Origin: Candidatus Diapherotrites archaeon ADurb.Bin253
Lineage (GTDB): Archaea; Nanobdellota; Nanobdellia; Pacearchaeales; GW2011-AR1
NCBI GenBank assembly: GCA_002069705.1
Contig: MWBV01000002.1
Coordinates: 2,691 to 66,690 of the forward strand
Length of the DNA stretch: 64,000 nt
Reading direction: 5' to 3'
Positions 1 through 64,000 of this stretch are shown piece by piece. Below the pieces are notes generated by a model. It was not told the origin of the DNA. It did no database searches and saw nothing but the letters and a program-made list of their open reading frames with translations. The first letter of the stretch is position 1; each line of letters starts with the position of its first letter. The translations under genes were made by a program, and so were the position numbers.

Positions 1-2403
1 ATGGTAATCATCAATACATTTAACATATAAATCTATTTCTGGATTCCATTCAATATAATGCTCTTTTCCATTTTCTGTGCTTAATTCATTTCCTTCTTCT
101 ATATTATAATTACAAGATGTTGTAGAATACACGCATCTAGCACTCTCATCAGTTATAATCTTAAGAGAATTAGAACTATCATCTTTAAATGCTCTCACAA
201 CCATTGGAGAAAGTAAATCTACTTCTACAGTGAAATTTATCAATGTTGTTGCAGTGTTTTCAGCAGAATCATAACATTTTATTAAATATTCATAAAATCC
301 TTGAGGCATATAAAATTCTTCAAAGTTTGTATTAAGGTATTCTCTACTTCTACCATTACTGAAAAGAGAATATGTAGGAGTAACTTGATTTTCAGAATAT
401 AAACATCTAGATTTACCTTCTTCTGCTCCTCCAATAGTTACAACTGAAAGCTCTATCTTTGCATTCTCTTCTCTTCCTATTATAGTTGTGCCATTTGCTC
501 TATCATTTATTCTTACACTCTGTATAACTAATTTGTTTGTTCCTTTCAAAACTATTTCATAAGGTCTTGAAGGAGTTCTTTTACTTTCTTTTTCAGGATT
601 TCCTTTAAATTCTGGATAATTTTTACATGCAACATAATACTTATTTTCAACACCGTCCTTAAATCCAGTTAAATTAGTTTGACATCCATAATCAAATCCA
701 ACTAAATACTCATTGATATTTTGAGAACACTTATCAAAGTCGTAACTCATGTAATTATAACTTGCTTCTTTAATATCCCACTTACAATCTGCAGGCCTAT
801 CTGTATAAACTTGGAAATTTTCTATAACACTTACATTGAATGGGATAAAAGAATCTTTAGCAGGGTTTGTTCCTACTATTTTAGGAGGATTTGTATTTAG
901 ACCTTTTTGTACACAGATTCGTATTTCATAATCTTGAGTGTTAATGTTTCCTCTTTGGTCTTTACATCTCACATAAAAGTTATATTTTCCTCCATTATTT
1001 AATATATATCCTGCATTTTCAAATGATTTTTCATCTGCAAAAACACTAGAAGGAATTTGTAATGTATGATTTTTTGTTTTCAAATTTTGTTCATTTAGAT
1101 AATCATTCATTGCATCAAATGCCTCTGCTGCTGTTCCAGCTTTTGGTTCAAGACTTATTTTACAATGAGCTTCTTCATTTGTAGTGAATGCTAATTTAAT
1201 AGGTGTATAAGTAGGAATACATCCTGCAGCTCCTCCACCCTCTCCTTCATAAACAATTCTTGCTCCTGCAGCAGAGATATCATATCTGAATTTATTGTCC
1301 TTGAAAACAGGTTCACCATTAATTTCTCTTGCAGGTGTTATTACAGGTGGAGAAATATCTCCTTTATTCACTTCAATACAAGTTTCATATTGACTTTCAT
1401 CATTTATCCATTCACAAGATGCACCATATGAACGACAAATATATTCACTACATCCACTCACTTGATTTTTTCCTGTTCCAACTTTTAATAAATTACATTT
1501 ACTGCATTCAGCTCCTCCTGATGGAGGTTGCCATAATTTAACTCTATAAGTATAAACTTCCTGAGCATAATTTTGATAAGAAAGTACCCCCCAAAGTAAA
1601 GCTGCACCAAGAACAAATCCTGCTGCCCATGGAACAGCAAGAAGGTTAACTGTTACCAAAACAATTCCAATTACTCCACCCACTCCTGCAGCAGTTAATA
1701 TATCTGCTTGATTTCTTTTACTAGCACCCATTAATTCAGTTATCCCCCAAACAACTGCAAATGCTACTGCTGCCCATCCAACTGCAGCAACAAAATCTCC
1801 TGCCATAGCTCCAATGCCTGTACTATCACCTGTACCCATTATAGTCCAATCCTTAAAAAATCCCTCTCTTATGGGTTTTATTGTATCTAAAAAAGCATCA
1901 TTTTCTGCCATTGCCTTTGCTAATTCTGCTTCAAATTTAGGGTCAAGAGGCATTAATCCAGACACTTGGGATGTTGGGCTACTAACAGGAGGCACCTTTG
2001 GAGATAATCCCGCCTTCATTAATTCTATTACTTCTTTATTATTTTTTATTTGTTGTATACCTGCTACCGTCGTTACTCCTTGACTTGCTAAAGCTACTGC
2101 TTTTGTAGATGTGTCTAAAAGATTACTTCCTCCTCCGTCCCCCCCTTTGTCTTTTTTAGGAACACAACATTGATATCCTGTAGGACATAAAGTGGTTTTC
2201 ACTATTCTTTCTCCATCACATGTTTGAGTAGAAGCTATACAATTCCCTCCTTTCTCTTGTCTACATTTGCTTCCATCTGATGCACTCACTGTTTCAATTG
2301 AACTTCCAACAATCCATGAAAATGCAATTGTTGCAATTACCAATATAAATATCTGCAAAATCGCAATTACCTTTGTTTCCTTTTTTTGTTTTTCTTTTTT
2401 CAT
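1..2403 (-). CDS. Large membrane/surface repeat protein, N-terminal 801 codons only (ORF open to the left window edge; absent from the ORF track because it has no stop inside the window)
   Basis: My own reverse-strand translation from ATG 2403-2401 stays open to position 1. It shows a signal anchor MKKEKQKKETKVIAILQIFILVIATIAFSW and a six-Cys module CRQEKGGNCIASTQTCDGERIVKTTLCPTGYQCC. A hydrophobic block follows (GDFVAAVGWAAVAFAVVWG ... VPWAAGFVLGAALLWGVL). Then come at least four repeats ending in Y-x-[VI]-x-C-x-D/N signatures (YNFYVRCKDQRGN, KYYVACKNYPE, YEYLIKCYDSAEN, DLYVKCIDDY). There is a 16-nt gap to the upstream gene. Confidence 0.7.
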   Translation of the reverse strand, partial: MKKEKQKKETKVIAILQIFILVIATIAFSWIVGSSIETVSASDGSKCRQEKGGNCIASTQTCDGERIVKTTLCPTGYQCCVPKKDKGGDGGGSNLLDTSTKAVALASQGVTTVAGIQQIKNNKEVIELMKAGLSPKVPPVSSPTSQVSGLMPLDPKFEAELAKAMAENDAFLDTIKPIREGFFKDWTIMGTGDSTGIGAMAGDFVAAVGWAAVAFAVVWGITELMGASKRNQADILTAAGVGGVIGIVLVTVNLLAVPWAAGFVLGAALLWGVLSYQNYAQEVYTYRVKLWQPPSGGAECSKCNLLKVGTGKNQVSGCSEYICRSYGASCEWINDESQYETCIEVNKGDISPPVITPAREINGEPVFKDNKFRYDISAAGARIVYEGEGGGAAGCIPTYTPIKLAFTTNEEAHCKISLEPKAGTAAEAFDAMNDYLNEQNLKTKNHTLQIPSSVFADEKSFENAGYILNNGGKYNFYVRCKDQRGNINTQDYEIRICVQKGLNTNPPKIVGTNPAKDSFIPFNVSVIENFQVYTDRPADCKWDIKEASYNYMSYDFDKCSQNINEYLVGFDYGCQTNLTGFKDGVENKYYVACKNYPEFKGNPEKESKRTPSRPYEIVLKGTNKLVIQSVRINDRANGTTIIGREENAKIELSVVTIGGAEEGKSRCLYSENQVTPTYSLFSNGRSREYLNTNFEEFYMPQGFYEYLIKCYDSAENTATTLINFTVEVDLLSPMVVRAFKDDSSNSLKIITDESARCVYSTTSCNYNIEEGNELSTENGKEHYIEWNPEIDLYVKCIDDYH

Positions 2404-2419
2404 TTTTATCTTTGGTTTA

Positions 2420-4696
2420 TTATAATTCTGGGAACACACAACAAACCATATTTGTAGAGCATTCTCCTGTTCCAACTTCTCCTCCTTCACAAGGATTTTC
2501 ACTCCTTCCTGCAGATATACAAGTTGCTCCAGGAGTTTCTAAACATGAATGGCTTATCATACTTATTGGCATTTCAGTTTCATATCTTTCTAAATCCCCT
2601 TTAACATATGCATTTCCCCTGTAAATTTTTTGTTCAACTGTAACGTTTTCTTTAACTTCTCCATTCTGTTTTAATTTTTGGAAAATAGCAGTTATTAATT
2701 CTGATTCAGGGTCACTATATCTTCCATTCATACTTGCTTTATACCCACAATCTCCCATAGATTTAGCTCTCTCTGTTATTGATTTAATCCATTCATCATT
2801 TGTTAAGTATATTGGGTAATCTCTTTCTTTATCTTCATCTTTTTCTTCATCTCCAGCACCAGTTGTACAATCATAATTTTTTCCAGTCACCTTTCCTGAA
2901 ACCCATTTATCTGGTTTTCCAGCTTTATGGCAATACTGCCCTCTTCTAGTGGATAAATAATATGAACTCACATCAGATGGAAGCTTAAATTCAGATTCAT
3001 CATAAAATTCAGTTAAAACATTATAAGCAGTGCACGCTCCTCCAATACTTGTGCAATGTATTTCTTCAGGATATTTTTTTTCTTCTCCTACTTTTTGATT
3101 GAATTCCATTCCATAATAAGGAATAGCATAACATCCATTTAAACATCTATGTGCAATTTCTTTATTTCCCCAACCATTCTCCCTGTTTCCCATATTCTCT
3201 CTACTTGATGTCCAATGAACTTCAAAAAAAGCAATTTCCTGAAAACCTGCTGAAGCACATATTATATTTCCTTGAGTTGTAGGGTTCCAAAAATCAAAAC
3301 CAGGAGCAATTAAAGGAACACATGAACCTTGAAATTCTTTTCTTTCTTCTTCAGAAGCAATTTCTAAATCCCACCTATATCCCGGAATCCATTTACATAA
3401 AGTGTTGTCTGATTCACATTGACTTCTCCTATCTATAACAGAACATGCTTTCCAAGGATTATATACGCAAGAAGCAATACTTCTTTTTGAATAATCATCT
3501 TTTCCTTGCATACACACACTATTTCTATAATCTCCACACTCTTCAACAATAACTTCCCCAAAAGAACACACTAATTTATAGTATCTGCTTCCAGGTAAAT
3601 TATATTTGTCTACATTTCTTAATTCATCTCTATCTTTTTTGAAAATTGCTCCTGTAGTTAAATTTCTATTAATTATTAATGTTCCTGCAGTTCCTTCACA
3701 CCAGCTCTCTCCGTGTTGATAAGTTACCCCCTTATATTTGCAACTTAAATCTCCACACACAAACCCCTCTTCATTATTTTGGGGCTTATTAGGTAAAGCA
3801 CTTTTCTCAACATCTTTGTAATTCTGACAAACTGTATTTGCAGTTGTATCACAATTTCCACAAGTTGTACTTCCACGAGCACCTACTTTACACAAAGAAT
3901 CATCATATTCTTCTATCATATAATTCCAATAATCAACATTATCATATTTGCTAGAATCATAAATATTAGCTAAATTTCCACACAAATCCATGTAATAAAC
4001 TTTATTGTCTTTACACACAGTATTTTTACTTTTAGCACAATTTGAAATAGAAATACCATTTATTGAAGCAGTGCATAAATGGTTTTCATAAAATCTTACA
4101 TCTATTTGATTAACTCCTGTAGGGGAATCTTGCAAATATTTAGAAAGTTCATTTACTTTTTCAGGAGTACATTCACTGTTTGTAGTTATTTTGCACGCTT
4201 TTTCATTTAAAGAACTCACAACACAAGCCCCTCTTTTAACAGTTGCTTGCATAACTTCACATTCTAATCTGGAACTAATATCTTTTCTTATTATTCCTTG
4301 AATTCCATGTTGAGACATTAAATTTTTACATTCAGTTTCTGTCATAAAATAAGCATCTTGTCCTAAAACGCAGCAATACTCCTGACATGCTGGAACTTCA
4401 TCTATATCTTTTTCACTCCAAACTCCTCCAGAATTGATACATTGCGCTTTAGGAGTATATTGACTACACTCCCCTGTCTTTGGATTAACACATGTTCCAT
4501 AACATTCTGGAACTAAATTACATGTCTCTTTATATAACCATATCTGATATGATGAGTCACATTGACTTTGACTTGTTGCAGCTTTACACCACATTTCACT
4601 CTCCTTTAACTTCTCACAACAAATAGCAGAAACATACATACTCCCAAATAAAACTAATGCCAAAGCAAAAACTGTTATCACACACTTTTTTTTCAT
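2420..4696 (-). CDS. Secreted cysteine-rich protein, 758 aa, unknown family
   Basis: Track ORF with signal peptide MKKKCVITVFALALVLFGSMYVSA. I count about 51 Cys spread over the whole length. The C-terminus is a six-Cys module CLETPGATCISAGRSENPCEGGEVGTGECSTNMVCC. There is a 1-nt gap to the upstream gene. Confidence 0.75.
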   Translation of the reverse strand: MKKKCVITVFALALVLFGSMYVSAICCEKLKESEMWCKAATSQSQCDSSYQIWLYKETCNLVPECYGTCVNPKTGECSQYTPKAQCINSGGVWSEKDIDEVPACQEYCCVLGQDAYFMTETECKNLMSQHGIQGIIRKDISSRLECEVMQATVKRGACVVSSLNEKACKITTNSECTPEKVNELSKYLQDSPTGVNQIDVRFYENHLCTASINGISISNCAKSKNTVCKDNKVYYMDLCGNLANIYDSSKYDNVDYWNYMIEEYDDSLCKVGARGSTTCGNCDTTANTVCQNYKDVEKSALPNKPQNNEEGFVCGDLSCKYKGVTYQHGESWCEGTAGTLIINRNLTTGAIFKKDRDELRNVDKYNLPGSRYYKLVCSFGEVIVEECGDYRNSVCMQGKDDYSKRSIASCVYNPWKACSVIDRRSQCESDNTLCKWIPGYRWDLEIASEEERKEFQGSCVPLIAPGFDFWNPTTQGNIICASAGFQEIAFFEVHWTSSRENMGNRENGWGNKEIAHRCLNGCYAIPYYGMEFNQKVGEEKKYPEEIHCTSIGGACTAYNVLTEFYDESEFKLPSDVSSYYLSTRRGQYCHKAGKPDKWVSGKVTGKNYDCTTGAGDEEKDEDKERDYPIYLTNDEWIKSITERAKSMGDCGYKASMNGRYSDPESELITAIFQKLKQNGEVKENVTVEQKIYRGNAYVKGDLERYETEMPISMISHSCLETPGATCISAGRSENPCEGGEVGTGECSTNMVCCVFPEL

Positions 4697-4697
4697 C

Positions 4698-5540
4698 TTA
4701 AATATTCACGTTTCCAAATCCAACAGGAGAAGCAAAGCTTCTTACTGCAAATCTGAAATCCTCTCCACTATTTATTTCAGAAACTACATAAATCTTTATA
4801 TCATTGTCTTTTCTGTGTTTTTCAACTCTAATATAAGGATTATCATACATATATGCTTCAGGTATTGAATCTCCTATATTCATTTCCCAAATAAGTATAT
4901 TCTTAGAAACTTCAATTATTTCATAAAAGCTACTTTTCATTCTTATCTCAAAATTTCTGTAGGTTTCACTCTCATCCCCTTTTGTTAATGTAAGTGTGCT
5001 ATTAAAATCAGTATAAACTTCTCCTGGAATTATTTGAATATTTGTTTTTCCCATCTTTAAATTAGTACGATAACCCTTGGATTCATAATCTTTAACCATA
5101 TTATCAAAACATGTTTTAATACTTTCATTTATAGAATCTAATACTTCCTGCTCAATATGTTCTTTTAAAAATGGTTCTTGATTGACACAAGGAACATCGT
5201 AATTATCGTCAGTATAACAAAGATATCTCACATATTTACCTTCATCTTCATAATTTTTTTTGTAAAAATAACCGCTATTTTTATTCATAACATAATTTCC
5301 TCCTTGAGAACTTATTATTTTTAAATTATCTTCAATATCTTCTTCAAGACAATCCTGAATAAATAATGCAGGATTTTTTGATCCACCACCTGAATTAGGG
5401 AATATTTTTGGATAATATAAATAAACTAATACCCCAAATGCAACAATGATTATTGCAATTATTATAAAAATAGTAACTTGGCCTCTAAAATTTTCTGGAA
5501 AAATTTTTAGTTTGCCTCTTTCTCCCTCTTTTAAACTCAT
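4698..5540 (-). CDS. Membrane-anchored protein with archaeal type IV pilin-like (class III) signal peptide, 280 aa
   Basis: The N-terminus is a charged segment followed by FRGQVTIFIIIAIIIVAFGVLVY. This matches the [KR]-G / hydrophobic pattern cleaved by archaeal prepilin peptidases. It is the first gene of a tightly packed three-gene minus-strand unit. Confidence 0.6.
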   Translation of the reverse strand: MSLKEGERGKLKIFPENFRGQVTIFIIIAIIIVAFGVLVYLYYPKIFPNSGGGSKNPALFIQDCLEEDIEDNLKIISSQGGNYVMNKNSGYFYKKNYEDEGKYVRYLCYTDDNYDVPCVNQEPFLKEHIEQEVLDSINESIKTCFDNMVKDYESKGYRTNLKMGKTNIQIIPGEVYTDFNSTLTLTKGDESETYRNFEIRMKSSFYEIIEVSKNILIWEMNIGDSIPEAYMYDNPYIRVEKHRKDNDIKIYVVSEINSGEDFRFAVRSFASPVGFGNVNI

Positions 5541-5604
5541 TTCTTTTTAATGTTTTAGTTGTTTAAAAACATTTCTTAATTTAAATTATATTAAATAAAT
5601 TTAT

Positions 5605-6330
5605 TTAATCTTCAGTTTCAACTCTTGGAGCAAGAATATAGGACAATTCCATACTTTCTGTTCTAACATCCATTTTTAATGGATGGTCATTAGCAAAATT
5701 CAAAATGGTTTTATCAGTTAATTTAGATGCTTTTACAAATTTCTGAAGATATTCTAAGCTGTATCTTGCCTTGCATGTTTCTGCATTTATATTAGCTTCA
5801 TCACTTGAAAACTCTGTTCTTGTTGAATTAAGTCCTTTAGCTTCAATCACAAATTTTTCGTCTTTCACAATAAATGAGCAAGCATCAGCAACAACTGCAC
5901 AATCTTCAACACAATCAATTAAATCCTGAGATTTCAATTCAACTCTTGCACTATATTCTAAATTAGGTATTTCTTTGTCTTCACTTTCAATATTAATTAA
6001 ACTTAAAACAAAATTTCTTCTTATCCTGTCATCCATTTGTATATAAAGTAAATTTTCTTTTCTTTCAAGAACAAGCTGTCCTCCACTTCTTTTCAATATT
6101 CTTTTAAGACTATCTAAATTTACACCCAAACTTTCATTTCCACTCTCAAATTCAGAAAAAGCTTTTTTTGGTATTTTCAAACTTACCATTGCAACATTTG
6201 CAGGGTCTATGGCAGTTATACTCAGTCCAAATTCATTTATTTTTATTTTTACCTCTGTTACTAATTCAGAGATTAAATCAATGGATTTAGATAATATAGT
6301 TGCATTATCAAGTTTAATTTTCATAATCAT
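5605..6330 (-). CDS. pcn: DNA polymerase sliding clamp PCNA
   Basis: The 241-aa product is collinear with archaeal PCNAs (ITAIDPANVAMVSLKIP, GVNLDSLKRILKR, C-terminal ILAPRVE). The alternative start MKIKL lies 2 codons downstream. Confidence 0.9.
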   Translation of the reverse strand: MIMKIKLDNATILSKSIDLISELVTEVKIKINEFGLSITAIDPANVAMVSLKIPKKAFSEFESGNESLGVNLDSLKRILKRSGGQLVLERKENLLYIQMDDRIRRNFVLSLINIESEDKEIPNLEYSARVELKSQDLIDCVEDCAVVADACSFIVKDEKFVIEAKGLNSTRTEFSSDEANINAETCKARYSLEYLQKFVKASKLTDKTILNFANDHPLKMDVRTESMELSYILAPRVETED

Positions 6331-6409
6331 AAAAGATACTCCTGTTTTTTAAGCATTGCTATTCTTAAGTATAAGATAATTATTAAAATCCTTTCCCACT
6401 TATAAAACA

Positions 6410-7969
6410 ATGGAATCAAAAAAAATTTCATTTAAAGAGGAAAGAATAAGGAAAATAACTACACTATACTATTCTCAACCAGAAATTCAAAAAGCTATTT
6501 TTGAGTTTTCAAAAAATAGGGAGATTTGTCCGAGATATTTTGAGGGATTTGGAAAAAGACCAGATTCTTTTGAATATCCAGGAGATATATTTGAACTTGT
6601 AAAACGCGGAGCAACTTCCTTTAACTGTTCTGAAGAATTGTGGTCAGACCCTCTTAAAATACAAACAGGTATGAATGAAAAGCAATTAAATGAATTAAGA
6701 ATAGGATGGGATTTACTCATAGACATTGACTGTAAATATATTGATTTCAGTAAAAAAGCAACACAGGCAATACTCAAAGTTTTCAAAAATCACCACATAA
6801 AAAATTATGGAATTAAATTTTCAGGGAATAAAGGATTTCATATTATTCTCCCATTCAAGTCATTTCCCAAAGAGATTGCAGGAGAAAAAACAAAAGACCT
6901 CTTTCCAGAATTACCACGAAAGATTTTAGCTTATGTAAGATTTAAAGCAGAAGAAGAGATGAGAGATTTGATTTCTGAAGAAGAACTTGAGGCATTTAAA
7001 GACACAAAAATAAAAAAAGGAATAAAATGCAACAATTGCAAAGAGATTGCTCAGGAATATATATTAACAGAATATCTTTGCCCAAAATGTTTTAGGAGAG
7101 AACTAAAAAAAATATTTCATAACGAAAAAAAAGAATTTAAGTGTCCTGATTGCAGAACTCAATTTAAAATAAACAGAGCAGATAAGATTTATGAATGTAA
7201 AAAATGCAATATTTCTTCTAAAGATAAACCAGATAATTTCTCAAGACATATTGAAATAGATTTGTTTGATTTAATGGGGTTGGATTTAATTTTAATCTCT
7301 CCAAGACATTTATTCAGAATGCCTTACTCTCTTCACGAAAATAGTGGTTTATCCAGCATTGTTTTAAGCGAAGATGAATTAGAAAAATTTGACTTGAAAG
7401 ATGCATCTCCTCTAAATTTAAAAGTAAAAAATTTTATGCCAAAATGCAAAGAAAACGAAGCAGATTATCTTGTGAGAGAGGCCTTGGATTGGACAAAAAA
7501 TAATCAAATATCCTCGGGAGAATCAAAAGAAATTCTTAAGGGGAAATATGCAGATTTTAAACCAATAATTTTAGAATCAATTAAAGATGAAGATTTTCCT
7601 CCATGCATAAAAAATATCCTGAAAGGAATTTCAGACGGTAAAAAGAGAGGATTATTTGCTTTAATAAACTTTTTTCGTTCTGTTGGTATGAATAAAGAAG
7701 ATATGGAAAAAAGAATTTACGAGTGGAACAAGAAAAATGAGGTTCCTCTAAGAGAGGGATATCTACAAACCCAACTCTTATGGGCATACAGAAAAAAACC
7801 GATAATGCCTCCTAATTGCAAAGAATTTTATCAAGGATTTGGAGCATGTCAACCAAATGAATTTTGCAATCTAATTAAAAATCCAGTAAACTATTTGGTA
7901 AGAAAAAATTATATTTCAAACAATAAAAAAGAAAAGAAATCAACTAAAAAGATAAATAAAAATAATTAA
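6410..7969 (+). CDS. priS: DNA primase, apparent single-chain fusion of the PriS catalytic core with a PriL C-terminal Fe-S-like domain
   Basis: AEP catalytic motifs are present: DLLIDIDC (DxD) and FSGNKGFHIILPF (SGxxGxH). A zinc knuckle is visible (CNNCKE..CPKC and CPDC..CKKC). The C-terminal part FPPCIKNILKG..GKKRGLFALINFF..PPNCKEFY..CQPNEFC resembles the PriL-CTD FPPC motif region. Confidence 0.75.
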   Translation: MESKKISFKEERIRKITTLYYSQPEIQKAIFEFSKNREICPRYFEGFGKRPDSFEYPGDIFELVKRGATSFNCSEELWSDPLKIQTGMNEKQLNELRIGWDLLIDIDCKYIDFSKKATQAILKVFKNHHIKNYGIKFSGNKGFHIILPFKSFPKEIAGEKTKDLFPELPRKILAYVRFKAEEEMRDLISEEELEAFKDTKIKKGIKCNNCKEIAQEYILTEYLCPKCFRRELKKIFHNEKKEFKCPDCRTQFKINRADKIYECKKCNISSKDKPDNFSRHIEIDLFDLMGLDLILISPRHLFRMPYSLHENSGLSSIVLSEDELEKFDLKDASPLNLKVKNFMPKCKENEADYLVREALDWTKNNQISSGESKEILKGKYADFKPIILESIKDEDFPPCIKNILKGISDGKKRGLFALINFFRSVGMNKEDMEKRIYEWNKKNEVPLREGYLQTQLLWAYRKKPIMPPNCKEFYQGFGACQPNEFCNLIKNPVNYLVRKNYISNNKKEKKSTKKINKNN

Positions 7970-7983
7970 TTTTTATAAAAATA

Positions 7984-7991
7984 TTTATAAA
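7984..7991 (+). promoter_or_regulatory. TATA box candidate (TTTATAAA) for the 8013 gene
   Basis: TTTATAAA lies 21 nt upstream of ATG 8013, implying a leaderless or near-leaderless transcript. The same octamer recurs upstream of several other transcription units in this window. Confidence 0.45.
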
Positions 7992-8012
7992 TAAGAAATT
8001 GCTTCAGAACAT

Positions 8013-11000
8013 ATGAAAAGAGAAGTGACATTGTTGTTAGTTTTTACATTATTTCTAATTCCTTTATCAACTATTAATGCAGCAGATGAATTAAAAGGTC
8101 TTGAATCTGCTTATACCTGCCTTGATAATAGAATTAATTTAACAGGATGTTCTGCTCTTAAATTTGAGGAAAAAGTTTTTTCTTATCTAGCTTCAGGAAA
8201 CTGTGGAAATGAATTATCTTTAGAAAATCGTTCTAATGAGTGTTGGCCAAAATCAGGATGTACATTAAAATCCACTGCGCAGGCAATATTGGCTTTAAAT
8301 TCCAGAGCAGATACAAAAAAAGCTGAAAACTGGCTTTTAAGACAAACAACATCGCCTGAAAATATTGAATGGTTTTTGGAAATAGAATCTAAATCAGGAG
8401 CTACTTTATGTGATATTTCTTATTCTGGAGCAACTTATAAAGTTACAATAGGAGAAGATAGAAAAATTTCTTCTAATGCAGGAAATCATTTGACTTTAGC
8501 ACAAGACGGATATTTATTAAGCATTTCTAATAAGATACACAACAAAGAAATTGAAATTTCTTGTGATAAACCATTTTTAACAACACTTCTTTTTATAAAA
8601 AAAGGTACTTCTACAATTCATGTTTCAAATAGAGTTATTAATTCAGGACCAGGTGGAAAAACAATAGAAAAAGTTGATTCATTTTGTTTTGCACAAGCAG
8701 GAAAATGTAACTATGAAGGGAGTTTATGGGCTGCTCTTGTTCTATATTCTTTAGGTTATGAGGAAGAAATTTTAAAATTCACCCCTTATTTAATCACAAT
8801 GAAAGACGAGACATCTAACCAAATTTATATCCCAGAATCTTTTTTATATTATGTCACAGGAAAATTCCAAATTGACCTTCTTCAGCTACAAAGACTTAAC
8901 TCATATTGGGAAGAATCAGGAAATAAATATTATGACACTGCCATTGCATTACTTCCTCTCTCTGGTGATAACCTACCTCAAAAATCTAGTTCAAAATCCT
9001 GGCTTTTATCTGTACAAGATAAAAATGGATGTTGGAACAATGGAAATATAAGAGATACTGCATTTTTACTTTATTCAGTATGGTCAAAAAATCCCCTTTC
9101 TCCTGTTGGACGTTGTGATTATTATTATGATTGTCCAGACATAGATTGTAAATCTAAAAGTTGTGTAAATGGGAAATGCGTCTATGAATCTGATGGAAGT
9201 TGTGTTTATGCTAAATGTACAAAAGATTCTCAATGTGATGAATATGATTCTACTTCAAAAGAAAAAATTTGCGGAAGCAAAAATACTGTTTATCGCGAAA
9301 AATATGATTATTCTTGTAATCTCGCTAAGGGAATATGTGAAGCAGAGGTAACAGATGAAGTAGTTGAAACTTGTTCTGATTCAAAAAGATGTGAAGATGG
9401 AAAATGTATTCAAGATAGTTGTATAGTATCTCTTTTTTGTGATGAGGGATATAAATGTGTAAAAGGAACTTGTATTAAAACAGGAGGTTCGTGTACTGAT
9501 GATTCTGATTGTTCAGATTATGAATATTATGGAACTCCATATTGTAGTAAAGATAAATCTGCTGTTTATCAAGATTATTACCCTTATTATTGTGATACAA
9601 AAAAAGAGTTATGTTCTCCTAAAACTAAAATAGAAGAGGAGCTTGAAGTTTGTGGTACATCAAAAGAATGTTATGAAGGAACTTGTTTAATTATAGAATG
9701 TTCTGATTCAAATCCTTGCGAATCAGGTTACAAATGCCATGAAGGAAGCTGTGTACCTGAAACAGTCTGTTACACTAAGAGTGATTGTCCTAAGAAAGAA
9801 TGTTATGAGGTTTCTTGTAATTCTGGAACCTGCATTTACTCTTATGTTTGCGATGATAAAGAGTGTAATGAGGATAAGGACTGTTCTCACATGAATACAG
9901 AAGGAATAACATTTTGTGGAGGGAAAGATGATAATGATGTTTATATTGAGGTTTTTGAGCACACTTGTAAAGATAATCTTTGCGTTTCAAGTACAACAGA
10001 AAAATTAGTAAAAGAATGTGACGATGCAACAGAAGAGTGCAATTGGGGAGTATGCGAAGAGGCTGATAATAAAAATTATTGTAGTGGTGATATTGACTGT
10101 TATGGTTATGAATACTGTGATGTTTCTGGAGTTTGTTCTCCTAGGTCTTGCATAGATGATTATGATTGTTATGGAGGAGTATGTTCAACAAGCGGATATT
10201 GTGAATCTCCTGATAGTTGCGAAGATGCAGGATATTATTGTACCACTCCATCAACTTGTAAGGGAAATATAATGCAGGAATATTCTTGTAATAAAGGTAT
10301 TTTAAAGTGTTGTGATACAGAACCCCCTTTAATGCCTTGTGAAGATTTGGGTGGAAAAATATGTTCTGAAGAACAATCTTGTGTTGGTGGAGCAGAAATG
10401 AGATCATCAGATGAATTAGATTATGGTGAAACCTGTTGTGTTGGAGGAATATGTGATGAAGGAGGTTCAACAGAAGATATCAATTGCATAGATAAAGAGG
10501 GAGAGTGCAGGTCCTCTGATTCTTGTAAAAAGGGAGAATCTGAAAAAGATTATATTTGCGGGGATAATCAAATTTGTTGTATTAAGGATAATGATAAACC
10601 TAAAAAAGGATGGGTGTTGATAGTTATCTTGCTGATTTTAATATTTTTAGTTGTTATAGGAATAGTTTTCAGAGATAAATTGAGAACTGAATGGATAAAA
10701 TTAAAAGATAAGATGAGTGGGAAAAAATCAAAGAAAAAGCCTGATATGCCTATGACAATGCAACCAACTTCTCAAGGAAGAATTTTACCTAGAAGAATTT
10801 TACCTCCAGGGCAACAGCCTTCAGGACCTCCTCAACAAACCAGATTCCCTATGAGAACAATGGGACAGCCTATTTCAGGACAATCTCCAGCCCAACCCCT
10901 TCCAGTACCTAAACCAACTTTTACAGGACAAACTAAGCCTTCTACTCCTAAAAAACCAGAAGAAAAATCTAAAGGTGGAGAATTAGATGATGTTTTAAAG

Positions 11001-11024
11001 AAGTTGAGAGAAATGGAAAAATAG
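8013..11024 (+). CDS. Chimeric surface protein, 1003 aa: signal peptide, alpha/alpha-toroid-like domain, long Cys-rich repeat region, TM helix, Pro/Gln-rich cytoplasmic tail
   Basis: Signal peptide MKREVTLLLVFTLFLIPLSTINA. The N-terminal ~350 aa carry terpene-cyclase/prenyltransferase-like repeat signatures (STAQAILAL, GSLWAALVLYSLG, YDTAIALLPL, QDKNGCWNNGNIRDTAFLLYSVW). Dozens of Cys sit in repeated modules. TM helix WVLIVILLILIFLVVIGIVF. The tail is PDMPMTMQPTSQGRILPRRILPPGQQPSGPPQQ.... Confidence 0.7.
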   Translation: MKREVTLLLVFTLFLIPLSTINAADELKGLESAYTCLDNRINLTGCSALKFEEKVFSYLASGNCGNELSLENRSNECWPKSGCTLKSTAQAILALNSRADTKKAENWLLRQTTSPENIEWFLEIESKSGATLCDISYSGATYKVTIGEDRKISSNAGNHLTLAQDGYLLSISNKIHNKEIEISCDKPFLTTLLFIKKGTSTIHVSNRVINSGPGGKTIEKVDSFCFAQAGKCNYEGSLWAALVLYSLGYEEEILKFTPYLITMKDETSNQIYIPESFLYYVTGKFQIDLLQLQRLNSYWEESGNKYYDTAIALLPLSGDNLPQKSSSKSWLLSVQDKNGCWNNGNIRDTAFLLYSVWSKNPLSPVGRCDYYYDCPDIDCKSKSCVNGKCVYESDGSCVYAKCTKDSQCDEYDSTSKEKICGSKNTVYREKYDYSCNLAKGICEAEVTDEVVETCSDSKRCEDGKCIQDSCIVSLFCDEGYKCVKGTCIKTGGSCTDDSDCSDYEYYGTPYCSKDKSAVYQDYYPYYCDTKKELCSPKTKIEEELEVCGTSKECYEGTCLIIECSDSNPCESGYKCHEGSCVPETVCYTKSDCPKKECYEVSCNSGTCIYSYVCDDKECNEDKDCSHMNTEGITFCGGKDDNDVYIEVFEHTCKDNLCVSSTTEKLVKECDDATEECNWGVCEEADNKNYCSGDIDCYGYEYCDVSGVCSPRSCIDDYDCYGGVCSTSGYCESPDSCEDAGYYCTTPSTCKGNIMQEYSCNKGILKCCDTEPPLMPCEDLGGKICSEEQSCVGGAEMRSSDELDYGETCCVGGICDEGGSTEDINCIDKEGECRSSDSCKKGESEKDYICGDNQICCIKDNDKPKKGWVLIVILLILIFLVVIGIVFRDKLRTEWIKLKDKMSGKKSKKKPDMPMTMQPTSQGRILPRRILPPGQQPSGPPQQTRFPMRTMGQPISGQSPAQPLPVPKPTFTGQTKPSTPKKPEEKSKGGELDDVLKKLREMEK

Positions 11025-11027
11025 ATT

Positions 11028-11504
11028 TTATTTCTTTTTTTCTTGGTCTTTATTTTCTGGTAATAATTCTTTAAGCTTTTTTTGCATCTCTGAATTTTGA
11101 AACTGTAAAACTCTTGCAACTTCTTCATATCCATGAAGCCTTCTTGTTAATTCACTTAATATATCTGTCCAACCATTATTTGTAAGAGCTATCAATTCTG
11201 GTTCAACAACTTCAACATGTGCAGGCATATACTTAAACATTATAATCGCTAAATATAAAATATCTTCAACTTCTAAATCAACTTCAGCAAAAGTAGTGTA
11301 AAAATCTTTTGTGTCTTTTATTAATACAGGTTCATTTATCTTTTTGTTAGTTACTTTAACTCCTTTTTCTTCTCCCATCTTTTTTATTAAACCTTCTAAT
11401 GTAGTTACAAGTTGTTCTGCTGGTCTTCCGATTATTTCAAGTATGATTGTAGAACTAATTACTTTTTTTCCTGAATCTTCTTTATTTGAACTCTGTTTTT
11501 TCAT
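11028..11504 (-). CDS. Hypothetical protein, 158 aa
   Basis: Track ORF with protein-like composition. It is the last gene of a minus-strand trio and overlaps the upstream ComEA-like gene by 23 nt. No motif recognised. Confidence 0.5.
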   Translation of the reverse strand: MKKQSSNKEDSGKKVISSTIILEIIGRPAEQLVTTLEGLIKKMGEEKGVKVTNKKINEPVLIKDTKDFYTTFAEVDLEVEDILYLAIIMFKYMPAHVEVVEPELIALTNNGWTDILSELTRRLHGYEEVARVLQFQNSEMQKKLKELLPENKDQEKKK

Positions 11505-12087
11505 TTTTTTGTTTCTTCATTTTAAACAAGAAAAAAACCAAAATGCCTAAAAATACTAGCCCATAAATTGCAAATTTGTTCTTGTCTAATTCTTTTTTGT
11601 ACGGTTCTGTTTTTATACTTTTTGGAGATATTGGAGAGAGTATTATTGGCTTTATTTCTTGTTCCTCTTGTATTTTATTTTCTTCAGGATTTACACTAAT
11701 TTTTTTTATTTGTTTTATTGTTTCTTTTTTATCTTCCTTTTCTTCATCCTCTTTATCTTCCCCAGATTCATCCTCTTCTTCATTATCTTCTTGTTCTTCC
11801 CCATCTTCCTCTTCATCACTTACACAAGCAAGTCCTTGCTGTTTTATATTAGAAAGTGTAACATCACCTATCCCAACAACATTTAACAAGTCATCTAATT
11901 TATTGAAAGGACGAGAATTAATTATTGCCTGTGCTTTAACAGGACCTATTCCTGCAAGTTTGTCCAACTCTTCTAATGAAGCAGTATTAATATCAATTTG
12001 ATTCTTTTGACAGGAAGCAGATATCAAGCTAAAATTTATAATTGAAAATATGAAAAATACAATGAAAAAAAGAAATTTCTTTTTCAT
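11482..12087 (-). CDS. ComEA-like helix-hairpin-helix DNA-binding protein with signal peptide, acidic linker and C-terminal membrane anchor
   Basis: Signal peptide MKKKFLFFIVFFIFSIINFSLISASC. A tandem HhH follows: IDINTASLEELDKLAGIGPVKAQAIINSRPFNKLDDLLNVVGIGDVTLSNIKQ (ComEA signature). Then a D/E-rich linker and a C-terminal TM FAIYGLVFLGILVFFLF followed by KMKKQK. Confidence 0.7.
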   Translation of the reverse strand: MKKKFLFFIVFFIFSIINFSLISASCQKNQIDINTASLEELDKLAGIGPVKAQAIINSRPFNKLDDLLNVVGIGDVTLSNIKQQGLACVSDEEEDGEEQEDNEEEDESGEDKEDEEKEDKKETIKQIKKISVNPEENKIQEEQEIKPIILSPISPKSIKTEPYKKELDKNKFAIYGLVFLGILVFFLFKMKKQKNEKTEFK

Positions 12088-12118
12088 TTAAATAATTAAA
12101 TAAAGTTTGTTTTAAGGA

Positions 12119-12598
12119 TTATTGTTCTGTATTCTGTTGTTTTGAATTATACTTTTCAGAGAAGTCAATATATTCTATTTCTATTTTTCTTCCTTTCATA
12201 TTCTTTTTTGCAATTAATATTCTTGAGAAAATTTTATTTTCAATAAGCCACAAACACATCCCTTTTTCAGATTGGTCCAAATACCCGTTACTTTTAACTT
12301 CCAGCCCAATAACTTCATATCTTCCAGTTTCATCTTTTTTAAAACAGACAAAATCTGGGAACCCTGTTCCAATACTCAAAGCTTTCAAAAAAGGATTGTA
12401 TTTTCTTTTTGCAGGAACTATCTTGTTTTTTTCATAGTCAATATTATTCATCCATTTATTTACAATCCAACCCATTTCCTCTAGATTCTCACGTACTTTA
12501 GCTTCAAACCTTCTTCCTGCAGCACGATTTTTCTTACCCTGACTTGAATGTGCTGATTTAGTCTGTTTTTTTATATCAACTCCTTTTTTGGATACCAT
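12119..12598 (-). CDS. Hjc-like PD-(D/E)XK nuclease (Holliday junction resolvase family candidate)
   Basis: The motif order is AGRRFEAKVRENLEEMGW ... GFPDFVCF ... IGLEVKS. This matches the Hjc G..E / PD / E-x-K catalytic layout. There is a basic N-terminal tail and no signal peptide. Confidence 0.55.
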   Translation of the reverse strand: MVSKKGVDIKKQTKSAHSSQGKKNRAAGRRFEAKVRENLEEMGWIVNKWMNNIDYEKNKIVPAKRKYNPFLKALSIGTGFPDFVCFKKDETGRYEVIGLEVKSNGYLDQSEKGMCLWLIENKIFSRILIAKKNMKGRKIEIEYIDFSEKYNSKQQNTEQ

Positions 12599-12785
12599 TT
12601 TACAATTTATTTATAGAGTTTATTTTTGATAAATCTTTTGTAGAATCCCATGTATATATTTCTGTTGTTTTTAATTCAGAGTCTCTAAATAATTTTTGAT
12701 TATGTCTTATTAAATAGTATTGTTTAGTATCTAACGAGTGGTAACAAATAGAAAGACTTATATACTAGCAACGTGTAGTATATTT

Positions 12786-13601
12786 ATGAGAGAGCTTACA
12801 GATATATTAGGACAACCAATTGAATCAAAAACTGATTTCAATAAATGGAATTCTAAAAGTTCTTGTGATACCTATCTGCCTAATTCACCAATTTATCTAA
12901 AAAAAATCAATAATGCAGATAGTGAACAATCACAAAAAATAGGCTATTTTATTGAAAGAGAATTAAAGTGGTTAGACAGCAATGAATATATTTCTAGAAA
13001 AAAAGAAGCAACTGGAATGTCAGAAAGCAAGATAAAAAACGATATCCAAAAGATTAAAGAACAACTTGCAAAAACAAAACTAAATATTTCAAATAAAAGA
13101 GATGATTTAGCAAAAGGGGTTTATTATCAAGACAAAAAAAATCCAGTTATTAATATATTTAAAGATGGTAGCAGATATCGCACTTTAAATGCTATCGACC
13201 ATGAGATAAAACATGCTGTTTCAGAACAAGCTCTTGAAACTATGGATGATTTAATCAAGGTATTTACAAGCAATTATAGGAAATACCCTAAAATAAATAA
13301 TAAAAGAGTAATAGATTATTTAATCCCTGTAGAAACATTGGGGAAATGGGCAAGTAAAGCACCAGAACAGCAAGTTATTTCTAAAAGAATAATGGATATT
13401 ATGGAAACAGATTATGGCATCAAAAGAGGTTCTAAATTGACAACAGATAATCTAAAAAAATTAATATCTGATTTAAACCATCAGATAAAAACAAGGGATG
13501 AAAGAAATAGTGATATCATAGCAATGCTTTACAAGATGAAACAAAAACACAAAGATTCTTATCAAAGCAAATTGTGTGAAATGGTAAATAACGCATATTA
13601 G
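12786..13601 (+). CDS. Hypothetical protein carrying an HExxH motif
   Basis: The track ORF starts at a GTG (12738). The ATG at 12786 (MRELTDILG) is more plausible. It contains IDHEIKHAVSE (HExxH, zinc-metalloprotease-like), but no other family signature was recognised. Confidence 0.5.
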   Translation: MRELTDILGQPIESKTDFNKWNSKSSCDTYLPNSPIYLKKINNADSEQSQKIGYFIERELKWLDSNEYISRKKEATGMSESKIKNDIQKIKEQLAKTKLNISNKRDDLAKGVYYQDKKNPVINIFKDGSRYRTLNAIDHEIKHAVSEQALETMDDLIKVFTSNYRKYPKINNKRVIDYLIPVETLGKWASKAPEQQVISKRIMDIMETDYGIKRGSKLTTDNLKKLISDLNHQIKTRDERNSDIIAMLYKMKQKHKDSYQSKLCEMVNNAY

Positions 13602-13641
13602 AAAAAACATCTAAGTTGCTCTAATCTACTAGTTAATTTTT

Positions 13642-13830
13642 TTATCCAATCAATCTATTAAAAATAATTCCAATTGCTATTATAATTAAAACAACTGGTA
13701 ACCAAGGCACATATAAATCAATAATATCCATTTCTCTTAATAGCCATAAAGTTGCAAATATTAGAATTATAAATCCAAGCACAGGAAATCTTCTCCTGTA
13801 AGTTGTTCTACGATATCTATGAACTGCCAT
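13642..13830 (-). CDS. Small membrane protein, 62 aa
   Basis: Track ORF with two hydrophobic helices after a basic N-terminus (RYRRTTYRRRFPVLGFIILIFATLWLL). Confidence 0.45.
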   Translation of the reverse strand: MAVHRYRRTTYRRRFPVLGFIILIFATLWLLREMDIIDLYVPWLPVVLIIIAIGIIFNRLIG

Positions 13831-13831
13831 T

Positions 13832-14035
13832 TTACTTGTTTATTATTGAAGGCATTAAGTATTTATTGAATATATTGTATAAATCAATAACTAATCCTAA
13901 TAACCCTATTATAATTAAAAGATATCCTCCATACTTTATATATTTTATCTTGTATTTTGAGAATTTAAGTCCAAAGATTAAAAGTAAAACAAATATAATT
14001 ATTCCCAGAATATAAAAGAAAGCAGGATTTATCAT
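13832..14035 (-). CDS. Small membrane protein, 67 aa
   Basis: Track ORF with two hydrophobic helices. There is a 1-nt gap to the downstream small membrane ORF. Confidence 0.45.
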   Translation of the reverse strand: MINPAFFYILGIIIFVLLLIFGLKFSKYKIKYIKYGGYLLIIIGLLGLVIDLYNIFNKYLMPSIINK

Positions 14036-14046
14036 AATTATTTATA

Positions 14047-14232
14047 TCACAAGTCTCTTGCTTGAAGAGTTCTCCTCCCATTTGCCTTTGCTCTTTTTAT
14101 TGCTTCATCTAATATCTCTTCAACTTTTCTTTCAAGAGCAATTTCAACTTCATCTGCAACAGAAGATATTGCATTTTCTTTATCTAGTTCTTTAACTCTT
14201 GGACGAATATTTGATTTTATTATTAATCCCAT
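14047..14232 (-). CDS. Small histone-fold-like (DUF1931-like) protein, tentative
   Basis: 61 aa. The C-terminal AIKRAKANGRRTLQARDL resembles the end of histone-fold proteins. It sits 2 nt downstream of lysS. Confidence 0.35.
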   Translation of the reverse strand: MGLIIKSNIRPRVKELDKENAISSVADEVEIALERKVEEILDEAIKRAKANGRRTLQARDL

Positions 14233-14234
14233 TT

Positions 14235-15692
14235 TTATTTCTCTTTATTTATTTCAGGTTTCATTAAAGGGAAAATAACACACTCTCTTAATGTTTTTCC
14301 CATTAAAAATGCAAACAATCTTTCACTTAATCCAAATCCACATGTAGGAGGCATACCATATTTCAAAGCTTCAACAAATCCTTTATCATGTTCCATACTC
14401 TCTTCATCTCCTGCTTCTTTTTGTTTTGATTGTTCTTTAAATCTTTCTTCTTGGTCTAAAGGATCATTCAATTCTGAATATCCGTTTCCTACCTCACTTC
14501 CAGCAATTATAACTTGAAATTGTTCAACCTTTCTTTTATCTTCTGGATTTCTCTTTGCAAGAGGAGAGAGTTCAACAGGTTGCCCTGTTAAAAATCCAGG
14601 TCCAGATATTTTTTTTCTACAATATTTCCAAAGCTGATCCACAAGCCTCCATTTATCAACTGAAGGATTATATTCTATTTTTAATTCATTTAGTTTTTTC
14701 TTTATTTCATTTACATCTGCCTTGTAAATATCTATTTTTGTTTCTTTTTTTATGAGTGTTTCAAAATCATAAATTTCCCATTTTTTAGAGAAATCAACTT
14801 TATACCCATGTATATCAAATTTCATTTTTCCAAATACTTCTTTTGAAACTTTCTTATACATCTCTTCAACAAGTTTCATTCCATCTTGATAATTTGCATA
14901 ACTCCAGTAAAATTCCATTTGAGTGTAATCCTGTAAATGTTCCATATCCATTCCTTCATTTCTGAATTGTCTTCCTATTTCAAATGTTTTTTCATATCCT
15001 GCAACCATTAATTTTTTCTGCCATAATTCCCCCATTGAAATTCTCAAATAAACATCTAAATCTAAAGCATTATGATGAGTTATAAATGGTTTTGCAGCTG
15101 CTCCTCCAGCAGAACTCTCAAGAACAGGAGTTTCAACTTCTAAAAATCCTTTTTCAAGAAGAAAATTTCTTATTGAATTCCAGAATTTTGCTTTTTTAAC
15201 AAACATCTCTTTAACATCTTTGTTCATTAAAATATCCAAATATCTTTTTCTATATCTTTCTTCTTCATCTTGTAATCCTTTCCATTTTTCAGGTAAAGGC
15301 AATATTGATTTTGAGATAATCTCTATCTTTTTTACAAGTATAGATATTTCTCCTGTCTTTGTTTTTATTATTTCTCCTTCAACCCCAACAAAATCTCCAG
15401 AATCTAAATATTTCTTAAAAAATTCTCTGAACTTTTCAGGTGTCTCTTTTTCCTGAATAACTAATTGTATATCTCCAGTTCCATCTCTTAAAACACAGAA
15501 AGCTATTTTACCTAAATCTCTTTTAGTCATTAATCTTCCTGCTGTTTTGACTTTGCTTTTAATCTTACTTTTAGAACATTCAAGGCAAGTTTGTTTTTTG
15601 TCATATTTGTTTGGATAAGGATTAATTCCCTCTTTTCTTAACTCTTCAAGTTTCCTTATTCTTTCACTTATTATTTGCTCTTCTCGTCCCAT
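14235..15692 (-). CDS. lysS: Lysyl-tRNA synthetase, class II
   Basis: 485 aa with an N-terminal OB anticodon-binding region. Class II motif 2 is FEIGRQFRNEG. Motif 3 region is GMPPTCGFGLSERLFAFL. Confidence 0.9.
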   Translation of the reverse strand: MGREEQIISERIRKLEELRKEGINPYPNKYDKKQTCLECSKSKIKSKVKTAGRLMTKRDLGKIAFCVLRDGTGDIQLVIQEKETPEKFREFFKKYLDSGDFVGVEGEIIKTKTGEISILVKKIEIISKSILPLPEKWKGLQDEEERYRKRYLDILMNKDVKEMFVKKAKFWNSIRNFLLEKGFLEVETPVLESSAGGAAAKPFITHHNALDLDVYLRISMGELWQKKLMVAGYEKTFEIGRQFRNEGMDMEHLQDYTQMEFYWSYANYQDGMKLVEEMYKKVSKEVFGKMKFDIHGYKVDFSKKWEIYDFETLIKKETKIDIYKADVNEIKKKLNELKIEYNPSVDKWRLVDQLWKYCRKKISGPGFLTGQPVELSPLAKRNPEDKRKVEQFQVIIAGSEVGNGYSELNDPLDQEERFKEQSKQKEAGDEESMEHDKGFVEALKYGMPPTCGFGLSERLFAFLMGKTLRECVIFPLMKPEINKEK

Positions 15693-15735
15693 TATTATTA
15701 AAAATAATTTTAGTTTTTATATTTAATCTTTACTT

Positions 15736-16170
15736 TCATTTTCTTCTTCTGAATCTATTTTTTCTATATCCTTTATTATCTAATTCTTCATTTAACATTT
15801 CATCAACTATTATTTGAAAATTATCTGTTCTTGGAACATGTGCATATTTTATTTTCTTAAATCTTTCTTGGAGTTTTTGAACTTTAAGAAATAATGGAAG
15901 AATATTTTTATTCCTCACTTTATACTCTCCTAAAAGTTGTTTAACAACAAGTTCTGAATCTAAAAAACAAGTTATTTCATCTTTAGTTATATTTGAAGCT
16001 AATTCCAATGCAAGAATTAACCCTTCATACTCTGCCACATTGTTTGTTGTGTTTTCACCTATAAACTTACTGTATTTAGTTATAATTTCCCCTTCTTTTC
16101 TTACAAGAGCAGCAACTGCTCCAGGACCAGGATTTCCTCTAGCACCTCCATCTGAATTTGTATATATCAT
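15736..16170 (-). CDS. rnhA: Ribonuclease HI
   Basis: TNSDGGARGNPGPGAVAALV, NNVAEYEGLILALELA and DSELVVKQLLGEYKV are typical type 1 RNase H motifs. Confidence 0.85.
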   Translation of the reverse strand: MIYTNSDGGARGNPGPGAVAALVRKEGEIITKYSKFIGENTTNNVAEYEGLILALELASNITKDEITCFLDSELVVKQLLGEYKVRNKNILPLFLKVQKLQERFKKIKYAHVPRTDNFQIIVDEMLNEELDNKGYRKNRFRRRK

Positions 16171-16230
16171 TTGTATTAATTATAATGACAACGTTTATAA
16201 AACATTCTTAGATTTTTATTTTTATATGAA

Positions 16231-16695
16231 ATGAAAAAAATATTGAAATTCCCAGAAGGAAACAAACAAATAAATCTTAGCTCATGCGGACCAAATGCAA
16301 TGAAGCAAGTTATATTGTATAAATTAGGGTTAGATATTCCAGAATATCAATTGATTAATATGTCCTGTTGTTCTACTGAAACAGGAACTCCAGTAAGAGG
16401 AATGATTCAGATATCTAAAAATTTTAACCTAAATCACAAACTAAAACATAACGCTTCAATAGATGACATTATTTATTCAATAAACACTAAAAATCCTGTA
16501 ATCTTACTTATTCAGGAATGGAAAAGCGGACACTATGTTGTTGCAAATGGTTATGACACTAAACACGAAAAAGTTTTCTATTATGACCCTCTTTACGGAA
16601 AAACAAGAAGTATAAACTATTCAACTTTAAATAAAAATTGGCATGGACTTGATGTTTTCCACAGAAATCGTATGGGCATATTTTTTGAAGATTAA
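16231..16695 (+). CDS. Papain-fold C39-like cysteine peptidase domain protein (stand-alone)
   Basis: Candidate catalytic Cys in LSSCGPNAMKQV and His in KSGHYVVANGYD, with the spacing typical of the C39-like fold. 154 aa, no transporter domain. Confidence 0.5.
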   Translation: MKKILKFPEGNKQINLSSCGPNAMKQVILYKLGLDIPEYQLINMSCCSTETGTPVRGMIQISKNFNLNHKLKHNASIDDIIYSINTKNPVILLIQEWKSGHYVVANGYDTKHEKVFYYDPLYGKTRSINYSTLNKNWHGLDVFHRNRMGIFFED

Positions 16696-16967
16696 ATGTG
16701 TAATATCTTGAATGTCTTGAAATCCTGAAATTTTTCAGGACGCATATCTATCCCTTTTATTTGAGAGTGTTTTGGACCTTTTTTACATAATTCAACAACT
16801 TTATTAACATCGTCTATATTTCCTTCTAAAAATATTTCAACTCTTCCATCTTCAAGATTTCTTACAAATCCTTTTACATTATGTCTTTCTGCATTCTCTT
16901 TAACAAAACCTCTAAAAAAGACATCCTGAATTGTTCCATCAATATACATTCTCACAGCTTTTTTCAT
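16692..16967 (-). CDS. acyP: Acylphosphatase
   Basis: 91 aa. VRMYIDGTIQDVFFRGFV and VKGFVRNLEDGRVEIFLEG match the acylphosphatase signatures. Confidence 0.85.
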   Translation of the reverse strand: MKKAVRMYIDGTIQDVFFRGFVKENAERHNVKGFVRNLEDGRVEIFLEGNIDDVNKVVELCKKGPKHSQIKGIDMRPEKFQDFKTFKILHI

Positions 16968-17019
16968 ATTATCTCCTATATTCTATTATATTTAAAGAGA
17001 TTATTAAACATTTTGATAA

Positions 17020-17619
17020 TTAGATATTTCTATAATCTAGTTCATTGTTCACAACAGCAACTGTTTGTGATGCAAAATACATCTTATTCCCTATAGAAAC
17101 AGGTTTACAATAATTTTTTAATCTTTTAAGTTCTTTTTTTGGAAGCCCTTCATGGTCTCCAATTATAAAAACACAATTTTTAGGGATATTTATCTTTCTT
17201 ATATCTTCTCCTTTTTTATCCAATATAAAAATTTCATTCCCTTGCCCAATTAATTCTTCAATAACACTAAGAAAACTTTTTTTCTCAACAAAACATCCTG
17301 GAAAAACCTCTGTTTTTTCTTTTTCTTTGTATTTGTAAAGTATTTTTTTTATCATATTTCCAACATCTTTTTTAGATATTTGTGTTTCATCTTTAACTTG
17401 GATTTCAATATGTTTTGGAGGGTCAGGCATACCATAAAAGACAAAATGGAATTTGCAATCTTTTCTGAAATCATGTGATAAAAAAACTCCTTGAATAAAG
17501 CTGTGTATTGCAATATCCATTCTCCCTGCTTTCATTAAGTCCCCATCATATTGAGAATATTTAGATAAAGCACTTCCAGATGTTGCAGCTGAACTTGAAA
17601 AATATACAAATTGACGCAT
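17020..17619 (-). CDS. trmY: tRNA (pseudouridine54-N1)-methyltransferase TrmY (SPOUT, DUF358)
   Basis: Collinear with remembered MJ1640-type TrmY: AGRMDIAIHSFIQGVFLSHDFRKD, PPKHIEI, VFIIGDHEGLPKKE. It lies directly downstream of cbf5 with a 1-nt gap. Confidence 0.7.
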   Translation of the reverse strand: MRQFVYFSSSAATSGSALSKYSQYDGDLMKAGRMDIAIHSFIQGVFLSHDFRKDCKFHFVFYGMPDPPKHIEIQVKDETQISKKDVGNMIKKILYKYKEKEKTEVFPGCFVEKKSFLSVIEELIGQGNEIFILDKKGEDIRKINIPKNCVFIIGDHEGLPKKELKRLKNYCKPVSIGNKMYFASQTVAVVNNELDYRNI

Positions 17620-17620
17620 T

Positions 17621-18493
17621 TTATCCTCTGATTTCCTGCATTACAAATTCAGGTTTAGCAAATATTTCTTTTCCCCTGAAGATTTTATACATCCCGACAA
17701 AATTACCATTACAAAAACAGCTTACAATTGAATCAACTTTCCACCCTTCATCTTCAATTAAATCCTTTTTGTAAATAGGTTTTCCTGTTAATATTTGTTT
17801 TAAATTATCTTCTCTTATATTCATAACAGGATAGACCCTTCCAACAATCTCTGCAGGGATAATTATCTCTCTTAAAAATTTCTCATTTCCTTTTTCATAC
17901 TCTTCAACAGCTTTTTCAAATTCATACATATTTACAGAATAGGTTTCATCAAAGATACCTGCACTTAATCTTCTCAACTCAAGCATATGCGCCCCAATTT
18001 TTGTCTCTTTACCCAAATCATCTATTAATTTTCTTATATATGTTCCACCTTCGCATTTAACTCTAAACAAAATATCTCTGCCTTTCTTTTGCAATAATTC
18101 AAAAGAGTATATTTCTCTTGGTCTATTCTGTCTTTTTACTCTGGACTTTACAGGAGGCATTTGTATTATTTTTCCAATAAACTTCTCTTGTATTGCTTTT
18201 TTTATTATTTCAATATCAATATCTTCATGGATTCTCATAACTCCAATATATTCCTTATCTTCACCTAAAAAATATCCTGTTAATTTACATGCTCTATTGA
18301 GAGCAACAGGTAAAACTCCAGTTACCTTTGGGTCAAGTGTTCCAAAATGAGATGTTTTTCTTAATTTCAATCTTTTAGCTGTAAATGCAGAAACACTAAA
18401 ACTTGTAGGACCAGAAGGTTTATCTAAATTTATTATCCCAAATTCAAGCAGTTCCTTAATTGTTTTTTTATTTTTTATCTCTTCTATATTCAT
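17621..18493 (-). CDS. cbf5: tRNA/rRNA pseudouridine synthase Cbf5 (TruB family with PUA domain)
   Basis: GIINLDKPSGPTSFSV and HFGTLDPKVTGVLPVAL (catalytic Asp motif). The C-terminal region is PUA-like. Confidence 0.9.
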   Translation of the reverse strand: MNIEEIKNKKTIKELLEFGIINLDKPSGPTSFSVSAFTAKRLKLRKTSHFGTLDPKVTGVLPVALNRACKLTGYFLGEDKEYIGVMRIHEDIDIEIIKKAIQEKFIGKIIQMPPVKSRVKRQNRPREIYSFELLQKKGRDILFRVKCEGGTYIRKLIDDLGKETKIGAHMLELRRLSAGIFDETYSVNMYEFEKAVEEYEKGNEKFLREIIIPAEIVGRVYPVMNIREDNLKQILTGKPIYKKDLIEDEGWKVDSIVSCFCNGNFVGMYKIFRGKEIFAKPEFVMQEIRG

Positions 18494-18608
18494 AAAACTC
18501 TTAATTTTCTATGATTTAAAAGATTAATCTATTTATCCAAAGTATATATTGCAATATATATTTTATAGTATATCTTATTAAAATAAAATGTAAAATAATT
18601 AATTAAAT

Positions 18609-19316
18609 TTATATTTCTCCTTTTAGATAATCCTTTCTTTTTTCTTCAGGAAATTTTTCAATAGAATATCTGAGCATTGTTCTTGGCATAGTTTTGTATC
18701 TTTCTTTGAGAAATATCTCTAAAACTTCTTGATTTCTTTTACCAACTTCTCTTAGCATCCATCCCACTGCTTTGTGAATTAAATCATGTTCATCTTTAAG
18801 AAGCATATCTGCAATAGCAAGAGTCTCTCCAAAAATTCTCTTTTTTATGAATGCATAAGTTGAAACAATTGCTATTCTTCTTTCCCAAAGATTTTTGGAT
18901 TTTGCAAGAAATCTTATTACTTCTGTTCCATCTGTGCTTGAAAAATCTCCAACAATATTTGGAGCACTTAAATCCACTAAGTCCCAATTATTTATATTGT
19001 GTGTGTTTTTTAGATAAAATTCAAATATTTGTCTTTTTTTTACAAAATCTTTTTTACTTTTTTGATATTTATTTGTGAGGATTATCAATGCAATTAATCT
19101 TTCTTCATGTATCTTGCTATTTAAAAGAGTCTGTAAATCCATAAAAGATAAATTCGTATATCCCTTTGCAATTTTTCTTTGTATAGGTACTTTTATCCCT
19201 AAGAAAATGTCTCCTTCACCGTATTCTCCTTTACCTGTTTTAAAAAATCTTTGGAGTATTTTAGCTTGTTCAGGATTTTTAGCTTCTTCAATTTCTTTTT
19301 TTAATCTATTCAGCAT
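18609..19316 (-). CDS. DNA alkylation repair protein (AlkD-like HEAT-repeat family)
   Basis: 235 aa with QRFFKTGKGEYGEGDIFLGIKVPIQRKIAK, NNWDLVDLSA and HKAVGWMLREVGK, typical of the DNA_alkylation family. Confidence 0.75.
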   Translation of the reverse strand: MLNRLKKEIEEAKNPEQAKILQRFFKTGKGEYGEGDIFLGIKVPIQRKIAKGYTNLSFMDLQTLLNSKIHEERLIALIILTNKYQKSKKDFVKKRQIFEFYLKNTHNINNWDLVDLSAPNIVGDFSSTDGTEVIRFLAKSKNLWERRIAIVSTYAFIKKRIFGETLAIADMLLKDEHDLIHKAVGWMLREVGKRNQEVLEIFLKERYKTMPRTMLRYSIEKFPEEKRKDYLKGEI

Positions 19317-19409
19317 CTTTAATCCTCTTTATACTTTGTATAATAACTTAATATATATGGTTTATTAAGATAATTAATTTACAATATTTTTATCAAGAAA
19401 ATTTATAAT

Positions 19410-19991
19410 TTATTTCTGAAGTGCTACTCTTACAGGTTTAACTGCTTTTTTTGGTTTTTCAGTCTGATGTTTTGCTTGCTTGGCTTTTTCTTTCTGGAAT
19501 TTCTGGTTTGCTTCTACAGTAGCTTTCTCTTTTTCAGCAATTTCTTTTTTATCATCTACACCGTCTTTATTTTCGTCTTTTTCTTCTGGTTTTTGCAAGC
19601 TCTCTTTCATCTTTTGCATCATGCCCTTCTTACTTTCTATATTCTCAAGAGCAGCTTTTCTTGCCTTTTCTTCTCTTAATTTTTTGAATTTAAGATTATC
19701 TGGATAATCTACAAGCTGCACAATTATATTTTCTCCTTTTTTTATTGCTTTAACTTTTATCTTATGAGGATGTTTTCTTATTCCTCTAGCCCATAAGAAT
19801 TGATTTAAATCTTTGTCAATTTTAATTTTATTCAAATCTCTGTTTTCTACTTTCATATGCTTAGCTAAAAATTCCTTTATTGTCTTTATTGCCTTTGGAG
19901 TTTTTTTGTATCTTGCAACAACTCTACTTTTCTCTCTTAAAGGAATAACATATTCTCTTTCAATCTTGTTTTCTGATTTTTTGTTTGCCAT
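19410..19991 (-). CDS. rpl31e: Ribosomal protein L31e with long K/E-rich C-terminal extension
   Basis: The core REYVIPLRE ... IKIDKDLNQFLWARGIRKHPHKIKVKA is L31e. About 100 extra C-terminal residues are Lys/Glu-rich. Confidence 0.85.
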   Translation of the reverse strand: MANKKSENKIEREYVIPLREKSRVVARYKKTPKAIKTIKEFLAKHMKVENRDLNKIKIDKDLNQFLWARGIRKHPHKIKVKAIKKGENIIVQLVDYPDNLKFKKLREEKARKAALENIESKKGMMQKMKESLQKPEEKDENKDGVDDKKEIAEKEKATVEANQKFQKEKAKQAKHQTEKPKKAVKPVRVALQK

Positions 19992-19992
19992 T

Positions 19993-20475
19993 TTAATTTA
20001 ATTTTGCTTTAGCCCTTTCTATGTCCCGAATTTTTTCTAACAATCCTTCTGGAAGATTATCTTCCTCATAACATATACACCCCAATTCTAATTCAAACAT
20101 AGATTTTACTGCTTTCATAGTATCTCTTGATGCTTTATTCAGATTAACTTTCAATTTATGAATATCTGTTTTATAATTTAAATGCATCATTACATTTCCT
20201 TGAGGCCCTTGATAAAAAACATTTTCTTTGTAATCTTTATATCCTGTTGTTGTTTCAAGAAATTTCTTTTGTTGAGGAGTAATTGTATTTGATTTTTTCC
20301 AATTATAAGAACTTAAATCTAAACCATTAAAATCATACTTTCCATTAATTATGAATATTTTGTGGTCTGGTTCATCTGATTTAGGCAAATCCATTCCAGT
20401 AATTTCAGATTTCATATTCGAGTATACACAATATTTTTTATATCTAGGATTTTCTTCTAATGTCATTTTAACCAA
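19993..20475 (-). CDS. Hypothetical protein, 160 aa, sited between rpl39e and rpl31e
   Basis: Track ORF with no recognised motif. There is a 1-nt gap to rpl31e and an 8-nt overlap with rpl39e. Confidence 0.5.
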   Translation of the reverse strand: MVKMTLEENPRYKKYCVYSNMKSEITGMDLPKSDEPDHKIFIINGKYDFNGLDLSSYNWKKSNTITPQQKKFLETTTGYKDYKENVFYQGPQGNVMMHLNYKTDIHKLKVNLNKASRDTMKAVKSMFELELGCICYEEDNLPEGLLEKIRDIERAKAKLN

Positions 20476-20671
20476 AATGCGATTTCCTCCTTTTTCCTGG
20501 TTTAACGTGAAGTTTAGTTCTTCTCCATGAGCGCTTGTATTTTGTCATAATTGAAGGATGTACTCTCTTTCCTGTTCCGTATTTTTTAAGTACAGCCCAA
20601 ACTGGTGCCCACTTTGTTTGCCTTCCTTTTTTTGCAAGAATTCTTTTTTTATTTTTGTTTTTTATAGGCAT
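20468..20671 (-). CDS. rpl39e: Ribosomal protein L39e
   Basis: KKRILAKKGRQTKWAPVWAVLK and KRSWRRTKL match L39e. There is a short basic C-terminal extension. Confidence 0.8.
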   Translation of the reverse strand: MPIKNKNKKRILAKKGRQTKWAPVWAVLKKYGTGKRVHPSIMTKYKRSWRRTKLHVKPGKRRKSHFG

Positions 20672-20922
20672 TTTAATCCTCCTTTTTCAGACAACATATT
20701 CCTAATTTGTTTTTCATATTTTTCTGGAAGAAATATTTTGCTAGCTCTCTCATTATAATAAATATGAAATGCCTGTCCATTAACTCCATAAGTTTTTCTT
20801 ACAGTTCTTTCCATCTTATGGGTTTCTGTTTCTTGAAATAATGCTCCAACAACACCACTAACTTCCATTAATTCATCAATGGTTAATGGCTTATTGTTTT
20901 TCATTAGAGAATACTCTATCAT
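20662..20922 (-). CDS. Hypothetical protein, 86 aa
   Basis: Track ORF. It overlaps both neighbours by a few nt, consistent with co-translation in the S19e-L39e-L31e unit. Confidence 0.45.
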   Translation of the reverse strand: MIEYSLMKNNKPLTIDELMEVSGVVGALFQETETHKMERTVRKTYGVNGQAFHIYYNERASKIFLPEKYEKQIRNMLSEKGGLKCL

Positions 20923-21356
20923 TTTCCTCCTCCAATCCCCTCTAAGAATTTTTTCCCTTTATCTGTTAATATTCTTCCTGGTTTTTTGCTTCTCACACCT
21001 CTAATTGGTTTTTGAATCTCTGTAAATCCAGCTTTATCTGATTGCTGTAAAATTGTTCTTATTATTTTACCTGAACCTTTAGAAAATTTTTCAGGTTTAA
21101 ACCCTCTGTCCTTTTTTGAACCGTATTTTGTTCTTAATCTTTGAACTCCAATAGAACCTTTTTTGTAAATACATCTAAGAACAGATGCAGCTCTTTTATG
21201 CCAGAAATCTTCATCATCTATTGGTCTTTCTTTTCCTGCTCCAGATTTAACAAATTTTGCCCATTCTGGTTCATTAAATTCAGGTATTTTTTTTAAAGCT
21301 TCAGCTAATTTTATATTGTACTCTTGAGCACGCATATCATATACTGGATTTTCCAT
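20919..21356 (-). CDS. rps19e: Ribosomal protein S19e
   Basis: PEWAKFVKSGAGKERPIDDEDFWHKRAASVLRCIY and RLRTKYGSKKDRGFKPEKF are typical S19e. Confidence 0.9.
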   Translation of the reverse strand: MENPVYDMRAQEYNIKLAEALKKIPEFNEPEWAKFVKSGAGKERPIDDEDFWHKRAASVLRCIYKKGSIGVQRLRTKYGSKKDRGFKPEKFSKGSGKIIRTILQQSDKAGFTEIQKPIRGVRSKKPGRILTDKGKKFLEGIGGGK

Positions 21357-21444
21357 TTTAGTTTTATTCTAATTTATTCGGCTTGTCTCACGACAATAGA
21401 TTAACTCTTAGAGTTATTTACCTAGAAATTATGGTTAAGGAGGG

Positions 21445-21452
21445 TTTATAAA
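21445..21452 (-). promoter_or_regulatory. TATA box candidate (TTTATAAA) for the rps19e unit
   Basis: The octamer sits in the 109-bp gap upstream of rps19e. It would give a leader of roughly 60-70 nt, which contains a small hairpin with a GUGA loop (uugucGUGAgacaa, about 21382-21396). Confidence 0.35.
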
Positions 21453-21465
21453 TTATTTGGTTTGA

Positions 21466-21750
21466 TTATACTTCCTTTTCTTCTTCGGGATTTTCTTTTA
21501 AGTTCTCTCTCCTATCTCTTCTCCATTTCTTAATCACAATAGTATATCCAATTATCCTTGATGTATAATTGTTTCCCAGCTCTCTTAGTATTTTCTCATT
21601 TATCTCTCTTAATTCTTCTCTGTCTCTACAACAACTTTTCAAGACAGAAACTTTAACATTTTTAGTATTATTAAAATGGTGTTTAAGATTACTAATGAAT
21701 TGTTCTGTAACCCCGTTTTTTCCTAATTGTATTTGTCTTATTGCCGGCAT
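21466..21750 (-). CDS. YhbY-like CRM-domain RNA-binding protein
   Basis: IQLGKNGVTEQFISNLKHHFNNTKNVKVSVL and RIIGYTIVIKKW match the CRS1/YhbY fold signature. Confidence 0.7.
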   Translation of the reverse strand: MPAIRQIQLGKNGVTEQFISNLKHHFNNTKNVKVSVLKSCCRDREELREINEKILRELGNNYTSRIIGYTIVIKKWRRDRRENLKENPEEEKEV

Positions 21751-21752
21751 TT

Positions 21753-22148
21753 TTATTCCTTGATTTTATTTTTTTCAATATATTCTTCTATCTCTTTCTT
21801 TTTTACTTTAATTATCTTTGGTTTTTTATTTATTCCCCATGTCCCACTTTTCATAAATTTTTTCTTATAAACTTCTTTTCCTGTGAATTGATGAACTTTA
21901 ACATCTCCTTTGTTGTCTCTCCAATCCTGGCTTTTAGATGCACAGATTATAGCAGAGATTTTTATTTCCTGTTTTGTTGGTTTAGGTTTTATTTTATCAA
22001 TAACACAAAAAGGGCTTCCTGGTTCAGCAGTATGGAGTATTAGATTAGGTTTTCCACAGTAACTTTTAACAAGTTCATCATTATTTTCAGAATTTTTACC
22101 TAAAAATATTTTTGTTCCAGAATCAAGGATATATTCTCGTGGTTTCAT
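21753..22148 (-). CDS. NFACT-R (DUF814) domain protein
   Basis: GTKIFLGKNSENNDELV, LILHTAEPGSPFCVI and SAIICASKSQ follow the DUF814 pattern. Confidence 0.6.
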   Translation of the reverse strand: MKPREYILDSGTKIFLGKNSENNDELVKSYCGKPNLILHTAEPGSPFCVIDKIKPKPTKQEIKISAIICASKSQDWRDNKGDVKVHQFTGKEVYKKKFMKSGTWGINKKPKIIKVKKKEIEEYIEKNKIKE

Positions 22149-22179
22149 ATATCTTTTAATAAAAATATGTTTTTAGATT

Positions 22180-22683
22180 TTATCTTTTCTTCTTAATTAA
22201 CCAGTCATTAACAATTTTCATACATTTTTTTTGATTTGGCCAAGTAAGTATTTTAATTGCTTCATTGAAAGAAGCCCACTTGTGTCCATTATGTTCAATT
22301 GGGTCAAGCTTTAATTTTCCATCTCCTTTTTCAACCTGCACAGCAAAAAGATGATAGGTCTGCCCTATTTTATCAGGTCTATCCCATATTTTTTTAAGAT
22401 AAAGATAACTTCCATGTTCCTTAAATCTCTTAACTTTTAATACCTTTAATCCTGTCTCTTCATTTACTTCTCTTCTTGCAGCTGCTTTTTTTGTTTCAAA
22501 CTTCTCAATCTTACCTTTTGGAAACTCCCATCCTTTCCAGTGTTTTTTTCTTTTTAAAATCAAATATTCTATTTTTCCTTCAGGAGTTATATAATAAGTT
22601 ACTGCAAATACAGCTTTTCTGTATTTTTCATCTTTTATCTTATTTTTTTTATTGTTTATTTTTTTACTTGTTTGTTTGTTCAT
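22180..22683 (-). CDS. NUDIX hydrolase
   Basis: Nudix box GKIEKFETKKAAARREVNEETGL (Gx5Ex7REUxEExGU). Confidence 0.85.
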   Translation of the reverse strand: MNKQTSKKINNKKNKIKDEKYRKAVFAVTYYITPEGKIEYLILKRKKHWKGWEFPKGKIEKFETKKAAARREVNEETGLKVLKVKRFKEHGSYLYLKKIWDRPDKIGQTYHLFAVQVEKGDGKLKLDPIEHNGHKWASFNEAIKILTWPNQKKCMKIVNDWLIKKKR

Positions 22684-22963
22684 CTTTAACCTCTTCTTTT
22701 TCTTTTAACATCCTTGAAACTATCATTATTCCCAATACACATATAACAGTTACAATTATTGCTCCAATAACTGTTCCTCCCAATGTGGCATTACCAGATA
22801 ATTTAGTAACAGTTTCTGTAACAACATCTTTCCAGACAAGAGCAATTAAAAAACCAAATGCTGCTAGTATTGCAGTACTCATTTGTTTTTTGAATTCTCT
22901 TTTGAATACCTTTACTCCTGTTTTTGCTCTTTCTTTTATTTTTTTTGCCCTTAATCTTTCCAT
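22664..22963 (-). CDS. Small membrane protein, 99 aa
   Basis: Track ORF with two TM helices (MSTAILAAFGFLIALVW, VIGAIIVTVICVLGIMIV). It lies between rbcL and the NUDIX gene. Confidence 0.5.
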   Translation of the reverse strand: MERLRAKKIKERAKTGVKVFKREFKKQMSTAILAAFGFLIALVWKDVVTETVTKLSGNATLGGTVIGAIIVTVICVLGIMIVSRMLKEKEEVKDEQTNK

Positions 22964-22999
22964 TTCAATTATTTATGTTCTTGTTAACTTCTTTATTAT

Positions 23000-24268
23000 C
23001 TATTCTCCCCAATTTTCTAACGCTCTTTTTAATTCTTCATGGTTTTCAGAATATTTTTTAAGTGATTGTTTTTTCATAAACGCATCAATTGCTTGTCTCA
23101 TTGCTTTTGCTCCAGCAATTGTTCCATCAGGATGTCCATGAACCCCACCTCCTGCTTGAACTACAATGTTATTTCCCATTGCCTTTAAAATCTTAGGTAC
23201 AATTCCAGGATAAACTCCTCCAGATGCAACTCCTAAAATGGGTTCGATATTATACCATTTTTGTTCCAAATTCATTTTTGTTTGAGGAGTAAATTGCATT
23301 TCAATTTCTTCTTGTATATGAAGAATTTCTTCTTTGTTTCCTGTCATCTTTCCATATACTGTTCCAATATGTAATGTATCTACTCCAACCATTCTTGCCA
23401 ATTGAGCAATAACTTCCATAGACATTCCATGGTCTGGATTTCTATCATATATTGCATGTCCTGCCCTGTGTGCATGAATAGGAAGCTTTGTAAAATTTCT
23501 TGCAGTTTGCAATGCTCCCCATCCTAATGTTAATATATCCAACATGATATAATTCCCCCCATTCTCTTCAACAAATTTTATTCTTCTTTTCATTTCTTCA
23601 GATTCTGCAGTGCAATTAATTAAGTATGCTTTTTTCTCTCCTGTTTTTTTCTCAGCATCTTTACATGCCTTGATAGTTAATAAAAATCTTTTTTTGAAAT
23701 TATTAAAATTCTGATTAGTTAAATTTTCATCGTCTTTAACAATATCACATCCTCCAATCCATGCTTCATAAGCGACCCTTGCATGATTTTTTTCATCAAG
23801 TCCAACTTTTGGTTTTATTATTGTTCCCACCAAAGGTCTTTTGGGAATCTTCATTAATTTTCTTAATCCATAAATTCCATATCTTGGACCCTTAAAACTT
23901 TTCAGCATTTTTTCAGGAATTCTCAAGTCTTCCCACATAAGCCCTTTTACTGATTTCATTCCATATATATTTCCCCCAATACTCGAGAGTATTTCAGGAA
24001 CATTTCCTAATTCAAACAATTCAATAGGATAAGCAATTCTCACTCTCTTTTCTTTTTCATTCATATAATATATTTTCGGAGATAATTTTTCAGCAACTTT
24101 CTTATTCATTGTTCCAATATTTGTCCATGTTCCAATAGAGCTTTCTCCAGCAACTTCTTCAGAAACTTTTTTTAAAGTATATCCTTTTGAGGGAGTTATT
24201 TTATATTGACAAATAACATCTGTCTTCTTTGGTTTGTATTTTAAATTAAGAAATTTATTTTGCATCAC
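23000..24268 (-). CDS. rbcL: Ribulose-1,5-bisphosphate carboxylase large subunit, archaeal form III-like
   Basis: 422 aa with GGCDIVKDDENL (carbamylated Lys region), PIHAHRAGHA and GGGVHGHPDG. The size and lack of a small-subunit gene fit form III. Confidence 0.85.
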   Translation of the reverse strand: MMQNKFLNLKYKPKKTDVICQYKITPSKGYTLKKVSEEVAGESSIGTWTNIGTMNKKVAEKLSPKIYYMNEKEKRVRIAYPIELFELGNVPEILSSIGGNIYGMKSVKGLMWEDLRIPEKMLKSFKGPRYGIYGLRKLMKIPKRPLVGTIIKPKVGLDEKNHARVAYEAWIGGCDIVKDDENLTNQNFNNFKKRFLLTIKACKDAEKKTGEKKAYLINCTAESEEMKRRIKFVEENGGNYIMLDILTLGWGALQTARNFTKLPIHAHRAGHAIYDRNPDHGMSMEVIAQLARMVGVDTLHIGTVYGKMTGNKEEILHIQEEIEMQFTPQTKMNLEQKWYNIEPILGVASGGVYPGIVPKILKAMGNNIVVQAGGGVHGHPDGTIAGAKAMRQAIDAFMKKQSLKKYSENHEELKRALENWGE

Positions 24269-24353
24269 TATTTTACCTCTTTTACATTAACAATATTACT
24301 AAAATATTTTTGGTTTTTAAATTATTCTTATTTGTTTTTGAATTTCAATTAAA

Positions 24354-24545
24354 TTACTTTCCACAATAAGTTAATTCCATTCTTTTGCTATGAAACGCTT
24401 TACATTCTTTACAATTAGAATGTCTTGGACAAGATAATTCAGGACACCTACATTTAGGATTAAAGGTTTCCTCATTTTTTATTTTGCTTTTAGACCTTTC
24501 TTCTGGAATAAAATATTCCTCATTTTCTTCTATTTTGTCTTGCAT
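24354..24545 (-). CDS. Small Cys-rich protein, 63 aa
   Basis: The C-terminal half is CRCPELSCPRHSNCKECKAFH....YCGK, a candidate metal-binding cluster. Confidence 0.45.
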   Translation of the reverse strand: MQDKIEENEEYFIPEERSKSKIKNEETFNPKCRCPELSCPRHSNCKECKAFHSKRMELTYCGK

Positions 24546-24576
24546 AAATTATTTAGAAACTCGTTAATTTAAAAAA

Positions 24577-25080
24577 TTATTGATTTAGTTTATTTTTCTT
24601 TTCACTTTTACTTGTTCTTTTGTTTCCATCCTTCATTTTTTTACTTGTCCAGTAAGAGACATATATAAGAACTACCAATGCAATACTTAAAATTATAAAT
24701 CTCACCAAATCATCCATATAATTCCAGTATCTACTTGTTCCATAAATAATGAACATCAAACTCCCAAACATCAATCCCCCTGAAATAGAATTTGTACTTA
24801 TAAATATTGTACATCCAACAATAACTAAAATTCCAAATATTAAACTTATTATAAACATTTTTTTAGAATAATCTTTGTTCGCTTCATTATATTTATCCGA
24901 ACACTCTCTATAAACTTGTGTATAATAAGATTCATTGATATAATCTGTTTCTGAAAATTCTTGATAATCGCAATAATCTTCGTATTTCGGTTCATCATAT
25001 ATTAATTTTGTTCCAAAAACACAAAACATCAAAAATATTATTGCTATCGCAATTCCAAGTATAATCTCTTTTATTTTCAT
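24577..25080 (-). CDS. Membrane protein, 167 aa
   Basis: Track ORF with an N-terminal anchor and three further hydrophobic helices. Its start context is identical to that of the upstream paralog gene. Confidence 0.5.
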   Translation of the reverse strand: MKIKEIILGIAIAIIFLMFCVFGTKLIYDEPKYEDYCDYQEFSETDYINESYYTQVYRECSDKYNEANKDYSKKMFIISLIFGILVIVGCTIFISTNSISGGLMFGSLMFIIYGTSRYWNYMDDLVRFIILSIALVVLIYVSYWTSKKMKDGNKRTSKSEKKNKLNQ

Positions 25081-25095
25081 TTTATAGATTTATGT

Positions 25096-25644
25096 TTATC
25101 TTGCTTTAGATGTTGCTGTAAAAAGTATGTTATCATATTCCTGATATACTCCATCAATTTCACTTTTAATTTCTATATTATAACTAACAGTACACAAAGG
25201 AGATCCAGTAGGAATCTCGAAGTATATCTTTGTAACATAATAATCTCCAAAACTTATAGGAATATTATCTTCAGATTTTCCATTTGAAATCCAATCTAAT
25301 ACATTTTCATCACCACATGTACTCTCAGCAACAACAACATTATAAGAAAATATTGAAACATCAGAAGAATTTTCTAATAAGTTTCTTATCCCAAGTGCAA
25401 TAGCTTCTTCTTGTCCTTGTTTTATTATTAAACTCCTTGATTTAGGATATATTGCCGACTTATCTTCATCTGAACCAAAAGCTTTTCCAATTTCATTTGC
25501 TGACTGTTGTTCTGTTAAAGGTAATACTCTCTCCTTGGCAGAGTCTCTTTCAACACCTTCTTTTAAAATTAATTCGTTTACTAAAATAGCTATAATTACT
25601 AAAGATACTATTACAAGAATTATAATCTTGGTTTTTCTTTTCAT
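25096..25644 (-). CDS. Membrane-anchored secreted protein, paralog B of a tandem pair
   Basis: It shares NEIGKAFGSDE, AIYPKS, IKQ.QEEAI.LGIRNLL, STCG.ENVL.WI, GDYY.TKIYFEIPTG.PLCTV and a TSKAR end with the 25660 gene. Confidence 0.6.
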   Translation of the reverse strand: MKRKTKIIILVIVSLVIIAILVNELILKEGVERDSAKERVLPLTEQQSANEIGKAFGSDEDKSAIYPKSRSLIIKQGQEEAIALGIRNLLENSSDVSIFSYNVVVAESTCGDENVLDWISNGKSEDNIPISFGDYYVTKIYFEIPTGSPLCTVSYNIEIKSEIDGVYQEYDNILFTATSKAR

Positions 25645-25659
25645 TTTATAGATTTATGT

Positions 25660-26229
25660 TTATCTTGCTTTAGATGTTATAACAAAAGGTATGTTGTCAT
25701 ATGCATACCATTGGTTATTTCTATTAGCCCTTACTTCAATTCTGTATTTAACAGTACACAAAGGAGCTCCAGTAGGAATCTCGAAGTATATCTTTGTATC
25801 ATAATAATCTCCAACACTTATAGAAATATCTTCTTCTTTAGATCCAATCTTTATCCAACTTAACACATTCTCATTTCCACATGTACTTTGAGCAACTTTA
25901 ACTTCATATGAAAATTTTTGAGCTCCAGAAGTACCTGTCAATAAGTTTCTTATCCCAAGTCCAATAGCTTCTTCTTGTTCTTGTTTTATTGTTAGACGAC
26001 CAGATTTAGGATATATTGCTAATTTAGCTTCATCTGAACCAAAAGCTTTTCCAATTTCATTTGTCAATTGTTGTTCTGTTAAATCCATTGCACTTTTAGA
26101 TGTATTAAATATTGTTTTAGTCAATATTAACCCTAAAACCAAAGCAGACATTAAAAGAACTATAGTAACTATTGTTCCAACACTCATCTCCATTGCTGCT
26201 CTTTTGGATTTCATGTTCTTCATCACCAT
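25660..26229 (-). CDS. Pilin-like (class III signal peptide candidate) secreted protein, paralog A of a tandem pair
   Basis: The N-terminus KSKRAAMEMSVGTIVTIVLLMSALVLGLIL resembles archaeal type IV pilin signal peptides. The rest is paralogous to the 25096 gene. Confidence 0.6.
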   Translation of the reverse strand: MVMKNMKSKRAAMEMSVGTIVTIVLLMSALVLGLILTKTIFNTSKSAMDLTEQQLTNEIGKAFGSDEAKLAIYPKSGRLTIKQEQEEAIGLGIRNLLTGTSGAQKFSYEVKVAQSTCGNENVLSWIKIGSKEEDISISVGDYYDTKIYFEIPTGAPLCTVKYRIEVRANRNNQWYAYDNIPFVITSKAR

Positions 26230-26232
26230 CTT

Positions 26233-26562
26233 TTATCTTATACCTATAACACTATACTTTATAAATGTATATAAATTTATCGCAACTAAAAAAAATCCTA
26301 TTAATATTGAAAGGATACTGAATATTTTTGCTTTTTTTGCTCTTTTACCGTCGCATTTTAAACTTTTAATTAATCCAAATATTCCAAGAATCACAGCTAA
26401 AAATGGAATTCCTGCACTAATTATTATTGAAGAAATTTTACTGTTGTTTTCAAATATCTTTAACAAGAGTGCTGAAAATGGGATAAACAAAGCAAGAATT
26501 AAACTTACTGTGCCAAGTATATATGCATCTGCTTCTTTAGAATCACGATTTTTCACCTTCAT
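26233..26562 (-). CDS. Small membrane protein, 109 aa
   Basis: Track ORF with three hydrophobic helices. There is a 3-nt gap to the downstream pilin-like gene. Confidence 0.5.
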   Translation of the reverse strand: MKVKNRDSKEADAYILGTVSLILALFIPFSALLLKIFENNSKISSIIISAGIPFLAVILGIFGLIKSLKCDGKRAKKAKIFSILSILIGFFLVAINLYTFIKYSVIGIR

Positions 26563-27064
26563 TTATACTTTTATTGAGTTATTAATTATAAATGTTTTTA
26601 TTTCTAATAGAAATGGGATTAGGGGCAATTGAGACTTCTTAGAACAGAAAATTTTAATTCTAGATTGATACGTTCTGGAACAAAAATTAATATAATAAAT
26701 ATTTTTACAATTTAAAAATAAGTAAATTACATAGGAGGAGAGTATTCTAGATTTATATTTTAATTACCCAATCATTGATTTAACCTATTATCTTATGTCT
26801 GAGAAGATAACCTAAGTTTTTCTTTTACATTTTCTCAATTAGGTAGGGAAGTTGCAAAATAAATACAAGAAAAAATCTCAATTGCTTCAATTTATGGGAG
26901 ACACAAAAAAGGATATTCAGATTTATATTCAGTCATCTAAAGAAAAATATAAATAAACTCTTATCAATTTTTGTGTTAGTGTTTATGGTATTTTTCTTTT
27001 CCATAAAATTGAGGGTTTTTAGTTTTTAAAAACATATCTGCGTTATATCAACATTTTATGTAAA

Positions 27065-27389
27065 TTACTTTTGCCCCATTCCATAAGTTTGAATTATTGG
27101 AGTATGGATACATTCACACAAGTAAGCAATAGAATCCATTTCTTCTAAATAGACTTCAACAGGATTAGATGTAGAAGCAAATTAGACTTCTGCTTTCATA
27201 CTTCTTACATAAACTTTTGTTTTAAGGGAGTTGAAATTGTATTAATATCATTCATTCCCTTGATTTCTATTACTTCAATATTATCATTATTTGAATTAGA
27301 AGAGTCGCTTCCCAAAAAAATAACTGCTAAAGGATAATAGTTGCAAGTCCTAAAATTAAGTATTTGTTCCAATTAGGTTCTTTTTTCAT
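27065..27389 (-). pseudogene. Decayed gene for a small membrane-anchored protein
   Basis: My translation from ATG 27389 gives MKKEPNWNKYLILGLATIIL, then an in-frame TAG in the middle of the hydrophobic helix. It continues QLFFLGSDSSNSNNDNIEVIEIKGMNDINTISTPLKQKFM to a TAA. A protein-like tail (ASTSNPVEVYLEEMDSIAYLCECIHTPIIQTYGMGQK) follows in another frame. Confidence 0.4.
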
Positions 27390-27396
27390 TTTATTA

Positions 27397-27819
27397 TTAT
27401 GCAACATCTAATATTTTTTTATCTGTTCCAATTAAATTATTGTCCAAATCATAGAAAAAAGCATTTACCACAACTTTTTCTCCAGAATAACTCTTTAACT
27501 CAGAACATGAAATAACATTTCTTTCTGTCCGAAAAACCCCAACTTTTTTATTACAAATTAATTTACTATTTATTGTTTCCACTGTTAAGTTTACCTTACA
27601 GATTTCTGTTTGTACCATAGTCATTGATGGAGGGGGAACATCTTTTATAGAAATAATTTCCTTTGATTCACAAGAAACCAATACTCCTTTGCCTCCTGAA
27701 TATACAAGTAAATAAAATATTGCAATAATTAATGCCAATCCTATTAATATGAATAAAAAGCTTTTTTTTGAATTACTTTTTTTCTTTACCATATTCTTTT
27801 GCTCCCTTAAATACCACAA
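27397..27819 (-). CDS. Membrane-anchored protein
   Basis: Track ORF. The likely true start is MVKKKSNSKK at 27792, followed by the anchor SFLFILIGLALIIAIFYLLVY. Confidence 0.5.
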   Translation of the reverse strand: MWYLREQKNMVKKKSNSKKSFLFILIGLALIIAIFYLLVYSGGKGVLVSCESKEIISIKDVPPPSMTMVQTEICKVNLTVETINSKLICNKKVGVFRTERNVISCSELKSYSGEKVVVNAFFYDLDNNLIGTDKKILDVA

Positions 27820-28195
27820 CTATCCCCAAAATAAATGCGATGAAGTATATAACTCTTTTGTATCCGATAAAAAAGATTATCAAATAGATTGAATATAGAA
27901 ATAAAAGAATTAGACATGCCACAATCGTAGCCCAACATGAAACATCAAATATTTTATGGAAACAAATCTTGTCTTCTACATTAAATTCATATATCCCTAT
28001 TAGTAATACCAATAACCAAATTAATCCTAGAAAAAGAGAAACAATTCTAATTATATTGAAATTTAATGGGAGAACAAAGATTTCTGTAAGTCTGTCAGCA
28101 AAAATAGGTATGCTTTCCAAAAATAAGGGAATAAATATAGCAATAATAATTAGGCTAATTTCAAATCTATAAGATTTAATTTTAGAATGTTTCAT
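27773..28195 (-). CDS. Polytopic membrane protein, 140 aa
   Basis: Track ORF with four hydrophobic helices. Confidence 0.5.
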   Translation of the reverse strand: MKHSKIKSYRFEISLIIIAIFIPLFLESIPIFADRLTEIFVLPLNFNIIRIVSLFLGLIWLLVLLIGIYEFNVEDKICFHKIFDVSCWATIVACLILLFLYSIYLIIFFIGYKRVIYFIAFILGIVVVFKGAKEYGKEKK

Positions 28196-28265
28196 TAATA
28201 TTTAAAAAATTTAGGATATTTATACATTGCGTAAATTTGAGTCGTGGTATACTTCTCAACAGAAA

Positions 28266-28337
28266 TGGGGCTTCCGGGAGTCGAACCCGGCACACCATGA
28301 TCTTCAGTCATGTGCTCTCCCGCTGAGCTAAAGCCCC
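28266..28337 (-). tRNA. tRNA-Phe (GAA)
   Basis: The reverse complement folds as a cloverleaf: GGGGCTT TA GCTC AGCGGGA GAGC A CATGA CTGAAGA TCATG GTGTG CCGGG TTCGACT CCCGG AAGCCCC A. The anticodon is GAA. No encoded CCA and no intron. Confidence 0.9.
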
Positions 28338-28419
28338 AATTTAGAGTAATGTTTTATACTTTTAAATGTTTAGAATTATTGTAAAATTATTTTTGAAAAT
28401 AATTAAATAATAAAAAATG

Positions 28420-28714
28420 TAAGTCAGGAATAGGCCAGATTCTGTTGAACTCTGTTTCTTTTTCAAGACAGACAGTTCATGTTAACATTCCACTATGCGG
28501 CTATGCCTTGCACCAGTTGAGATGTTCGTTCCACCGTAACTTAATACGCTCGTCTCTATATCAGAGCTTTGCCTCACGACAATTGGAATTTCTCCAACAA
28601 CTTTTTCTTAACTAATTGTTAAGGGTGTCCGGACCTTCCTCAGAACTTAGAAATCATATAATTGGATTTCTTGACAATTTAATGCCAAAGTCCCGATGTT
28701 AACTACCTGACTTA
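28420..28714 (-). ncRNA. rnpB: RNase P RNA (archaeal type A-like, compact, about 295 nt)
   Basis: On the reverse strand, the 5' UAAGUCAGG pairs with the 3' CCUGACUUA (P1). GUUAACAU pairs with AUGUUAAC (P2). CR-I is GAGGAAGGUCCGGAC. A CR-V-like ACAGAAUCUGGCCUAUU sits just before the P1 3' strand. The region is a GC-richer island with no ORF. Confidence 0.85.
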
Positions 28715-28765
28715 CTAAAATAAGTAATTAGAAGGGTTTTTAAGTTTTATCTTCTTGTTCTTATC

Positions 28766-28957
28766 ATGGCAAAAGTGGTGAATGCAAAAAAAGAAAAACA
28801 TAAAGAAGAAAAAGGAGCTTTGTTTATCCCGGCTGGATTGTTTTTAGGTATGGGGTGGGGTTTTCTTACAGGTCTCTTTGTTGCAGGGCTTTTTATGGGT
28901 CTTGGAATAGGTTTTTTGGCTTTTGCAATTGTTAATTTATTGAGTAAGAAAAAATAA
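28766..28957 (+). CDS. Small membrane protein, 63 aa
   Basis: Track ORF with Gly-rich TM helices (LFIPAGLFLGMGWGFLTGLFVAGLFMGLGIGFLAFAIV). Confidence 0.45.
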   Translation: MAKVVNAKKEKHKEEKGALFIPAGLFLGMGWGFLTGLFVAGLFMGLGIGFLAFAIVNLLSKKK

Positions 28958-29089
28958 AATTAATATGAAAAATTTAATGTTTGAATTTTTCTAATTTGTT
29001 TACTTATAGAAAAATCAAGTTTTCAAGATAAAATAAATTTTAAAAATAAAAAATAAATTGGTTTGAATTTATATAGAATTGATTTTTAA

Positions 29090-29440
29090 TTAAAATCTTC
29101 TTCTATTTCCGTCACTGTTCCCAAAATCTCTTCTAGGACCTCTTGAATCTCTTCTTCTACCACCAAAATTCCTTCTTGGTTTTCTTGGGGCATCAGGGTC
29201 AAGTGGCTTAGCTTCATTAATTTTTAATGCTCTGCCTTCAACTTCTTTATCATTCATCTCTTCGATTGCTTTTTTAGCTTCATCGTCGTTTTTGAATGTA
29301 ACAAAACCAAATCCTTTAGATCTTCCAGAAAATTTATCCTTGATTACAGAGACTTCTTCTATTTCACCATAAGATGAAAATAGTTCTTTTAGCTTTTCAT
29401 CATCTACACTAAATGGTAGATTTCCAACATAAACTTTCAT
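29090..29440 (-). CDS. RRM-domain RNA-binding protein with Arg/Gly-rich tail
   Basis: RNP-2 is VYVGNL and RNP-1 is KGFGFVTF. The C-terminal tail is PRKPRRNFGGRRRDSRGPRRDFGNSDGNRRRF. A strong SD (AAGGAGGA) lies 9 nt upstream of the ATG. Confidence 0.85.
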   Translation of the reverse strand: MKVYVGNLPFSVDDEKLKELFSSYGEIEEVSVIKDKFSGRSKGFGFVTFKNDDEAKKAIEEMNDKEVEGRALKINEAKPLDPDAPRKPRRNFGGRRRDSRGPRRDFGNSDGNRRRF

Positions 29441-29584
29441 GTCCTTATATCCTCCTTACACTCATATCTAACTTAGAACTAATCGAACCGCGAAATCAAA
29501 CTGAATCACTGAATCTATTCATTCTACGTTCAAAATAAATACAAACAATTGGTTTTTAAATGCTTTGGAGAATGTAAATTAAAT

Positions 29585-29812
29585 TTACTTTTTCTTTTTT
29601 ACTATCTTACCTAGAATTAATCCAATAACTGTTCCTATAAGAGCACCAAGTATCGCTCCTGTAATTCCATAACTTCTTGGGTCCCCCATACATTCAGTTC
29701 TCATACCTGTTGAAGGGTCAATTGGACAAGAGGGTTGATAGTATAATCCCAGAGCGAATCCAACAATTGCCCCTATAACTAAGAATATTAGGATGTAATG
29801 GCCTATTTTCAT
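29585..29812 (-). CDS. Small membrane protein, 75 aa
   Basis: Track ORF with two Gly-zipper-like helices (IGAIVGFALGLYY, GAILGALIGTVIGLILG). Confidence 0.45.
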   Translation of the reverse strand: MKIGHYILIFLVIGAIVGFALGLYYQPSCPIDPSTGMRTECMGDPRSYGITGAILGALIGTVIGLILGKIVKKKK

Positions 29813-29891
29813 AAATTAAATTAGTAATTTAGATTTAAAAATATTGTTATAACTTCAAAACAGTTAGTTGTTATCAGAAATAAAATCAAAT

Positions 29892-29910
29892 AAATAAGTA
29901 ACAGAAAATC
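29892..29910 (-). other. 3' arm of 23S processing stem
   Basis: AAATAAGTAACAGAAAATC is the perfect reverse complement of 32783-32801. Confidence 0.6.
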
Positions 29911-29924
29911 TTGAAATCTTCAAA

Positions 29925-32740
<2,816 letters not shown>

Positions 32741-32782
32741 CTGAAAATTTCATTTTAAATTAATTTTCATTATTTTAAGTGG

Positions 32783-32801
32783 GATTTTCTGTTACTTATT
32801 T
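32783..32801 (-). other. 5' arm of 23S processing stem
   Basis: GATTTTCTGTTACTTATTT is the perfect 19-nt complement of 29892-29910 across the whole 23S gene. Confidence 0.6.
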
Positions 32802-32978
32802 CATTGAATATAATTTGAGTTATATTCTCAAATTGATTCCGAAAAATCTTCGGAACCAGTGTTGGTTTTTATACCAACAAGTTTCACGTGAGTGAATATG
32901 ATTTGTGATTCATGGTTTTATTTTCCATAGTGGGATTTTCTAAATCCCCAGTTAATTAATCTTATTAGAAAACTAAAA

Positions 32979-33049
32979 TGGACTCGCCGGGAATCGAACC
33001 CGGATCTCATGCGTGCAAGGCAAGTGTTCTACCATTGGACTACGAGCCC
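32979..33049 (-). tRNA. tRNA-Ala (UGC) in the 16S-23S spacer
   Basis: The reverse complement reads GGGCTCG TA GTCC AATGGTA GAAC A CTTGC CTTGCAC GCATG AGAT CCGGG TTCGATT CCCGG CGAGTCC A. The anticodon is TGC and the G3:U70 alanine identity pair is present. No encoded CCA. Confidence 0.9.
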
Positions 33050-33122
33050 TTAATGATTTACTACTTTATTATCGGTAAATCTTCGTTGTTTATTTTAGCC
33101 CGCATGGGTTTTTAAGTTTTCT

Positions 33123-33144
33123 GTATAAGATGAGTATGTAGAAG
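33123..33144 (-). other. 3' arm of 16S processing stem
   Basis: The reverse complement of GTATAAGATGAGTATGTAGAAG is CTTCTACATACTCATCTTATAC. This nearly matches CTTCTACATACCTCATACCTTAG at 34785-34807. Confidence 0.5.
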
Positions 33145-33192
33145 TTCATTAATTATAATTTGTTTCTTGCCTTCCTCTAATGTCAAAAATAT

Positions 33193-34636
33193 AGGAGGTA
33201 ATCCAACTGCAGGTTCCCCTACAGTTACCTTGTGACGACTTAACCTACCTTGTCACATCAAGGTTCTCCCCCGAAGGGTTTCACCATAACATAACTCGGT
33301 TGGTTTGACGGGCAGTGTGTGCAAGAGACAGTGACTTATTCACCGTTCGCTGCTAACAAACGATTACTACGGATTCCAGTGTCACGAGGCTGAGTTTCAA
33401 ACCTCGATCTAAACTGAGATGGACTTTAAGAGATTAGCTTCGCCTTTCGGCGTTGCGTCCCGTTGTATCCACCATTGACGCGCGCGTGTTGCCCAGGGGA
33501 TTCAGGCTGTACTCACCTAACGTAGCCCGCACTTTCATCCTCGTTACCAAGGCAATCTGTATATTGTACACGTAGTAAATATACATGCGGGTCTTGCCTG
33601 TTACCTGATTTAACAGGTCACCTCACGGCACAGGCTGACGTTGGCCATGCAACTCCTCTCAGCGTGTCAGGTAAGCCCTTCAGACTGACCTTCATCCTGC
33701 TGTCGCTCCTGGTGAGGTTCACGGTGTAGAATCTAATTAAACCGCACGCGTCACTCGTTGTAGTGTCTCCCCGCCAATTCCTTTAAGTTTCGATCTTGCG
33801 ACTATACTTCCCAGGTAGCTCACTCTTCGCCTTCGCTTCAGCACTGAAACCTCCCGAAGAGGCCCCAATGTTTAGTGAGCAGTGTTTACTGCCAGGACTA
33901 CACGGGTATCTAATCCCTTTTGCGCCCCTAGCCTTCATCCCTTACTGTCAGAACTGTCCTCGTAAGATGCCTTCGCTGTTGTTAGTCCGTCTGGGATTAA
34001 CACATTTTACCGCTACTCCAAACGTACTTCTTACGTCTTCCAGTCTCTAGCTTAACAGTACTTCTTGCCCGCTCCATATTTGAGACATGGAATTTCACAA
34101 GAAACTTATTAAGCAAGCTACGGATGTTTTAGACCCAATAATGATGGCTGCGACTTGGACCGCGAGTATTACCGCGGCGGCTGGCACTCGTCTTACCCAG
34201 TCCTTATTCGCCAAACTTTTTACATTTGGCAAAAGCTTTTCATATGAAAAGCACTCTGACTCAATCTGTCATACTTTCGTACATTGCAGAAAATTCCTAA
34301 CTGCTGCACCCCGTAGGGCTGGGAATAGTGTCTCAGATTCCCTCTCAGGGCCTCTCCGCTAAGAGCCCTTACGGATCATTGGCTTGGTGGGCCTTTACCC
34401 CGCCAACAACCTAATCCGCCGCAGCCCCATCCTTAAGCACGAATTTGAGAGATGAATCATTCCAGGGTACATCTCCTATCGAGTATTAACCTCAGTTTCC
34501 CGAGAGTATCCTCGACTTAAGGGTAGGTTAGCTACGTGTTACTGAGCAGTTCGCCTTTCACTTCCGAAGAAACAAAAAGACTTGCATGTCTAAGTGCAAA
34601 TCAGAGAGCCGCAGCCGCTAGCAGGATCAACTAGAT
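33193..34636 (-). rRNA. rrs: 16S rRNA (about 1.44 kb, short)
   Basis: The reverse strand 5' end is AAUCUAGUUGAUCCUGCUAGCGG. The 515 region is GUGCCAGCCGCCGCGGUAAUAC. The 915 region is AGGAAUUGGCGGGGAGACAC (archaeal type). The 3' end is GGGGAACCUGCAGUUGGAUUACCUCCU. Confidence 0.9.
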
Positions 34637-34784
34637 TTAAACATATCATGAATTTTACTCGATAAATCGAAAAAATCTCCTTGCGCAATTTCCTTGTAAG
34701 AAAGAAAACTACTTCACACATCTCCTAACTATTGGCTTTGAACATTAAATTGGTTGACTAAAAAACATTTACAAATGATGACTG

Positions 34785-34807
34785 CTTCTACATACCTCAT
34801 ACCTTAG
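34785..34807 (-). other. 5' arm of 16S processing stem
   Basis: Near-complementary to 33123-33144 across the 16S gene. Confidence 0.5.
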
Positions 34808-34870
34808 AATTTGATATTATCATTGTTAAGGCACTCATCTTAATTAACAAACTAAATCAAAAAATTGAGG

Positions 34871-34878
34871 TTTATAAA
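34871..34878 (-). promoter_or_regulatory. rRNA operon TATA box candidate
   Basis: The reverse strand reads GAAAGATTTATAAACCTC, about 60 nt upstream of the 16S processing stem arm. Confidence 0.5.
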
Positions 34879-34929
34879 TCTTTCGTGAGATTTTCGATAA
34901 TAAAATTAAAATTTACTGAGATGAGAAAT

Positions 34930-35211
34930 TTAGATTTTATATGCTTGATAAATACTAAAATAAAAACCATCCATTGAACTAACTCCTTCACAGTACGCAT
35001 TTGCTTGAGGACGCATTTTATTCATTTGTACTTTAATACTATTTTTTATTTTTTCATCTAAATCTTTTCCTATATCATATATTTTATACAATTTAAATGG
35101 TTCTCCAATAGGTACAGGATGAATTTCTTTTGGAGTTTCTTTTTCTCTATCCTCTTTCTTAATAAAATAAGAATTATGCCACCACAATATTTCTGTCAGG
35201 TCGTTACCCAT
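34930..35211 (-). CDS. Hypothetical protein, 93 aa
   Basis: Track ORF with protein-like composition. No motif recognised. Confidence 0.4.
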   Translation of the reverse strand: MGNDLTEILWWHNSYFIKKEDREKETPKEIHPVPIGEPFKLYKIYDIGKDLDEKIKNSIKVQMNKMRPQANAYCEGVSSMDGFYFSIYQAYKI

Positions 35212-35264
35212 AGTAATTGAATTATCTTGTTATTTATAAAAATGATTATCTTAAAGAATATATT

Positions 35265-35528
35265 TTATCTCAATCTTCTTTCAATCCAACTTTTTTTCTC
35301 TTTAGATTGCTTCATTTCTTCTTTTAGTTTTTCTCTGTCTATTCTTACTAATTGCATAGTTAAATTTGGATAAAGAGAATGTCTGCTTTTGTCTCCTCCT
35401 TCAATTTCAAACATAGGGAGTTCTTCTATATCATATTTTCCTGTAAAATAAAATAATATATTATGTTCGTAATGATTGTAAAATCCTTCCTTTATTTTTT
35501 CACCTTCATAATCTAAAAATTCTTTCAT
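35265..35528 (-). CDS. Hypothetical protein, 87 aa
   Basis: Track ORF with protein-like composition. No motif recognised. Confidence 0.4.
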   Translation of the reverse strand: MKEFLDYEGEKIKEGFYNHYEHNILFYFTGKYDIEELPMFEIEGGDKSRHSLYPNLTMQLVRIDREKLKEEMKQSKEKKSWIERRLR

Positions 35529-35662
35529 GTTTTAGAAATTAAGTCCTTTATTTATAAGGATAATTATCTTCAAGTACTCATAATAATATTTAAAAATATT
35601 ATATAAATTTCAATAACAAATTTTAAAAAGCAATTAAACATCAAAATTTAGTAGGTGAAAAA

Positions 35663-35950
35663 ATGATAAAAGATGCTGAAATAGCAATGGTGAATGCTGC
35701 AACTTTTGCCCTTGATTATCAAGATAAACATTACAATGCAGATGCAGCTGAAATAATCAAGAAATTTATGAGTGATTCTAATCATTTGAAAATAAAAAAC
35801 GACATCCAAATCTATGCAATCTCTGCAATAAATGAAATAATTAAGATAAAAAGAGATAAGGCAAATAAAGGCAAAAACAACAAACAATTGATGCAAATTT
35901 TTATGAGGATTTCTCCAGAACTTTCTAGAAGAATAAAAGAAGATTATTAA
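35663..35950 (+). CDS. Hypothetical protein, 95 aa
   Basis: Preferred over the overlapping minus-strand ORF. It has an AGGTGA Shine-Dalgarno 6 nt upstream of the ATG and a balanced amino-acid composition. Confidence 0.45.
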   Translation: MIKDAEIAMVNAATFALDYQDKHYNADAAEIIKKFMSDSNHLKIKNDIQIYAISAINEIIKIKRDKANKGKNNKQLMQIFMRISPELSRRIKEDY

Positions 35951-36018
35951 TTTTTCTAAGTTTATCTTTTAAATAGAATTTTATCTTTACAAAAAATAAA
36001 AATTATTTTCAGTTAATC

Positions 36019-36924
36019 TTAAACACCTTTACTTGCACCCTTAATTTTTTCTTCAAATTCTTCAGTCCACCAATCTAAATCCGGTATATCTGCTTCAATT
36101 CCTTTTTCTTTGCAATATCCTTTTGCTAAAACATAAAATATCACTCCTAAACTCTTAGGGCTTTTATTGTTTCCAATTATTATTTGATTTGCTCCTTTAG
36201 AAAAATTATTTGTATCACAAATCATCAAGATATTTTTCTTAACTTTTAAGGTATCGTTAAGTGCATTTTTATCTAGCCAAGAATCAACTACTATTGTTAA
36301 TTCATTTTCAAAAAAATCAGGAAGTGCAGTGTTTGTTAATATTCCAGCAGGATATTTTTTAGTGAAAGTTCTTATTCCAGTTAATTCAGAAAATTTCATT
36401 GCTGCTTTCCATCCAGCTTGTCTTTTACATACAAGAATTATATCTTCAGGATTGAATTTACAAAGATATTCAACTCCTTCTTTTAATTTTTCATCAATTA
36501 AATCAGTATTAAATATAGCTAGCCCATCTGCTCTTCTTCTATAAACAAAAGGTTTCATTTCAGGCGTAACAACTTTTGTACCAAGATAAATTCCAGCTTT
36601 AACATACTCTTCAAGAGGTACAAGCATATCTGTTCTTTTTTTGATTTTGACTTTTTCTTTAAGTTCTTCTGAACTTGGAGCTTCTTCAGATAGTTTTTCT
36701 TTTAATTTAGCAGCTTTTTCAAGAATTTTTTTCTTTTTTTCATCCATTTCTTCTGTAGCAAGAGATTCAGCTTTAGCAGCTTTTTCAAGCGATTTGCCCT
36801 CAAGCTGTTCTTCAACTTCTTTATTAGAAACTTTATCTGCTATTTTTTCTTTCTTTTCTGATTTTTTCTTCTTATCTACTTCTTTAGATGTAGTTGCATT
36901 TTCAGTTTTTTTTACTCTTGGCAT
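36019..36924 (-). CDS. rps2: Ribosomal protein S2 (uS2) with about 95-aa K/E-rich N-terminal extension
   Basis: The core is LVPLEEYVKAGIYLGTKVVTPEMKPFVYRRRADGLAIFN ... ICDTNN. It is preceded by a Lys/Glu-rich low-complexity segment. Confidence 0.85.
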   Translation of the reverse strand: MPRVKKTENATTSKEVDKKKKSEKKEKIADKVSNKEVEEQLEGKSLEKAAKAESLATEEMDEKKKKILEKAAKLKEKLSEEAPSSEELKEKVKIKKRTDMLVPLEEYVKAGIYLGTKVVTPEMKPFVYRRRADGLAIFNTDLIDEKLKEGVEYLCKFNPEDIILVCKRQAGWKAAMKFSELTGIRTFTKKYPAGILTNTALPDFFENELTIVVDSWLDKNALNDTLKVKKNILMICDTNNFSKGANQIIIGNNKSPKSLGVIFYVLAKGYCKEKGIEADIPDLDWWTEEFEEKIKGASKGV

Positions 36925-37041
36925 GAGGATTTAGAGAAAAATTAGTTTAAAAACTTTGCCTAAAGTTTTTAGATAGAACAAAGTGATATCTAAGAGTTCT
37001 TCGGTTTTGTTTTTAAGGCATTAAATTAAAAGAATCATTTC

Positions 37042-38220
37042 CTACTTCAAACTCTTTTCAATTTCAATTAATCTTTTTATTTTGTATTCTCTTTCTTTTC
37101 CAGTTATTCCACATTTCAAGAAATCAGCCTGAAATCCAAAAGCTAAATCAGATAAAATTGTTTCATTTGTCTCTCCACTTCTGTGTGAGAATATCATTTT
37201 TATATTATTTTCTTTAGCAATTTCACAAACTTTTTTAACTTCAATAAGAGAACCGCATTGGTTTGGTTTAACAATTATAGCGTTAATAGATTTCATTTCA
37301 ATTGCTTTTTTTAATCTCTTAGAGTTTGTTACAGTTAAGTCATCTCCTACAATAAGTGAATTAGGACATTTTTTTAGAAGTTTGGAAAAGCTTTCAAAAT
37401 CTTCTTCCTGAATAGGGTCTTCAACATATAAAATATTATAATTCTTAATTAAATTTCCAACATAAGTTAATTGTTCATCAATTTCTCTTTTCAACATAGG
37501 ATTTTCATAATGGTATTTTCCTCTATGATAAAATCCAGAAGAAGCAATATCTAATCCAATTGGAACATCAAGTTCTTTTAAAATATCTAAAACTTCTTTT
37601 TCATTTAGTGATGTTATCCAGGCATCTTCATCGTTTTTCTGGTATTTGAATGATTTATCTTTCTTTTTCAAAATAAATCCAGCTTTTTCTTTTGCTTCTT
37701 TATTTATTTTAAATGATTTTTCAGGAGAATTCCCTTCGGGTATTAAAAGAAATTCCTGAAAATCAGGTTTCTTACCTTTTACTTCAGAATGTGCTCCTCC
37801 CCCTATGCAATTTCCAACAAGTCTTGGGAATTTCTTTTCTTTTTCTTCTCTGAGTGTTGGATTAACTATCTCCCATATTTGTTTTTTCTTTTCATCTGCA
37901 ATTGCCTTTAAGACTGCAGATTCAAATGCAAATAAGGTATTTCCACCTATATGTCCATCTAAAATATCTTCTACTCTTTTCAAATCCTCATATTCATCAA
38001 GTATTTCTTCAGAAAAATATTCTTTAAATTGTTTTATTGTCTTTATGTCATCTTCAAGGCTTTTTTTATAACAATGAACTTCATATTTTCCAGTAGATTT
38101 TCCAGACGGAGAAGAAGCTTTGAATGTTTTTCCTGAATTAGTTTTTATAGAAACAAGTATTGTTTTTTCTTTTCTTGAATCAAAAATGCTCTTGGCCGAA
38201 ACCTCTCTTATTACAACCAT
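37042..38220 (-). CDS. eno: Enolase-family protein (short, divergent)
   Basis: SPSGKSTGKYE, YVEDPIQEEDF, VKPNQCGSL and FSHRSGETNET match enolase catalytic signatures. 392 aa is shorter than typical enolases. Confidence 0.75.
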   Translation of the reverse strand: MVVIREVSAKSIFDSRKEKTILVSIKTNSGKTFKASSPSGKSTGKYEVHCYKKSLEDDIKTIKQFKEYFSEEILDEYEDLKRVEDILDGHIGGNTLFAFESAVLKAIADEKKKQIWEIVNPTLREEKEKKFPRLVGNCIGGGAHSEVKGKKPDFQEFLLIPEGNSPEKSFKINKEAKEKAGFILKKKDKSFKYQKNDEDAWITSLNEKEVLDILKELDVPIGLDIASSGFYHRGKYHYENPMLKREIDEQLTYVGNLIKNYNILYVEDPIQEEDFESFSKLLKKCPNSLIVGDDLTVTNSKRLKKAIEMKSINAIIVKPNQCGSLIEVKKVCEIAKENNIKMIFSHRSGETNETILSDLAFGFQADFLKCGITGKEREYKIKRLIEIEKSLK

Positions 38221-38256
38221 AATTTAAGAAAAAATTAGTTCTTTATAAGGTTTTGT

Positions 38257-38604
38257 TTATACTTTAAGTCCTTTAAATTTTATTGAAACCTCTTCTCCAT
38301 TTATTAAAGGGTTCTTCTTAAAATGAAGATAATAGTAATCAGCATATCTTTCTGCAGAGTTCGCATATCGCAAATCAACATTCATACTTGACCCATCTTC
38401 TGATGTAAATCTTCCTGCAATTTCATATTTTTCATTTAACTTTGGAATATAAGGAAATTTTTTTCTTGCAATAGTATCAAGCTTATTTCCCTTTATTACT
38501 ACTTGTCTTCCTCTACTTTCAAACATAACATAGTCACCTGAGAATCCTTTCCCAAATGCCATGCTAACAAGCTTATTTATTTCATTTAATTCTGGTTTTT
38601 CCAT
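38257..38604 (-). CDS. Hypothetical protein, 115 aa
   Basis: Track ORF lying between rpoK and eno. No motif recognised. Confidence 0.45.
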   Translation of the reverse strand: MEKPELNEINKLVSMAFGKGFSGDYVMFESRGRQVVIKGNKLDTIARKKFPYIPKLNEKYEIAGRFTSEDGSSMNVDLRYANSAERYADYYYLHFKKNPLINGEEVSIKFKGLKV

Positions 38605-38677
38605 ATTTTCTAAAAGCGTAAATTCTTTATAAATATTTCGATATTGTAACTATTTTAGAATTAATACAAAATACAGT

Positions 38678-39073
38678 TTACTCTCCGTATTCTCCATCAC
38701 CATCTCCATCACTTGAGCCTTCATATTCATCTTCAGGATTTGCAAGCTCCATTATCTCGCTTTCATCTGCCATTTTTTCTTCTTCAATATCTTCACCACT
38801 TTCAACTTTCTTATCGCTTGCTTTAGGTGTAGCATCTCTCTTTAGTTTTCCTTCTTTCTTTTCAGGGAAAGGTTTCCTTATTGATATTGGCAAAACTCCT
38901 GAATCAAGTTCAACCTCAGCAATCTTAAGAACATCATAATTAATTTTTTGCAAGTCCTCTTCACTTATCTTCAATAAAAGAGGAGCATTCATAGCAAGTT
39001 GCAATGCTCTTGCACCAAGAATTCTTGCTTTTTCATATTTTGTGAAGTTTTGAGTTTCTGTTGGAGGCGCCAT
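38678..39073 (-). CDS. rpoK: RNA polymerase subunit K (Rpo6) with acidic C-terminal extension
   Basis: TKYEKARILGARALQLAMNAPLLL is the Rpo6 core. The roughly 65-aa tail is rich in D/E (ESGEDIEEEKMADESE...DGDGDGEYGE). Confidence 0.8.
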   Translation of the reverse strand: MAPPTETQNFTKYEKARILGARALQLAMNAPLLLKISEEDLQKINYDVLKIAEVELDSGVLPISIRKPFPEKKEGKLKRDATPKASDKKVESGEDIEEEKMADESEIMELANPEDEYEGSSDGDGDGEYGE

Positions 39074-39088
39074 TTTATCTTTTTGTTA

Positions 39089-39901
39089 TTATTTCAATTG
39101 TGCATTAACCTTTTTAAATAATTCTTTCCAGGATTTTTCCACTATTTCAAAGCATTTTTTAATTTCTTCTGCACTGAAACAGCCTGAATTTCCTTTTTGT
39201 AAAGAGTGTATAATTCCTTCTGAACTTCCAATAGATATTCTAGCTTCACTCACATCTTCTTCTTCTCTTGTTGGGTCAACAATAAGATGTTTACCTATCT
39301 TATGAACTGTGATTGTAAATGGGTTCATTTCTCTTAAAGGAAGTTTTCCTATATACTCTTTATAATCTACTTTTTCTTTTTCTTCATCGTATTTTGGAAT
39401 TTTTGCAAGTTTCAAGGCCGCAACAGCACCAATTCCAGCAGCATCTAGAATATTTCCATCATCATTTATTGTATAAATATCTATGAAAACTGTCCAAACT
39501 TTTTCTCCTTCTTTAATACATAATTTTTCAAGTTCAATGAATTTACTTTCTCTTATAATTCTGTCAATTATTCTTCCAGTTTCAATTGAATCAAATTTAG
39601 GGGGTCCAAGTTCTATTCTTGATGAACTTAGAGGTAAGAATTCTGCTGTTACCATTAAATTTCCTTTATTTGGAGAATCAGGATAAGGAGTAGCAGTTTC
39701 CATTTTAACTCCGACAATAACTTCTGTTTTTCCAACTTTAACTTTTACAGAACCTTCTGCTTTATTAGAAACATTTGGCTCTACAATTATATTTCTGAAT
39801 TCATCTGTTTTTCTTCCGTCAAATCTTTTTCCCTGCTCTAGATATTTTTTTATTCTTTCAGCAGTCACTTTAGTTGTTATGTCTATTTCTTCTCCGCCCA
39901 T
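39089..39901 (-). CDS. rrp42: Exosome complex subunit Rrp42
   Basis: RNase PH-like fold with KRFDGRKTDEFRNIIVEPNVSNKAEGSVKVKVGKTEVIVGV. It follows rrp41 in the operon. Confidence 0.85.
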   Translation of the reverse strand: MGGEEIDITTKVTAERIKKYLEQGKRFDGRKTDEFRNIIVEPNVSNKAEGSVKVKVGKTEVIVGVKMETATPYPDSPNKGNLMVTAEFLPLSSSRIELGPPKFDSIETGRIIDRIIRESKFIELEKLCIKEGEKVWTVFIDIYTINDDGNILDAAGIGAVAALKLAKIPKYDEEKEKVDYKEYIGKLPLREMNPFTITVHKIGKHLIVDPTREEEDVSEARISIGSSEGIIHSLQKGNSGCFSAEEIKKCFEIVEKSWKELFKKVNAQLK

Positions 39902-39902
39902 T

Positions 39903-40619
39903 TTAATCTTCTCCTCCTGTTAAATCAATTGAATCTTTAAGAGCTTTTTTTTGAACTTCATAAATCTGTTCACATGATTTTTTTGCAAGCTCAACTGCTT
40001 CCATTAATTGTTTAGAATCTATTTTTCCATCTAATTGAAAGTGAGTTATATCTCCAGAGTGTGTCATTGAAATTGGAATGTCTGTAGGTCCTTCACCTTC
40101 TTCATAATCTTCTTCCTCTTTACTTAAATCAACAACAATTGTTTTGTCTAATTTTCCAACAGAAACACTTGATACCATATCTTTCATAGGTATTCCAGCA
40201 TGAGCAAGAGCCATTGCAGCAGCATTTATTCCTGCACATCTTGTCCCAGCATCTGCCTGAATTATATTTATATGAACATCAACAACCATATTCTGAAATT
40301 TGTCAAGCATTAAAACAGGTTCTAATGCCCACTCTGTTATTTTAGAAATTTCTGTGCTTCTTCTCGACGGTCCGGGTCTTATTCTTTCAGAAACAGAGAA
40401 ACTATTCATATTATAAGTGCACCTTAAAGTTCCTTTTTCAGGATTCTGTGAGTGTTGAGGATGCATTTTCTTTGGACCATAAACAGCTGCTATTGCAATT
40501 GTTTCACCTGACCTATACATTGCACTCCCATCTGCATTTGGAACTATTCCTACTTTAGCCTCAAATTCTCTAAGCTCATCAACTTTCCTTCCATCTGGTC
40601 TTTTAAAACTACTTGTCAT
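39903..40619 (-). CDS. rrp41: Exosome complex exonuclease Rrp41
   Basis: RPDGRKVDELREFEAKVGIVPNADGSAMYRSGETIAIAAVYGP and IIQADAGTRCAGINAA. Confidence 0.9.
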   Translation of the reverse strand: MTSSFKRPDGRKVDELREFEAKVGIVPNADGSAMYRSGETIAIAAVYGPKKMHPQHSQNPEKGTLRCTYNMNSFSVSERIRPGPSRRSTEISKITEWALEPVLMLDKFQNMVVDVHINIIQADAGTRCAGINAAAMALAHAGIPMKDMVSSVSVGKLDKTIVVDLSKEEEDYEEGEGPTDIPISMTHSGDITHFQLDGKIDSKQLMEAVELAKKSCEQIYEVQKKALKDSIDLTGGED

Positions 40620-40620
40620 A

Positions 40621-41349
40621 TTAATCTTCTTCTTTATCTCCTGATTTTTCTTCAGTTTTTTTAGTTTCTTTTTTCACACCTCCATTTTCCTTGAACCATT
40701 CTTCAACTTTTTCAGTTAATCCTTCCATGAATGATTTTTCAGTTATAAACATTATAGCTTTTTTTGCAAATAATTCATCTTCTATTTTATCTCCTTTAAT
40801 CCAAATATACCCATTCTGTCCGACTGTTATATTGCAGTTAGTATAATCTCTTATTATTTTTATCATACTTCCTTCTTTTCCAATAACTCTTGGAACTTTA
40901 TTTGAGTTTATTCTGAAAACAATTCCTTCGTCTATTCTTCCAAGTCCTCTTGCTTTCATAGTTAAATCAATTCCTCTTCCATTTACTGAGAAAATCTGAA
41001 CAACGCAAATATCTCCTATTTTCATAACTTCATCTAATCTGTCTTTAGCAACATATCTTGGAGTTTCCATTATTGGCAAGAAAGCATTTTCAGCAGTCCC
41101 AATATCAATCACCCATCCATTGAATGTTATTAAATTACATTTTCCTATAACAATATTCCCTCTTCTTGGTTGATAAACTCCAGAAAGTGGAATTACTTTT
41201 ACAAGTCTGTTATGCTCTTCAGCTAAACCATATCTTAAAGCAACTATCTTATTTCCTTGTTTCTCAGTTCCTTCTCCAGGTAAATATGCATCTCCTTCTT
41301 TGATTGTCTCTCCGGGTATTACAACTGTTCTTTTATGTTCTTCTGTCAT
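40621..41349 (-). CDS. rrp4: Exosome complex RNA-binding subunit Rrp4 (S1 + KH)
   Basis: VIPGETIKEGDAYLPGEGT, an S1-like middle region, and KH-like VPRVIGKEGSMIKIIRDYTNCNITVGQNGYIWI. Confidence 0.85.
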   Translation of the reverse strand: MTEEHKRTVVIPGETIKEGDAYLPGEGTEKQGNKIVALRYGLAEEHNRLVKVIPLSGVYQPRRGNIVIGKCNLITFNGWVIDIGTAENAFLPIMETPRYVAKDRLDEVMKIGDICVVQIFSVNGRGIDLTMKARGLGRIDEGIVFRINSNKVPRVIGKEGSMIKIIRDYTNCNITVGQNGYIWIKGDKIEDELFAKKAIMFITEKSFMEGLTEKVEEWFKENGGVKKETKKTEEKSGDKEED

Positions 41350-41350
41350 T

Positions 41351-42022
41351 TTATTCTTTTATTTCATTTGTTATTGCACTTCCGCGCGTTACTGAATTTA
41401 ATTTATCATAAAAGTCCATAATCATTCCAGATGGAACTTCTACAATAACTTCAAGACTCCCGTCATTTAACCAGTTTTCTGAGGTCTTATAAGTTGCAAC
41501 AACTCCATAAGCTTTTCCTGTGTGTAATGCAGGGATTTTTATCTTGACTTTTTTTGTCTCAATTTTGATTGGAATCAATAAACTTATCTTTTCAAGAATT
41601 TCGTTAATTTGATTTTCTATTGATGTATTCTTGATATTAACATTTGCTTGTTCAAGAGCATTTTTAATCCTTTCGGCTGTATGAGGTCTTCCTGTTTGAG
41701 GATCATAGGAATTTTTAGTTAAAAAATCAACAACCTGCTTGAACCTTTTTTCCTGTTCAGCATCTCTATACTCTTGTGTTGTCAGTATCTCTCCTTCTTT
41801 TACAATCTTTTTTACAATTTCATGAGTGTCTGTTGTTCCAAATGCATCTTTAAGTTCTTTTTCAGAAGCCCTTTCACCTTTCTTCATATCTTTGAATATA
41901 AATTCAGTTTCTGCTTGAATAAATTCACTTAAACCTTTTTTGAATTTTAACGCATCATCCAAATCAACTATTATCTCAAAATTCTTTCCTGTTTTTTTTA
42001 TTCTTGCAGTTGTATTAGTCAT
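41351..42022 (-). CDS. sdo1: SBDS/Sdo1 family ribosome maturation protein
   Basis: ARIKKTGKNFEIIVDLDDALKFKKG at the N-terminus, in the conserved position between psmA and rrp4. Confidence 0.8.
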   Translation of the reverse strand: MTNTTARIKKTGKNFEIIVDLDDALKFKKGLSEFIQAETEFIFKDMKKGERASEKELKDAFGTTDTHEIVKKIVKEGEILTTQEYRDAEQEKRFKQVVDFLTKNSYDPQTGRPHTAERIKNALEQANVNIKNTSIENQINEILEKISLLIPIKIETKKVKIKIPALHTGKAYGVVATYKTSENWLNDGSLEVIVEVPSGMIMDFYDKLNSVTRGSAITNEIKE

Positions 42023-42028
42023 TTGATT

Positions 42029-42748
42029 TTATAATTCTTTAATGCTTTCCCCTTCCAGTTTCTTTAATTTTGCAGTTTCTTTTGGAATATATGCTAATTC
42101 AAATTTTTTAATATTAAATTTACTTCCCTGCACTTTCTCAAATATTTCAAGTGCAAGTTTAACCCCTTGTTTTATAGAGAGGTCTTGTTTGTATTTTTCT
42201 CTTAATTCTTCTTTTATTTTATCATCATTCTCTCCAATTACATTTGTATAATATGAGAAATAATTTCCTGTTACATCACTCACAAAAACTTCTCCTTTCT
42301 TTCCATTTATCCCTGCAATCATCATTGAAACTCCAAAAGGTCTTGCTCCTCCATATTGGGTGAATTGCTGTTTCATATTTGCAATCTCTTTTATGACTAA
42401 TTCAGGTTCTATAGGAGAATTATATGTTACTCTGTGTTGCTGTGAGAAAAGCTGAGCTCTTTCTATGAGTATTCTTGCATCAGAAAATATTCCTGCAGAA
42501 CTAGCTATAATGTGAGAATCAACTTCAGATATTTTATTAACAGACCCTTTAACAACAAGTTTGTCTTCTGTTCTTTTATCTGCCAGTATAAACACTCCAT
42601 CTGAACAAACCATCCCTATACTTGAGCTTCCAAGTCTTACTGTTTTTTCAGCATATTCAACTTGAAGCAAATGTCCTTCTGGAGAAAACATAGTAGCTGT
42701 TCTATCATAACCCATTGCTTGATGTTGTATGTCCATAGGCATATCCAT
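42029..42748 (-). CDS. psmA: Proteasome subunit alpha
   Basis: GYDRTATMFSPEGHLLQVEYAEKTV is the canonical alpha-subunit N-terminal signature. Confidence 0.9.
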   Translation of the reverse strand: MDMPMDIQHQAMGYDRTATMFSPEGHLLQVEYAEKTVRLGSSSIGMVCSDGVFILADKRTEDKLVVKGSVNKISEVDSHIIASSAGIFSDARILIERAQLFSQQHRVTYNSPIEPELVIKEIANMKQQFTQYGGARPFGVSMMIAGINGKKGEVFVSDVTGNYFSYYTNVIGENDDKIKEELREKYKQDLSIKQGVKLALEIFEKVQGSKFNIKKFELAYIPKETAKLKKLEGESIKEL

Positions 42749-42874
42749 TCTATATCAAGAGAATTTTATAATTATTTAGTTTTTTCTCTATTCCTGTTCA
42801 AATTTAACATTTTTAGAAGTTTTTAAGGTTTTTGGTGAACATTTTTATTAATTTAAACAGGATTTCTTTGTATT

Positions 42875-43156
42875 TTATCTGCTTAAACCTTTCAAAGTTC
42901 CACTAACCTTCAAGACCTCCATTCTCTCATGGAAGACAGCAATACTCGCCCTAACTAAATCAACTGCTTCCCTATTAACTGAGATAATTATTTTATCTTT
43001 ATCTGATTTAATAAAACTTAAACCACACTTGCTCATTCCTAACTTTCCTGAAAATTCCAGAATTGCCTTTTCAATATTTTCTTTTAAGTATTTACCCTCT
43101 CCCCTAACAACAAGATACCTTTTGTTTTCTTTATGAGATGCTATTAGTGCTTTCAT
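42875..43156 (-). CDS. rnp2: RNase P protein component Pop5 (Rnp2)
   Basis: KENKRYLVVRGEG, IIISVNREAVDLVRASIAV and VLKVSGTLKGL follow the Pop5/Rpp14 pattern. It sits in the conserved neighbourhood of psmA. Confidence 0.6.
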   Translation of the reverse strand: MKALIASHKENKRYLVVRGEGKYLKENIEKAILEFSGKLGMSKCGLSFIKSDKDKIIISVNREAVDLVRASIAVFHERMEVLKVSGTLKGLSR

Positions 43157-43202
43157 AATTTATTAAGGATAAAATAGTTTATATTTGTTATTGTATAAAG
43201 TT

Positions 43203-44648
43203 TTATTCAGAGAAATCCTCTGCTGTGTAAAGATAAACTTCTGTTCTATTGTCTTTCCAGCATTCAGCTTCCATCTCTCCTTTCAGACACAAATTACCTA
43301 AAAAATTTTCCTTTTCAGGTATAAATTCCCATACACTTGGAAGAAAAGTGCTTTGATGTAATCCTCTTTTTAAAACAACTCCATATACTTTATTTTCTAA
43401 TTCTGAAAGTAATTCCTGATAATTACTATGCTTAAACAGAGTCGGAACACTTAAAACACTAATATCAATTCTAGCTTCTTTTAATTCATTATATTTCATA
43501 GGAGAAAATCTGGGGTCATTTACAGCAGCATTTATTGAATTTTCAATTACACATTCATATAATGGTTTTTGAGGGATTATATATCCTATACATCCTCTTA
43601 ACTGTTCATCTTTAGTAAATGTAACAAAACACCCTTTTTCAACTCTTAAATTTTCAGGAACCTTTTCTGGATTTATTTTGAGTTTTGTTTTATCTTTAAG
43701 ATATTTTTCAGCACTCTCTCTAGCCAGAGAAAGCAAAAACTCTTTTTCTTCTTCACTAAAACTCTCAATAAAAACAACTGCAGAATATCCTACAACACTT
43801 GATTTATCTCCATTTATCTCTCCTGAATTAGTGTATGAAACAAGATATGGTTTCCAAGATTTTTCTTTTGCAATTTCTAATAAACCTGCAACTGCCCATG
43901 GAGCATCTATTTCTGCATTAAATATCCCTTTTGAATCTAATTCCAGTATTTTATTTAAAGAATAAGAATCAAGTATCAACGCTTCATCATATTTGTGATA
44001 ATGTGAAAGGTCTACACTCACAACAATTAAGTCTTCTTCATCTAAATATTTCAAAAGCACTTCTTTTAATTCTGTGCTATTTGTCTCTCCAACCAATAAA
44101 GGAACAATCTCAAATTCTTTAAGTTTAACTTGCAAAAAAGGAATTTCAAGTTCTAAGGAGTGTTCTTTTTCATGAGCTTCTTCAATGTTATTTATTATTT
44201 CTTCTTTCTCATCCATCTCTTTTGCCTTTTTACTAACCTTTACTTTTCCTAATGGGGTTGAATAATATTTAAAACCAGAAACAGAAACATTTTTCAGATA
44301 ATAATTATGACTTGGTCCCATTAAGAAAACTGTTTTATAATCTCCTTGCAATTGGTTAAATGCACTTGCAGCAATATTCCCAGAATACACATATCCTGCA
44401 TGAGGGACAATAACTGCTTTTACCCTTCCCTTAAAATCTATTCTTTTAGAATTATTAAAATATTCTTGAATTGATTTTTCAAGATTCTCTTTATTTGCAG
44501 GATACCATGTTCCAGCAAATTTAGCTTCCCTTATTTCTTCTTGGCTTATTTTATTTTTATTAGTCACTATAAATAAGACAATTAACACAATTATAAGGAT
44601 TACTATAAAAAATACAGTTAATTTCAAATTAAATCTCTTTTTTTTCAT
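43203..44648 (-). CDS. Fusion of MEMO1-like (AmmeMemoRadiSam protein B) and AMMECR1 (protein A) domains behind an N-terminal TM helix
   Basis: TM helix LKLTVFFIVILIIVLIVLFIV. MEMO motifs are AKFAGTWYPAN and AVIVPHAGYVYSG. The AMMECR1 motif is GCFVTFTKDEQLRGCIGYI. Confidence 0.75.
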   Translation of the reverse strand: MKKKRFNLKLTVFFIVILIIVLIVLFIVTNKNKISQEEIREAKFAGTWYPANKENLEKSIQEYFNNSKRIDFKGRVKAVIVPHAGYVYSGNIAASAFNQLQGDYKTVFLMGPSHNYYLKNVSVSGFKYYSTPLGKVKVSKKAKEMDEKEEIINNIEEAHEKEHSLELEIPFLQVKLKEFEIVPLLVGETNSTELKEVLLKYLDEEDLIVVSVDLSHYHKYDEALILDSYSLNKILELDSKGIFNAEIDAPWAVAGLLEIAKEKSWKPYLVSYTNSGEINGDKSSVVGYSAVVFIESFSEEEKEFLLSLARESAEKYLKDKTKLKINPEKVPENLRVEKGCFVTFTKDEQLRGCIGYIIPQKPLYECVIENSINAAVNDPRFSPMKYNELKEARIDISVLSVPTLFKHSNYQELLSELENKVYGVVLKRGLHQSTFLPSVWEFIPEKENFLGNLCLKGEMEAECWKDNRTEVYLYTAEDFSE

Positions 44649-44744
44649 CTCTAAATTAATATTCTCTCATCTAAAAATGTTCCTAAAAACATATTTAAAG
44701 CAATTATGCTAATTAATTATACAAAAAGAGAAGGATTTGCTGTA

Positions 44745-46088
44745 ATGGAAATTTGTACAATTGGCGGCTATGAAGAAGTTGGAAAAAACATGACTGCTGT
44801 TAAGGTTGATGATGATGTAATTATATTTGATGCAGGAATTTATCTTCCTCCATTAGTTGAATTACAGGAACAAGAAGTGCAAGCTAGTTACACAGAGAAT
44901 ATGTTGAGAGCAGCAAAAGCAATTCCAAATGATTTGGTTCTTGATAAATTAGGATGGACAGATAAAGTAAGAGCAATAGTAATAGGACACGCTCATCTTG
45001 ACCATGTTGGAGCATTACCTTATCTCGCAAATAGATATCCTAAAGCACAAATACTCGCGAGCCCATTTACAATGGCTGTTTTAGAAGGAATATTGAAAGA
45101 TGAAAAGATAAGCATGAGAAATAAACGAAAAATTGTAAACGAAAACTCAACTTATCAAATTAAAGGAAGTTCAGGAAATCTTAAGCTTGAATTCATAAAT
45201 ACAACCCATTCAACAATACAATCTCTTTTTATTGCATGGCATTCTAAAGAAGGAGTTTTCTTTTATGGATTGGATTTTAAGTTCGATAATCATCCTGTGA
45301 TTGGAGCTCCTCCAAATTATAAAAGATTAAAAGAATTAGGAAAATCAGGAATAAAATGTCTTGTAGTAGATGCATTATATTCAGATACAGATAGAAGAAC
45401 TGCTAGTGAGAGAATAGCAAGAAATTTACTTGAAGATGCATTAGGAAACATCCATGATAAAAAATCTGCTATATTTGTTACAACTTTTTCCTCTCATATT
45501 GCAAGATTAAAAAGCATTGTAGAGTTTGGACAAAAAACAGGCAGAAAAATATTCTTCTTAGGAAGAAGTCTTAACAAATATGTTGAAGCAGCAATAAAAG
45601 TAAATCAATGCCCATTCAAAAATAAAATAGAAATAATCAAATACAGGAGACAAATAAATTCTTTTTTAAAAAGAGTAGAATCTAACAGAGAAAAATATCT
45701 GATTGTATGTACAGGACATCAAGGAGAAAAAGGTTCTATATTAGATAGAGTTGTTCATGGACAAACCCCATTTAAATTTAGAACAGGAGATAATCTTATT
45801 TTTTCTTCTAGTATTATACCCGCTTCTGTTAATATCAATGCGCGTGAAAAGATGGATAACAAGTTGAGAAAACAGGGAGTAAGATTGCAAACAGATGTTC
45901 ATGTTTCAGGACACGGAGGTAGAGAAGATTTAAGAGATTTGTTGGGAATGTTAAAACCAGAACATTTAATCCCAGCTCATGGTACATTAAAACAGGAAGC
46001 CCCATTAATTGATTTAGCAAAAGAGATGGGATATAAATTTCAAGAAAACTCGCACTTATCTTCAAATGGTAAGGTAATAAAGATTTAA
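44745..46088 (+). CDS. rnj: Ribonuclease J (metallo-beta-lactamase / beta-CASP)
   Basis: The track ORF starts at 44706. The likely start is MEICTIGGYEEVGKNMTAV at 44745. The metallo-beta-lactamase motif is VIGHAHLDHVGALPYL. The beta-CASP end is HVSGHGGREDL. Confidence 0.8.
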   Translation: MEICTIGGYEEVGKNMTAVKVDDDVIIFDAGIYLPPLVELQEQEVQASYTENMLRAAKAIPNDLVLDKLGWTDKVRAIVIGHAHLDHVGALPYLANRYPKAQILASPFTMAVLEGILKDEKISMRNKRKIVNENSTYQIKGSSGNLKLEFINTTHSTIQSLFIAWHSKEGVFFYGLDFKFDNHPVIGAPPNYKRLKELGKSGIKCLVVDALYSDTDRRTASERIARNLLEDALGNIHDKKSAIFVTTFSSHIARLKSIVEFGQKTGRKIFFLGRSLNKYVEAAIKVNQCPFKNKIEIIKYRRQINSFLKRVESNREKYLIVCTGHQGEKGSILDRVVHGQTPFKFRTGDNLIFSSSIIPASVNINAREKMDNKLRKQGVRLQTDVHVSGHGGREDLRDLLGMLKPEHLIPAHGTLKQEAPLIDLAKEMGYKFQENSHLSSNGKVIKI

Positions 46089-46090
46089 AG

Positions 46091-46792
46091 ATGGCAAAGG
46101 TAAATGAAGAAATAGTTGGAGGATTAATATCTGCTCTATCAAGAAAAGAAACACTTGAAAAAGCAATGATGACTTTTTATAATGCAGGATATGAAAAAGA
46201 AGAAATTGAAGATTCTGCAAGAGATGTTTATAACAAGCTAGGCTCAAAAGGCATGGGTATTAATGGCTCATTGCAGGAAGCTCTGGATGATATTGCAAAT
46301 AAAGCAGGTGTTACTAAAAAAGAAAAACCTAAGGAAGAAGAATCCTCAGAAGAAGTTTCTCCAGACCCTAATTTAAACATTAAACATATACCAGAAAAGA
46401 AACCTGAAACAAAACCAGAATCAATTCAAGATTCATCTATAAAAGAAGATATTTCAAGTAATAAACAAGTTTCAATTTATGGTTCAGATGATTCTCCTTC
46501 TAATTATCAGAATCCAGATGAATTAACTAAAAAAATAGAAGAAGCAATAAAAGGATTAAGGCCAGTAAATATTCCATCAAAAATAGAAATAGTTAATAGG
46601 AGTGAATTTTCTAAATCTCCAACAGTTGTTCAGCATGTTTCAGGTTATACAGAACCTCAAATAAAACCAGCAAGCAAGGCTGTAACTTATATGTTAATAT
46701 TTATCCTTATAATTCTTTTAGGAGCATTAGTTGCAGTTTTCTTGTTTAAAGATGAATTAATACGATTGTTTAATGAATTAGGTTTAGGATAA
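46091..46792 (+). CDS. Hypothetical tail-anchored protein, 233 aa
   Basis: Track ORF starting 2 nt after the rnj stop. It has a low-complexity middle and a C-terminal TM (VTYMLIFILIILLGALVAVFLF). Confidence 0.5.
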   Translation: MAKVNEEIVGGLISALSRKETLEKAMMTFYNAGYEKEEIEDSARDVYNKLGSKGMGINGSLQEALDDIANKAGVTKKEKPKEEESSEEVSPDPNLNIKHIPEKKPETKPESIQDSSIKEDISSNKQVSIYGSDDSPSNYQNPDELTKKIEEAIKGLRPVNIPSKIEIVNRSEFSKSPTVVQHVSGYTEPQIKPASKAVTYMLIFILIILLGALVAVFLFKDELIRLFNELGLG

Positions 46793-46822
46793 ATTAATAA
46801 TATGCTTCTTTTTTAATAAGAA

Positions 46823-47374
46823 ATGGCTTCAATATACCAACCAGCTGAAGATTCTTATCTAATGTCAAGAATATTAAAAGAACAATTACCAGAATTATTA
46901 AATAAAAATCCTGATTTAAGATTCCTTGAAATAGGGGCTGGCTCAGGAATACATCTTCAAACAGCAAGTAGATTAGGAGTTAAAAAAGAAAATATTTTCT
47001 CTTCAGATATAAACAAAAATTCTGTTAATCATTGTAATCTTCTTGGATTTAATTGTATATATTCAGATTTGTTTGAGAATATTGAAGGAAAATTTGATTT
47101 GATAATTTTCAATCCTCCGTATCTTCCTCAAGATTCAAATGAACCAGAAGATTCATCTCTTGCAACAACAGGAGGGGTTAAAGGGAATGAGATTATTCTA
47201 AGATTTTTAAATGATGCAAAATTTCACCTTGAAAAAAATGGAAAAATATTTTTAATCACAAGCAGTTTATCTGAAGATATTAATTTCCAAGATTTAGGGT
47301 ATGTTGAAAAAGAATTAGGCTGTGAAAAATTATTTTTTGAAAGATTATGTATCTGGGAATTGAAAATTATCTGA
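46823..47374 (+). CDS. HemK/Mtq2-like N5-glutamine (NPPY) methyltransferase
   Basis: YQPAEDSYLM at the N-terminus, SAM motif LEIGAGSG, and catalytic IIFNPPYLP. Confidence 0.7.
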   Translation: MASIYQPAEDSYLMSRILKEQLPELLNKNPDLRFLEIGAGSGIHLQTASRLGVKKENIFSSDINKNSVNHCNLLGFNCIYSDLFENIEGKFDLIIFNPPYLPQDSNEPEDSSLATTGGVKGNEIILRFLNDAKFHLEKNGKIFLITSSLSEDINFQDLGYVEKELGCEKLFFERLCIWELKII

Positions 47375-48161
47375 TATTCTTTTCAAAAACATCTCTTTTT
47401 TCTCTATAGAATATTCCTAAAGGAATCTTTGTTTTTCTGTTTATACCATTATAATCAAATTCCTGTGCTCTTTTCATAGCAGCTTCAAAGCTTTTCTCAT
47501 TATGCTTTTTTTCTTTCAACATATATGTGTATTTTTTATAATTTGTATTAGAATGGAAAATTAAACATGGCTGTATAACTTCAATAAATGCAAATCCCTT
47601 GTGCTTAAATGCTTCTTCAAGAACTTCTTCTATTTGTTTTGCATCTGCATAAACTCTTGCAACAAAAGTAGCTCCAGCAGAAAGCATTAATTTTATTGGA
47701 TTAATTGGAGGAACTCTAACTCCACGAGGATTTGTTTTATCTTTGAATCCTACTTCTGTTACAGGGGTTGGTTGCCCCACTGTTAAAGCAAATACTTGAT
47801 TATTATGAACCAAATATTTTATATCGCTATTGTATCTTGCAGCATGAATTAAATGTTCCATACCTTCTGCATAAGCATCTCCATCTCCAGAGAATGCAAT
47901 TACATTCAGATTTGGACTTGCAACTTTTACTCCTAATGCTGTTGGAAGAGCTCTTCCATGAAGAGAATTTATTCCATTTAAATTAATATAATCAAATATT
48001 TTAGCATGACATCCTATTCCTGTAACTATTGCATAATTTTTCTTGTCTCCATCATTTTTTATTTTTTTACTTAAGAAATTTTTAACACCTGCAAGTATCT
48101 GAAAGTTCCAGCATCCTGGACACCAAGTTGGTTTTGTATTTGTGTTTAAATTTGCTGACAT
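47367..48161 (-). CDS. 2-oxoacid:ferredoxin oxidoreductase, beta (TPP-binding) subunit
   Basis: TWCPGCWNFQIL, GIGCH and FSGDGDAYAEGMEHLIHAARYN are typical of OFOR beta subunits. Confidence 0.8.
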   Translation of the reverse strand: MSANLNTNTKPTWCPGCWNFQILAGVKNFLSKKIKNDGDKKNYAIVTGIGCHAKIFDYINLNGINSLHGRALPTALGVKVASPNLNVIAFSGDGDAYAEGMEHLIHAARYNSDIKYLVHNNQVFALTVGQPTPVTEVGFKDKTNPRGVRVPPINPIKLMLSAGATFVARVYADAKQIEEVLEEAFKHKGFAFIEVIQPCLIFHSNTNYKKYTYMLKEKKHNEKSFEAAMKRAQEFDYNGINRKTKIPLGIFYREKRDVFEKNIR

Positions 48162-48167
48162 TTTATT

Positions 48168-48614
48168 TTAAAACTTAACACCTCCCATAAATTCTTTCCA
48201 TCTTGGAATTATAATTGAAACTGCTCCTATAAGCAAAGCAAGTATAATTCCCACTTCATTATGTTCTTGAGCAATTATTCTTTGTAAACTTACAATTATT
48301 ATTAATACTCCTGAAAATATAAAATAAGGAATTCTCCAAGATTTTTTCTGGTCAATAAAAAACCAGAGTATATACAATAAAAGAATTGTAAATAAAACAT
48401 GGTAGGATGCATCATATAATATGTTTCCCTCAGATAAATACATTGGTAAATACTTAAAAAATATTAGCCCAATTACCATTAAAATTGCAGTATAAGAAAT
48501 CCAAATTAATTGCTGTTCAGTTTTTGTATTTAATTTTTTATTTTCTTGATTTTTTACTTTTTGTTTTTTTGCTGTTTCTTTTGTTTTTTTGCTTCTTGCT
48601 TTATTTTTTTTCAT
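48168..48614 (-). CDS. Membrane protein, 148 aa (weak PAP2-like hints)
   Basis: Basic N-terminus and four TM helices. DASYHV and LQRIIAQEHNEVG are only weakly reminiscent of PAP2 motifs. An ATGA start/stop overlap links it to the upstream GNAT gene. Confidence 0.5.
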   Translation of the reverse strand: MKKNKARSKKTKETAKKQKVKNQENKKLNTKTEQQLIWISYTAILMVIGLIFFKYLPMYLSEGNILYDASYHVLFTILLLYILWFFIDQKKSWRIPYFIFSGVLIIIVSLQRIIAQEHNEVGIILALLIGAVSIIIPRWKEFMGGVKF

Positions 48615-49213
48615 TTTCTGTTTTCTAATTTTTTTATCTTTTTATTTAAGTGTTTAATAACTTTAGGACGAGCTTTTTCCCACTCTTCTTTTAATAAACC
48701 ATAAACAATATCATCATGAATTTTTTTAGTTGGTTTACATATTGACTCTTTTCTTAAAACACCTTCTTTTTGATATCCCATTCTTTCTTGTGTTTTTTGT
48801 GAGGCTTTATTTTCTTTAAAAACTTTTGATTTTAGTTTCCTTAATTTTAATTTATGAAATACAAAATCATTTACTGCAATTTTAGCCTCAGTTATATATC
48901 CTTTTTTTTGATACCTTTCATTTATCCATGAACCTGTTTCTGCAGTTCCCTGATCTTTTTTATAATCATTTAAATCAATTGCACCAATAACTTTTTTCTC
49001 TTTTCTTAATTCAATAAAAAATTTATAAGATTCTTTATCTTTCTTTTTTTTAGAACATCTATTCAAATATTCTAAAGCATCTTTTTTAGTGTATGGATAG
49101 GGTATGGTAAGAGTATTTTTTGAGATATTTAGATTATTTAACCCATCTACTAAATCTTTCCAATCTCCAATTCTTGGTTCTCTCAAAGTCAATCTTTTTG
49201 TTTCTATTTTCAT
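48611..49213 (-). CDS. GNAT N-acetyltransferase (RimJ/RimL-like)
   Basis: TKRLTLREP at the N-terminus, QKKGYITEA (acetyl-CoA loop) and QERMGYQKEGVLRKE. An ATGA overlap links it to the upstream OFOR alpha gene. Confidence 0.75.
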   Translation of the reverse strand: MKIETKRLTLREPRIGDWKDLVDGLNNLNISKNTLTIPYPYTKKDALEYLNRCSKKKKDKESYKFFIELRKEKKVIGAIDLNDYKKDQGTAETGSWINERYQKKGYITEAKIAVNDFVFHKLKLRKLKSKVFKENKASQKTQERMGYQKEGVLRKESICKPTKKIHDDIVYGLLKEEWEKARPKVIKHLNKKIKKLENRK

Positions 49214-50691
49214 ATTAACCTCTTTTCTATTTCTTTTCTTAATTCATCTGCAAGAAAAGGACGTCCATCATATCTTAATATTTTATTTTTATCTTGTATA
49301 AACATACCAGTGTGTTTTGAGATAACTCCTGCTAATTGTCCTGTTGAAGAATTCTCTACAAGAATTATATTTTTCCTCAGAAGATTTTCTTTTATTCCGT
49401 CTGAAAAAGGTTCAAGATATTTTACATGTAAAAATTCAACATCTAAATCCTTTATTGCATCAAGTATAGCTCCTTTAGTTGACCCCCAGCTTACAACTAC
49501 ATTCATAGAATCTGTTTCACCATAAACAGAAAATCTTGGGAATTTTTCAACCTCTTTTTTTATTTCCTGAGTTTTTCTTAATCTCCTATCTACATTTGCT
49601 TTTATTATCTGAGCATTTTCTGTAGCACTTCCAATATTGTCTTTCTCATAACTATTATATCTTATAAGTTGTGTTGTATTTTCTACTTTTTTTATAGAAG
49701 ATTCTTCTTCAAGTGTGTAATAACTTTCAGCAAGATGTTTATCTCCAAGAATTATAGAAGGTATTTTGAATTTTTGAGATAAATAAAATGCTTCATTTGT
49801 TATTTCCTGTGCTTCTTTTGGGTCTCCTGGTGCAGCAACTGTTCTTGGAAATTCTCCATGTCCAAAATTCAATGCCATATTCAAATCTCCTTGAGAAGTG
49901 TAAGTCGCAACACCTGTTCCAGGACCAGGTCTTTGTGCTAAATAAACAACAATAGGTATTTCTGCAACACCCGCCATACTTAATCCCTCAGTCATTAAAT
50001 CAAATCCTCCTCCAGAAGTTCCAACCATAACATTTTTTCCTAATGCTGCACTCCCTAATCCTGCATTAACAACAGCAATTTCATTTTCTAATTCTATTAC
50101 CTTTACACCATCAACTGGAGCTAACTCGCTAAGTATAGGTGTTGCAGGAGTCATCGGATATGCATAATAAATATCTATCCCTGAGTTTAAAGCCCCATTA
50201 CATATTCCAATATTTCCATTTATGAAATAACTCTCTTTTTTTACTGTTCTTATTTTGCATACATTTCTTGTTTCTTCATCATATCCTCTTTTTGCATTTG
50301 CAAGATTTTCATTGAAATTTTTCTCTAGCTTTCTCAATCCTTCTTCAAGAAGTTTAAAATCCATACATAATAATTTGAAAATTCTCCCAGCATAATACAT
50401 ATTCTCCTTAGAATCTTTAAGCAATATTCCTCCTGTTTTCAAGTTTTTTTTATGGAGTTCTTCTGTTTTGCTATCTAAACAAACTAAAATATCTATCTTT
50501 GAATCATTACTAGATACAGGTTCATCTGAAAAAGTAATTACATTAAAGTTGTGTCCTCCTCTTATAAGTGATTGATAATCTCTTGAATAAAAAGCATAAT
50601 TTCCACTTTTTATAATAGCATCACCTATAATTTGAGTTAAAATATTTGGACCTTGTCCTGCTTCACCCCCTATAAGTATATTATATCTCAC
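49210..50691 (-). CDS. 2-oxoacid:ferredoxin oxidoreductase, fused gamma-alpha subunit
   Basis: The N-terminal gamma-type motif is ILIGGEAGQGPNIL. The alpha core is YAYPMTPATPILSEL and GTSGGGFDLMTEGLSMAG. Confidence 0.8.
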   Translation of the reverse strand: MRYNILIGGEAGQGPNILTQIIGDAIIKSGNYAFYSRDYQSLIRGGHNFNVITFSDEPVSSNDSKIDILVCLDSKTEELHKKNLKTGGILLKDSKENMYYAGRIFKLLCMDFKLLEEGLRKLEKNFNENLANAKRGYDEETRNVCKIRTVKKESYFINGNIGICNGALNSGIDIYYAYPMTPATPILSELAPVDGVKVIELENEIAVVNAGLGSAALGKNVMVGTSGGGFDLMTEGLSMAGVAEIPIVVYLAQRPGPGTGVATYTSQGDLNMALNFGHGEFPRTVAAPGDPKEAQEITNEAFYLSQKFKIPSIILGDKHLAESYYTLEEESSIKKVENTTQLIRYNSYEKDNIGSATENAQIIKANVDRRLRKTQEIKKEVEKFPRFSVYGETDSMNVVVSWGSTKGAILDAIKDLDVEFLHVKYLEPFSDGIKENLLRKNIILVENSSTGQLAGVISKHTGMFIQDKNKILRYDGRPFLADELRKEIEKRLI

Positions 50692-50798
50692 TTTGTACCT
50701 CTTTATCGCAATTAATTTTATATATAGTAATAGTTTTGAGCTGTTATAAACTTTTTTGTATAAAAATAGTTAAAAATATTCATTAAATTAATACTAAA

Positions 50799-50930
50799 AT
50801 GGTAAGGTTTGCTCACGACGACTTTAGGAGGAGTCTGCTAAAATGGTAAGGTTTGCTCACGACGACTTTAGGAGGAGTCTGCTAAAATGGTAAGGTTTGC
50901 ACACGACGACTTTAGGAGGAGTCTGCTAAA
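50799..50930 (+). repeat. Three head-to-tail 44-bp copies of the mre11 start region
   Basis: The copies occupy 50799-50842, 50843-50886 and 50887-50930. Each reads ATGGTAAGGTTTGC(T/T/A)CACGACGACTTTAGGAGGAGTCTGCTAAA. The genuine mre11 start at 50931 repeats the first 18 nt with a G at the variable base. Confidence 0.95.
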
Positions 50931-52103
50931 ATGGTAAGGTTTGCGCACATAGCAGATGTACATCTTGGAGGATGGAAACAACAACCAATGCAGAATTTAA
51001 ACTTTGAGTCATTCAAAGAGGCTGTGAATATATGCATAACTTCTAAATTAGATTTTGTGCTGTTTTCAGGAGATTTATTTGATTCAGCATACCCTCCAAT
51101 AGAGATACTGAAAGAAACTTTTGCACAATTTAAAAGACTTAAAGATGCAGGAATACCTTGTTTCACAATAGCAGGTTCTCATGATTATTCTGTATCCGGT
51201 AAAACTTTTCTAGATGTTCTGGAGAAAGCAGGATTTTGTAAAAATGTATATAATGCAGAAGAAAAAGAAAATTCAATAACTCTAAATCCTGTTATTTACG
51301 GAAATGTTGCAATATATGGATATCCAGGTAGAAAATCTGGTTTAGAAATAGCAGATTTGAAAAAAGTTAAATTCAATGATGCTCCTGGTTTATACAAAAT
51401 ATTTATGCTTCACACAACAATAGACAGAGTTGTAGGAACACTCCCAATTGAATCAATTAATCCAGATAGACTTCCTCATGCAGATTATTATGCTCTTGGG
51501 CATATTCATGTTTTTTACAGCGATAGAGGATTTGTTTATCCAGGTCCACTATTCCCAAACAATTTCAAAGAACTTGAAGATTTAAAGCAAGGTTCTTTTG
51601 TAATTGTTGATACTGAATCTAATTCAAGATTACAAAGAATAAAATTGCCAACAAAGCAAATAGAACACATGGTTATTGAAATAGAAGATGCATTAACAGG
51701 AACAGAAAAAATAATTTATGAATTAAATAAAAGAAATCTTAAAGATAAAATAATTCTTCTTAGGGTCTATGGTGAATTAAAAAGAGGAAAATCTTCTGAT
51801 ATAAAATTTTCTAAGATTGAAGAATTTGTTAAAGGCAAAGAAGCTTATTTTTTATTAAGAAATACTCATGATTTAATTTCTGAAGAACAGGAACTAGACC
51901 TTAAACTACCTGAAAAAGATTCAGAGAATATAGAAGAAGAAACAATAAAGGTTTATTCTGAAGAAAACCCTTCTTCTTTCAATAAAATAATTCCAGAATT
52001 AATGAATGCACTTTCAATAGAAAAACAAGAAGGAGAAACAACAGAAACTTTCAATAACAGGATACTTCAAGGAACTAAAAAGTTCTTTAAATTTCCTAAT
52101 TAA
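50931..52103 (+). CDS. mre11: DNA double-strand break repair nuclease Mre11
   Basis: Phosphoesterase motifs are FAHIADVHLGG, FSGDLFD, IAGSHD, MLHTT and GHIH. Confidence 0.9.
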   Translation: MVRFAHIADVHLGGWKQQPMQNLNFESFKEAVNICITSKLDFVLFSGDLFDSAYPPIEILKETFAQFKRLKDAGIPCFTIAGSHDYSVSGKTFLDVLEKAGFCKNVYNAEEKENSITLNPVIYGNVAIYGYPGRKSGLEIADLKKVKFNDAPGLYKIFMLHTTIDRVVGTLPIESINPDRLPHADYYALGHIHVFYSDRGFVYPGPLFPNNFKELEDLKQGSFVIVDTESNSRLQRIKLPTKQIEHMVIEIEDALTGTEKIIYELNKRNLKDKIILLRVYGELKRGKSSDIKFSKIEEFVKGKEAYFLLRNTHDLISEEQELDLKLPEKDSENIEEETIKVYSEENPSSFNKIIPELMNALSIEKQEGETTETFNNRILQGTKKFFKFPN

Positions 52104-52108
52104 TTAAA

Positions 52109-54160
52109 ATGAAAATAAAACGAATAATATTAAAAAATATAAGAAGCTATGAGTATCAGGAAATAACTTTTCCAGAAGGTTCAGTCCTTCTTTCAGGAGA
52201 TATTGGCTCAGGTAAAACTTCAATACTTTTGGCAATAGAATTTGCATTATTTGGTTTACAACCTGGACAAAAAGGTTCTTCTCTCTTACGCAATGGGCAA
52301 GTTAATGGAGGAGTTGAAATAGAATTTGAAGTTGACAATAAAACAATAATTATTGAGAGAACCTTAAAAAAAACAAAATCTATTTCTCAAGATTACTGTT
52401 CAATTTCAATAGATGGAGATAAAAAAGAAATTTCAGTTACAGAACTAAAAAGTAAAGTCCTTGAAATATTAAACTATCCGAAAGAATTTTCAAAGAAACA
52501 GAATATACTTTACAAGTTCACAGTTTATACTCCACAAGAAGAAATGAAGCAAATCATTCTTGAGGATTCAGAGACAAGAATAAATACTTTAAGACATGTT
52601 TTTGGAATAGATAAATACAAAAAAATACTTGAAAACGCTTCTGTGTTAATTGCTAAAGTAAGAGAAGAAAAAAGAATAAAGGATGCTATAACTTCAAATC
52701 TTGAACATGATAAATTACACATAGAAACCAAAGAAAAAGAACTTTCAGAAAAATCATTTAGCATACTTTCATTTGAAGATGATTTAAAGAAAAAATCTGA
52801 AAAAAGAAAAATTATTCAGGAAGAAAAAGAAGAGATATTTAGAAAAATAGATGAAAAGAGAAAGCTTCAGCAGGAAATCGAAAAAACAATATTTCTTAGA
52901 TCAACTAAAGAAGACACTATTTCAAGCAATTCACGCATGATGACTCAGCTTAAATCTCAGATTCAGGAACTAAAAGATTTAGATTATGATGAAAAAGAAA
53001 TAGAAAAATTGGAAAAAGATATTTCTGAATTAAAATTAAAGAAACAAGAGTTAAATGAACAAAATATACACATTACAAGTTTAATCCATTCTCTTAATTC
53101 TAAAAATTCTGACAATGAAAAAGTAAAAGAAAAACTTAAACATCTTGAAGTCTGTCCAACATGTCTTCAGGAAGTTGACCCAGTATACAAATCAAATGTT
53201 GTTAATCAAATGGATTCAGACACTTCTGCAAATAATAATTTGATAAAAGAAAACACAGAGAAAAAAGAAGCCATAAGGGACCAAATGCTTAAACTTGATT
53301 ATGACTCTTCAATAAAAGAAAAAAGAATTCACGAATTAAGAATATTGAAAGTAAGATTACGTGAACTTGATGATAAACAAAGACATCTAACAACACTGGA
53401 AAAAACAAATCTTGCTTTAACTAAAGATTTAGAGATGCTTGACAGCCAAATAAATCTCCTTAAATCAAGTGTTTTTGAACTTAACAAATATGATAATATT
53501 AATGATGCAAAGCAAAGAGAGCTTAATGAAGCTTTGAGAGAAGAAAAACTAGCAGAAATAAAAGTTGCAGAGCTGAAAAGAGAAATAGAAGTATTTTCAA
53601 GACAAATAAATGAGATGAAGGAGCGTGTAAAAAAGACAGAAGAAATAAAACAACAAGCTCATTATCTTTCTGATTTAGAAGAATGGCTTTCAAAGAAATT
53701 TATACCAATAATTCTTGTTGTTGAAAAAAATGTTTTCACTAAACTGAAAATAGAATTCTCTAAACTTTTTTCTAAATGGTTCTCTATGTTAGTGTCAGAT
53801 AGTTTTAATGTAAGATTAAGTGAAGATTTTACACCAATAATAGAACAACAGGATTATGAAATAGATTATGCTTATCTTTCAGGAGGAGAGAGGACAGCTA
53901 TTGCCCTTGCATATAGACTTGCACTAAATCAAGTAATTAATTCTTTTTTGAGTAAAATAAAAACAAGAGATTTAGTTATACTTGACGAACCAACAGATGG
54001 TTTTTCAGAACAGCAATTAGATAAGATGAGAGAGGTTTTAGATGAATTGAATGTTTCCCAGTTAATAATTGTAAGTCATGAACAGAAGATTGAAAGCTTT
54101 GTAGATAATGTAATAAAATTCAAGAAAGAAAACGGGAGAAGCATTATTGAAACTAAATAA
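52109..54160 (+). CDS. rad50: DNA double-strand break repair ATPase Rad50 (short coiled coil)
   Basis: Walker A GDIGSGKTS, zinc hook CPTC (LEVCPTCLQEV) in mid coiled coil, signature LSGGE, Walker B LVILDEPT. There is a 5-nt gap after mre11. Confidence 0.9.
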   Translation: MKIKRIILKNIRSYEYQEITFPEGSVLLSGDIGSGKTSILLAIEFALFGLQPGQKGSSLLRNGQVNGGVEIEFEVDNKTIIIERTLKKTKSISQDYCSISIDGDKKEISVTELKSKVLEILNYPKEFSKKQNILYKFTVYTPQEEMKQIILEDSETRINTLRHVFGIDKYKKILENASVLIAKVREEKRIKDAITSNLEHDKLHIETKEKELSEKSFSILSFEDDLKKKSEKRKIIQEEKEEIFRKIDEKRKLQQEIEKTIFLRSTKEDTISSNSRMMTQLKSQIQELKDLDYDEKEIEKLEKDISELKLKKQELNEQNIHITSLIHSLNSKNSDNEKVKEKLKHLEVCPTCLQEVDPVYKSNVVNQMDSDTSANNNLIKENTEKKEAIRDQMLKLDYDSSIKEKRIHELRILKVRLRELDDKQRHLTTLEKTNLALTKDLEMLDSQINLLKSSVFELNKYDNINDAKQRELNEALREEKLAEIKVAELKREIEVFSRQINEMKERVKKTEEIKQQAHYLSDLEEWLSKKFIPIILVVEKNVFTKLKIEFSKLFSKWFSMLVSDSFNVRLSEDFTPIIEQQDYEIDYAYLSGGERTAIALAYRLALNQVINSFLSKIKTRDLVILDEPTDGFSEQQLDKMREVLDELNVSQLIIVSHEQKIESFVDNVIKFKKENGRSIIETK

Positions 54161-54183
54161 AATTAGCAATATCTTGCTTTTTT

Positions 54184-54203
54184 CACAACCAAAAATTTAT
54201 AAA
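54184..54203 (+). repeat. Promoter-like direct repeat, copy 1 (contains TTTATAAA)
   Basis: CACAACCAAAAATTTATAAA recurs with one extra A at 54837-54858. Both copies are preceded by a T-run. Confidence 0.8.
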
Positions 54204-54207
54204 CTTT

Positions 54208-54228
54208 ATATGCATATGAAATGCATAT
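54208..54228 (+). promoter_or_regulatory. Candidate antitoxin operator: two ATGCAT palindromic cores 11 bp apart
   Basis: ATATGCATAT is a perfect 10-bp palindrome at 54208-54217, followed by ATGCATAT at 54221-54228. Both lie between the TATA box and the antitoxin start. Confidence 0.4.
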
Positions 54229-54272
54229 TAAATACACAGCATATACACATTAAATAAATGCAAGGAGAGAGC

Positions 54273-54536
54273 ATGAAAAACAAGACGATTTCTGCTAGAG
54301 TAGAATTAAATGATTACACTAACAGAGTTTTAGGAGTTATAAAAATGAAATTTGGATTAAAAGATAAATCTGAGGCATTGAATAAATTTATTGAACTTTA
54401 TGGAGACGATGTAATAGAAAGAGAGGCAAAAGATGAATATATTAAAAATGTAATAAGAATATCTGAGAATCATCTTAAGAAGTATGGAAAAAGAAAAATG
54501 ACTCTACAAGAATTAAACAAACTCTGCGAGGAGTAA
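54273..54536 (+). CDS. Antitoxin of a type II TA pair
   Basis: The track ORF starts at 54258. The ATG at 54273 has an AGGAGA SD. It is small, with a beta-strand-like N-terminus KTISARVELNDYTNRVLGVIK. Its stop abuts the toxin ATG. Confidence 0.6.
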   Translation: MKNKTISARVELNDYTNRVLGVIKMKFGLKDKSEALNKFIELYGDDVIEREAKDEYIKNVIRISENHLKKYGKRKMTLQELNKLCEE

Positions 54537-54812
54537 ATGTTTGATTTTGATATTTCTGATGAATTGAAACTTATTATTATGAAATTAGTAAAAAAAGACA
54601 AGAAAAAAGTAGAAATTATAAACAAAAAGATTAAGGAAATAATAAATTGTGATAATGTTTCTATAAACCACTACAAGAATTTAAGGTATGATTTAAAGGA
54701 ATTTAAAAGAGTGCATATTGACAAGAATTTTGTTTTAATATTCAAGGTAGATTTAACTAATAACTTTATTTTATTTGTGGACTTTGACCATCATGATAGA
54801 GTGTATAAATAA
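54537..54812 (+). CDS. relE: RelE/StbE-family toxin
   Basis: 91 aa. LKEFKRVHIDKNFVLIFKVDLTNNFILFVDFDHHDRVYK follows the RelE pattern (R-x-R/H-hydrophobic core, terminal H-x-x-x-Y). Confidence 0.65.
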   Translation: MFDFDISDELKLIIMKLVKKDKKKVEIINKKIKEIINCDNVSINHYKNLRYDLKEFKRVHIDKNFVLIFKVDLTNNFILFVDFDHHDRVYK

Positions 54813-54836
54813 ATCCTCAGATATTAACAATTTTTC

Positions 54837-54858
54837 CACAACCAAAAAATTTATAAAA
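54837..54858 (+). repeat. Promoter-like direct repeat, copy 2 (probable psmB promoter)
   Basis: CACAACCAAAAAATTTATAAAA, with TTTATAAA at 54850-54857, 56 nt upstream of the psmB ATG. Confidence 0.8.
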
Positions 54859-54913
54859 TCATCAATTTTACATATAATATAAATTCTGAATTGATTTTAT
54901 CGGAAAATCTAAA

Positions 54914-55579
54914 ATGGATGAAGAATTAAAAAAATCAATGTTAAAGACAGGTACGACAATATTAGGAATTGTTTGTAAAGACGGTATTGTTATGGCTTCT
55001 GACAGACAAGTTTCTGCAGGAAACCTGGTTGTAAGCAAAAATTATGCAAAGACAATAAAGGTAAATGATTATCTTCTTGTTTCTTTCACAGGCATGGTTT
55101 CTGATGCTCAGAGAGTTGTAAAAATTTTACCAGCAGAATTAAAACTTAAGGAACTTAGGGCTAAATCAAGACCTACTGTTGAACAGGCAGCAAACTTACT
55201 TTCAAGTATACTATATTCTGGAATAAGACAACCTTCAATGATTCCAATGCAAGTTGGAAATTTAATAGGAGGTTTCAATGAAGATGGAACAATAGAACTC
55301 TACACTGTTGAACCAGCAGGAAGTGTTGTTAAAGTAGAAGATTATGATGCAAACTTTGGTTCAGGTATGCCTTATGTTTTAGGATTATTAGAGAGACAAT
55401 ACAAAAAGGACTTAACTCTTAAAGAAGGAGTTGAACTTGCAAAAGAGGCCTTAAAATCTTCAACTCAAAGAGACATGGGTTCAGGATATGGAATTGATGT
55501 GTTTACAATAACAAAAGAGGGAATTAAAAAAGTCGTTGAACAACAGATTCTTCCGGAATATATAGACGAGAAGAAATAA
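54914..55579 (+). CDS. psmB: Proteasome subunit beta
   Basis: Propeptide followed by GTTILGIVCKDGIVMASDRQ (active-site Thr). Confidence 0.9.
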   Translation: MDEELKKSMLKTGTTILGIVCKDGIVMASDRQVSAGNLVVSKNYAKTIKVNDYLLVSFTGMVSDAQRVVKILPAELKLKELRAKSRPTVEQAANLLSSILYSGIRQPSMIPMQVGNLIGGFNEDGTIELYTVEPAGSVVKVEDYDANFGSGMPYVLGLLERQYKKDLTLKEGVELAKEALKSSTQRDMGSGYGIDVFTITKEGIKKVVEQQILPEYIDEKK

Positions 55580-55598
55580 ATTTACATATATTTTTAAA

Positions 55599-57482
55599 AT
55601 GGAAATTTTAGATAGAATTACAGAAAAATTACATGGAAAAGTTAAAGAAGCTAATTTTGAAGGAGCAAATATAGTTCTATATACTGATAATGAGAAATTT
55701 TTCAAAGAAGGAGAAGGTCAGATAAAAAAGATAGTTGATGAAATAAAAAAAAGAATAGAACTTCGTGCAGATCAGAAAATTTTATCTCCAAAAGAAGCAA
55801 CAGAGAAAAAAATAAGAGAAATAGTTCCAGAAGAAGCAGAAATAACAGAAATTTTATTTGATGCTCCAAGAAGCATAGTTGTTATAGAAGCTAAAAAACC
55901 AGGATTAGTTATTGGAAAAGGAGGTTCTATACTTGAGGATATTAGAAAAGAAACTCTCTGGGTTCCACAGGTTCAGCGTTCTCCTGCAATAAGAAGCAAG
56001 ATAACAGAAAATATCAGAGAAGTTCTTTATGATAACAATAATTACAGAAGAAAATTCCTTAATGATATAGGTGAAAAAATTTACAAAGGATGGAATCCAG
56101 ATAAAATAGAAGAGTGGGTAAGATTGAGTTTCTTAGGAAGTGGAAGACAAGTTGGAAGAAGCTGTTTGCTTTTGCAGACCCCTAATTCAAATATTCTTTT
56201 AGATTGTGGAATTGATGTGGCTTCTTCAGGAAATGATAAATTCCCTTATTTTAATATTCCAGAATTTGATATCTCTCAATTAGATGCAATTATATTGAGT
56301 CATGCACACTTAGACCATTCAGGATTACTTCCTTATCTTTACAAGATGGGATATCGTGGACCTGTATATATGACTGCTCCTACAAGAGACATTGCAGCTC
56401 TTCTTGCTTTGGATTTTATAGGTGTTGCTTACAAACAAGCTGCTGCTCCTTTATTTAGTTCAGCAGATATAAAAGAGATGGTAAAACACAGTATTTGTTT
56501 GAATTACAATGAAGTAACTGATGTTACACCAGATATAAGAATAACTCTCTACAATGCAGGACATGTATTGGGCTCTGCACAAGTTCATATCAATATAGGA
56601 AATGGTTTACATAATTTTGTATATACAGGAGATATGAAATACGGCAAGACAAGACTTTTGGACCCTGCTGTAAACAAATATACAAGAGTAGAATCAATTC
56701 AAGTAGAATCTACTTATGGGAGCAAAGAAGATATTCTTCCTCCAAGAAAAGATACTGAAAAGAAATTTATTGACATGGTAAGAGAAACAATTGAAAAAGG
56801 AGGAAAAGTTCTTCTTCCAGAATTAGGTTTAGGTCATGCTCAGGAAACTCTTTTAAGAGTTGAAGAAGCTATACGAACAGGAGAACTTCCAAAAATACCT
56901 ATGTATATTGATGGTATGATTTGGGATATTAATGCTATTCACACAGCATACCCTGATTTTTTAAGTGCAAACATACGTTCTTCAATTTTCCAAGATAAAA
57001 ATCCATTTGTTTCAGATATTTTTGTAAGAGTTGCTTCACCTCAAGAAAGAAAACAAGTTATTGAAGGAGGTCCTTGCATAGTTATTGCAACTTCAGGTAT
57101 GCTTGTTGGAGGAGCTTCTGTTGAATATTTCAGATACTTTGCAGACAATCCAAATAACCTTATTATATTGAGTTCATATCAAGGTCCAGGTTCACTTGGA
57201 AGAAAATTACAAGATGGTGAAAAAGTAGTTTCTATTGAAGGAGAGAGAGGAATGCAGGAAATAAAGGTAAATATGAGAGTAGAATTATTAAGTGGTTTAA
57301 CTCCTCACTCAGGAAGAAATGAATTAATGTCTTTCTTCAATAACATGTATCCAAAACCAAAAAGAATACTTATTAATCATGGAGAAGTTTCAAAGTCTTT
57401 GGATTTAGCTTCTTCATTATACAAAGTTCATAGGGTAGAAACAACTGTTCCAAGAAATCTTGAAATTGTTAGATTGAGATGA
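55599..57482 (+). CDS. fttA: aCPSF1/FttA: KH-domain beta-CASP ribonuclease, archaeal transcription termination factor
   Basis: N-terminal KH region (LVIGKGGSILEDIRKE), metallo-beta-lactamase LSHAHLDHSGLLPYL, and beta-CASP end LSGLTPHSGRNEL. 627 aa. Confidence 0.9.
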   Translation: MEILDRITEKLHGKVKEANFEGANIVLYTDNEKFFKEGEGQIKKIVDEIKKRIELRADQKILSPKEATEKKIREIVPEEAEITEILFDAPRSIVVIEAKKPGLVIGKGGSILEDIRKETLWVPQVQRSPAIRSKITENIREVLYDNNNYRRKFLNDIGEKIYKGWNPDKIEEWVRLSFLGSGRQVGRSCLLLQTPNSNILLDCGIDVASSGNDKFPYFNIPEFDISQLDAIILSHAHLDHSGLLPYLYKMGYRGPVYMTAPTRDIAALLALDFIGVAYKQAAAPLFSSADIKEMVKHSICLNYNEVTDVTPDIRITLYNAGHVLGSAQVHINIGNGLHNFVYTGDMKYGKTRLLDPAVNKYTRVESIQVESTYGSKEDILPPRKDTEKKFIDMVRETIEKGGKVLLPELGLGHAQETLLRVEEAIRTGELPKIPMYIDGMIWDINAIHTAYPDFLSANIRSSIFQDKNPFVSDIFVRVASPQERKQVIEGGPCIVIATSGMLVGGASVEYFRYFADNPNNLIILSSYQGPGSLGRKLQDGEKVVSIEGERGMQEIKVNMRVELLSGLTPHSGRNELMSFFNNMYPKPKRILINHGEVSKSLDLASSLYKVHRVETTVPRNLEIVRLR

Positions 57483-57556
57483 TTTTATATTTCTTATTAT
57501 ATCTTAAATAAGATAACTATACAAATTATTATAAATTAGATATACCTAATATAAAT

Positions 57557-57778
57557 ATGGCTTCAAGAATAAGAGAATATTTTGAAAGACATTATAGTTT
57601 TTTAAAAGGTTTAGCTAGTATAGGTGTTTCTGGAATCTATCAGCCTAAATTACCCTCTTGGATGAAAGAGGGATTAACTCCTCAAGAGCAGGATTATCTT
57701 GCAACAAAAGAGGATTGGGAAAAAGTAGGAAGTGATTTAGAAAAAGCAATGAAAAACACAGAATTAAACAAAGAGTAA
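57557..57778 (+). CDS. Hypothetical protein, 73 aa
   Basis: Track ORF. No motif recognised. Confidence 0.4.
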   Translation: MASRIREYFERHYSFLKGLASIGVSGIYQPKLPSWMKEGLTPQEQDYLATKEDWEKVGSDLEKAMKNTELNKE

Positions 57779-57780
57779 TA

Positions 57781-58353
57781 TTATTTTTTATCTTTATTAA
57801 TTTCTTTCCACTCTTTTTTTGTTAATGCCATCTTGTATTCGTCTCTTCCTGTTTCAGGTTCTTTTAATTCTTCAGTTATCTTAAATCCCATTTTTTGGTA
57901 GAGATTTGAAGCAGGATTGTTTTTATATACATCTAAATTTATTTGAGATACATGTATTGAATTAAAAGCATAATCTATCATTAATTTAAGTGCTTCTTTC
58001 CCAAATCCTTTTCCTCTATCTCCAATCATTATTCCTATTTCAGGTCCTTTCTTAAAATCTGGACTATCAACTAAATTAATATCTCCTACTGGTTTTCCTG
58101 TTTCATTATCATATATTCCAAGAGTTAAATTTGAGAGGTCTTCTCTCCACTCATTATGCATCTGAATAATCTCTTGAATACTCATGTCTTCTTCCTCTCC
58201 AATACCATCTATAATTTCTATTTGTCTTAACCACTGATAATATTTTTCATAGAATTCGTCCTCTACAATTGGTCTTAATGTTATTTTTTCCCCAATAAGA
58301 ACAGGAAAAGTTTTTTTGTTCTTTTTGTGATATCTTGCTATCTCTTTTGCCAC
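57781..58353 (-). CDS. GNAT N-acetyltransferase (RimJ/RimL-like), GTG start
   Basis: GEKITLRPI, RGKGFGKEALKLMIDYAF and LYQKMGFKITEE. Confidence 0.75.
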   Translation of the reverse strand: MAKEIARYHKKNKKTFPVLIGEKITLRPIVEDEFYEKYYQWLRQIEIIDGIGEEEDMSIQEIIQMHNEWREDLSNLTLGIYDNETGKPVGDINLVDSPDFKKGPEIGIMIGDRGKGFGKEALKLMIDYAFNSIHVSQINLDVYKNNPASNLYQKMGFKITEELKEPETGRDEYKMALTKKEWKEINKDKK

Positions 58354-58403
58354 CTATATTCTTGTTATTTAAACTTTAAAAACCCTAATATCTTGTATAA
58401 TAC

Positions 58404-59306
58404 ATGAAACACAACCTCAAAGTAACACTCATAATTCTTGCTATGTTTGTTGTAACTCAATTTATTGGTTTATATGTTGTGAATCATTACTCAGTTAATG
58501 GACATGAACTTCCCTATGGAATGGAAGTTCCTGAAGCAGAACAGGAAACAGATTTTTACACCTCTTTTTTGCCTTCAATAGTAATTGCTTTTATATTTGC
58601 AATACTCTTACTCATACTTCTCACAAAGTTTAATTTTAATTTTATTTTAAAACTGTGGTTTTTTGCAGTTATTCTTATAGCAATAGGAATCTTCCTAAAC
58701 ACCTTTTTTCCAAATGAAAAATACTTTCCATATATTGCATTAATCTTTGCACTCCCATTAGCAATATTAAAAATATTTAAAAGAGATTTTTTAGTTCACA
58801 ATGCAACAGAACTTGTTATTTACCCTGCTATAGCTGCAGTTTTTGTTCCTCTTTTAAATATATGGACAGTAATAATCTTATTAGTATTAATTTCTATATA
58901 TGATATGTGGGCAGTCTGGCGTTCAGGAGTTATGCAAAAGATGGCTAATTATCAGATAAATGAGCTTAAGATTTTCTCTGGTTTCTTTATCCCGTATGTT
59001 TCCAAGAAAGTTAGAATGGAGATAAAGAAAACTCCTAAATCAGAATTAAAGAAAAAGAAGATTAAAGTAAATATGGCTATTTTAGGAGGAGGAGATGTTG
59101 TTTTCCCAATAATAACTTCAGGAGTAGTTCTTGCTAACTTTGGAGCAGTTCCTGCAATATTTGTAATCCTTGGAGCAACACTAGGACTTAGTTATCTTTT
59201 GTTCTTTGCAGAGAAAAAGAAATTCTATCCTGCAATGCCTTTCATAACTGCAGGTATTTTCCTAGGTATTTTAATTTCTTGGGCATTAAAGTTAATCACC
59301 TTTTAA
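58404..59306 (+). CDS. Presenilin/signal-peptide-peptidase homolog (A22 intramembrane aspartyl protease)
   Basis: Polytopic protein. It carries the YD motif in ISIYDMWAVW, GxGD in AILGGGDVVFP and a PAL-like YPAMPFITAG. Confidence 0.7.
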   Translation: MKHNLKVTLIILAMFVVTQFIGLYVVNHYSVNGHELPYGMEVPEAEQETDFYTSFLPSIVIAFIFAILLLILLTKFNFNFILKLWFFAVILIAIGIFLNTFFPNEKYFPYIALIFALPLAILKIFKRDFLVHNATELVIYPAIAAVFVPLLNIWTVIILLVLISIYDMWAVWRSGVMQKMANYQINELKIFSGFFIPYVSKKVRMEIKKTPKSELKKKKIKVNMAILGGGDVVFPIITSGVVLANFGAVPAIFVILGATLGLSYLLFFAEKKKFYPAMPFITAGIFLGILISWALKLITF

Positions 59307-59635
59307 TCTTCCCTTTTTATAGTTTCTTTTAAGATTTCTCCATTCTGCTTTTTTATTATATATTCTATTGTTTCTTCATTTGTTGGTTCAAGAAAATAGC
59401 CATTTGGAGATATTTCCAGAAAAGCATCTTCATGCACTAATTCATATAAATTGCACCCATATTGGGGATTATATCTCATAGTTTTATATGGATTAAGTGT
59501 TATTTCTCTTCCTTCTACACTTTTTATATATCCTGCTATTGTGATATTTCCAGTAATATTTGCAAAAAACCATTTATTAATAGATTCTTCAAGTTTGCTT
59601 TTCCTTTTATCTATTCCAAATTTATTTTGGCTCAT
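59303..59635 (-). CDS. Hypothetical protein, about 110 aa
   Basis: The track ORF extends to 59698. The ATG at 59635 (MSQNKFGIDKRK) lies 21 nt downstream of a TTTATAAA box (59657-59664), so I prefer it. Confidence 0.45.
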   Translation of the reverse strand: MSQNKFGIDKRKSKLEESINKWFFANITGNITIAGYIKSVEGREITLNPYKTMRYNPQYGCNLYELVHEDAFLEISPNGYFLEPTNEETIEYIIKKQNGEILKETIKRED

Positions 59636-59707
59636 AAATATCCTACCAGTAAACGATTTATAAATCTTTATATTGTAACTACTTATGAAATACAACATGT
59701 AGAAATA

Positions 59708-59715
59708 TTTATAAA
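59708..59715 (+). promoter_or_regulatory. TATA box candidate for the six-gene cassette
   Basis: TTTATAAA lies 21 nt upstream of ATG 59737. Confidence 0.45.
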
Positions 59716-59736
59716 CCCCTAAAGAATAGTAACTTT

Positions 59737-60018
59737 ATGAAAAATTCAGGTTATTTACCCTATCACAAAATAAGGAAGGAAAGTATCAATTCTAGAGAAT
59801 ATCATGGCAATTTAGTGGATATTGTCTGTCTTGGAAGATGGAGATTAGAAGATGAGGCAGATATGAAAATTGAAGCAGGTCTAGCATACAGCCCTTCTGC
59901 AATAAAAGAAAAAGCAAGAGTAATGGATAATTTAGCTGTTCTAAAAGGATACGATGCTTATTTGGAAAATATTCTACCTCAATTTAAGAAAAGTCTTATG
60001 GGAGCATTACTTAATTAA
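59737..60018 (+). CDS. Hypothetical protein, 93 aa (cassette gene 1)
   Basis: Track ORF. The next ATG follows its stop after 1 nt. Confidence 0.5.
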   Translation: MKNSGYLPYHKIRKESINSREYHGNLVDIVCLGRWRLEDEADMKIEAGLAYSPSAIKEKARVMDNLAVLKGYDAYLENILPQFKKSLMGALLN

Positions 60019-60019
60019 A

Positions 60020-60412
60020 ATGAACACACAAAAAGAAAACAAGAATTTGGAAGAGAAGGTTGATGATATTATCAAAACCACATCTCTTAGAAATAAATTA
60101 AAATCAATAGAAAATCAAAGAAAAGAAGTAAAATTAGAAGATATAAATAATATTTTACAAAGATATAATACAATAGTTGATTATTTTGTAGAAAATAGAG
60201 ACAGAGTAGAAAGCAACAGAACATACCTTGTAGAAGTAATGTATGGATTATCAAAATGTATTGTTCCTGTGGTGTATGGTGATAGTCAATTAAAGGAAAA
60301 AGATTCTAATTTTATCTTAATCAAGAAACTATCTAATGAAATAAAAGATATGCTTAATATTAAATCAGAATATAAAAGTGGAACAGGAACAGGTGTAGGA
60401 GGTTCAATTTAA
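60020..60412 (+). CDS. Hypothetical protein, 130 aa (cassette gene 2)
   Basis: The track ORF starts upstream, inside gene 1. The ATG at 60020 (MNTQKENKN) follows the gene 1 stop by 1 nt. It has coiled-coil-like composition and a Gly-rich end GTGTGVGGSI. Confidence 0.5.
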   Translation: MNTQKENKNLEEKVDDIIKTTSLRNKLKSIENQRKEVKLEDINNILQRYNTIVDYFVENRDRVESNRTYLVEVMYGLSKCIVPVVYGDSQLKEKDSNFILIKKLSNEIKDMLNIKSEYKSGTGTGVGGSI

Positions 60413-60413
60413 A

Positions 60414-61208
60414 ATGTTAGTTAAACAGGAATTAATTAATAAAATCAAAGATTATTTTGATTTGAATGTTTATGAAACAAAAGTATGGCTTGCTTTAATT
60501 GGAAAAGGCTCAGCTTCTGCAGGTGAAATTGCAGAGCTTTCAGGAGTTCCAAGAAGTAGAACTTATGATGTTTTAGAAACACTTGAAAAAAAAGGTTTTG
60601 CAATAGTTAAACTTGGTAAACCTGTTAAGTATTTGGGTGTAAAACCAAGAATGATTCTTGACAAACTTAGAAATAATGTAAGAAGTGAAGCAGAAGAAAG
60701 AATACAAAGTCTTTCAAATATAAAAGACACAGAAGAATTTGCTCAACTTGAAGAAATTTACAAAGGTGGAGTAGACCCTGTTAAAAGAGAAGATGTTTCT
60801 GCTGCAATAAAAGGAAGGTCTAATATTTCAAATTATTTAAGAGAAATAATAAGAAATGCTAAAAGAGAAGTATTAATATGTGCAAGTGCAAGAGATATAC
60901 TTTCAAAAACAAAATTATTCCAACAAACTTTTAATGTTTTGAAAAAAGAAAACATCAAGATAAGACTCTGCCTTTCAGGAGAAGACAATTTAATAAAGAA
61001 AGCAGAAAATGAATTTGGAATAAAAATAAAGAAAGTTGATGTTATTGCTAAATTCTTTATTATAGACAGAGAAGAAATTTTATTCTATTTATCTAAACCA
61101 GACAGCAAAGAAGAATCAGCAATCTGGCTTAATTCAGAATTCTTTTCAGCATATTTTGCTTCATTGTTTGAATTAGCTTTTGGCACAGATAAAAAGGAGA
61201 AAAAGTAA
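60414..61208 (+). CDS. TrmB-family transcriptional regulator (cassette gene 3)
   Basis: The N-terminal winged helix is YETKVWLALIGKGSASAGEIAELSGVPRSRTYDVLETLEKKGFA. 264 aa with a C-terminal effector-type domain. Confidence 0.8.
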   Translation: MLVKQELINKIKDYFDLNVYETKVWLALIGKGSASAGEIAELSGVPRSRTYDVLETLEKKGFAIVKLGKPVKYLGVKPRMILDKLRNNVRSEAEERIQSLSNIKDTEEFAQLEEIYKGGVDPVKREDVSAAIKGRSNISNYLREIIRNAKREVLICASARDILSKTKLFQQTFNVLKKENIKIRLCLSGEDNLIKKAENEFGIKIKKVDVIAKFFIIDREEILFYLSKPDSKEESAIWLNSEFFSAYFASLFELAFGTDKKEKK

Positions 61209-61209
61209 A

Positions 61210-61521
61210 ATGGAAGAACAACAAAATTACAATAAAAAACCAAAATATTCAGATAACCTAAAAAGATACCCTTTGGGAGAAGGAAATTGGCTTATGGGGA
61301 TTCAAACTTCAAAAAGATTTCATTGTTGGGGAGAAATTGCTGGAAAACACATTGATCTTAAAGGTGAGAATCTTCAAGAAGTAGAAAAAGAATTATACAA
61401 TGTTCTTGAAAAACTAAAAATAGATTATTTGAATAAGGCAAGCAAATCAGAAGAAATTGCTCTTAGAATAAAAGAAAATGGTCTTGAAAAGACTTCTAAA
61501 TATTTAGGAGGAAAAAAATAA
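61210..61521 (+). CDS. Hypothetical protein, 103 aa (cassette gene 4)
   Basis: The ATG at 61210 (MEEQQNYNKK) lies 1 nt after the TrmB stop. Confidence 0.5.
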   Translation: MEEQQNYNKKPKYSDNLKRYPLGEGNWLMGIQTSKRFHCWGEIAGKHIDLKGENLQEVEKELYNVLEKLKIDYLNKASKSEEIALRIKENGLEKTSKYLGGKK

Positions 61522-61522
61522 A

Positions 61523-61846
61523 ATGCAAGAAAAACTAGTTTACACTGCGAAAGAAAGAATTCCAGGGCAAAACAACTTTGTAAGGATAAACGAGTCTGTA
61601 GGTGTTGTATTGAAAAGACTTGGATGGAAAGTTTTAAACAGCACTTATTTGCTTTCAGAAGGCCTACCTGTTGAAGCATATGGATATTATGTTCTTCCAG
61701 GTATAGGAGTTATAAAAACAGTTTTAACTTCAGAAGATTCAGAATACAACTTTCATGTTTGTATTTTAGGATTTGAAGAAGAAAAGCAAGAGTATCACAG
61801 ACTTAAGATGTATCTTGAAGATACTTTGAGAAAAGTTTTACACTGA
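61523..61846 (+). CDS. Hypothetical protein, 107 aa (cassette gene 5)
   Basis: Track ORF starting 1 nt after the gene 4 stop. Confidence 0.5.
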   Translation: MQEKLVYTAKERIPGQNNFVRINESVGVVLKRLGWKVLNSTYLLSEGLPVEAYGYYVLPGIGVIKTVLTSEDSEYNFHVCILGFEEEKQEYHRLKMYLEDTLRKVLH

Positions 61847-61858
61847 TTAATTTACAGA

Positions 61859-62161
61859 ATGGCAGCTTGGAATAATTTGGACATAGGAAGGATAATTGTT
61901 TATAGAAATAATAGTGGTGAAAATAAGAAAATAACAATATGTAATTATGATAAAGAGAAAAACCATATATTAGAGATTTTGGAGTACCCAATTTCTTTAA
62001 CTTCTAAATTAGATGTAATGGGTTTAAATAAAAATAAGGAAGTTAAAAGTGAAGATTATCTTGAAAGACCCGGAGATTGGTGTGCATCAGGAAATGTTTC
62101 TTCAGAAGAAAGAAGTGTATTAGAGAAATTAGCTGGTTTTTCTAATGATATTCAAATATAA
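61859..62161 (+). CDS. Hypothetical protein, 100 aa (cassette gene 6)
   Basis: Track ORF with a 12-nt gap after gene 5. Its end overlaps the convergent cca gene by 10 nt. Confidence 0.5.
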   Translation: MAAWNNLDIGRIIVYRNNSGENKKITICNYDKEKNHILEILEYPISLTSKLDVMGLNKNKEVKSEDYLERPGDWCASGNVSSEERSVLEKLAGFSNDIQI

Positions 62162-63441
62162 TTAAACTCTTTTATGTACATTTCGTTTATTATCTTTGTA
62201 TTTTTAGTTTTCCATTTATCTAAAAATCCTTTTAAATTAAAATTAATTTTCTCTTTAGCATAGAGTCTTCCTGCTTTTTCATAAACTTCTTTATGTTCTT
62301 TTCTGAAATTGTCACAGTTCTTTTTATCTTTTAAATAAGGCCCAGGATAAATTATCTCTTTCTTTTCCTCTGCTATAAAAAAGGAATCTGCATAATCTTT
62401 ATTGGAATATTCAAATCCTCTTTTTTTCACAATAAAAAATCTGCTTATTTCTTTTGTTAAATATTCATAAAATTTGAGGAGTTTGCTACCTGCTACATCT
62501 CCTTCAGGTTTGCTTGTGCTAGTTTTAATTCTAATAAAGTCCTTTCCTCTTTTAATTGAATATTGCCTCACTTTATTGAAATCTATTGTTTTCAACTCAA
62601 ACTTGTTTATAGAGGGATTTTCAAGGAATTCTTTGCAGGATTTCTGAAACATTTCAAAGGTTTCTTTACTTAATGCAGCTAAAACATTTCTTTGTTTGTA
62701 TGTTGGGTCTATGAGGATAATAGGAGAATTCAGCTTAGAGCTGTTTAAATCCATTAAAACATCTTTTTTATTCTTAAACTGCTTTTCTATATCAATTATC
62801 AATTTCTCTTTTTTGATGTTTAGCTTAGCCATAGCATTTATGAATTTTTCAAATCCCTTGTAATAATAAACGAGTAATTCCAAGGAATATCCAGAAAAAC
62901 CATGTATATATGATTCTGCCCCATAACATCTATTTGCGTAACAAAAAGCCTTTGCAATTTTTATCTCATCTAGTATATTTTTCTTTTTAACTCTCCTGTT
63001 AATGTATTTAACATGAAGATAAGATAAATCAGTTATATTCTCGTGTTCTTTAGGATTTTTTATTTTTCTAACTGGAATTAATTCTATAAAAAAATCTTCA
63101 GAACAGTCTACTCTAAAATAATCTCTGGAGCCATGAACAACACTTATTGTTCTTGATTTATCTATTAATTTTCTGGTTATATCTGAAATTTCTGTGTTTT
63201 TGTATTTTTTATCATATCTTATAAAAACATCTACATCATATCTGTCTTTTTTTATAACAGTTTTTTTTGCAAAACTCCCTCCAACAAAAATTTCTGCATC
63301 TATTTTGTATTTCTTTATGTTTGATTTTATTTCTTTACAGAAAGAATCAACACCTTTTTTTATTCTCTTTAAATCTTCTTCAGGAGGTCTTATTTTTTCA
63401 GTTATCTCTTTTAGAATTTTTTTTACTCTTTTTGTTTTCAT
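62152..63441 (-). CDS. cca: CCA-adding tRNA nucleotidyltransferase, archaeal class I
   Basis: 429 aa. EIFVGGSFAKKTVIKKDRYDVDVFIRY matches the class I G-S ... D-x-D nucleotidyltransferase motif. The size and layout fit archaeal CCA enzymes. Confidence 0.65.
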   Translation of the reverse strand: MKTKRVKKILKEITEKIRPPEEDLKRIKKGVDSFCKEIKSNIKKYKIDAEIFVGGSFAKKTVIKKDRYDVDVFIRYDKKYKNTEISDITRKLIDKSRTISVVHGSRDYFRVDCSEDFFIELIPVRKIKNPKEHENITDLSYLHVKYINRRVKKKNILDEIKIAKAFCYANRCYGAESYIHGFSGYSLELLVYYYKGFEKFINAMAKLNIKKEKLIIDIEKQFKNKKDVLMDLNSSKLNSPIILIDPTYKQRNVLAALSKETFEMFQKSCKEFLENPSINKFELKTIDFNKVRQYSIKRGKDFIRIKTSTSKPEGDVAGSKLLKFYEYLTKEISRFFIVKKRGFEYSNKDYADSFFIAEEKKEIIYPGPYLKDKKNCDNFRKEHKEVYEKAGRLYAKEKINFNLKGFLDKWKTKNTKIINEMYIKEFNYI

Positions 63442-63841
63442 TAGGGTTTTTTATCTCCTTTATATTCTTTACACTTCTTTGTAGAGTCGAAGCTAAATCA
63501 ATAATATATTTTCCTTCTTCAAGTTTGTATATTAAAGGTCTTTTTTTATTGAAGACATTGACTATGTCTATTTCAAATTTACCATCTCCCAAAACTCTGA
63601 CAGATTCTAAATCCAGTATAACAGGTGTTTCCTCGTCGGTTATTCCAACCATTTCTCTTATATCTTTCTCTATTACACTCTTTTCTGTTTCAGGTATTTC
63701 TATTGTTTTATTCTTTATCCGTTCTAATTGTTCTTGTTTTATGTAAAAAAAGAATTTCCCTCCGCAATTGTTGCATCCAGTCAACAATTCTTTGCTTCCT
63801 AAGGGTATTATTTTAGAACATTTGACGCATTGGTGTGGCAT
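63398..63841 (-). CDS. Zn-ribbon protein (COG3364-like)
   Basis: The N-terminus is CVKCSKIIPLGSKELLTGCNNCGGKFFFY, with two CxxC pairs. It overlaps the cca start by 44 nt. Confidence 0.6.
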   Translation of the reverse strand: MPHQCVKCSKIIPLGSKELLTGCNNCGGKFFFYIKQEQLERIKNKTIEIPETEKSVIEKDIREMVGITDEETPVILDLESVRVLGDGKFEIDIVNVFNKKRPLIYKLEEGKYIIDLASTLQRSVKNIKEIKNPNENKKSKKNSKRDN

Positions 63842-64000
63842 AGGACATAAAATTAAGAGAAGTTTATAAAATTAATGCATCATATTCAGTTTATGTTCTA
63901 TGAAAGATTGACGATTTAAGTCGTATAGATATATCTATTTTATTCAGTTTCCAAGTTTTTCCTAGATTAAAATGATTTACCCTCTACATCTATTTTTATG

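Follow-up and report, generated by a model that had tools for sequence, protein, structure and literature searches.

The locus studied here raises the question of what is built by a set of tightly packed genes for exported proteins that resemble no named family, and whether their products serve contact with a host. The window, that is, the whole 64,000-nt stretch of DNA that was analysed, had been attributed from its letters alone to a small episymbiotic-type archaeon, and the fused PriS-PriL primase, the archaeal rRNA and a GC content of about 30% mark its source as a DPANN archaeon. Woesearchaeota and Pacearchaeota occur in abundance, have minimal genomes and have not been brought into culture; they are believed to live attached to hosts. 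The original prediction saw in the locus three genes for an attachment or host-interaction apparatus. We report that the genes belong to a seven-gene operon which most likely builds a candidate cell-surface structure; its role in host contact we can only infer.

Organisation and conservation of the operon

The open reading frames place the three genes exactly where they had been predicted (Table 1), with gaps of 1 nt between genes 1 and 2 and of 16 nt between genes 2 and 3, and gene 3 indeed runs off the window. We completed gene 3 from identical and near-identical public contigs. On a 99.6%-identical contig it encodes 822 aa, the window lacking the last 21 residues, so that the protein described as giant is of ordinary size. 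By contrast, the notion of a three-gene operon had to be revised. As four further co-oriented genes (genes 4 to 7, encoding 151, 330, 178 and 182 aa) abut or overlap downstream of gene 3, just outside the window, the unit comprises seven genes. In loci from other species, the median gap is 1 nt between genes 1 and 2 (55 loci), and the median gaps over 82 loci are 1, 1, -7 and -4 nt for the gene pairs 1-2, 4-5, 5-6 and 6-7, respectively. Upstream, the spacer that separates the stop codon of PCNA from the start codon of gene 1 is, to judge from its sequence, likely the promoter region of the operon. A sigma-70 promoter and terminator scan, which is unsuited to archaea, gave no more matches than shuffled sequence.

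Table 1. Positions of the features discussed in the text, numbered along the window.
Feature	Position	Strand	Description	Basis
Gene 3	1..2403	-	First 801 of 822 aa inside the window	Open frame running past position 1
Gene 2	2420..4696	-	758 aa, predicted Sec-secreted, disulfide-rich	ORF
Gene 1	4698..5540	-	280 aa, prepilin-like	ORF and family alignment
Spacer, PCNA stop codon to gene 1 start codon	5541..5604	-	64 nt, AT-rich, contains TTTATTTAATATAA	
Cys-rich neighbour	8013..11024	+	1003 aa, 80 Cys; Sec signal, C-terminal TM anchor	
ComEA-like protein	11482-12087		Secreted, HHH_3	
Separate prepilin-like gene	25660..26229	-	189 aa, MKSKRA/AMEMSVGTIVTIVLLM	N-terminal region matches family 4/5 profiles
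Presenilin/SPP-type protease	58404-59306		Not an A24 peptidase	

Gene order is strongly conserved in relatives, so that the claim of a surface apparatus is not refuted on this point: the arrangement PCNA, genes 1-2-3-4-5-6-7, regulator and, in the opposite orientation, S-layer gene is kept at 31-44% identity (about 30% at the lowest). Gene 3 is carried by at least 343 species genomes, labelled Nanoarchaeota, Woesearchaeota, Pacearchaeota, unclassified "archaeon" and, in one case, "bacterium". The cluster, about 8 kb long in a genome that is itself very small, is a conserved core-genome feature of the clade; in this it differs from host-specific adhesins, which are often variable.

Searches of Pfam, NCBIfam and PDB sequences with genes 1 to 3 returned no match above curated cut-offs or with a significant E-value, and all seven proteins and two family alignments gave sub-threshold noise only in the same three collections. 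The view that none of the three proteins falls into a nameable family is therefore upheld, and no homology to characterised S-layer or housekeeping families came to light; PF05124 (S_layer_C) in particular was not matched by genes 1 to 3. The cluster defines at least seven unnamed protein families. The prediction of exported or membrane surface proteins encoded in one tightly packed unit is supported.

Five families with prepilin-like N-termini

The product of gene 1, which begins ...ENFRGQVTIFIIIAIIIV with the leader ...ENFRG/QVTIFIIIAIIIV, had been credited with a class-III signal peptide. This claim, made from one sequence, is borne out by the family, in which [KR][G/A/S]Q precedes a hydrophobic stretch in 66 of 76 distinct N-termini. 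Gene 1 is not a lone anchor as had been supposed; there are five prepilin-like families, paralogous or analogous to one another, and it represents one of them. The products of genes 1, 4, 5, 6 and 7 all show the hallmarks of class-III signals, a short basic leader ending in Gly or Ala at position -1 and a hydrophobic helix of about 20 residues, usually with Gln at +1. The motif is kept across 42-76 distinct N-termini per family, with a median leader of 6-12 residues. Position +1 is Gln in all motif-bearing members of families 1 and 7 and in almost all of those of families 4 and 6, and family 5 has mostly Tyr at this position (Phe, Ala or Gln in others). Glu at +5 is not conserved; Glu or Gln is found at +2/+3 in families 5 and 7 or at +5/+6 in family 6. 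The EppA substrates of Methanococcus maripaludis have leaders of 5-13 aa ending in Gly, with Gln at +1 and Glu at +5 (PMC3875500), and at the level of sequence the five leaders resemble such EppA-type archaeal prepilins.

In hhalign comparisons, homology between families 4 and 5 extends over about 165 columns, and the remaining prepilin-like families have the N-terminal region alone in common. None of the single proteins matched PF04021 (Class_IIIsignal), PF07790 (Pilin_N) or other Pfam pilin families even at E<=1, and 46 members each of families 1 and 5 did not match any Pfam pilin family even weakly. A match to a Geobacter pilin in a PDB profile search was not significant (E 1.1). Family 1 alone comprises 1670 database clusters at 90% identity, every one labelled 'hypothetical', and four Cys are conserved in gene 1. 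Elsewhere in the window, a separate prepilin-like gene (Table 1), for which Pfam and NCBIfam returned no match, scored 21 bits against the gene 4 HMM and 18 bits against that of gene 5, which makes it a candidate for a further pilin of the same system.

Cysteine-rich products of genes 2 and 3

Gene 2 had been described as encoding a secreted protein with about 51 cysteines, in agreement with the Sec-type signal peptide (VSA/ICCEK) and the 51 Cys counted here, 50 of which lie within the mature part. The N-terminal part carries CC..WC..C modules, the motifs CGNCD, HGESWC, PGFDFW and LGDCGYK are conserved, and a six-Cys module occupies the C-terminus (residues 718-753). Despite a confident AlphaFold2 model (pLDDT 85, pTM 0.64), gene 2 found no match in the PDB (Foldseek, nothing significant, best E 0.19), in the viral library BFVD (Foldseek), in Pfam or in NCBIfam, and its fold may be novel. 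The sequence searches yielded antibody heavy chains at sub-threshold noise level only. A database label of one homolog, 'bactofilin CcmA', is unsupported. We also rejected gene 2 as a tip adhesin of the PilY1 type: Pfam gave no match for a beta-propeller, vWA or DUF2341 domain, and matches of the model to beta-propellers in the PDB (Foldseek) had TM-scores <=0.1.

Gene 3 bears out in its sequence what had been proposed, namely a signal anchor, a six-Cys knot, a three-helix block and Ig-like repeats, the last recognised with Foldseek. A basic N-terminus and a hydrophobic anchor precede the six-Cys module (residues 47-80), which is followed by a low-complexity linker, the three predicted helices (198-224, 229-251 and 259-274) and a small CxxC..CxxxxC module. 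The C-terminal part consists of four predicted Ig-like beta-sandwich domains, with 375 Foldseek matches at E<=1e-3 to tandem Ig/FN3/cadherin arrays belonging to adhesins and S-layer proteins; in the sequence searches, one of the repeats gave DUF4625, Y_Y_Y and Big_13 as sub-threshold noise only. With three predicted helices, the Ig array would come to lie in the cell interior, unless the last of the three, of 16 residues, is interfacial. Since a loose prepilin motif fits only 31 of 89 N-termini of the family, we dropped gene 3 as a sixth prepilin and treat its N-terminus as a signal anchor. Family 3 is large (4579 representatives, one per 50%-identity cluster).

In distant relatives, the gene 2 module and gene 3 are fused in one protein of 1230-1340 aa. 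Such fusions occur in 18 of 82 loci, and we infer that genes 2 and 3 act as one unit. Cys counts are almost always even (103 of 109 gene 2 homologs; 28/28 gene 3 homologs, which have 20 or 22 Cys downstream of the helix block), which points to disulfide-bonded ectodomains. The idea that the six-Cys modules at the gene 2 C-terminus and the gene 3 N-terminus are matched docking tags was abandoned as they co-occur weakly (both modules in 6 loci, one only in 3+3, neither in 40). Gene 1 is always encoded directly upstream of gene 2 or of the gene 2-3 fusion and is likely the adaptor between the gene 2-3 unit and the pilin-like set.

Surface genes and the search for filament machinery

Downstream of the cluster lie an S-layer gene, a DedA-like gene, a pacearchaeosortase and a PACE-CTERM S-layer protein; the S-layer gene is separate from genes 1 to 3 and is also found downstream in related loci. 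A Pfam scan of the larger and membrane-protein ORFs of the window detected no filament ATPase, platform protein or A24 peptidase, the intramembrane protease encoded there being of another type (Table 1). None of the three was seen in the 86 loci either, and a regular-expression search found no T2SE-type Walker A motif in any of their ORFs. Accounts of this machinery in related archaea differ. FlaI, FlaJ and FlaK are annotated in Woesearchaeota (PMC8407392). According to one preprint, DPANN genomes lack type IV pilus components, and a genomic survey made earlier did not identify pilins matching the nanoarchaeal pilus ATPase.

A candidate minor-pilin and adhesin module

The reading that we favour, with roughly even confidence, is that the operon is a type-IV-filament-like minor-pilin and adhesin module in the envelope island of Woesearchaeota/Pacearchaeota-type Nanoarchaeota. 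The cleavage, assembly, topology and biological role of the products would then be as follows. An A24-type prepilin peptidase would cut the leaders after Gly or Ala, and the mature N-terminal helices would pack into a short filament, a pseudopilus or a pilus-priming tip complex, driven by a filament ATPase and a platform protein encoded elsewhere. Gene 2 would provide a Sec-secreted head with about 25 disulfides, in one unit with gene 3, whose membrane-embedded helix block would carry a stalk made up of four Ig-like domains and containing about 10 disulfides. With gene 1 linking this unit to the pilin-like set, the assembled structure may span the space between membrane and S-layer and expose its disulfide-rich head on the outside of the cell, where it could make contact with other cells or with surfaces.

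The gene make-up resembles that of bacterial operons. The fimU-pilVWXY1Y2E operon of Pseudomonas aeruginosa and GspH-K combine about five pilin-like genes with a large Sec-exported non-pilin in an operon without an ATPase, and their products are thought to prime the filament and to cap its tip. However, the cluster belongs to another domain of life and shares no sequence or fold similarity with these systems, gene 2 showed neither the beta-propeller nor the vWA domain of PilY1, and the bacterial operons have no Ig-stalk membrane protein. Another related system is that of the Epd pili (Methanococcus maripaludis; archaeal type IV filament 'system 1', processed by EppA), where several class-III proteins are likewise encoded together, with short leaders ending in Gly or Ala and Gln at +1. 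An archaeal type IV pilus locus typically encodes at least five minor pilins along with an adhesin and with an Ig protein that is S-layer-like (PMC4858521). Epd-type loci also hold adhesin-like and S-layer-like Ig proteins, and pilin operons sometimes lie apart from the ATPase locus. Compared with Epd, the seven-gene cluster has no match to DUF361/Class_IIIsignal or another pilin family, no conserved Glu at +5 and no peptidase, ATPase or platform gene; its proteins are larger and Cys-rich, and they include a polytopic membrane protein.

The cluster's position in an envelope island and in the core genome fits a structural envelope role and host contact equally well. The main alternative, which we consider possible and distinctly less probable than a minor-pilin and adhesin module, is a scaffold independent of filaments, in which uncleaved signal anchors would hold a seven-protein membrane complex below the S-layer that supports, spaces or assembles it. 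Such a scaffold would play a part like that of a membrane stalk protein, or like that of a 'secretion or membrane-remodelling complex' predicted beside S-layer-like proteins in archaea. It is consistent with the constant proximity of the cluster to an S-layer gene and envelope island, with its housekeeping setting beside PCNA and primase, with its spread over at least 343 species genomes, with the failure to see an ATPase in any of the loci and with gene 3 being an integral membrane protein with an Ig stalk. An enigmatic DPANN-specific secreted family is 'often encoded next to ... S-layer-like proteins' (Makarova et al., PMC6393860), and Ig-bearing membrane proteins have been predicted to be parts of secretion systems (Makarova et al., PMC5898192). 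Gene 3 shares with the archaeal Ig-domain membrane proteins arCOG02487/arCOG02884 (Makarova et al. 2015, 2016, 2019) few TM helices, an Ig array and a location near an S-layer gene. Unlike the arCOG02884/COG4743 complex, however, gene 3 has no match to PF07760/DUF1616, to which the predicted secretion-complex components belong, and the DUF4350, MoxR and vWA partners are absent among the listed neighbours. Moreover, a plain anchor gives no reason for the near-invariant [KR][G/A]Q that directly precedes the helix in five families, which argues against the scaffold.

A variant that we hold to be rather unlikely is an envelope-spanning contact organelle of Woesearchaeota and Pacearchaeota, in which a pseudopilus made solely of minor-type prepilins would carry a disulfide-knotted gene 2-3 head of novel fold, possibly without a classical pilus ATPase. 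If true, this organelle would supply the means of attachment or exchange that is so far missing from the picture of these host-dependent archaea.

Competence-like uptake is improbable. Here the five pilin-like proteins would form a short retractile pseudopilus pulling DNA or other polymers through the S-layer and thereby feeding a cell unable to make its own nucleotides. Pilin-like genes are as many as in ComGC-GG, namely five, form III RuBisCO, an enzyme linked to nucleotide salvage, is encoded within the window, and so is a secreted ComEA-like protein (Table 1), whose family also precedes the cluster in seven loci from four other relatives, four of these loci being of one species. However, the ComEA-like gene stands outside the operon with two opposite-strand genes between, the window ORFs that were scanned revealed no ComEC-like channel or ATPase, and competence systems have nothing that corresponds to genes 2 and 3. 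Very improbable, finally, is a role in cell-cell fusion or a cytoplasmic bridge, with the gene 2-3 unit as a fusogen or pore-former directed at the host membrane: cytoplasmic connections between DPANN archaea and hosts are described in the literature and the unit combines a disulfide-rich ectodomain with a membrane anchor, but the three-domain beta-rich class II fusogen/fusexin fold (HAP2, EFF-1, viral E) gave noise-level matches only, no class II fusogen or pore-former matched significantly (dengue E and alphavirus, E >=5, TM-score <=0.04) and BFVD contained no match.

Some 8 kb kept in hundreds of species, five prepilin-like families and a secreted protein without a structural relative make the cluster a candidate, concrete enough to be tested, for the machinery that the clade uses at its cell surface. 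The Cys-rich neighbour encoded on the opposite strand (Table 1) has two copies of the six-Cys module that is also found in genes 2 and 3, and its family stays beside the primase gene in relatives.

Extent and layout of the operon

ORF calling confirmed the three tightly packed minus-strand frames of the original prediction, with gaps of 1 nt between genes 1 and 2 and 16 nt between genes 2 and 3. The operon is nevertheless longer, and its third product smaller, than had been proposed. The gene 2 product is residue-identical on public contigs, and one of these (L002) shares 99.6% DNA identity with the window across this region. In L002 the full gene 3 product has 822 aa; only its last 21 residues lie beyond the window, so that the protein is not giant. 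Callers differ on the gene 3 start, yielding 846 versus 822 aa (L004 12222-14762, L001 12219-14687 versus L002 12294-14762); the 846-aa form overlaps gene 2, and homolog N-termini favour the start MKKEKQKK at window position 2403. Downstream of gene 3, four further co-oriented genes (genes 4 to 7; 151, 330, 178 and 182 aa) have abutting or overlapping ends and are followed by a divergent HVO_A0114-type winged-helix gene (the regulator) and an S-layer gene (PF05124). As originally stated, genes 1 to 3 fall in no nameable family: searches of Pfam, NCBIfam and PDB sequences with their proteins returned nothing above noise.

Features of the window
Feature	Position	Strand	Remarks
Gene 3	2403 to beyond position 1	minus	open frame, 801 codons in window
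Gene 2	4696-2420	minus	ORF, 758 aa
Gene 1	5540-4698	minus	ORF, 280 aa
AT-rich spacer	between gene 1 and PCNA gene		64 nt
PCNA gene	5605-6330	minus	upstream of gene 1
Fused PriS-PriL DNA primase	6410-7969	plus	small and large subunits
Cys-rich protein	8013-11024	plus	1003 aa, 80 Cys, Sec signal peptide, C-terminal TM helix
PF27325 (MJ0538 family) gene	11028-11504	minus	annotation of identical copy on public contigs
ComEA-like secreted protein	11482-12087	minus	signal peptide and HHH_3, E 3e-15
RuBisCO large subunit	23000-24268	minus	PF00016, E 4e-89
Small membrane-anchored ORF	24577-25080
Small membrane-anchored ORF	25096-25644
Sixth prepilin-like gene	25660-26229	minus	189 aa, KSKRA|AMEMSVGTIVTIVLLM
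16S-tRNA-23S rRNA operon	29922-34637	minus	spacer tRNA 32979-33049
Presenilin/signal-peptide-peptidase homolog	58404-59306	plus	nine TM, PF06550, E 6e-12

Five families of prepilin-like proteins

The N-terminus is highly conserved within each of families 1, 4, 5, 6 and 7, reading [KR][KR][G/A]|QVTIFIIIAI, [KR][G/A]|QMKLSFGMIFSIILI, [KR]G|YLEISFSWIFAIIVGA, [KR][G/A]|QMKIQQMAFMLIAV and [KR][G/A]|QEEMVGFALIIIIV, respectively. Under strict patterns the motif was found in 66/76, 28/48, 29/48, 40/45 and 36/42 distinct N-termini, the first of these counts bearing out the class III (pilin-like) signal originally assigned to gene 1, and median leader lengths range from 6 to 12 residues across the families. 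In sequence, these N-termini are organised like archaeal class-III (prepilin) signal peptides. They resemble those of the EppA substrates of Methanococcus maripaludis, whose leaders of 5-13 residues end in Gly and are followed by Gln at +1 and Glu at +5 (PMC3875500), although the +5 Glu is not conserved in the five families. Families 4 and 5 are homologous across about 165 columns, the remaining families being alike in the N-terminal region only, and none of the curated pilin families searched matched them. The N-terminal region of a sixth prepilin-like gene in the window matches the family 4 and 5 profiles; two small membrane-anchored ORFs follow it.

Genes 2 and 3 are tied together

The gene 2 protein starts with a Sec-type signal (VSA|ICCEK), and its mature portion contains 50 Cys. 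The AlphaFold2 model of this protein, run with 47 homologs, is confident (pLDDT 85, pTM 0.64). The gene 3 model is good only from residue 300 on, where it predicts a small CxxC..CxxxxC module and four beta-sandwich domains; the latter gave generic matches (375 at E<=1e-3) to tandem Ig, FN3 and cadherin arrays, bacterial adhesins and S-layer proteins. Residues before 300 comprise an N-terminal anchor, a six-Cys module (residues 47-80), a low-complexity linker and helices at 198-224, 229-251 and 259-274. Gene 2 has a copy of this six-Cys module as well, at residues 718-753; from locus to locus, the two genes show weak co-occurrence of the module. A metagenomic protein of 5994 aa (P0412) contains 31 copies of the gene 3 Ig-like repeat (profile positions 485-611).

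In distant relatives of 1230-1340 aa, the entire gene 2 module is fused ahead of the helix block and Ig array. These fusions retain every gene 2 landmark motif and directly follow a gene 1 copy in 18/82 loci. The Cys count is even in 103/109 mature gene 2 homologs (range 34 to 54), and each of the 28 gene 3 homologs has either 20 or 22 Cys in its C-terminal part. Genes 2 and 3 are thus tied together both by fusion and by Cys counts. Because full disulfide pairing predicts Cys steps of two, gene 2 and the C-terminal part of gene 3 most likely lie outside the cell; the third gene 3 helix (16 residues) would then be interfacial rather than membrane-spanning.

Conservation and synteny

More than 330 gene 2 homologs were found, and the gene 1 profile retrieved 1670 database clusters (at 90% identity); no homolog of either belongs to a curated family, and the few named ones are all 'hypothetical'. 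The gene 3 profile retrieved the representatives of 4579 clusters formed at 50% identity, 1653 of which scored E<=1e-30. When each species was represented by a single genome, gene 3 relatives turned up in at least 343 genomes. Labels among the 80 genomes listed were Woesearchaeota, Pacearchaeota, Nanoarchaeota and Nanoarchaeia, with a few unclassified "archaeon" and one "bacterium".

ORFs were called in 86 loci and classified by iterated profiles. The canonical order is PCNA, genes 1 to 7, the regulator on the opposite strand, S-layer gene and two small anchored proteins. Other species contributed 82 loci, a large share of them incomplete; of these 82, the run 1-2-3 occurs in 51, 4-5-6-7 in 41 (with the regulator in 38) and all seven genes consecutively in 28. 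Median gaps are 1 nt (1 to 2 and 4 to 5), -7 nt (5 to 6) and -4 nt (6 to 7). Synteny of the trio thus holds in relatives, and gene order is unchanged where gene 2 identity is just 31-44%. Further downstream, relatives encode a DedA/UptA-like protein, pacearchaeosortase (NF033505, E 1e-62 or lower) and its putative S-layer substrate, a PACE-CTERM protein (NF033506, E 1e-121), as at L009 19539-21755, L072 19444-22345 and likewise L042 and L048. Together with the S-layer gene, these neighbours place the cluster in a cell-envelope island of the core genome.

Many loci, several labelled Pacearchaeota, carry a tandem duplication in which gene 1 and a 1210-1360 aa gene 2-3 fusion precede a second gene 1, gene 2 and gene 3, the second gene 2 being short, about 500-600 aa (L026, L031, L035, L043, L048, L061, L062, L068, L071, L072, L074, L080-L082 and others). 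In L045 and L069, a solitary gene 3 paralog lies amid ribosomal and RNA polymerase genes.

A proposed type-IV-filament-like module

The best-supported reading of the cluster is a type-IV-filament-like module. In it, five distinct prepilin-like proteins, each present in few copies, would assemble into a pseudopilus or a tip complex that primes a pilus. Gene 3 would supply an Ig stalk embedded in the membrane, and gene 2 the disulfide-rich head that sits on it. The invariable position of gene 1 directly ahead of gene 2 or of the fusion would make it the adaptor. The composition is similar to that of the Pseudomonas fimU-pilVWXY1Y2E operon, which combines five pilin-like genes with the gene for one large Sec-exported protein and lacks an ATPase gene. 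It also fits the general plan of archaeal type IV pilus loci, with at least five minor pilins, an adhesin and an S-layer-like Ig protein, and the reading fits the remark that no pilins could be assigned to the nanoarchaeal ATPase (PMC4858521). Pilin operons apart from the ATPase locus have a precedent (PMC3875500). Counting against a filament, neither the scanned window ORFs nor any of the 86 loci yielded an ATPase, platform protein or A24 peptidase, and according to one preprint DPANN lack type IV pilus components; contrary to that preprint, FlaI, FlaJ and FlaK are reported in Woesearchaeota (PMC8407392).

A less likely alternative is an envelope scaffold that works without a filament and is linked to the S-layer; it would account for the genomic context and core-genome status but leaves the conserved cleavage-site motif unexplained. 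Relatives likewise have the secreted ComEA-like protein and the PF27325 gene upstream of the cluster, and this pair may be relevant to DNA uptake. A competence-like uptake pseudopilus, for which the conserved ComEA-like neighbour is the evidence, is improbable; the ComEA-like gene lies outside the operon. Comparison of the gene 2 model with the PDB (best E 0.19) and a viral structure library returned nothing significant, and a fusogen, lacking structural support, is highly implausible.

We rate the cluster as a type-IV-filament accessory module composed of unnamed families, including one fold without known relative, with a putative role in host interaction. The surface apparatus first proposed was a reasonable reading, sharpened here by the pilin-like set and the gene 2-3 fusion; the underlying observation was real, though the extent of the operon had been misjudged. 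The seven-gene cluster, its prepilin-like families and the gene 2-3 fusion were not found described in the literature. One of these genes may correspond to NEQ255, a DPANN-specific secreted family and priority unknown 'often encoded next to' S-layer-like proteins (Makarova, Wolf, Koonin, PMC6393860).

Source organism and neighbouring genes

The source organism is a DPANN-type archaeon, with a fused primase, an archaeal rRNA operon and a GC content of ~30%; the rise to 0.43-0.44 at 30-34 kb is due to the rRNA operon. PCNA and primase flank the cluster, a pairing kept across the clade, and in 20 loci the primase gene adjoins the family of the 1003-aa Cys-rich protein. The latter has a Pro/Gln-rich tail and, as in genes 2 and 3, the six-Cys module, here in two copies; Pfam and NCBIfam searches gave no match. 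The protease at 58404-59306 is of the GxGD aspartyl type but is no A24 prepilin peptidase. RuBisCO is present though little other metabolism is visible in the window; it is presumably of form III, which in DPANN is linked to nucleotide salvage.

Follow-up and report, generated by a model that had tools for sequence, protein, structure and literature searches.

Why should the start of mre11 be preceded by three further copies of itself? The question is raised by the mre11-rad50 locus of the window (the whole 64-kb stretch of DNA that was analysed), where the true mre11 start at 50931 follows three head-to-tail units starting at 50799, 50843 and 50887. On the comparisons described below we consider it on balance probable that the array is a tandemly amplified, copy-number-variable decoy-start leader cassette which acts on translation of mre11-rad50. 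The mre11 product found its best solved-structure matches in the Mre11 proteins of P. furiosus and M. jannaschii. The three 44-bp units reported in the first-pass annotation were confirmed by Tandem Repeats Finder (period 44, 3.5 copies, 98% matches, score 296, by far the top of the window) and by exact word counts: The 23-mer CTAAAATGGTAAGGTTTGCNCAC occurs exactly four times (50794, 50838, 50882 and 50926), and the 21-mer filler GACGACTTTAGGAGGAGTCTG exactly three times and nowhere else in the 64 kb, with 0 occurrences of either word expected in shuffled sequence. The copies differ, as had been noted, at the wobble base of one Ala codon (N = T, T, A, G). Each 44-nt cassette is composed of the first 23 nt of the mRNA (CTAAA and the six first mre11 codons), followed by 21 nt with a ribosome-binding site, and every unit translates to the 16-codon ORF MVRFAHDDFRRSLLKW*. 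Translation of all units likewise reproduced the described chain of three overlapping uORFs linked by A-TGG-TAA; the stop of uORF3, which had been placed at 50936-50938, is located at 50935-50937. At 3/3 units the stop and the following start share the 7 nt AUGGUAA, the arrangement of co-directional overlapping ORFs that is found in termination-reinitiation pairs. Besides mre11, no duplicated gene starts were detected in the 64-kb window. The features are listed in Table 1.

Table 1. Coordinates and properties of the features of the mre11-rad50 leader region and of the 16S rRNA 3' end in the window.
Feature	Position	Strand	Remarks
16S rRNA 3' end, CCUCCU anti-SD	33193..33198	-	gene ends ...GGAUUACCUCCU at 33193
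TATA-like box TTAAAAATAT of the mre11 promoter	50770..50779	+	distance of 22-23 nt from hexamer ends to first ATG (50799)
Tandem array, 3.5 copies of the 44-bp unit	50794..50948	+	23-nt core CTAAA+ATGGTAAGGTTTGCNCAC four times, 21-nt filler three times
uORF1, MVRFAHDDFRRSLLKW*	50799..50849	+	no SD; predicted leaderless 5' AUG; UAA (50847-50849) overlaps next AUG by 7 nt
uORF2, peptide MVRFAHDDFRRSLLKW	50843..50893	+	AGGAGG upstream at 50826-50831
uORF3, peptide MVRFAHDDFRRSLLKW	50887..50937	+	Ala codon GCA; AGGAGG upstream at 50870-50875; stop within mre11 codons 2-3
Shine-Dalgarno AGGAGG for the true mre11 AUG	50914..50919	+	hexamer starts at -17, like internal genes of the genome
Filler 3' part GTCTGCTA	50921..50928	+	also 50833-50840 and 50877-50884; complementary to mre11 codons 7-9
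mre11 (390 aa)	50931..52103	+	Pfam Metallophos match; start repeats 18 nt of each unit, Ala codon GCG
TAGCAGAT, mre11 codons 7-9 (I-A-D, nuclease motif I)	50949..50956	+	possible 3' arm of a helix with the filler
rad50 (683 aa)	52109..54160	+	5 nt 3' of mre11; co-transcription with mre11 judged from position

The geometry of the promoter indicates where the mRNA begins. Of the 28 first-in-unit genes of the window, 17 carry the motif T[AT][AT]AAA with its end 20-24 nt upstream of the ATG, and the TATA-like box of mre11 stands at this distance from the first ATG of the array; within 70 nt upstream of the true mre11 ATG no TATA-like motif is present. In relatives, the box is likewise kept 21-23 nt before the first ATG. 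The repeats very probably lie within the mRNA, as the earlier annotation had presupposed, and we infer from this geometry an mRNA 5' end at or beside 50799. Since the promoter would place the 5' end at the first ATG, an mre11 gene without units should be leaderless, and the units are inferred to convert it into a uORF-led and SD-led form. As the host is an archaeon, a scan for sigma-70 promoters and intrinsic terminators was uninformative. The motif positions agree with the description given before: AGGAGG precedes each following ATG by 11 nt, whereas an SD upstream of the first ATG is absent, and the 16S gene in the window indeed carries the CCUCCU anti-SD. The same spacing as in the unit was found in the genes at 39089, 60414, 61523 and 29090, with AGGAGG at -17/-16.

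Comparison within the species, in which every sequence compared was a metagenome assembly, revealed alleles with zero to three units. No unit is present in five independent assemblies of the same species (L004-7, L010), one unit in L008, L025 and L039, two units in L002, L003, L023 and L041, and three units in the window and in L009, which repeats the T,T,A,G array. Between the one-unit assembly L008 and the zero-unit assemblies L005 and L007 there are 0 SNPs across 4.7 kb. The assembly L001 is interrupted by a scaffold gap precisely at the array, which may hint at mixed copy numbers inside a population. A copy number that differs among otherwise identical genomes, as in the tandem repeats of phase-variable loci, was accordingly found at the 5' end of mre11, and the variability suggested by the first-pass annotation holds for the species, identical haplotypes included. 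Its picture of a one-off triple duplication of the mre11 start does not hold: In the zero-unit allele the 21-nt filler is wholly missing, so that simple slippage of local sequence cannot yield the cassette. Local slippage was rejected as its origin, the filler being found nowhere else in the window. The cassette must be dispensable, because zero-unit alleles are common and most related species have no cassette at all.

The suggested alignment of related mre11 upstream regions yielded homologous and analogous decoy-start cassettes in many related lineages. Among 80 species-level genomes of related DPANN a decoy start is present in 6-7 (about 8%) and missing in 73-74 (about 92%). In addition, 25 metagenome contigs with a decoy start were collected, with filler lengths outside 20-50 nt covered solely via the 80 species-level loci; the fillers fall into at least five families (A-E), and multi-unit arrays also occur in L046, L019, L035, L042, L066 and L067. 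Decoy-start leaders apparently form a wider group in related archaea which has not been described so far. Family A, to which the window belongs, has fillers that are 77-92% identical among lineages with 71-87% Mre11 identity, while in the same lineages identity is 51-64% at third codon positions and about 35-50% over the 60 upstream nucleotides; the filler is conserved beyond the level of synonymous sites. The unit length of 44 nt is constant across five lineages, and length changes inside filler families occur in steps of 3. The frame required for termination-reinitiation, which had been read from the window, is given at all three units there but is not universal: The 7-nt stop/start overlap (unit length = 2 mod 3) was found in 18 of 27 distinct units and is broken in 9. 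Leader peptides are wholly different between families, the frame shifts even within families, and neither a common codon run nor any other sensory element of the kind used in attenuation, such as a stall peptide, was found in the leader ORFs. A conserved leader peptide was rejected for these reasons. Differences between decoy and real starts are nearly all synonymous. The 9:1 wobble bias of the decoy codons (p = 4e-4 against a 1/3 null, about 0.1 against a null with a constrained real copy) gives a weak hint that the decoy codons themselves may be under constraint; it was not relied upon, because p rises once the constraint on the real copy is considered.

The fillers differ in the RNA structures they can form. 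In family D, the helix between an anti-start in the filler and the real start is 92.6% paired with compensatory changes at 5 of 12 pairs, 0-1 of 500 shuffles were as good, slid controls were 13-53% paired, and the hairpins have z-scores of -4.3 to -5.6. Sequestration of the real start by the family-D filler hairpin is strongly supported by this covariation. The hairpin of family B is a local fold, 100% paired and with two compensatory pairs. When trained on family D, a covariance model recovers family C and L070 as well. The same model has no match in the window, and the strong structural evidence can therefore not be extended to family A. There, the filler part GTCTGCTA is kept in four of five lineages with one compensatory change, which is not statistically significant, and the GUCUGCUA/UAGCAGAU helix is 90% paired over five lineages, with 108-160 of 500 shuffles equally good. 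The window cassette reaches a local hairpin z-score of -1.6 and the one-unit leader of -0.8. Family A of the window looks like a shortened version which retains the SD, with only weak pairing. A search of 50650-51100 against Rfam 15 gave nothing near a gathering score (best 18-20 bits against gathering scores of 42-100). A CRISPR-like array or off-target spacer integration was rejected as well, the three "spacers" of the window being identical, their length varying between lineages and an Rfam match being absent.

Combined, these observations allow a mechanism to be proposed. Transcription would begin at or next to 50799, as in most first genes of the organism, and in strains without units a leaderless mRNA would serve for Mre11 synthesis. 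Where n cassettes are present, the AUG at the 5' terminus would open a 16-codon mini-ORF whose UAA overlaps the next AUG (AUGGUAA). Ribosomes could come to this next start through termination-reinitiation, through new SD-led loading at AGGAGG or through a combination of the two, until the final cassette passes them to the true mre11 AUG; mre11-rad50 would be switched from leaderless to uORF-coupled, SD-led translation. Archaeal reinitiation requires overlaps or very short gaps (PMC6728339, PMC10666635), and in a Sulfolobus cell-free system leaders without an SD were not translated (PMC7531240). In the sister families the anti-start of the filler would pair with the downstream start, and translation of the mini-ORF should unmask it. 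Between the 23-nt repeats, slippage or unequal recombination could change the copy number quickly, and this number would represent a heritable setting of Mre11-Rad50 output, in either direction. Decoy-start leaders probably set the amount of Mre11-Rad50 made. A more far-reaching version, which we regard as doubtful, would see in the cassettes a modular, self-propagating relay specific to DPANN mre11-rad50, each module with its own start copy, a masking anti-start and an SD and with ribosomes passed from module to module, which serves as a rheostat or contingency locus for double-strand-break repair in reduced-genome symbionts and is varied by high-frequency recombination.

Several other explanations have to be weighed against the decoy-start leader. 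The one that survives best, possible though not what we would expect, takes the array for a by-product that is tolerated: at the start of mre11, an illegitimate duplication or insertion would have occurred long ago, which slips or crosses over unequally, has no regulatory role and persists only through a chance SD and an intact start. Fast gain and loss with common zero-unit alleles, the patchy spread with about 92% of species lacking a cassette, and the absence of significant structure in the window's own unit are what such a by-product would leave behind. The start 18-mer is moreover quasi-palindromic (ATG/CAT, AAA/TTT) and could favour template-switch events, and stops near the next ATG arise automatically in two of three frames because of the local context TAAAATGGTAA. 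A neutral remnant is difficult to reconcile, however, with a filler that remains conserved above the synonymous level between lineages of 71-87% Mre11 identity whose neighbouring promoter DNA can no longer be aligned, with helices in families D and B that are maintained by compensatory changes, with within-family indels in multiples of 3, and with diverged multi-unit arrays (L019, L066), which speak for long persistence despite easy loss.

Improbable is the footprint of a mobile element with target-site duplication, or a site-specific recombination that repeatedly hit the first 18-23 nt of mre11 and left the filler as an element remnant. The junction is constant in most families, directly after the His6 codon, the decoys match the start of their own lineage (ATGACA in L066, ATGGCT in L070), and like fillers occur in distant lineages with a patchy distribution, all of which an inserting element could produce. 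Yet no longer element occupies the site among >120 loci, the fillers measure just 21-61 nt, that of the window occurs at no other site in the 64 kb, and filler families largely track Mre11 clades. Family-D decoys (…TTTGCCCAC) are closer to one another than to their own real starts, unlike a fresh target duplication. In 2.9 million viral contigs, scans for the filler of family A, for the core of family D and for a general pattern of decoy starts gave 0 matches, and with all three scans empty a viral or mobile-element origin was rejected.

Still less credit can be given to a function of the mini-ORF peptide itself, e.g., as a small mimic of the Mre11 N-terminus. The family-D peptides are alike (…LSNCVDEVVVRILQE…), and the nearly exclusive synonymy of decoy/real start differences would suit a selected peptide; against it stand sequences that are wholly unlike between families, a 1-nt loop deletion in family B which shifts the frame and retains the hairpin, coupled V/A and H/R changes in the same family which track base-pairing and not peptide conservation, and the common filler nucleotides of L031 and L019, which are read in different frames.

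Removal or skipping of the units, by a bulge-helix-bulge intron or programmed ribosome bypassing, so that the first AUG yields Mre11, is barely conceivable. The direct repeats would supply matched take-off and landing codons, and known bypass gaps and mini-introns are of lengths that include the 44-71 nt of the units. No unit has to be removed, however, since the true mre11 AUG and its SD are intact; the putative take-off codon CAC is followed by GAC and not by a stop, and a bulge-helix-bulge scan gave spacings of 46, 90 and 134 only, with no multiple of 44 with flanking helices. Both routes were rejected on anatomy and motif scan. Just as implausible is an assembly artefact, i.e., a misassembled copy number of a short repeat, for which the short-read metagenome assemblies and a scaffold gap exactly at the array site in L001 could be cited: The T,T,A,G array recurs in the independent assembly L009, the two-unit and one-unit states each come from at least three sources with consistent internal variants, and, with a periodic stretch of just 67 nt, the collapse of k-mers of the usual size should not be able to produce the difference between zero units and one, so this explanation was rejected too.

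Gene regulation in the uncultivated, small-genome DPANN archaea is very poorly understood, and knowledge is also scarce of post-transcriptional control of archaeal leaderless genes, which have no 5' UTR. The decoy-start cassettes suggest one route: Duplication of the start makes a leaderless mini-ORF the leader, an SD is added, and in some families an anti-start hairpin. This offers a concrete and testable model for the interplay of leaderless, SD-led and reinitiation translation in archaea. With the Mre11-Rad50 repair complex as target, copy-number switching could make strains differ in their capacity for recombination and repair. For the definition of a new cis-regulatory RNA family, about 25 diverged cassettes, with helices supported by covariation, are at hand.

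The decoy-start cassette can be compared with several known systems. Programmed bypassing, as in phage T4 gene 60 and the mitochondrial 'byp' elements, involves a non-coding insert of about 27-55 nt between matched flanking codons; the gap contains a hairpin and an SD-like element. The cassette resembles it in the short insert between matched codons, but AUG and SD are intact at the downstream mre11 copy, and an interrupted ORF with a stop beside the take-off codon is not found at mre11; for these reasons bypassing is neither needed nor indicated. Closer in its variability are the phase-variable repeats of M. tuberculosis at dop, lpdA and cysG, units of 54-58 bp directly upstream of leaderless genes, which change copy number spontaneously within and between strains and for which a tuning of expression was proposed (PMC12817950). 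What is duplicated in M. tuberculosis are promoter elements, with an effect on transcription (PMC12817950), whereas the mre11 unit lies 3' of the TATA box, includes an SD and a start codon and would be expected to act at the level of translation.

In termination-reinitiation coupling (Huber et al., 2019, PMC6728339; 2023, PMC10666635), too, the stop of one ORF overlaps the start of a second ORF on the same strand. With its 7 nt, the AUGGUAA overlap falls into one frame series with the 1-nt and 4-nt overlaps of such pairs, and an SD is located upstream of the restart. The known cases link full-length genes, often subunits of a complex; the mre11 array in contrast consists of serial 16-codon decoys, with a putative coupling. 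In the leader-peptide attenuation of erm and cat a hairpin masks the downstream start with its 3' arm and is covered on its 5' arm by the leader ORF, which is the topology of family D. The decoy-start system differs in that SD and AUG are placed in the hairpin loop and the stem includes codons 2-6, in the archaeal host and the leaderless mRNA, and in that drug- or ligand-dependent stalling is without support. The mycobacterial leaderless sORF attenuators (polycysteine LL-sORFs; Canestrari et al., bioRxiv 10.1101/834739) likewise have a leaderless polycistronic mRNA that opens with a short ORF. The start region of the gene that follows is hidden by an RNA duplex, and the ribosomes on the sORF govern access to it. 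They are a close match to the family-D relatives and match the window cassette in layout. The mre11 cassette is archaeal and has neither a sensory codon run nor a conserved stall peptide; its short ORF starts with the six first codons of the regulated gene itself, it is tandemly amplified with varying copy number, and the pairing in the window unit is putative. Taken with these systems, the decoy-start leader is best read as a candidate new form of leader-ORF coupling and attenuation.

The segment preceding mre11 in the window is occupied by a period-44 array, for which Tandem Repeats Finder reported 3.5 copies with 98% matches (score 296) and which is the strongest repeat of the window. Its three units consist of a decoy start, i.e., a copy of the first six mre11 codons, and a filler supplying the Shine-Dalgarno (SD) sequence. 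The 23-mer CTAAAATGGTAAGGTTTGCNCAC is present four times, N being T, T, A and G in order, and the 21-nt filler GACGACTTTAGGAGGAGTCTG three times; neither number is accounted for by chance. A 16-codon ORF (MVRFAHDDFRRSLLKW) starts in each unit and ends in a UAA that overlaps the following AUG (AUGGUAA), and AGGAGG lies 11 nt upstream of every following ATG, with none before the first. The triple duplication, the three overlapping upstream ORFs (uORFs) and the SD placement described in the first-pass annotation were confirmed by the repeat search, the motif counts and translation of the units; only the stop of uORF3, claimed at 50936-50938, had to be shifted by one base. The claimed complementarity of AGGAGG to the window's 16S gene also holds, as the 3′ end of the latter reads GGAUUACCUCCU with an intact anti-SD core (usual archaeal end: GGAUCACCUCCU).

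Features of the window and their positions
Feature	Position	Strand	Remark
Paralogous genes, three adjacent	24577-26229	minus	167, 182 and 189 aa
16S 3′ end	33193-33204	minus	anti-SD core intact
TATA-like box	50770-50776		ends 22-23 nt upstream of first array ATG (50799)
Period-44 array	50794-50948
Start quasi-palindrome	50799-50816		also in relatives
Ala5 wobble	50813/50857/50901/50945		sole variable site in array
uORF3 stop	50935-50937
UAGCAGAU	50949-50956		mre11 codons 7-9
mre11	50931-52103		390 aa
rad50	52109-54160		683 aa

The ORFs 3′ of the array are mre11, whose product matches Pfam Metallophos and, among solved structures, best the Mre11 proteins of P. furiosus and M. jannaschii, and then rad50. 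Within the 64-kb window, mre11 alone has its start duplicated. The source is a DPANN archaeon (GC ~30%) which public records label Pacearchaeota, Woesearchaeota or Nanoarchaeota. Its Rad50 is short for an archaeal Rad50, which implies a much reduced coiled coil, and has equal length in all relatives. Elsewhere in the window, two of the three adjacent paralogues share near-identical 35-nt upstream regions (…acatctaaagcaagataaacataaatctataaa ATG), indicating recent tandem gene duplication.

Copy number was compared in other genome and metagenome loci carrying the mre11 upstream region (L numbers). At least 153 blocks of public assemblies encode an identical Mre11 protein. Among ten long and four metagenome contigs of the same species, the distance from the upstream gene to mre11 varies in 44-nt steps: no unit in L004-7 and L010, one in L008, L025 and L039, two in L002 (Ala wobble of units and then real gene T, T, G) and in L003, L023 and L041 (A, A, G), and three in the window and L009 (T, T, A, G). 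The array is genuine and copy-number-variable, as the first-pass annotation had suggested. Across 4.7 kb of flanks no SNP separates L008 with one unit from L005/L007 with none, compared with 10-25 SNPs in other strain pairs; copy number thus shifts more rapidly than point mutations build up. Slippage of local sequence as the origin of the cassette is ruled out, because the 0-unit allele holds no trace of the 21-nt filler. Once at least one unit is present, the 23-nt direct repeats can mediate expansion, contraction or loss. In L001:2940-3000 (GCA_035351515.1) a 100-N scaffold gap lies precisely at the array with the mre11 start on either side, consistent with the assembler having met mixed copy numbers in that sample.

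The Ala5 wobble has three states within one species (decoys T or A, real gene G or A), and its counterpart in family D is paired with the filler (see below). Speculatively, the GCGC created by G in the real copy could be a methylation or deamination hotspot. The start ATG-GTA-AAA/AGG-TTT-GCN-CAY is a conserved quasi-palindrome, ATG/CAT and AAA/TTT being reverse complements, so that base pairing between two tandem copies is possible, and the folds predicted for families B and C contain it; this might favour template-switch duplication at the mre11 start.

Decoy starts recur in relatives. They were found in 6-7 of 80 species-level genomes (unbiased sample), and 25 metagenome contigs came out of a pattern scan that required two mre11-type starts at a distance of 20-50 nt. 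L015/L046 (Mre11 89% identical) carry two 68-nt units with the same junction directly after the His6 codon and a 50-nt filler unrelated to that of the window. Fillers define families A (26 nt; window, L020, L022/L049, L029), A′ (L035, L036), B (35-39 nt), C (42-44 nt), D (45-61 nt; L015, L019, L026, L037, L031, L034, L066, L070) and E (L067). The latter, a fifth cassette type at L067:1200-1520, has at least three ~68-nt units, broken by a run of N, with the junction one codon earlier (after GCT); they encode the hydrophobic peptide MVRFALVQIIALIWISRESKK and contain a GAATCT segment complementary to AGATTC of the start. Multi-unit arrays also occur in L046, L019, L035, L042, L066 and L067, and since units have diverged in some of them, arrays can persist. 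Decoy starts match the start of their own lineage (ATGACA in L066, ATGGCT in L070). Filler families mostly track Mre11 clades, yet are interleaved with cassette-free species, a pattern that fits old cassettes that are often lost and evolve in concert through unequal crossing-over; some spread by horizontal transfer is possible. The duplication is real and no one-off: judged by sequence comparison, the array belongs to a recurrent class of decoy-start leaders before mre11-rad50 and is a member with variable copy number.

Eighteen of 27 distinct units have a length of 2 mod 3 with the 7-nt AUGGUAA/AUGGUGA overlap, and in the other nine the stop lies 1-25 nt before the next ATG; within families unit lengths differ by 3 (53/56; 65/68/71). 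The tendency of stops to lie near the ATG follows in part automatically from the local context, TAAAATGGTAA, and the frame bias is therefore suggestive, not proof.

Helices in families D and B are supported by covariation. Family-D fillers carry an anti-start (GNG-A-GAAUUUUAC), the complement of codons 2-6 of the next start, and SD and AUG lie in a 13-16-nt loop. These hairpins exceed shuffles in stability by a wide margin (z -4.3 to -5.6 for four of the six), and over nine distinct sequences 92.6% of cells are paired, with compensatory changes at 5 of 12 pairs (e.g., GUA/UAC vs ACA/UGU in L066, or the Ala wobble paired with the filler). Just 0-1 of 500 shuffles reached these values, slid controls were 13-53% paired, and the family-D covariance model also finds family C and L070, both outside the training set. 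Family B forms a local 7-bp hairpin (100% paired, two compensatory pairs); the V/A and H/R replacements are coupled, and one loop deletion breaks the frame, which shows that the RNA, not the peptide, is conserved. For the window's family A the structural evidence is weak: GUCUGCUA of the filler can pair with UAGCAGAU, which is kept in four of five lineages with one compensatory change, but is not significant (z = -1.6; equalled by 108-160 of 500 shuffles), and a putative 7-bp anti-start remnant (GACUUUA with UAAGGUU) is visible. A neutral by-product with no regulatory role is a credible rival reading for the window's own short cassette. The family-A unit length is fixed at 44 nt, and the filler is 77-92% identical between lineages, compared with 51-64% at third codon positions and unalignable promoter DNA.

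A TATA-like hexamer, T[AT][AT]AAA, whose end lies 20-24 nt upstream of the ATG in a sharp peak, precedes 17 of the window's 28 first-in-unit genes, and these genes lack an SD. Since archaeal TATA boxes are centred ~26-27 nt upstream of the site where transcription begins, such a distance points to leaderless mRNAs. The first array ATG has such a box, relatives likewise show one 21-23 nt before the first ATG with or without cassettes, and none lies within 70 nt before the real ATG (50931). In operon-internal genes of this genome AGGAGG starts at -17, exactly as in the unit. From this geometry we infer that mre11 without units would be leaderless, and that with cassettes the leaderless AUG would belong to the decoy mini-ORF and mre11 would become an internal SD-led cistron. 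At L092:1440-1540 the decoy start is absent, GTCTTAC directly before ATG-GTAAGA forms a hairpin abutting the start, AGGTG lies at ~-13 and a TATA-like box ~60 nt upstream; on these grounds some lineages may have a true 5′ UTR with anti-start and without decoy. The 60 nt before the first ATG are of two unrelated promoter-proximal types, …CTTAAAAACTCYAAARCAATTCA… and …GTATAAAAATAGTTAAAAATA…, mosaic among close relatives (L011, L019, L020 and L047 vs window, L014, L015 and L044), with both in series in L011.

A putative function of the array is control by leader ORFs and translational coupling. Ribosomes would initiate on the decoy AUG as a leaderless start and be handed over to the next start by termination-reinitiation, SD-led loading or both; in the structured families uORF translation may unmask the next start, and copy number could act as a setting of Mre11-Rad50 output. 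Each step is plausible from the archaeal translation literature: reinitiation requires that ORFs overlap or be separated by a very short gap (PMC6728339, PMC10666635), translation in a Sulfolobus cell-free system fails on leaders that lack an SD, and distal cistrons led by an SD can be translated on their own (PMC7531240).

No Rfam family matches the array, and full-text searches of a literature collection with incomplete coverage yielded no account of leaders of this kind, either for archaeal mre11 or for DPANN archaea. Functionally, the array comes nearest to four known systems: the leaderless short-ORF attenuators of mycobacteria (10.1101/834739), coupling by termination-reinitiation, the phase-variable tandem repeats that precede leaderless M. 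tuberculosis genes (PMC12817950) and erm/cat leader-peptide attenuation. In none of them is a decoy start copied from the regulated gene itself combined with tandem amplification, as it is in the mre11 leaders.
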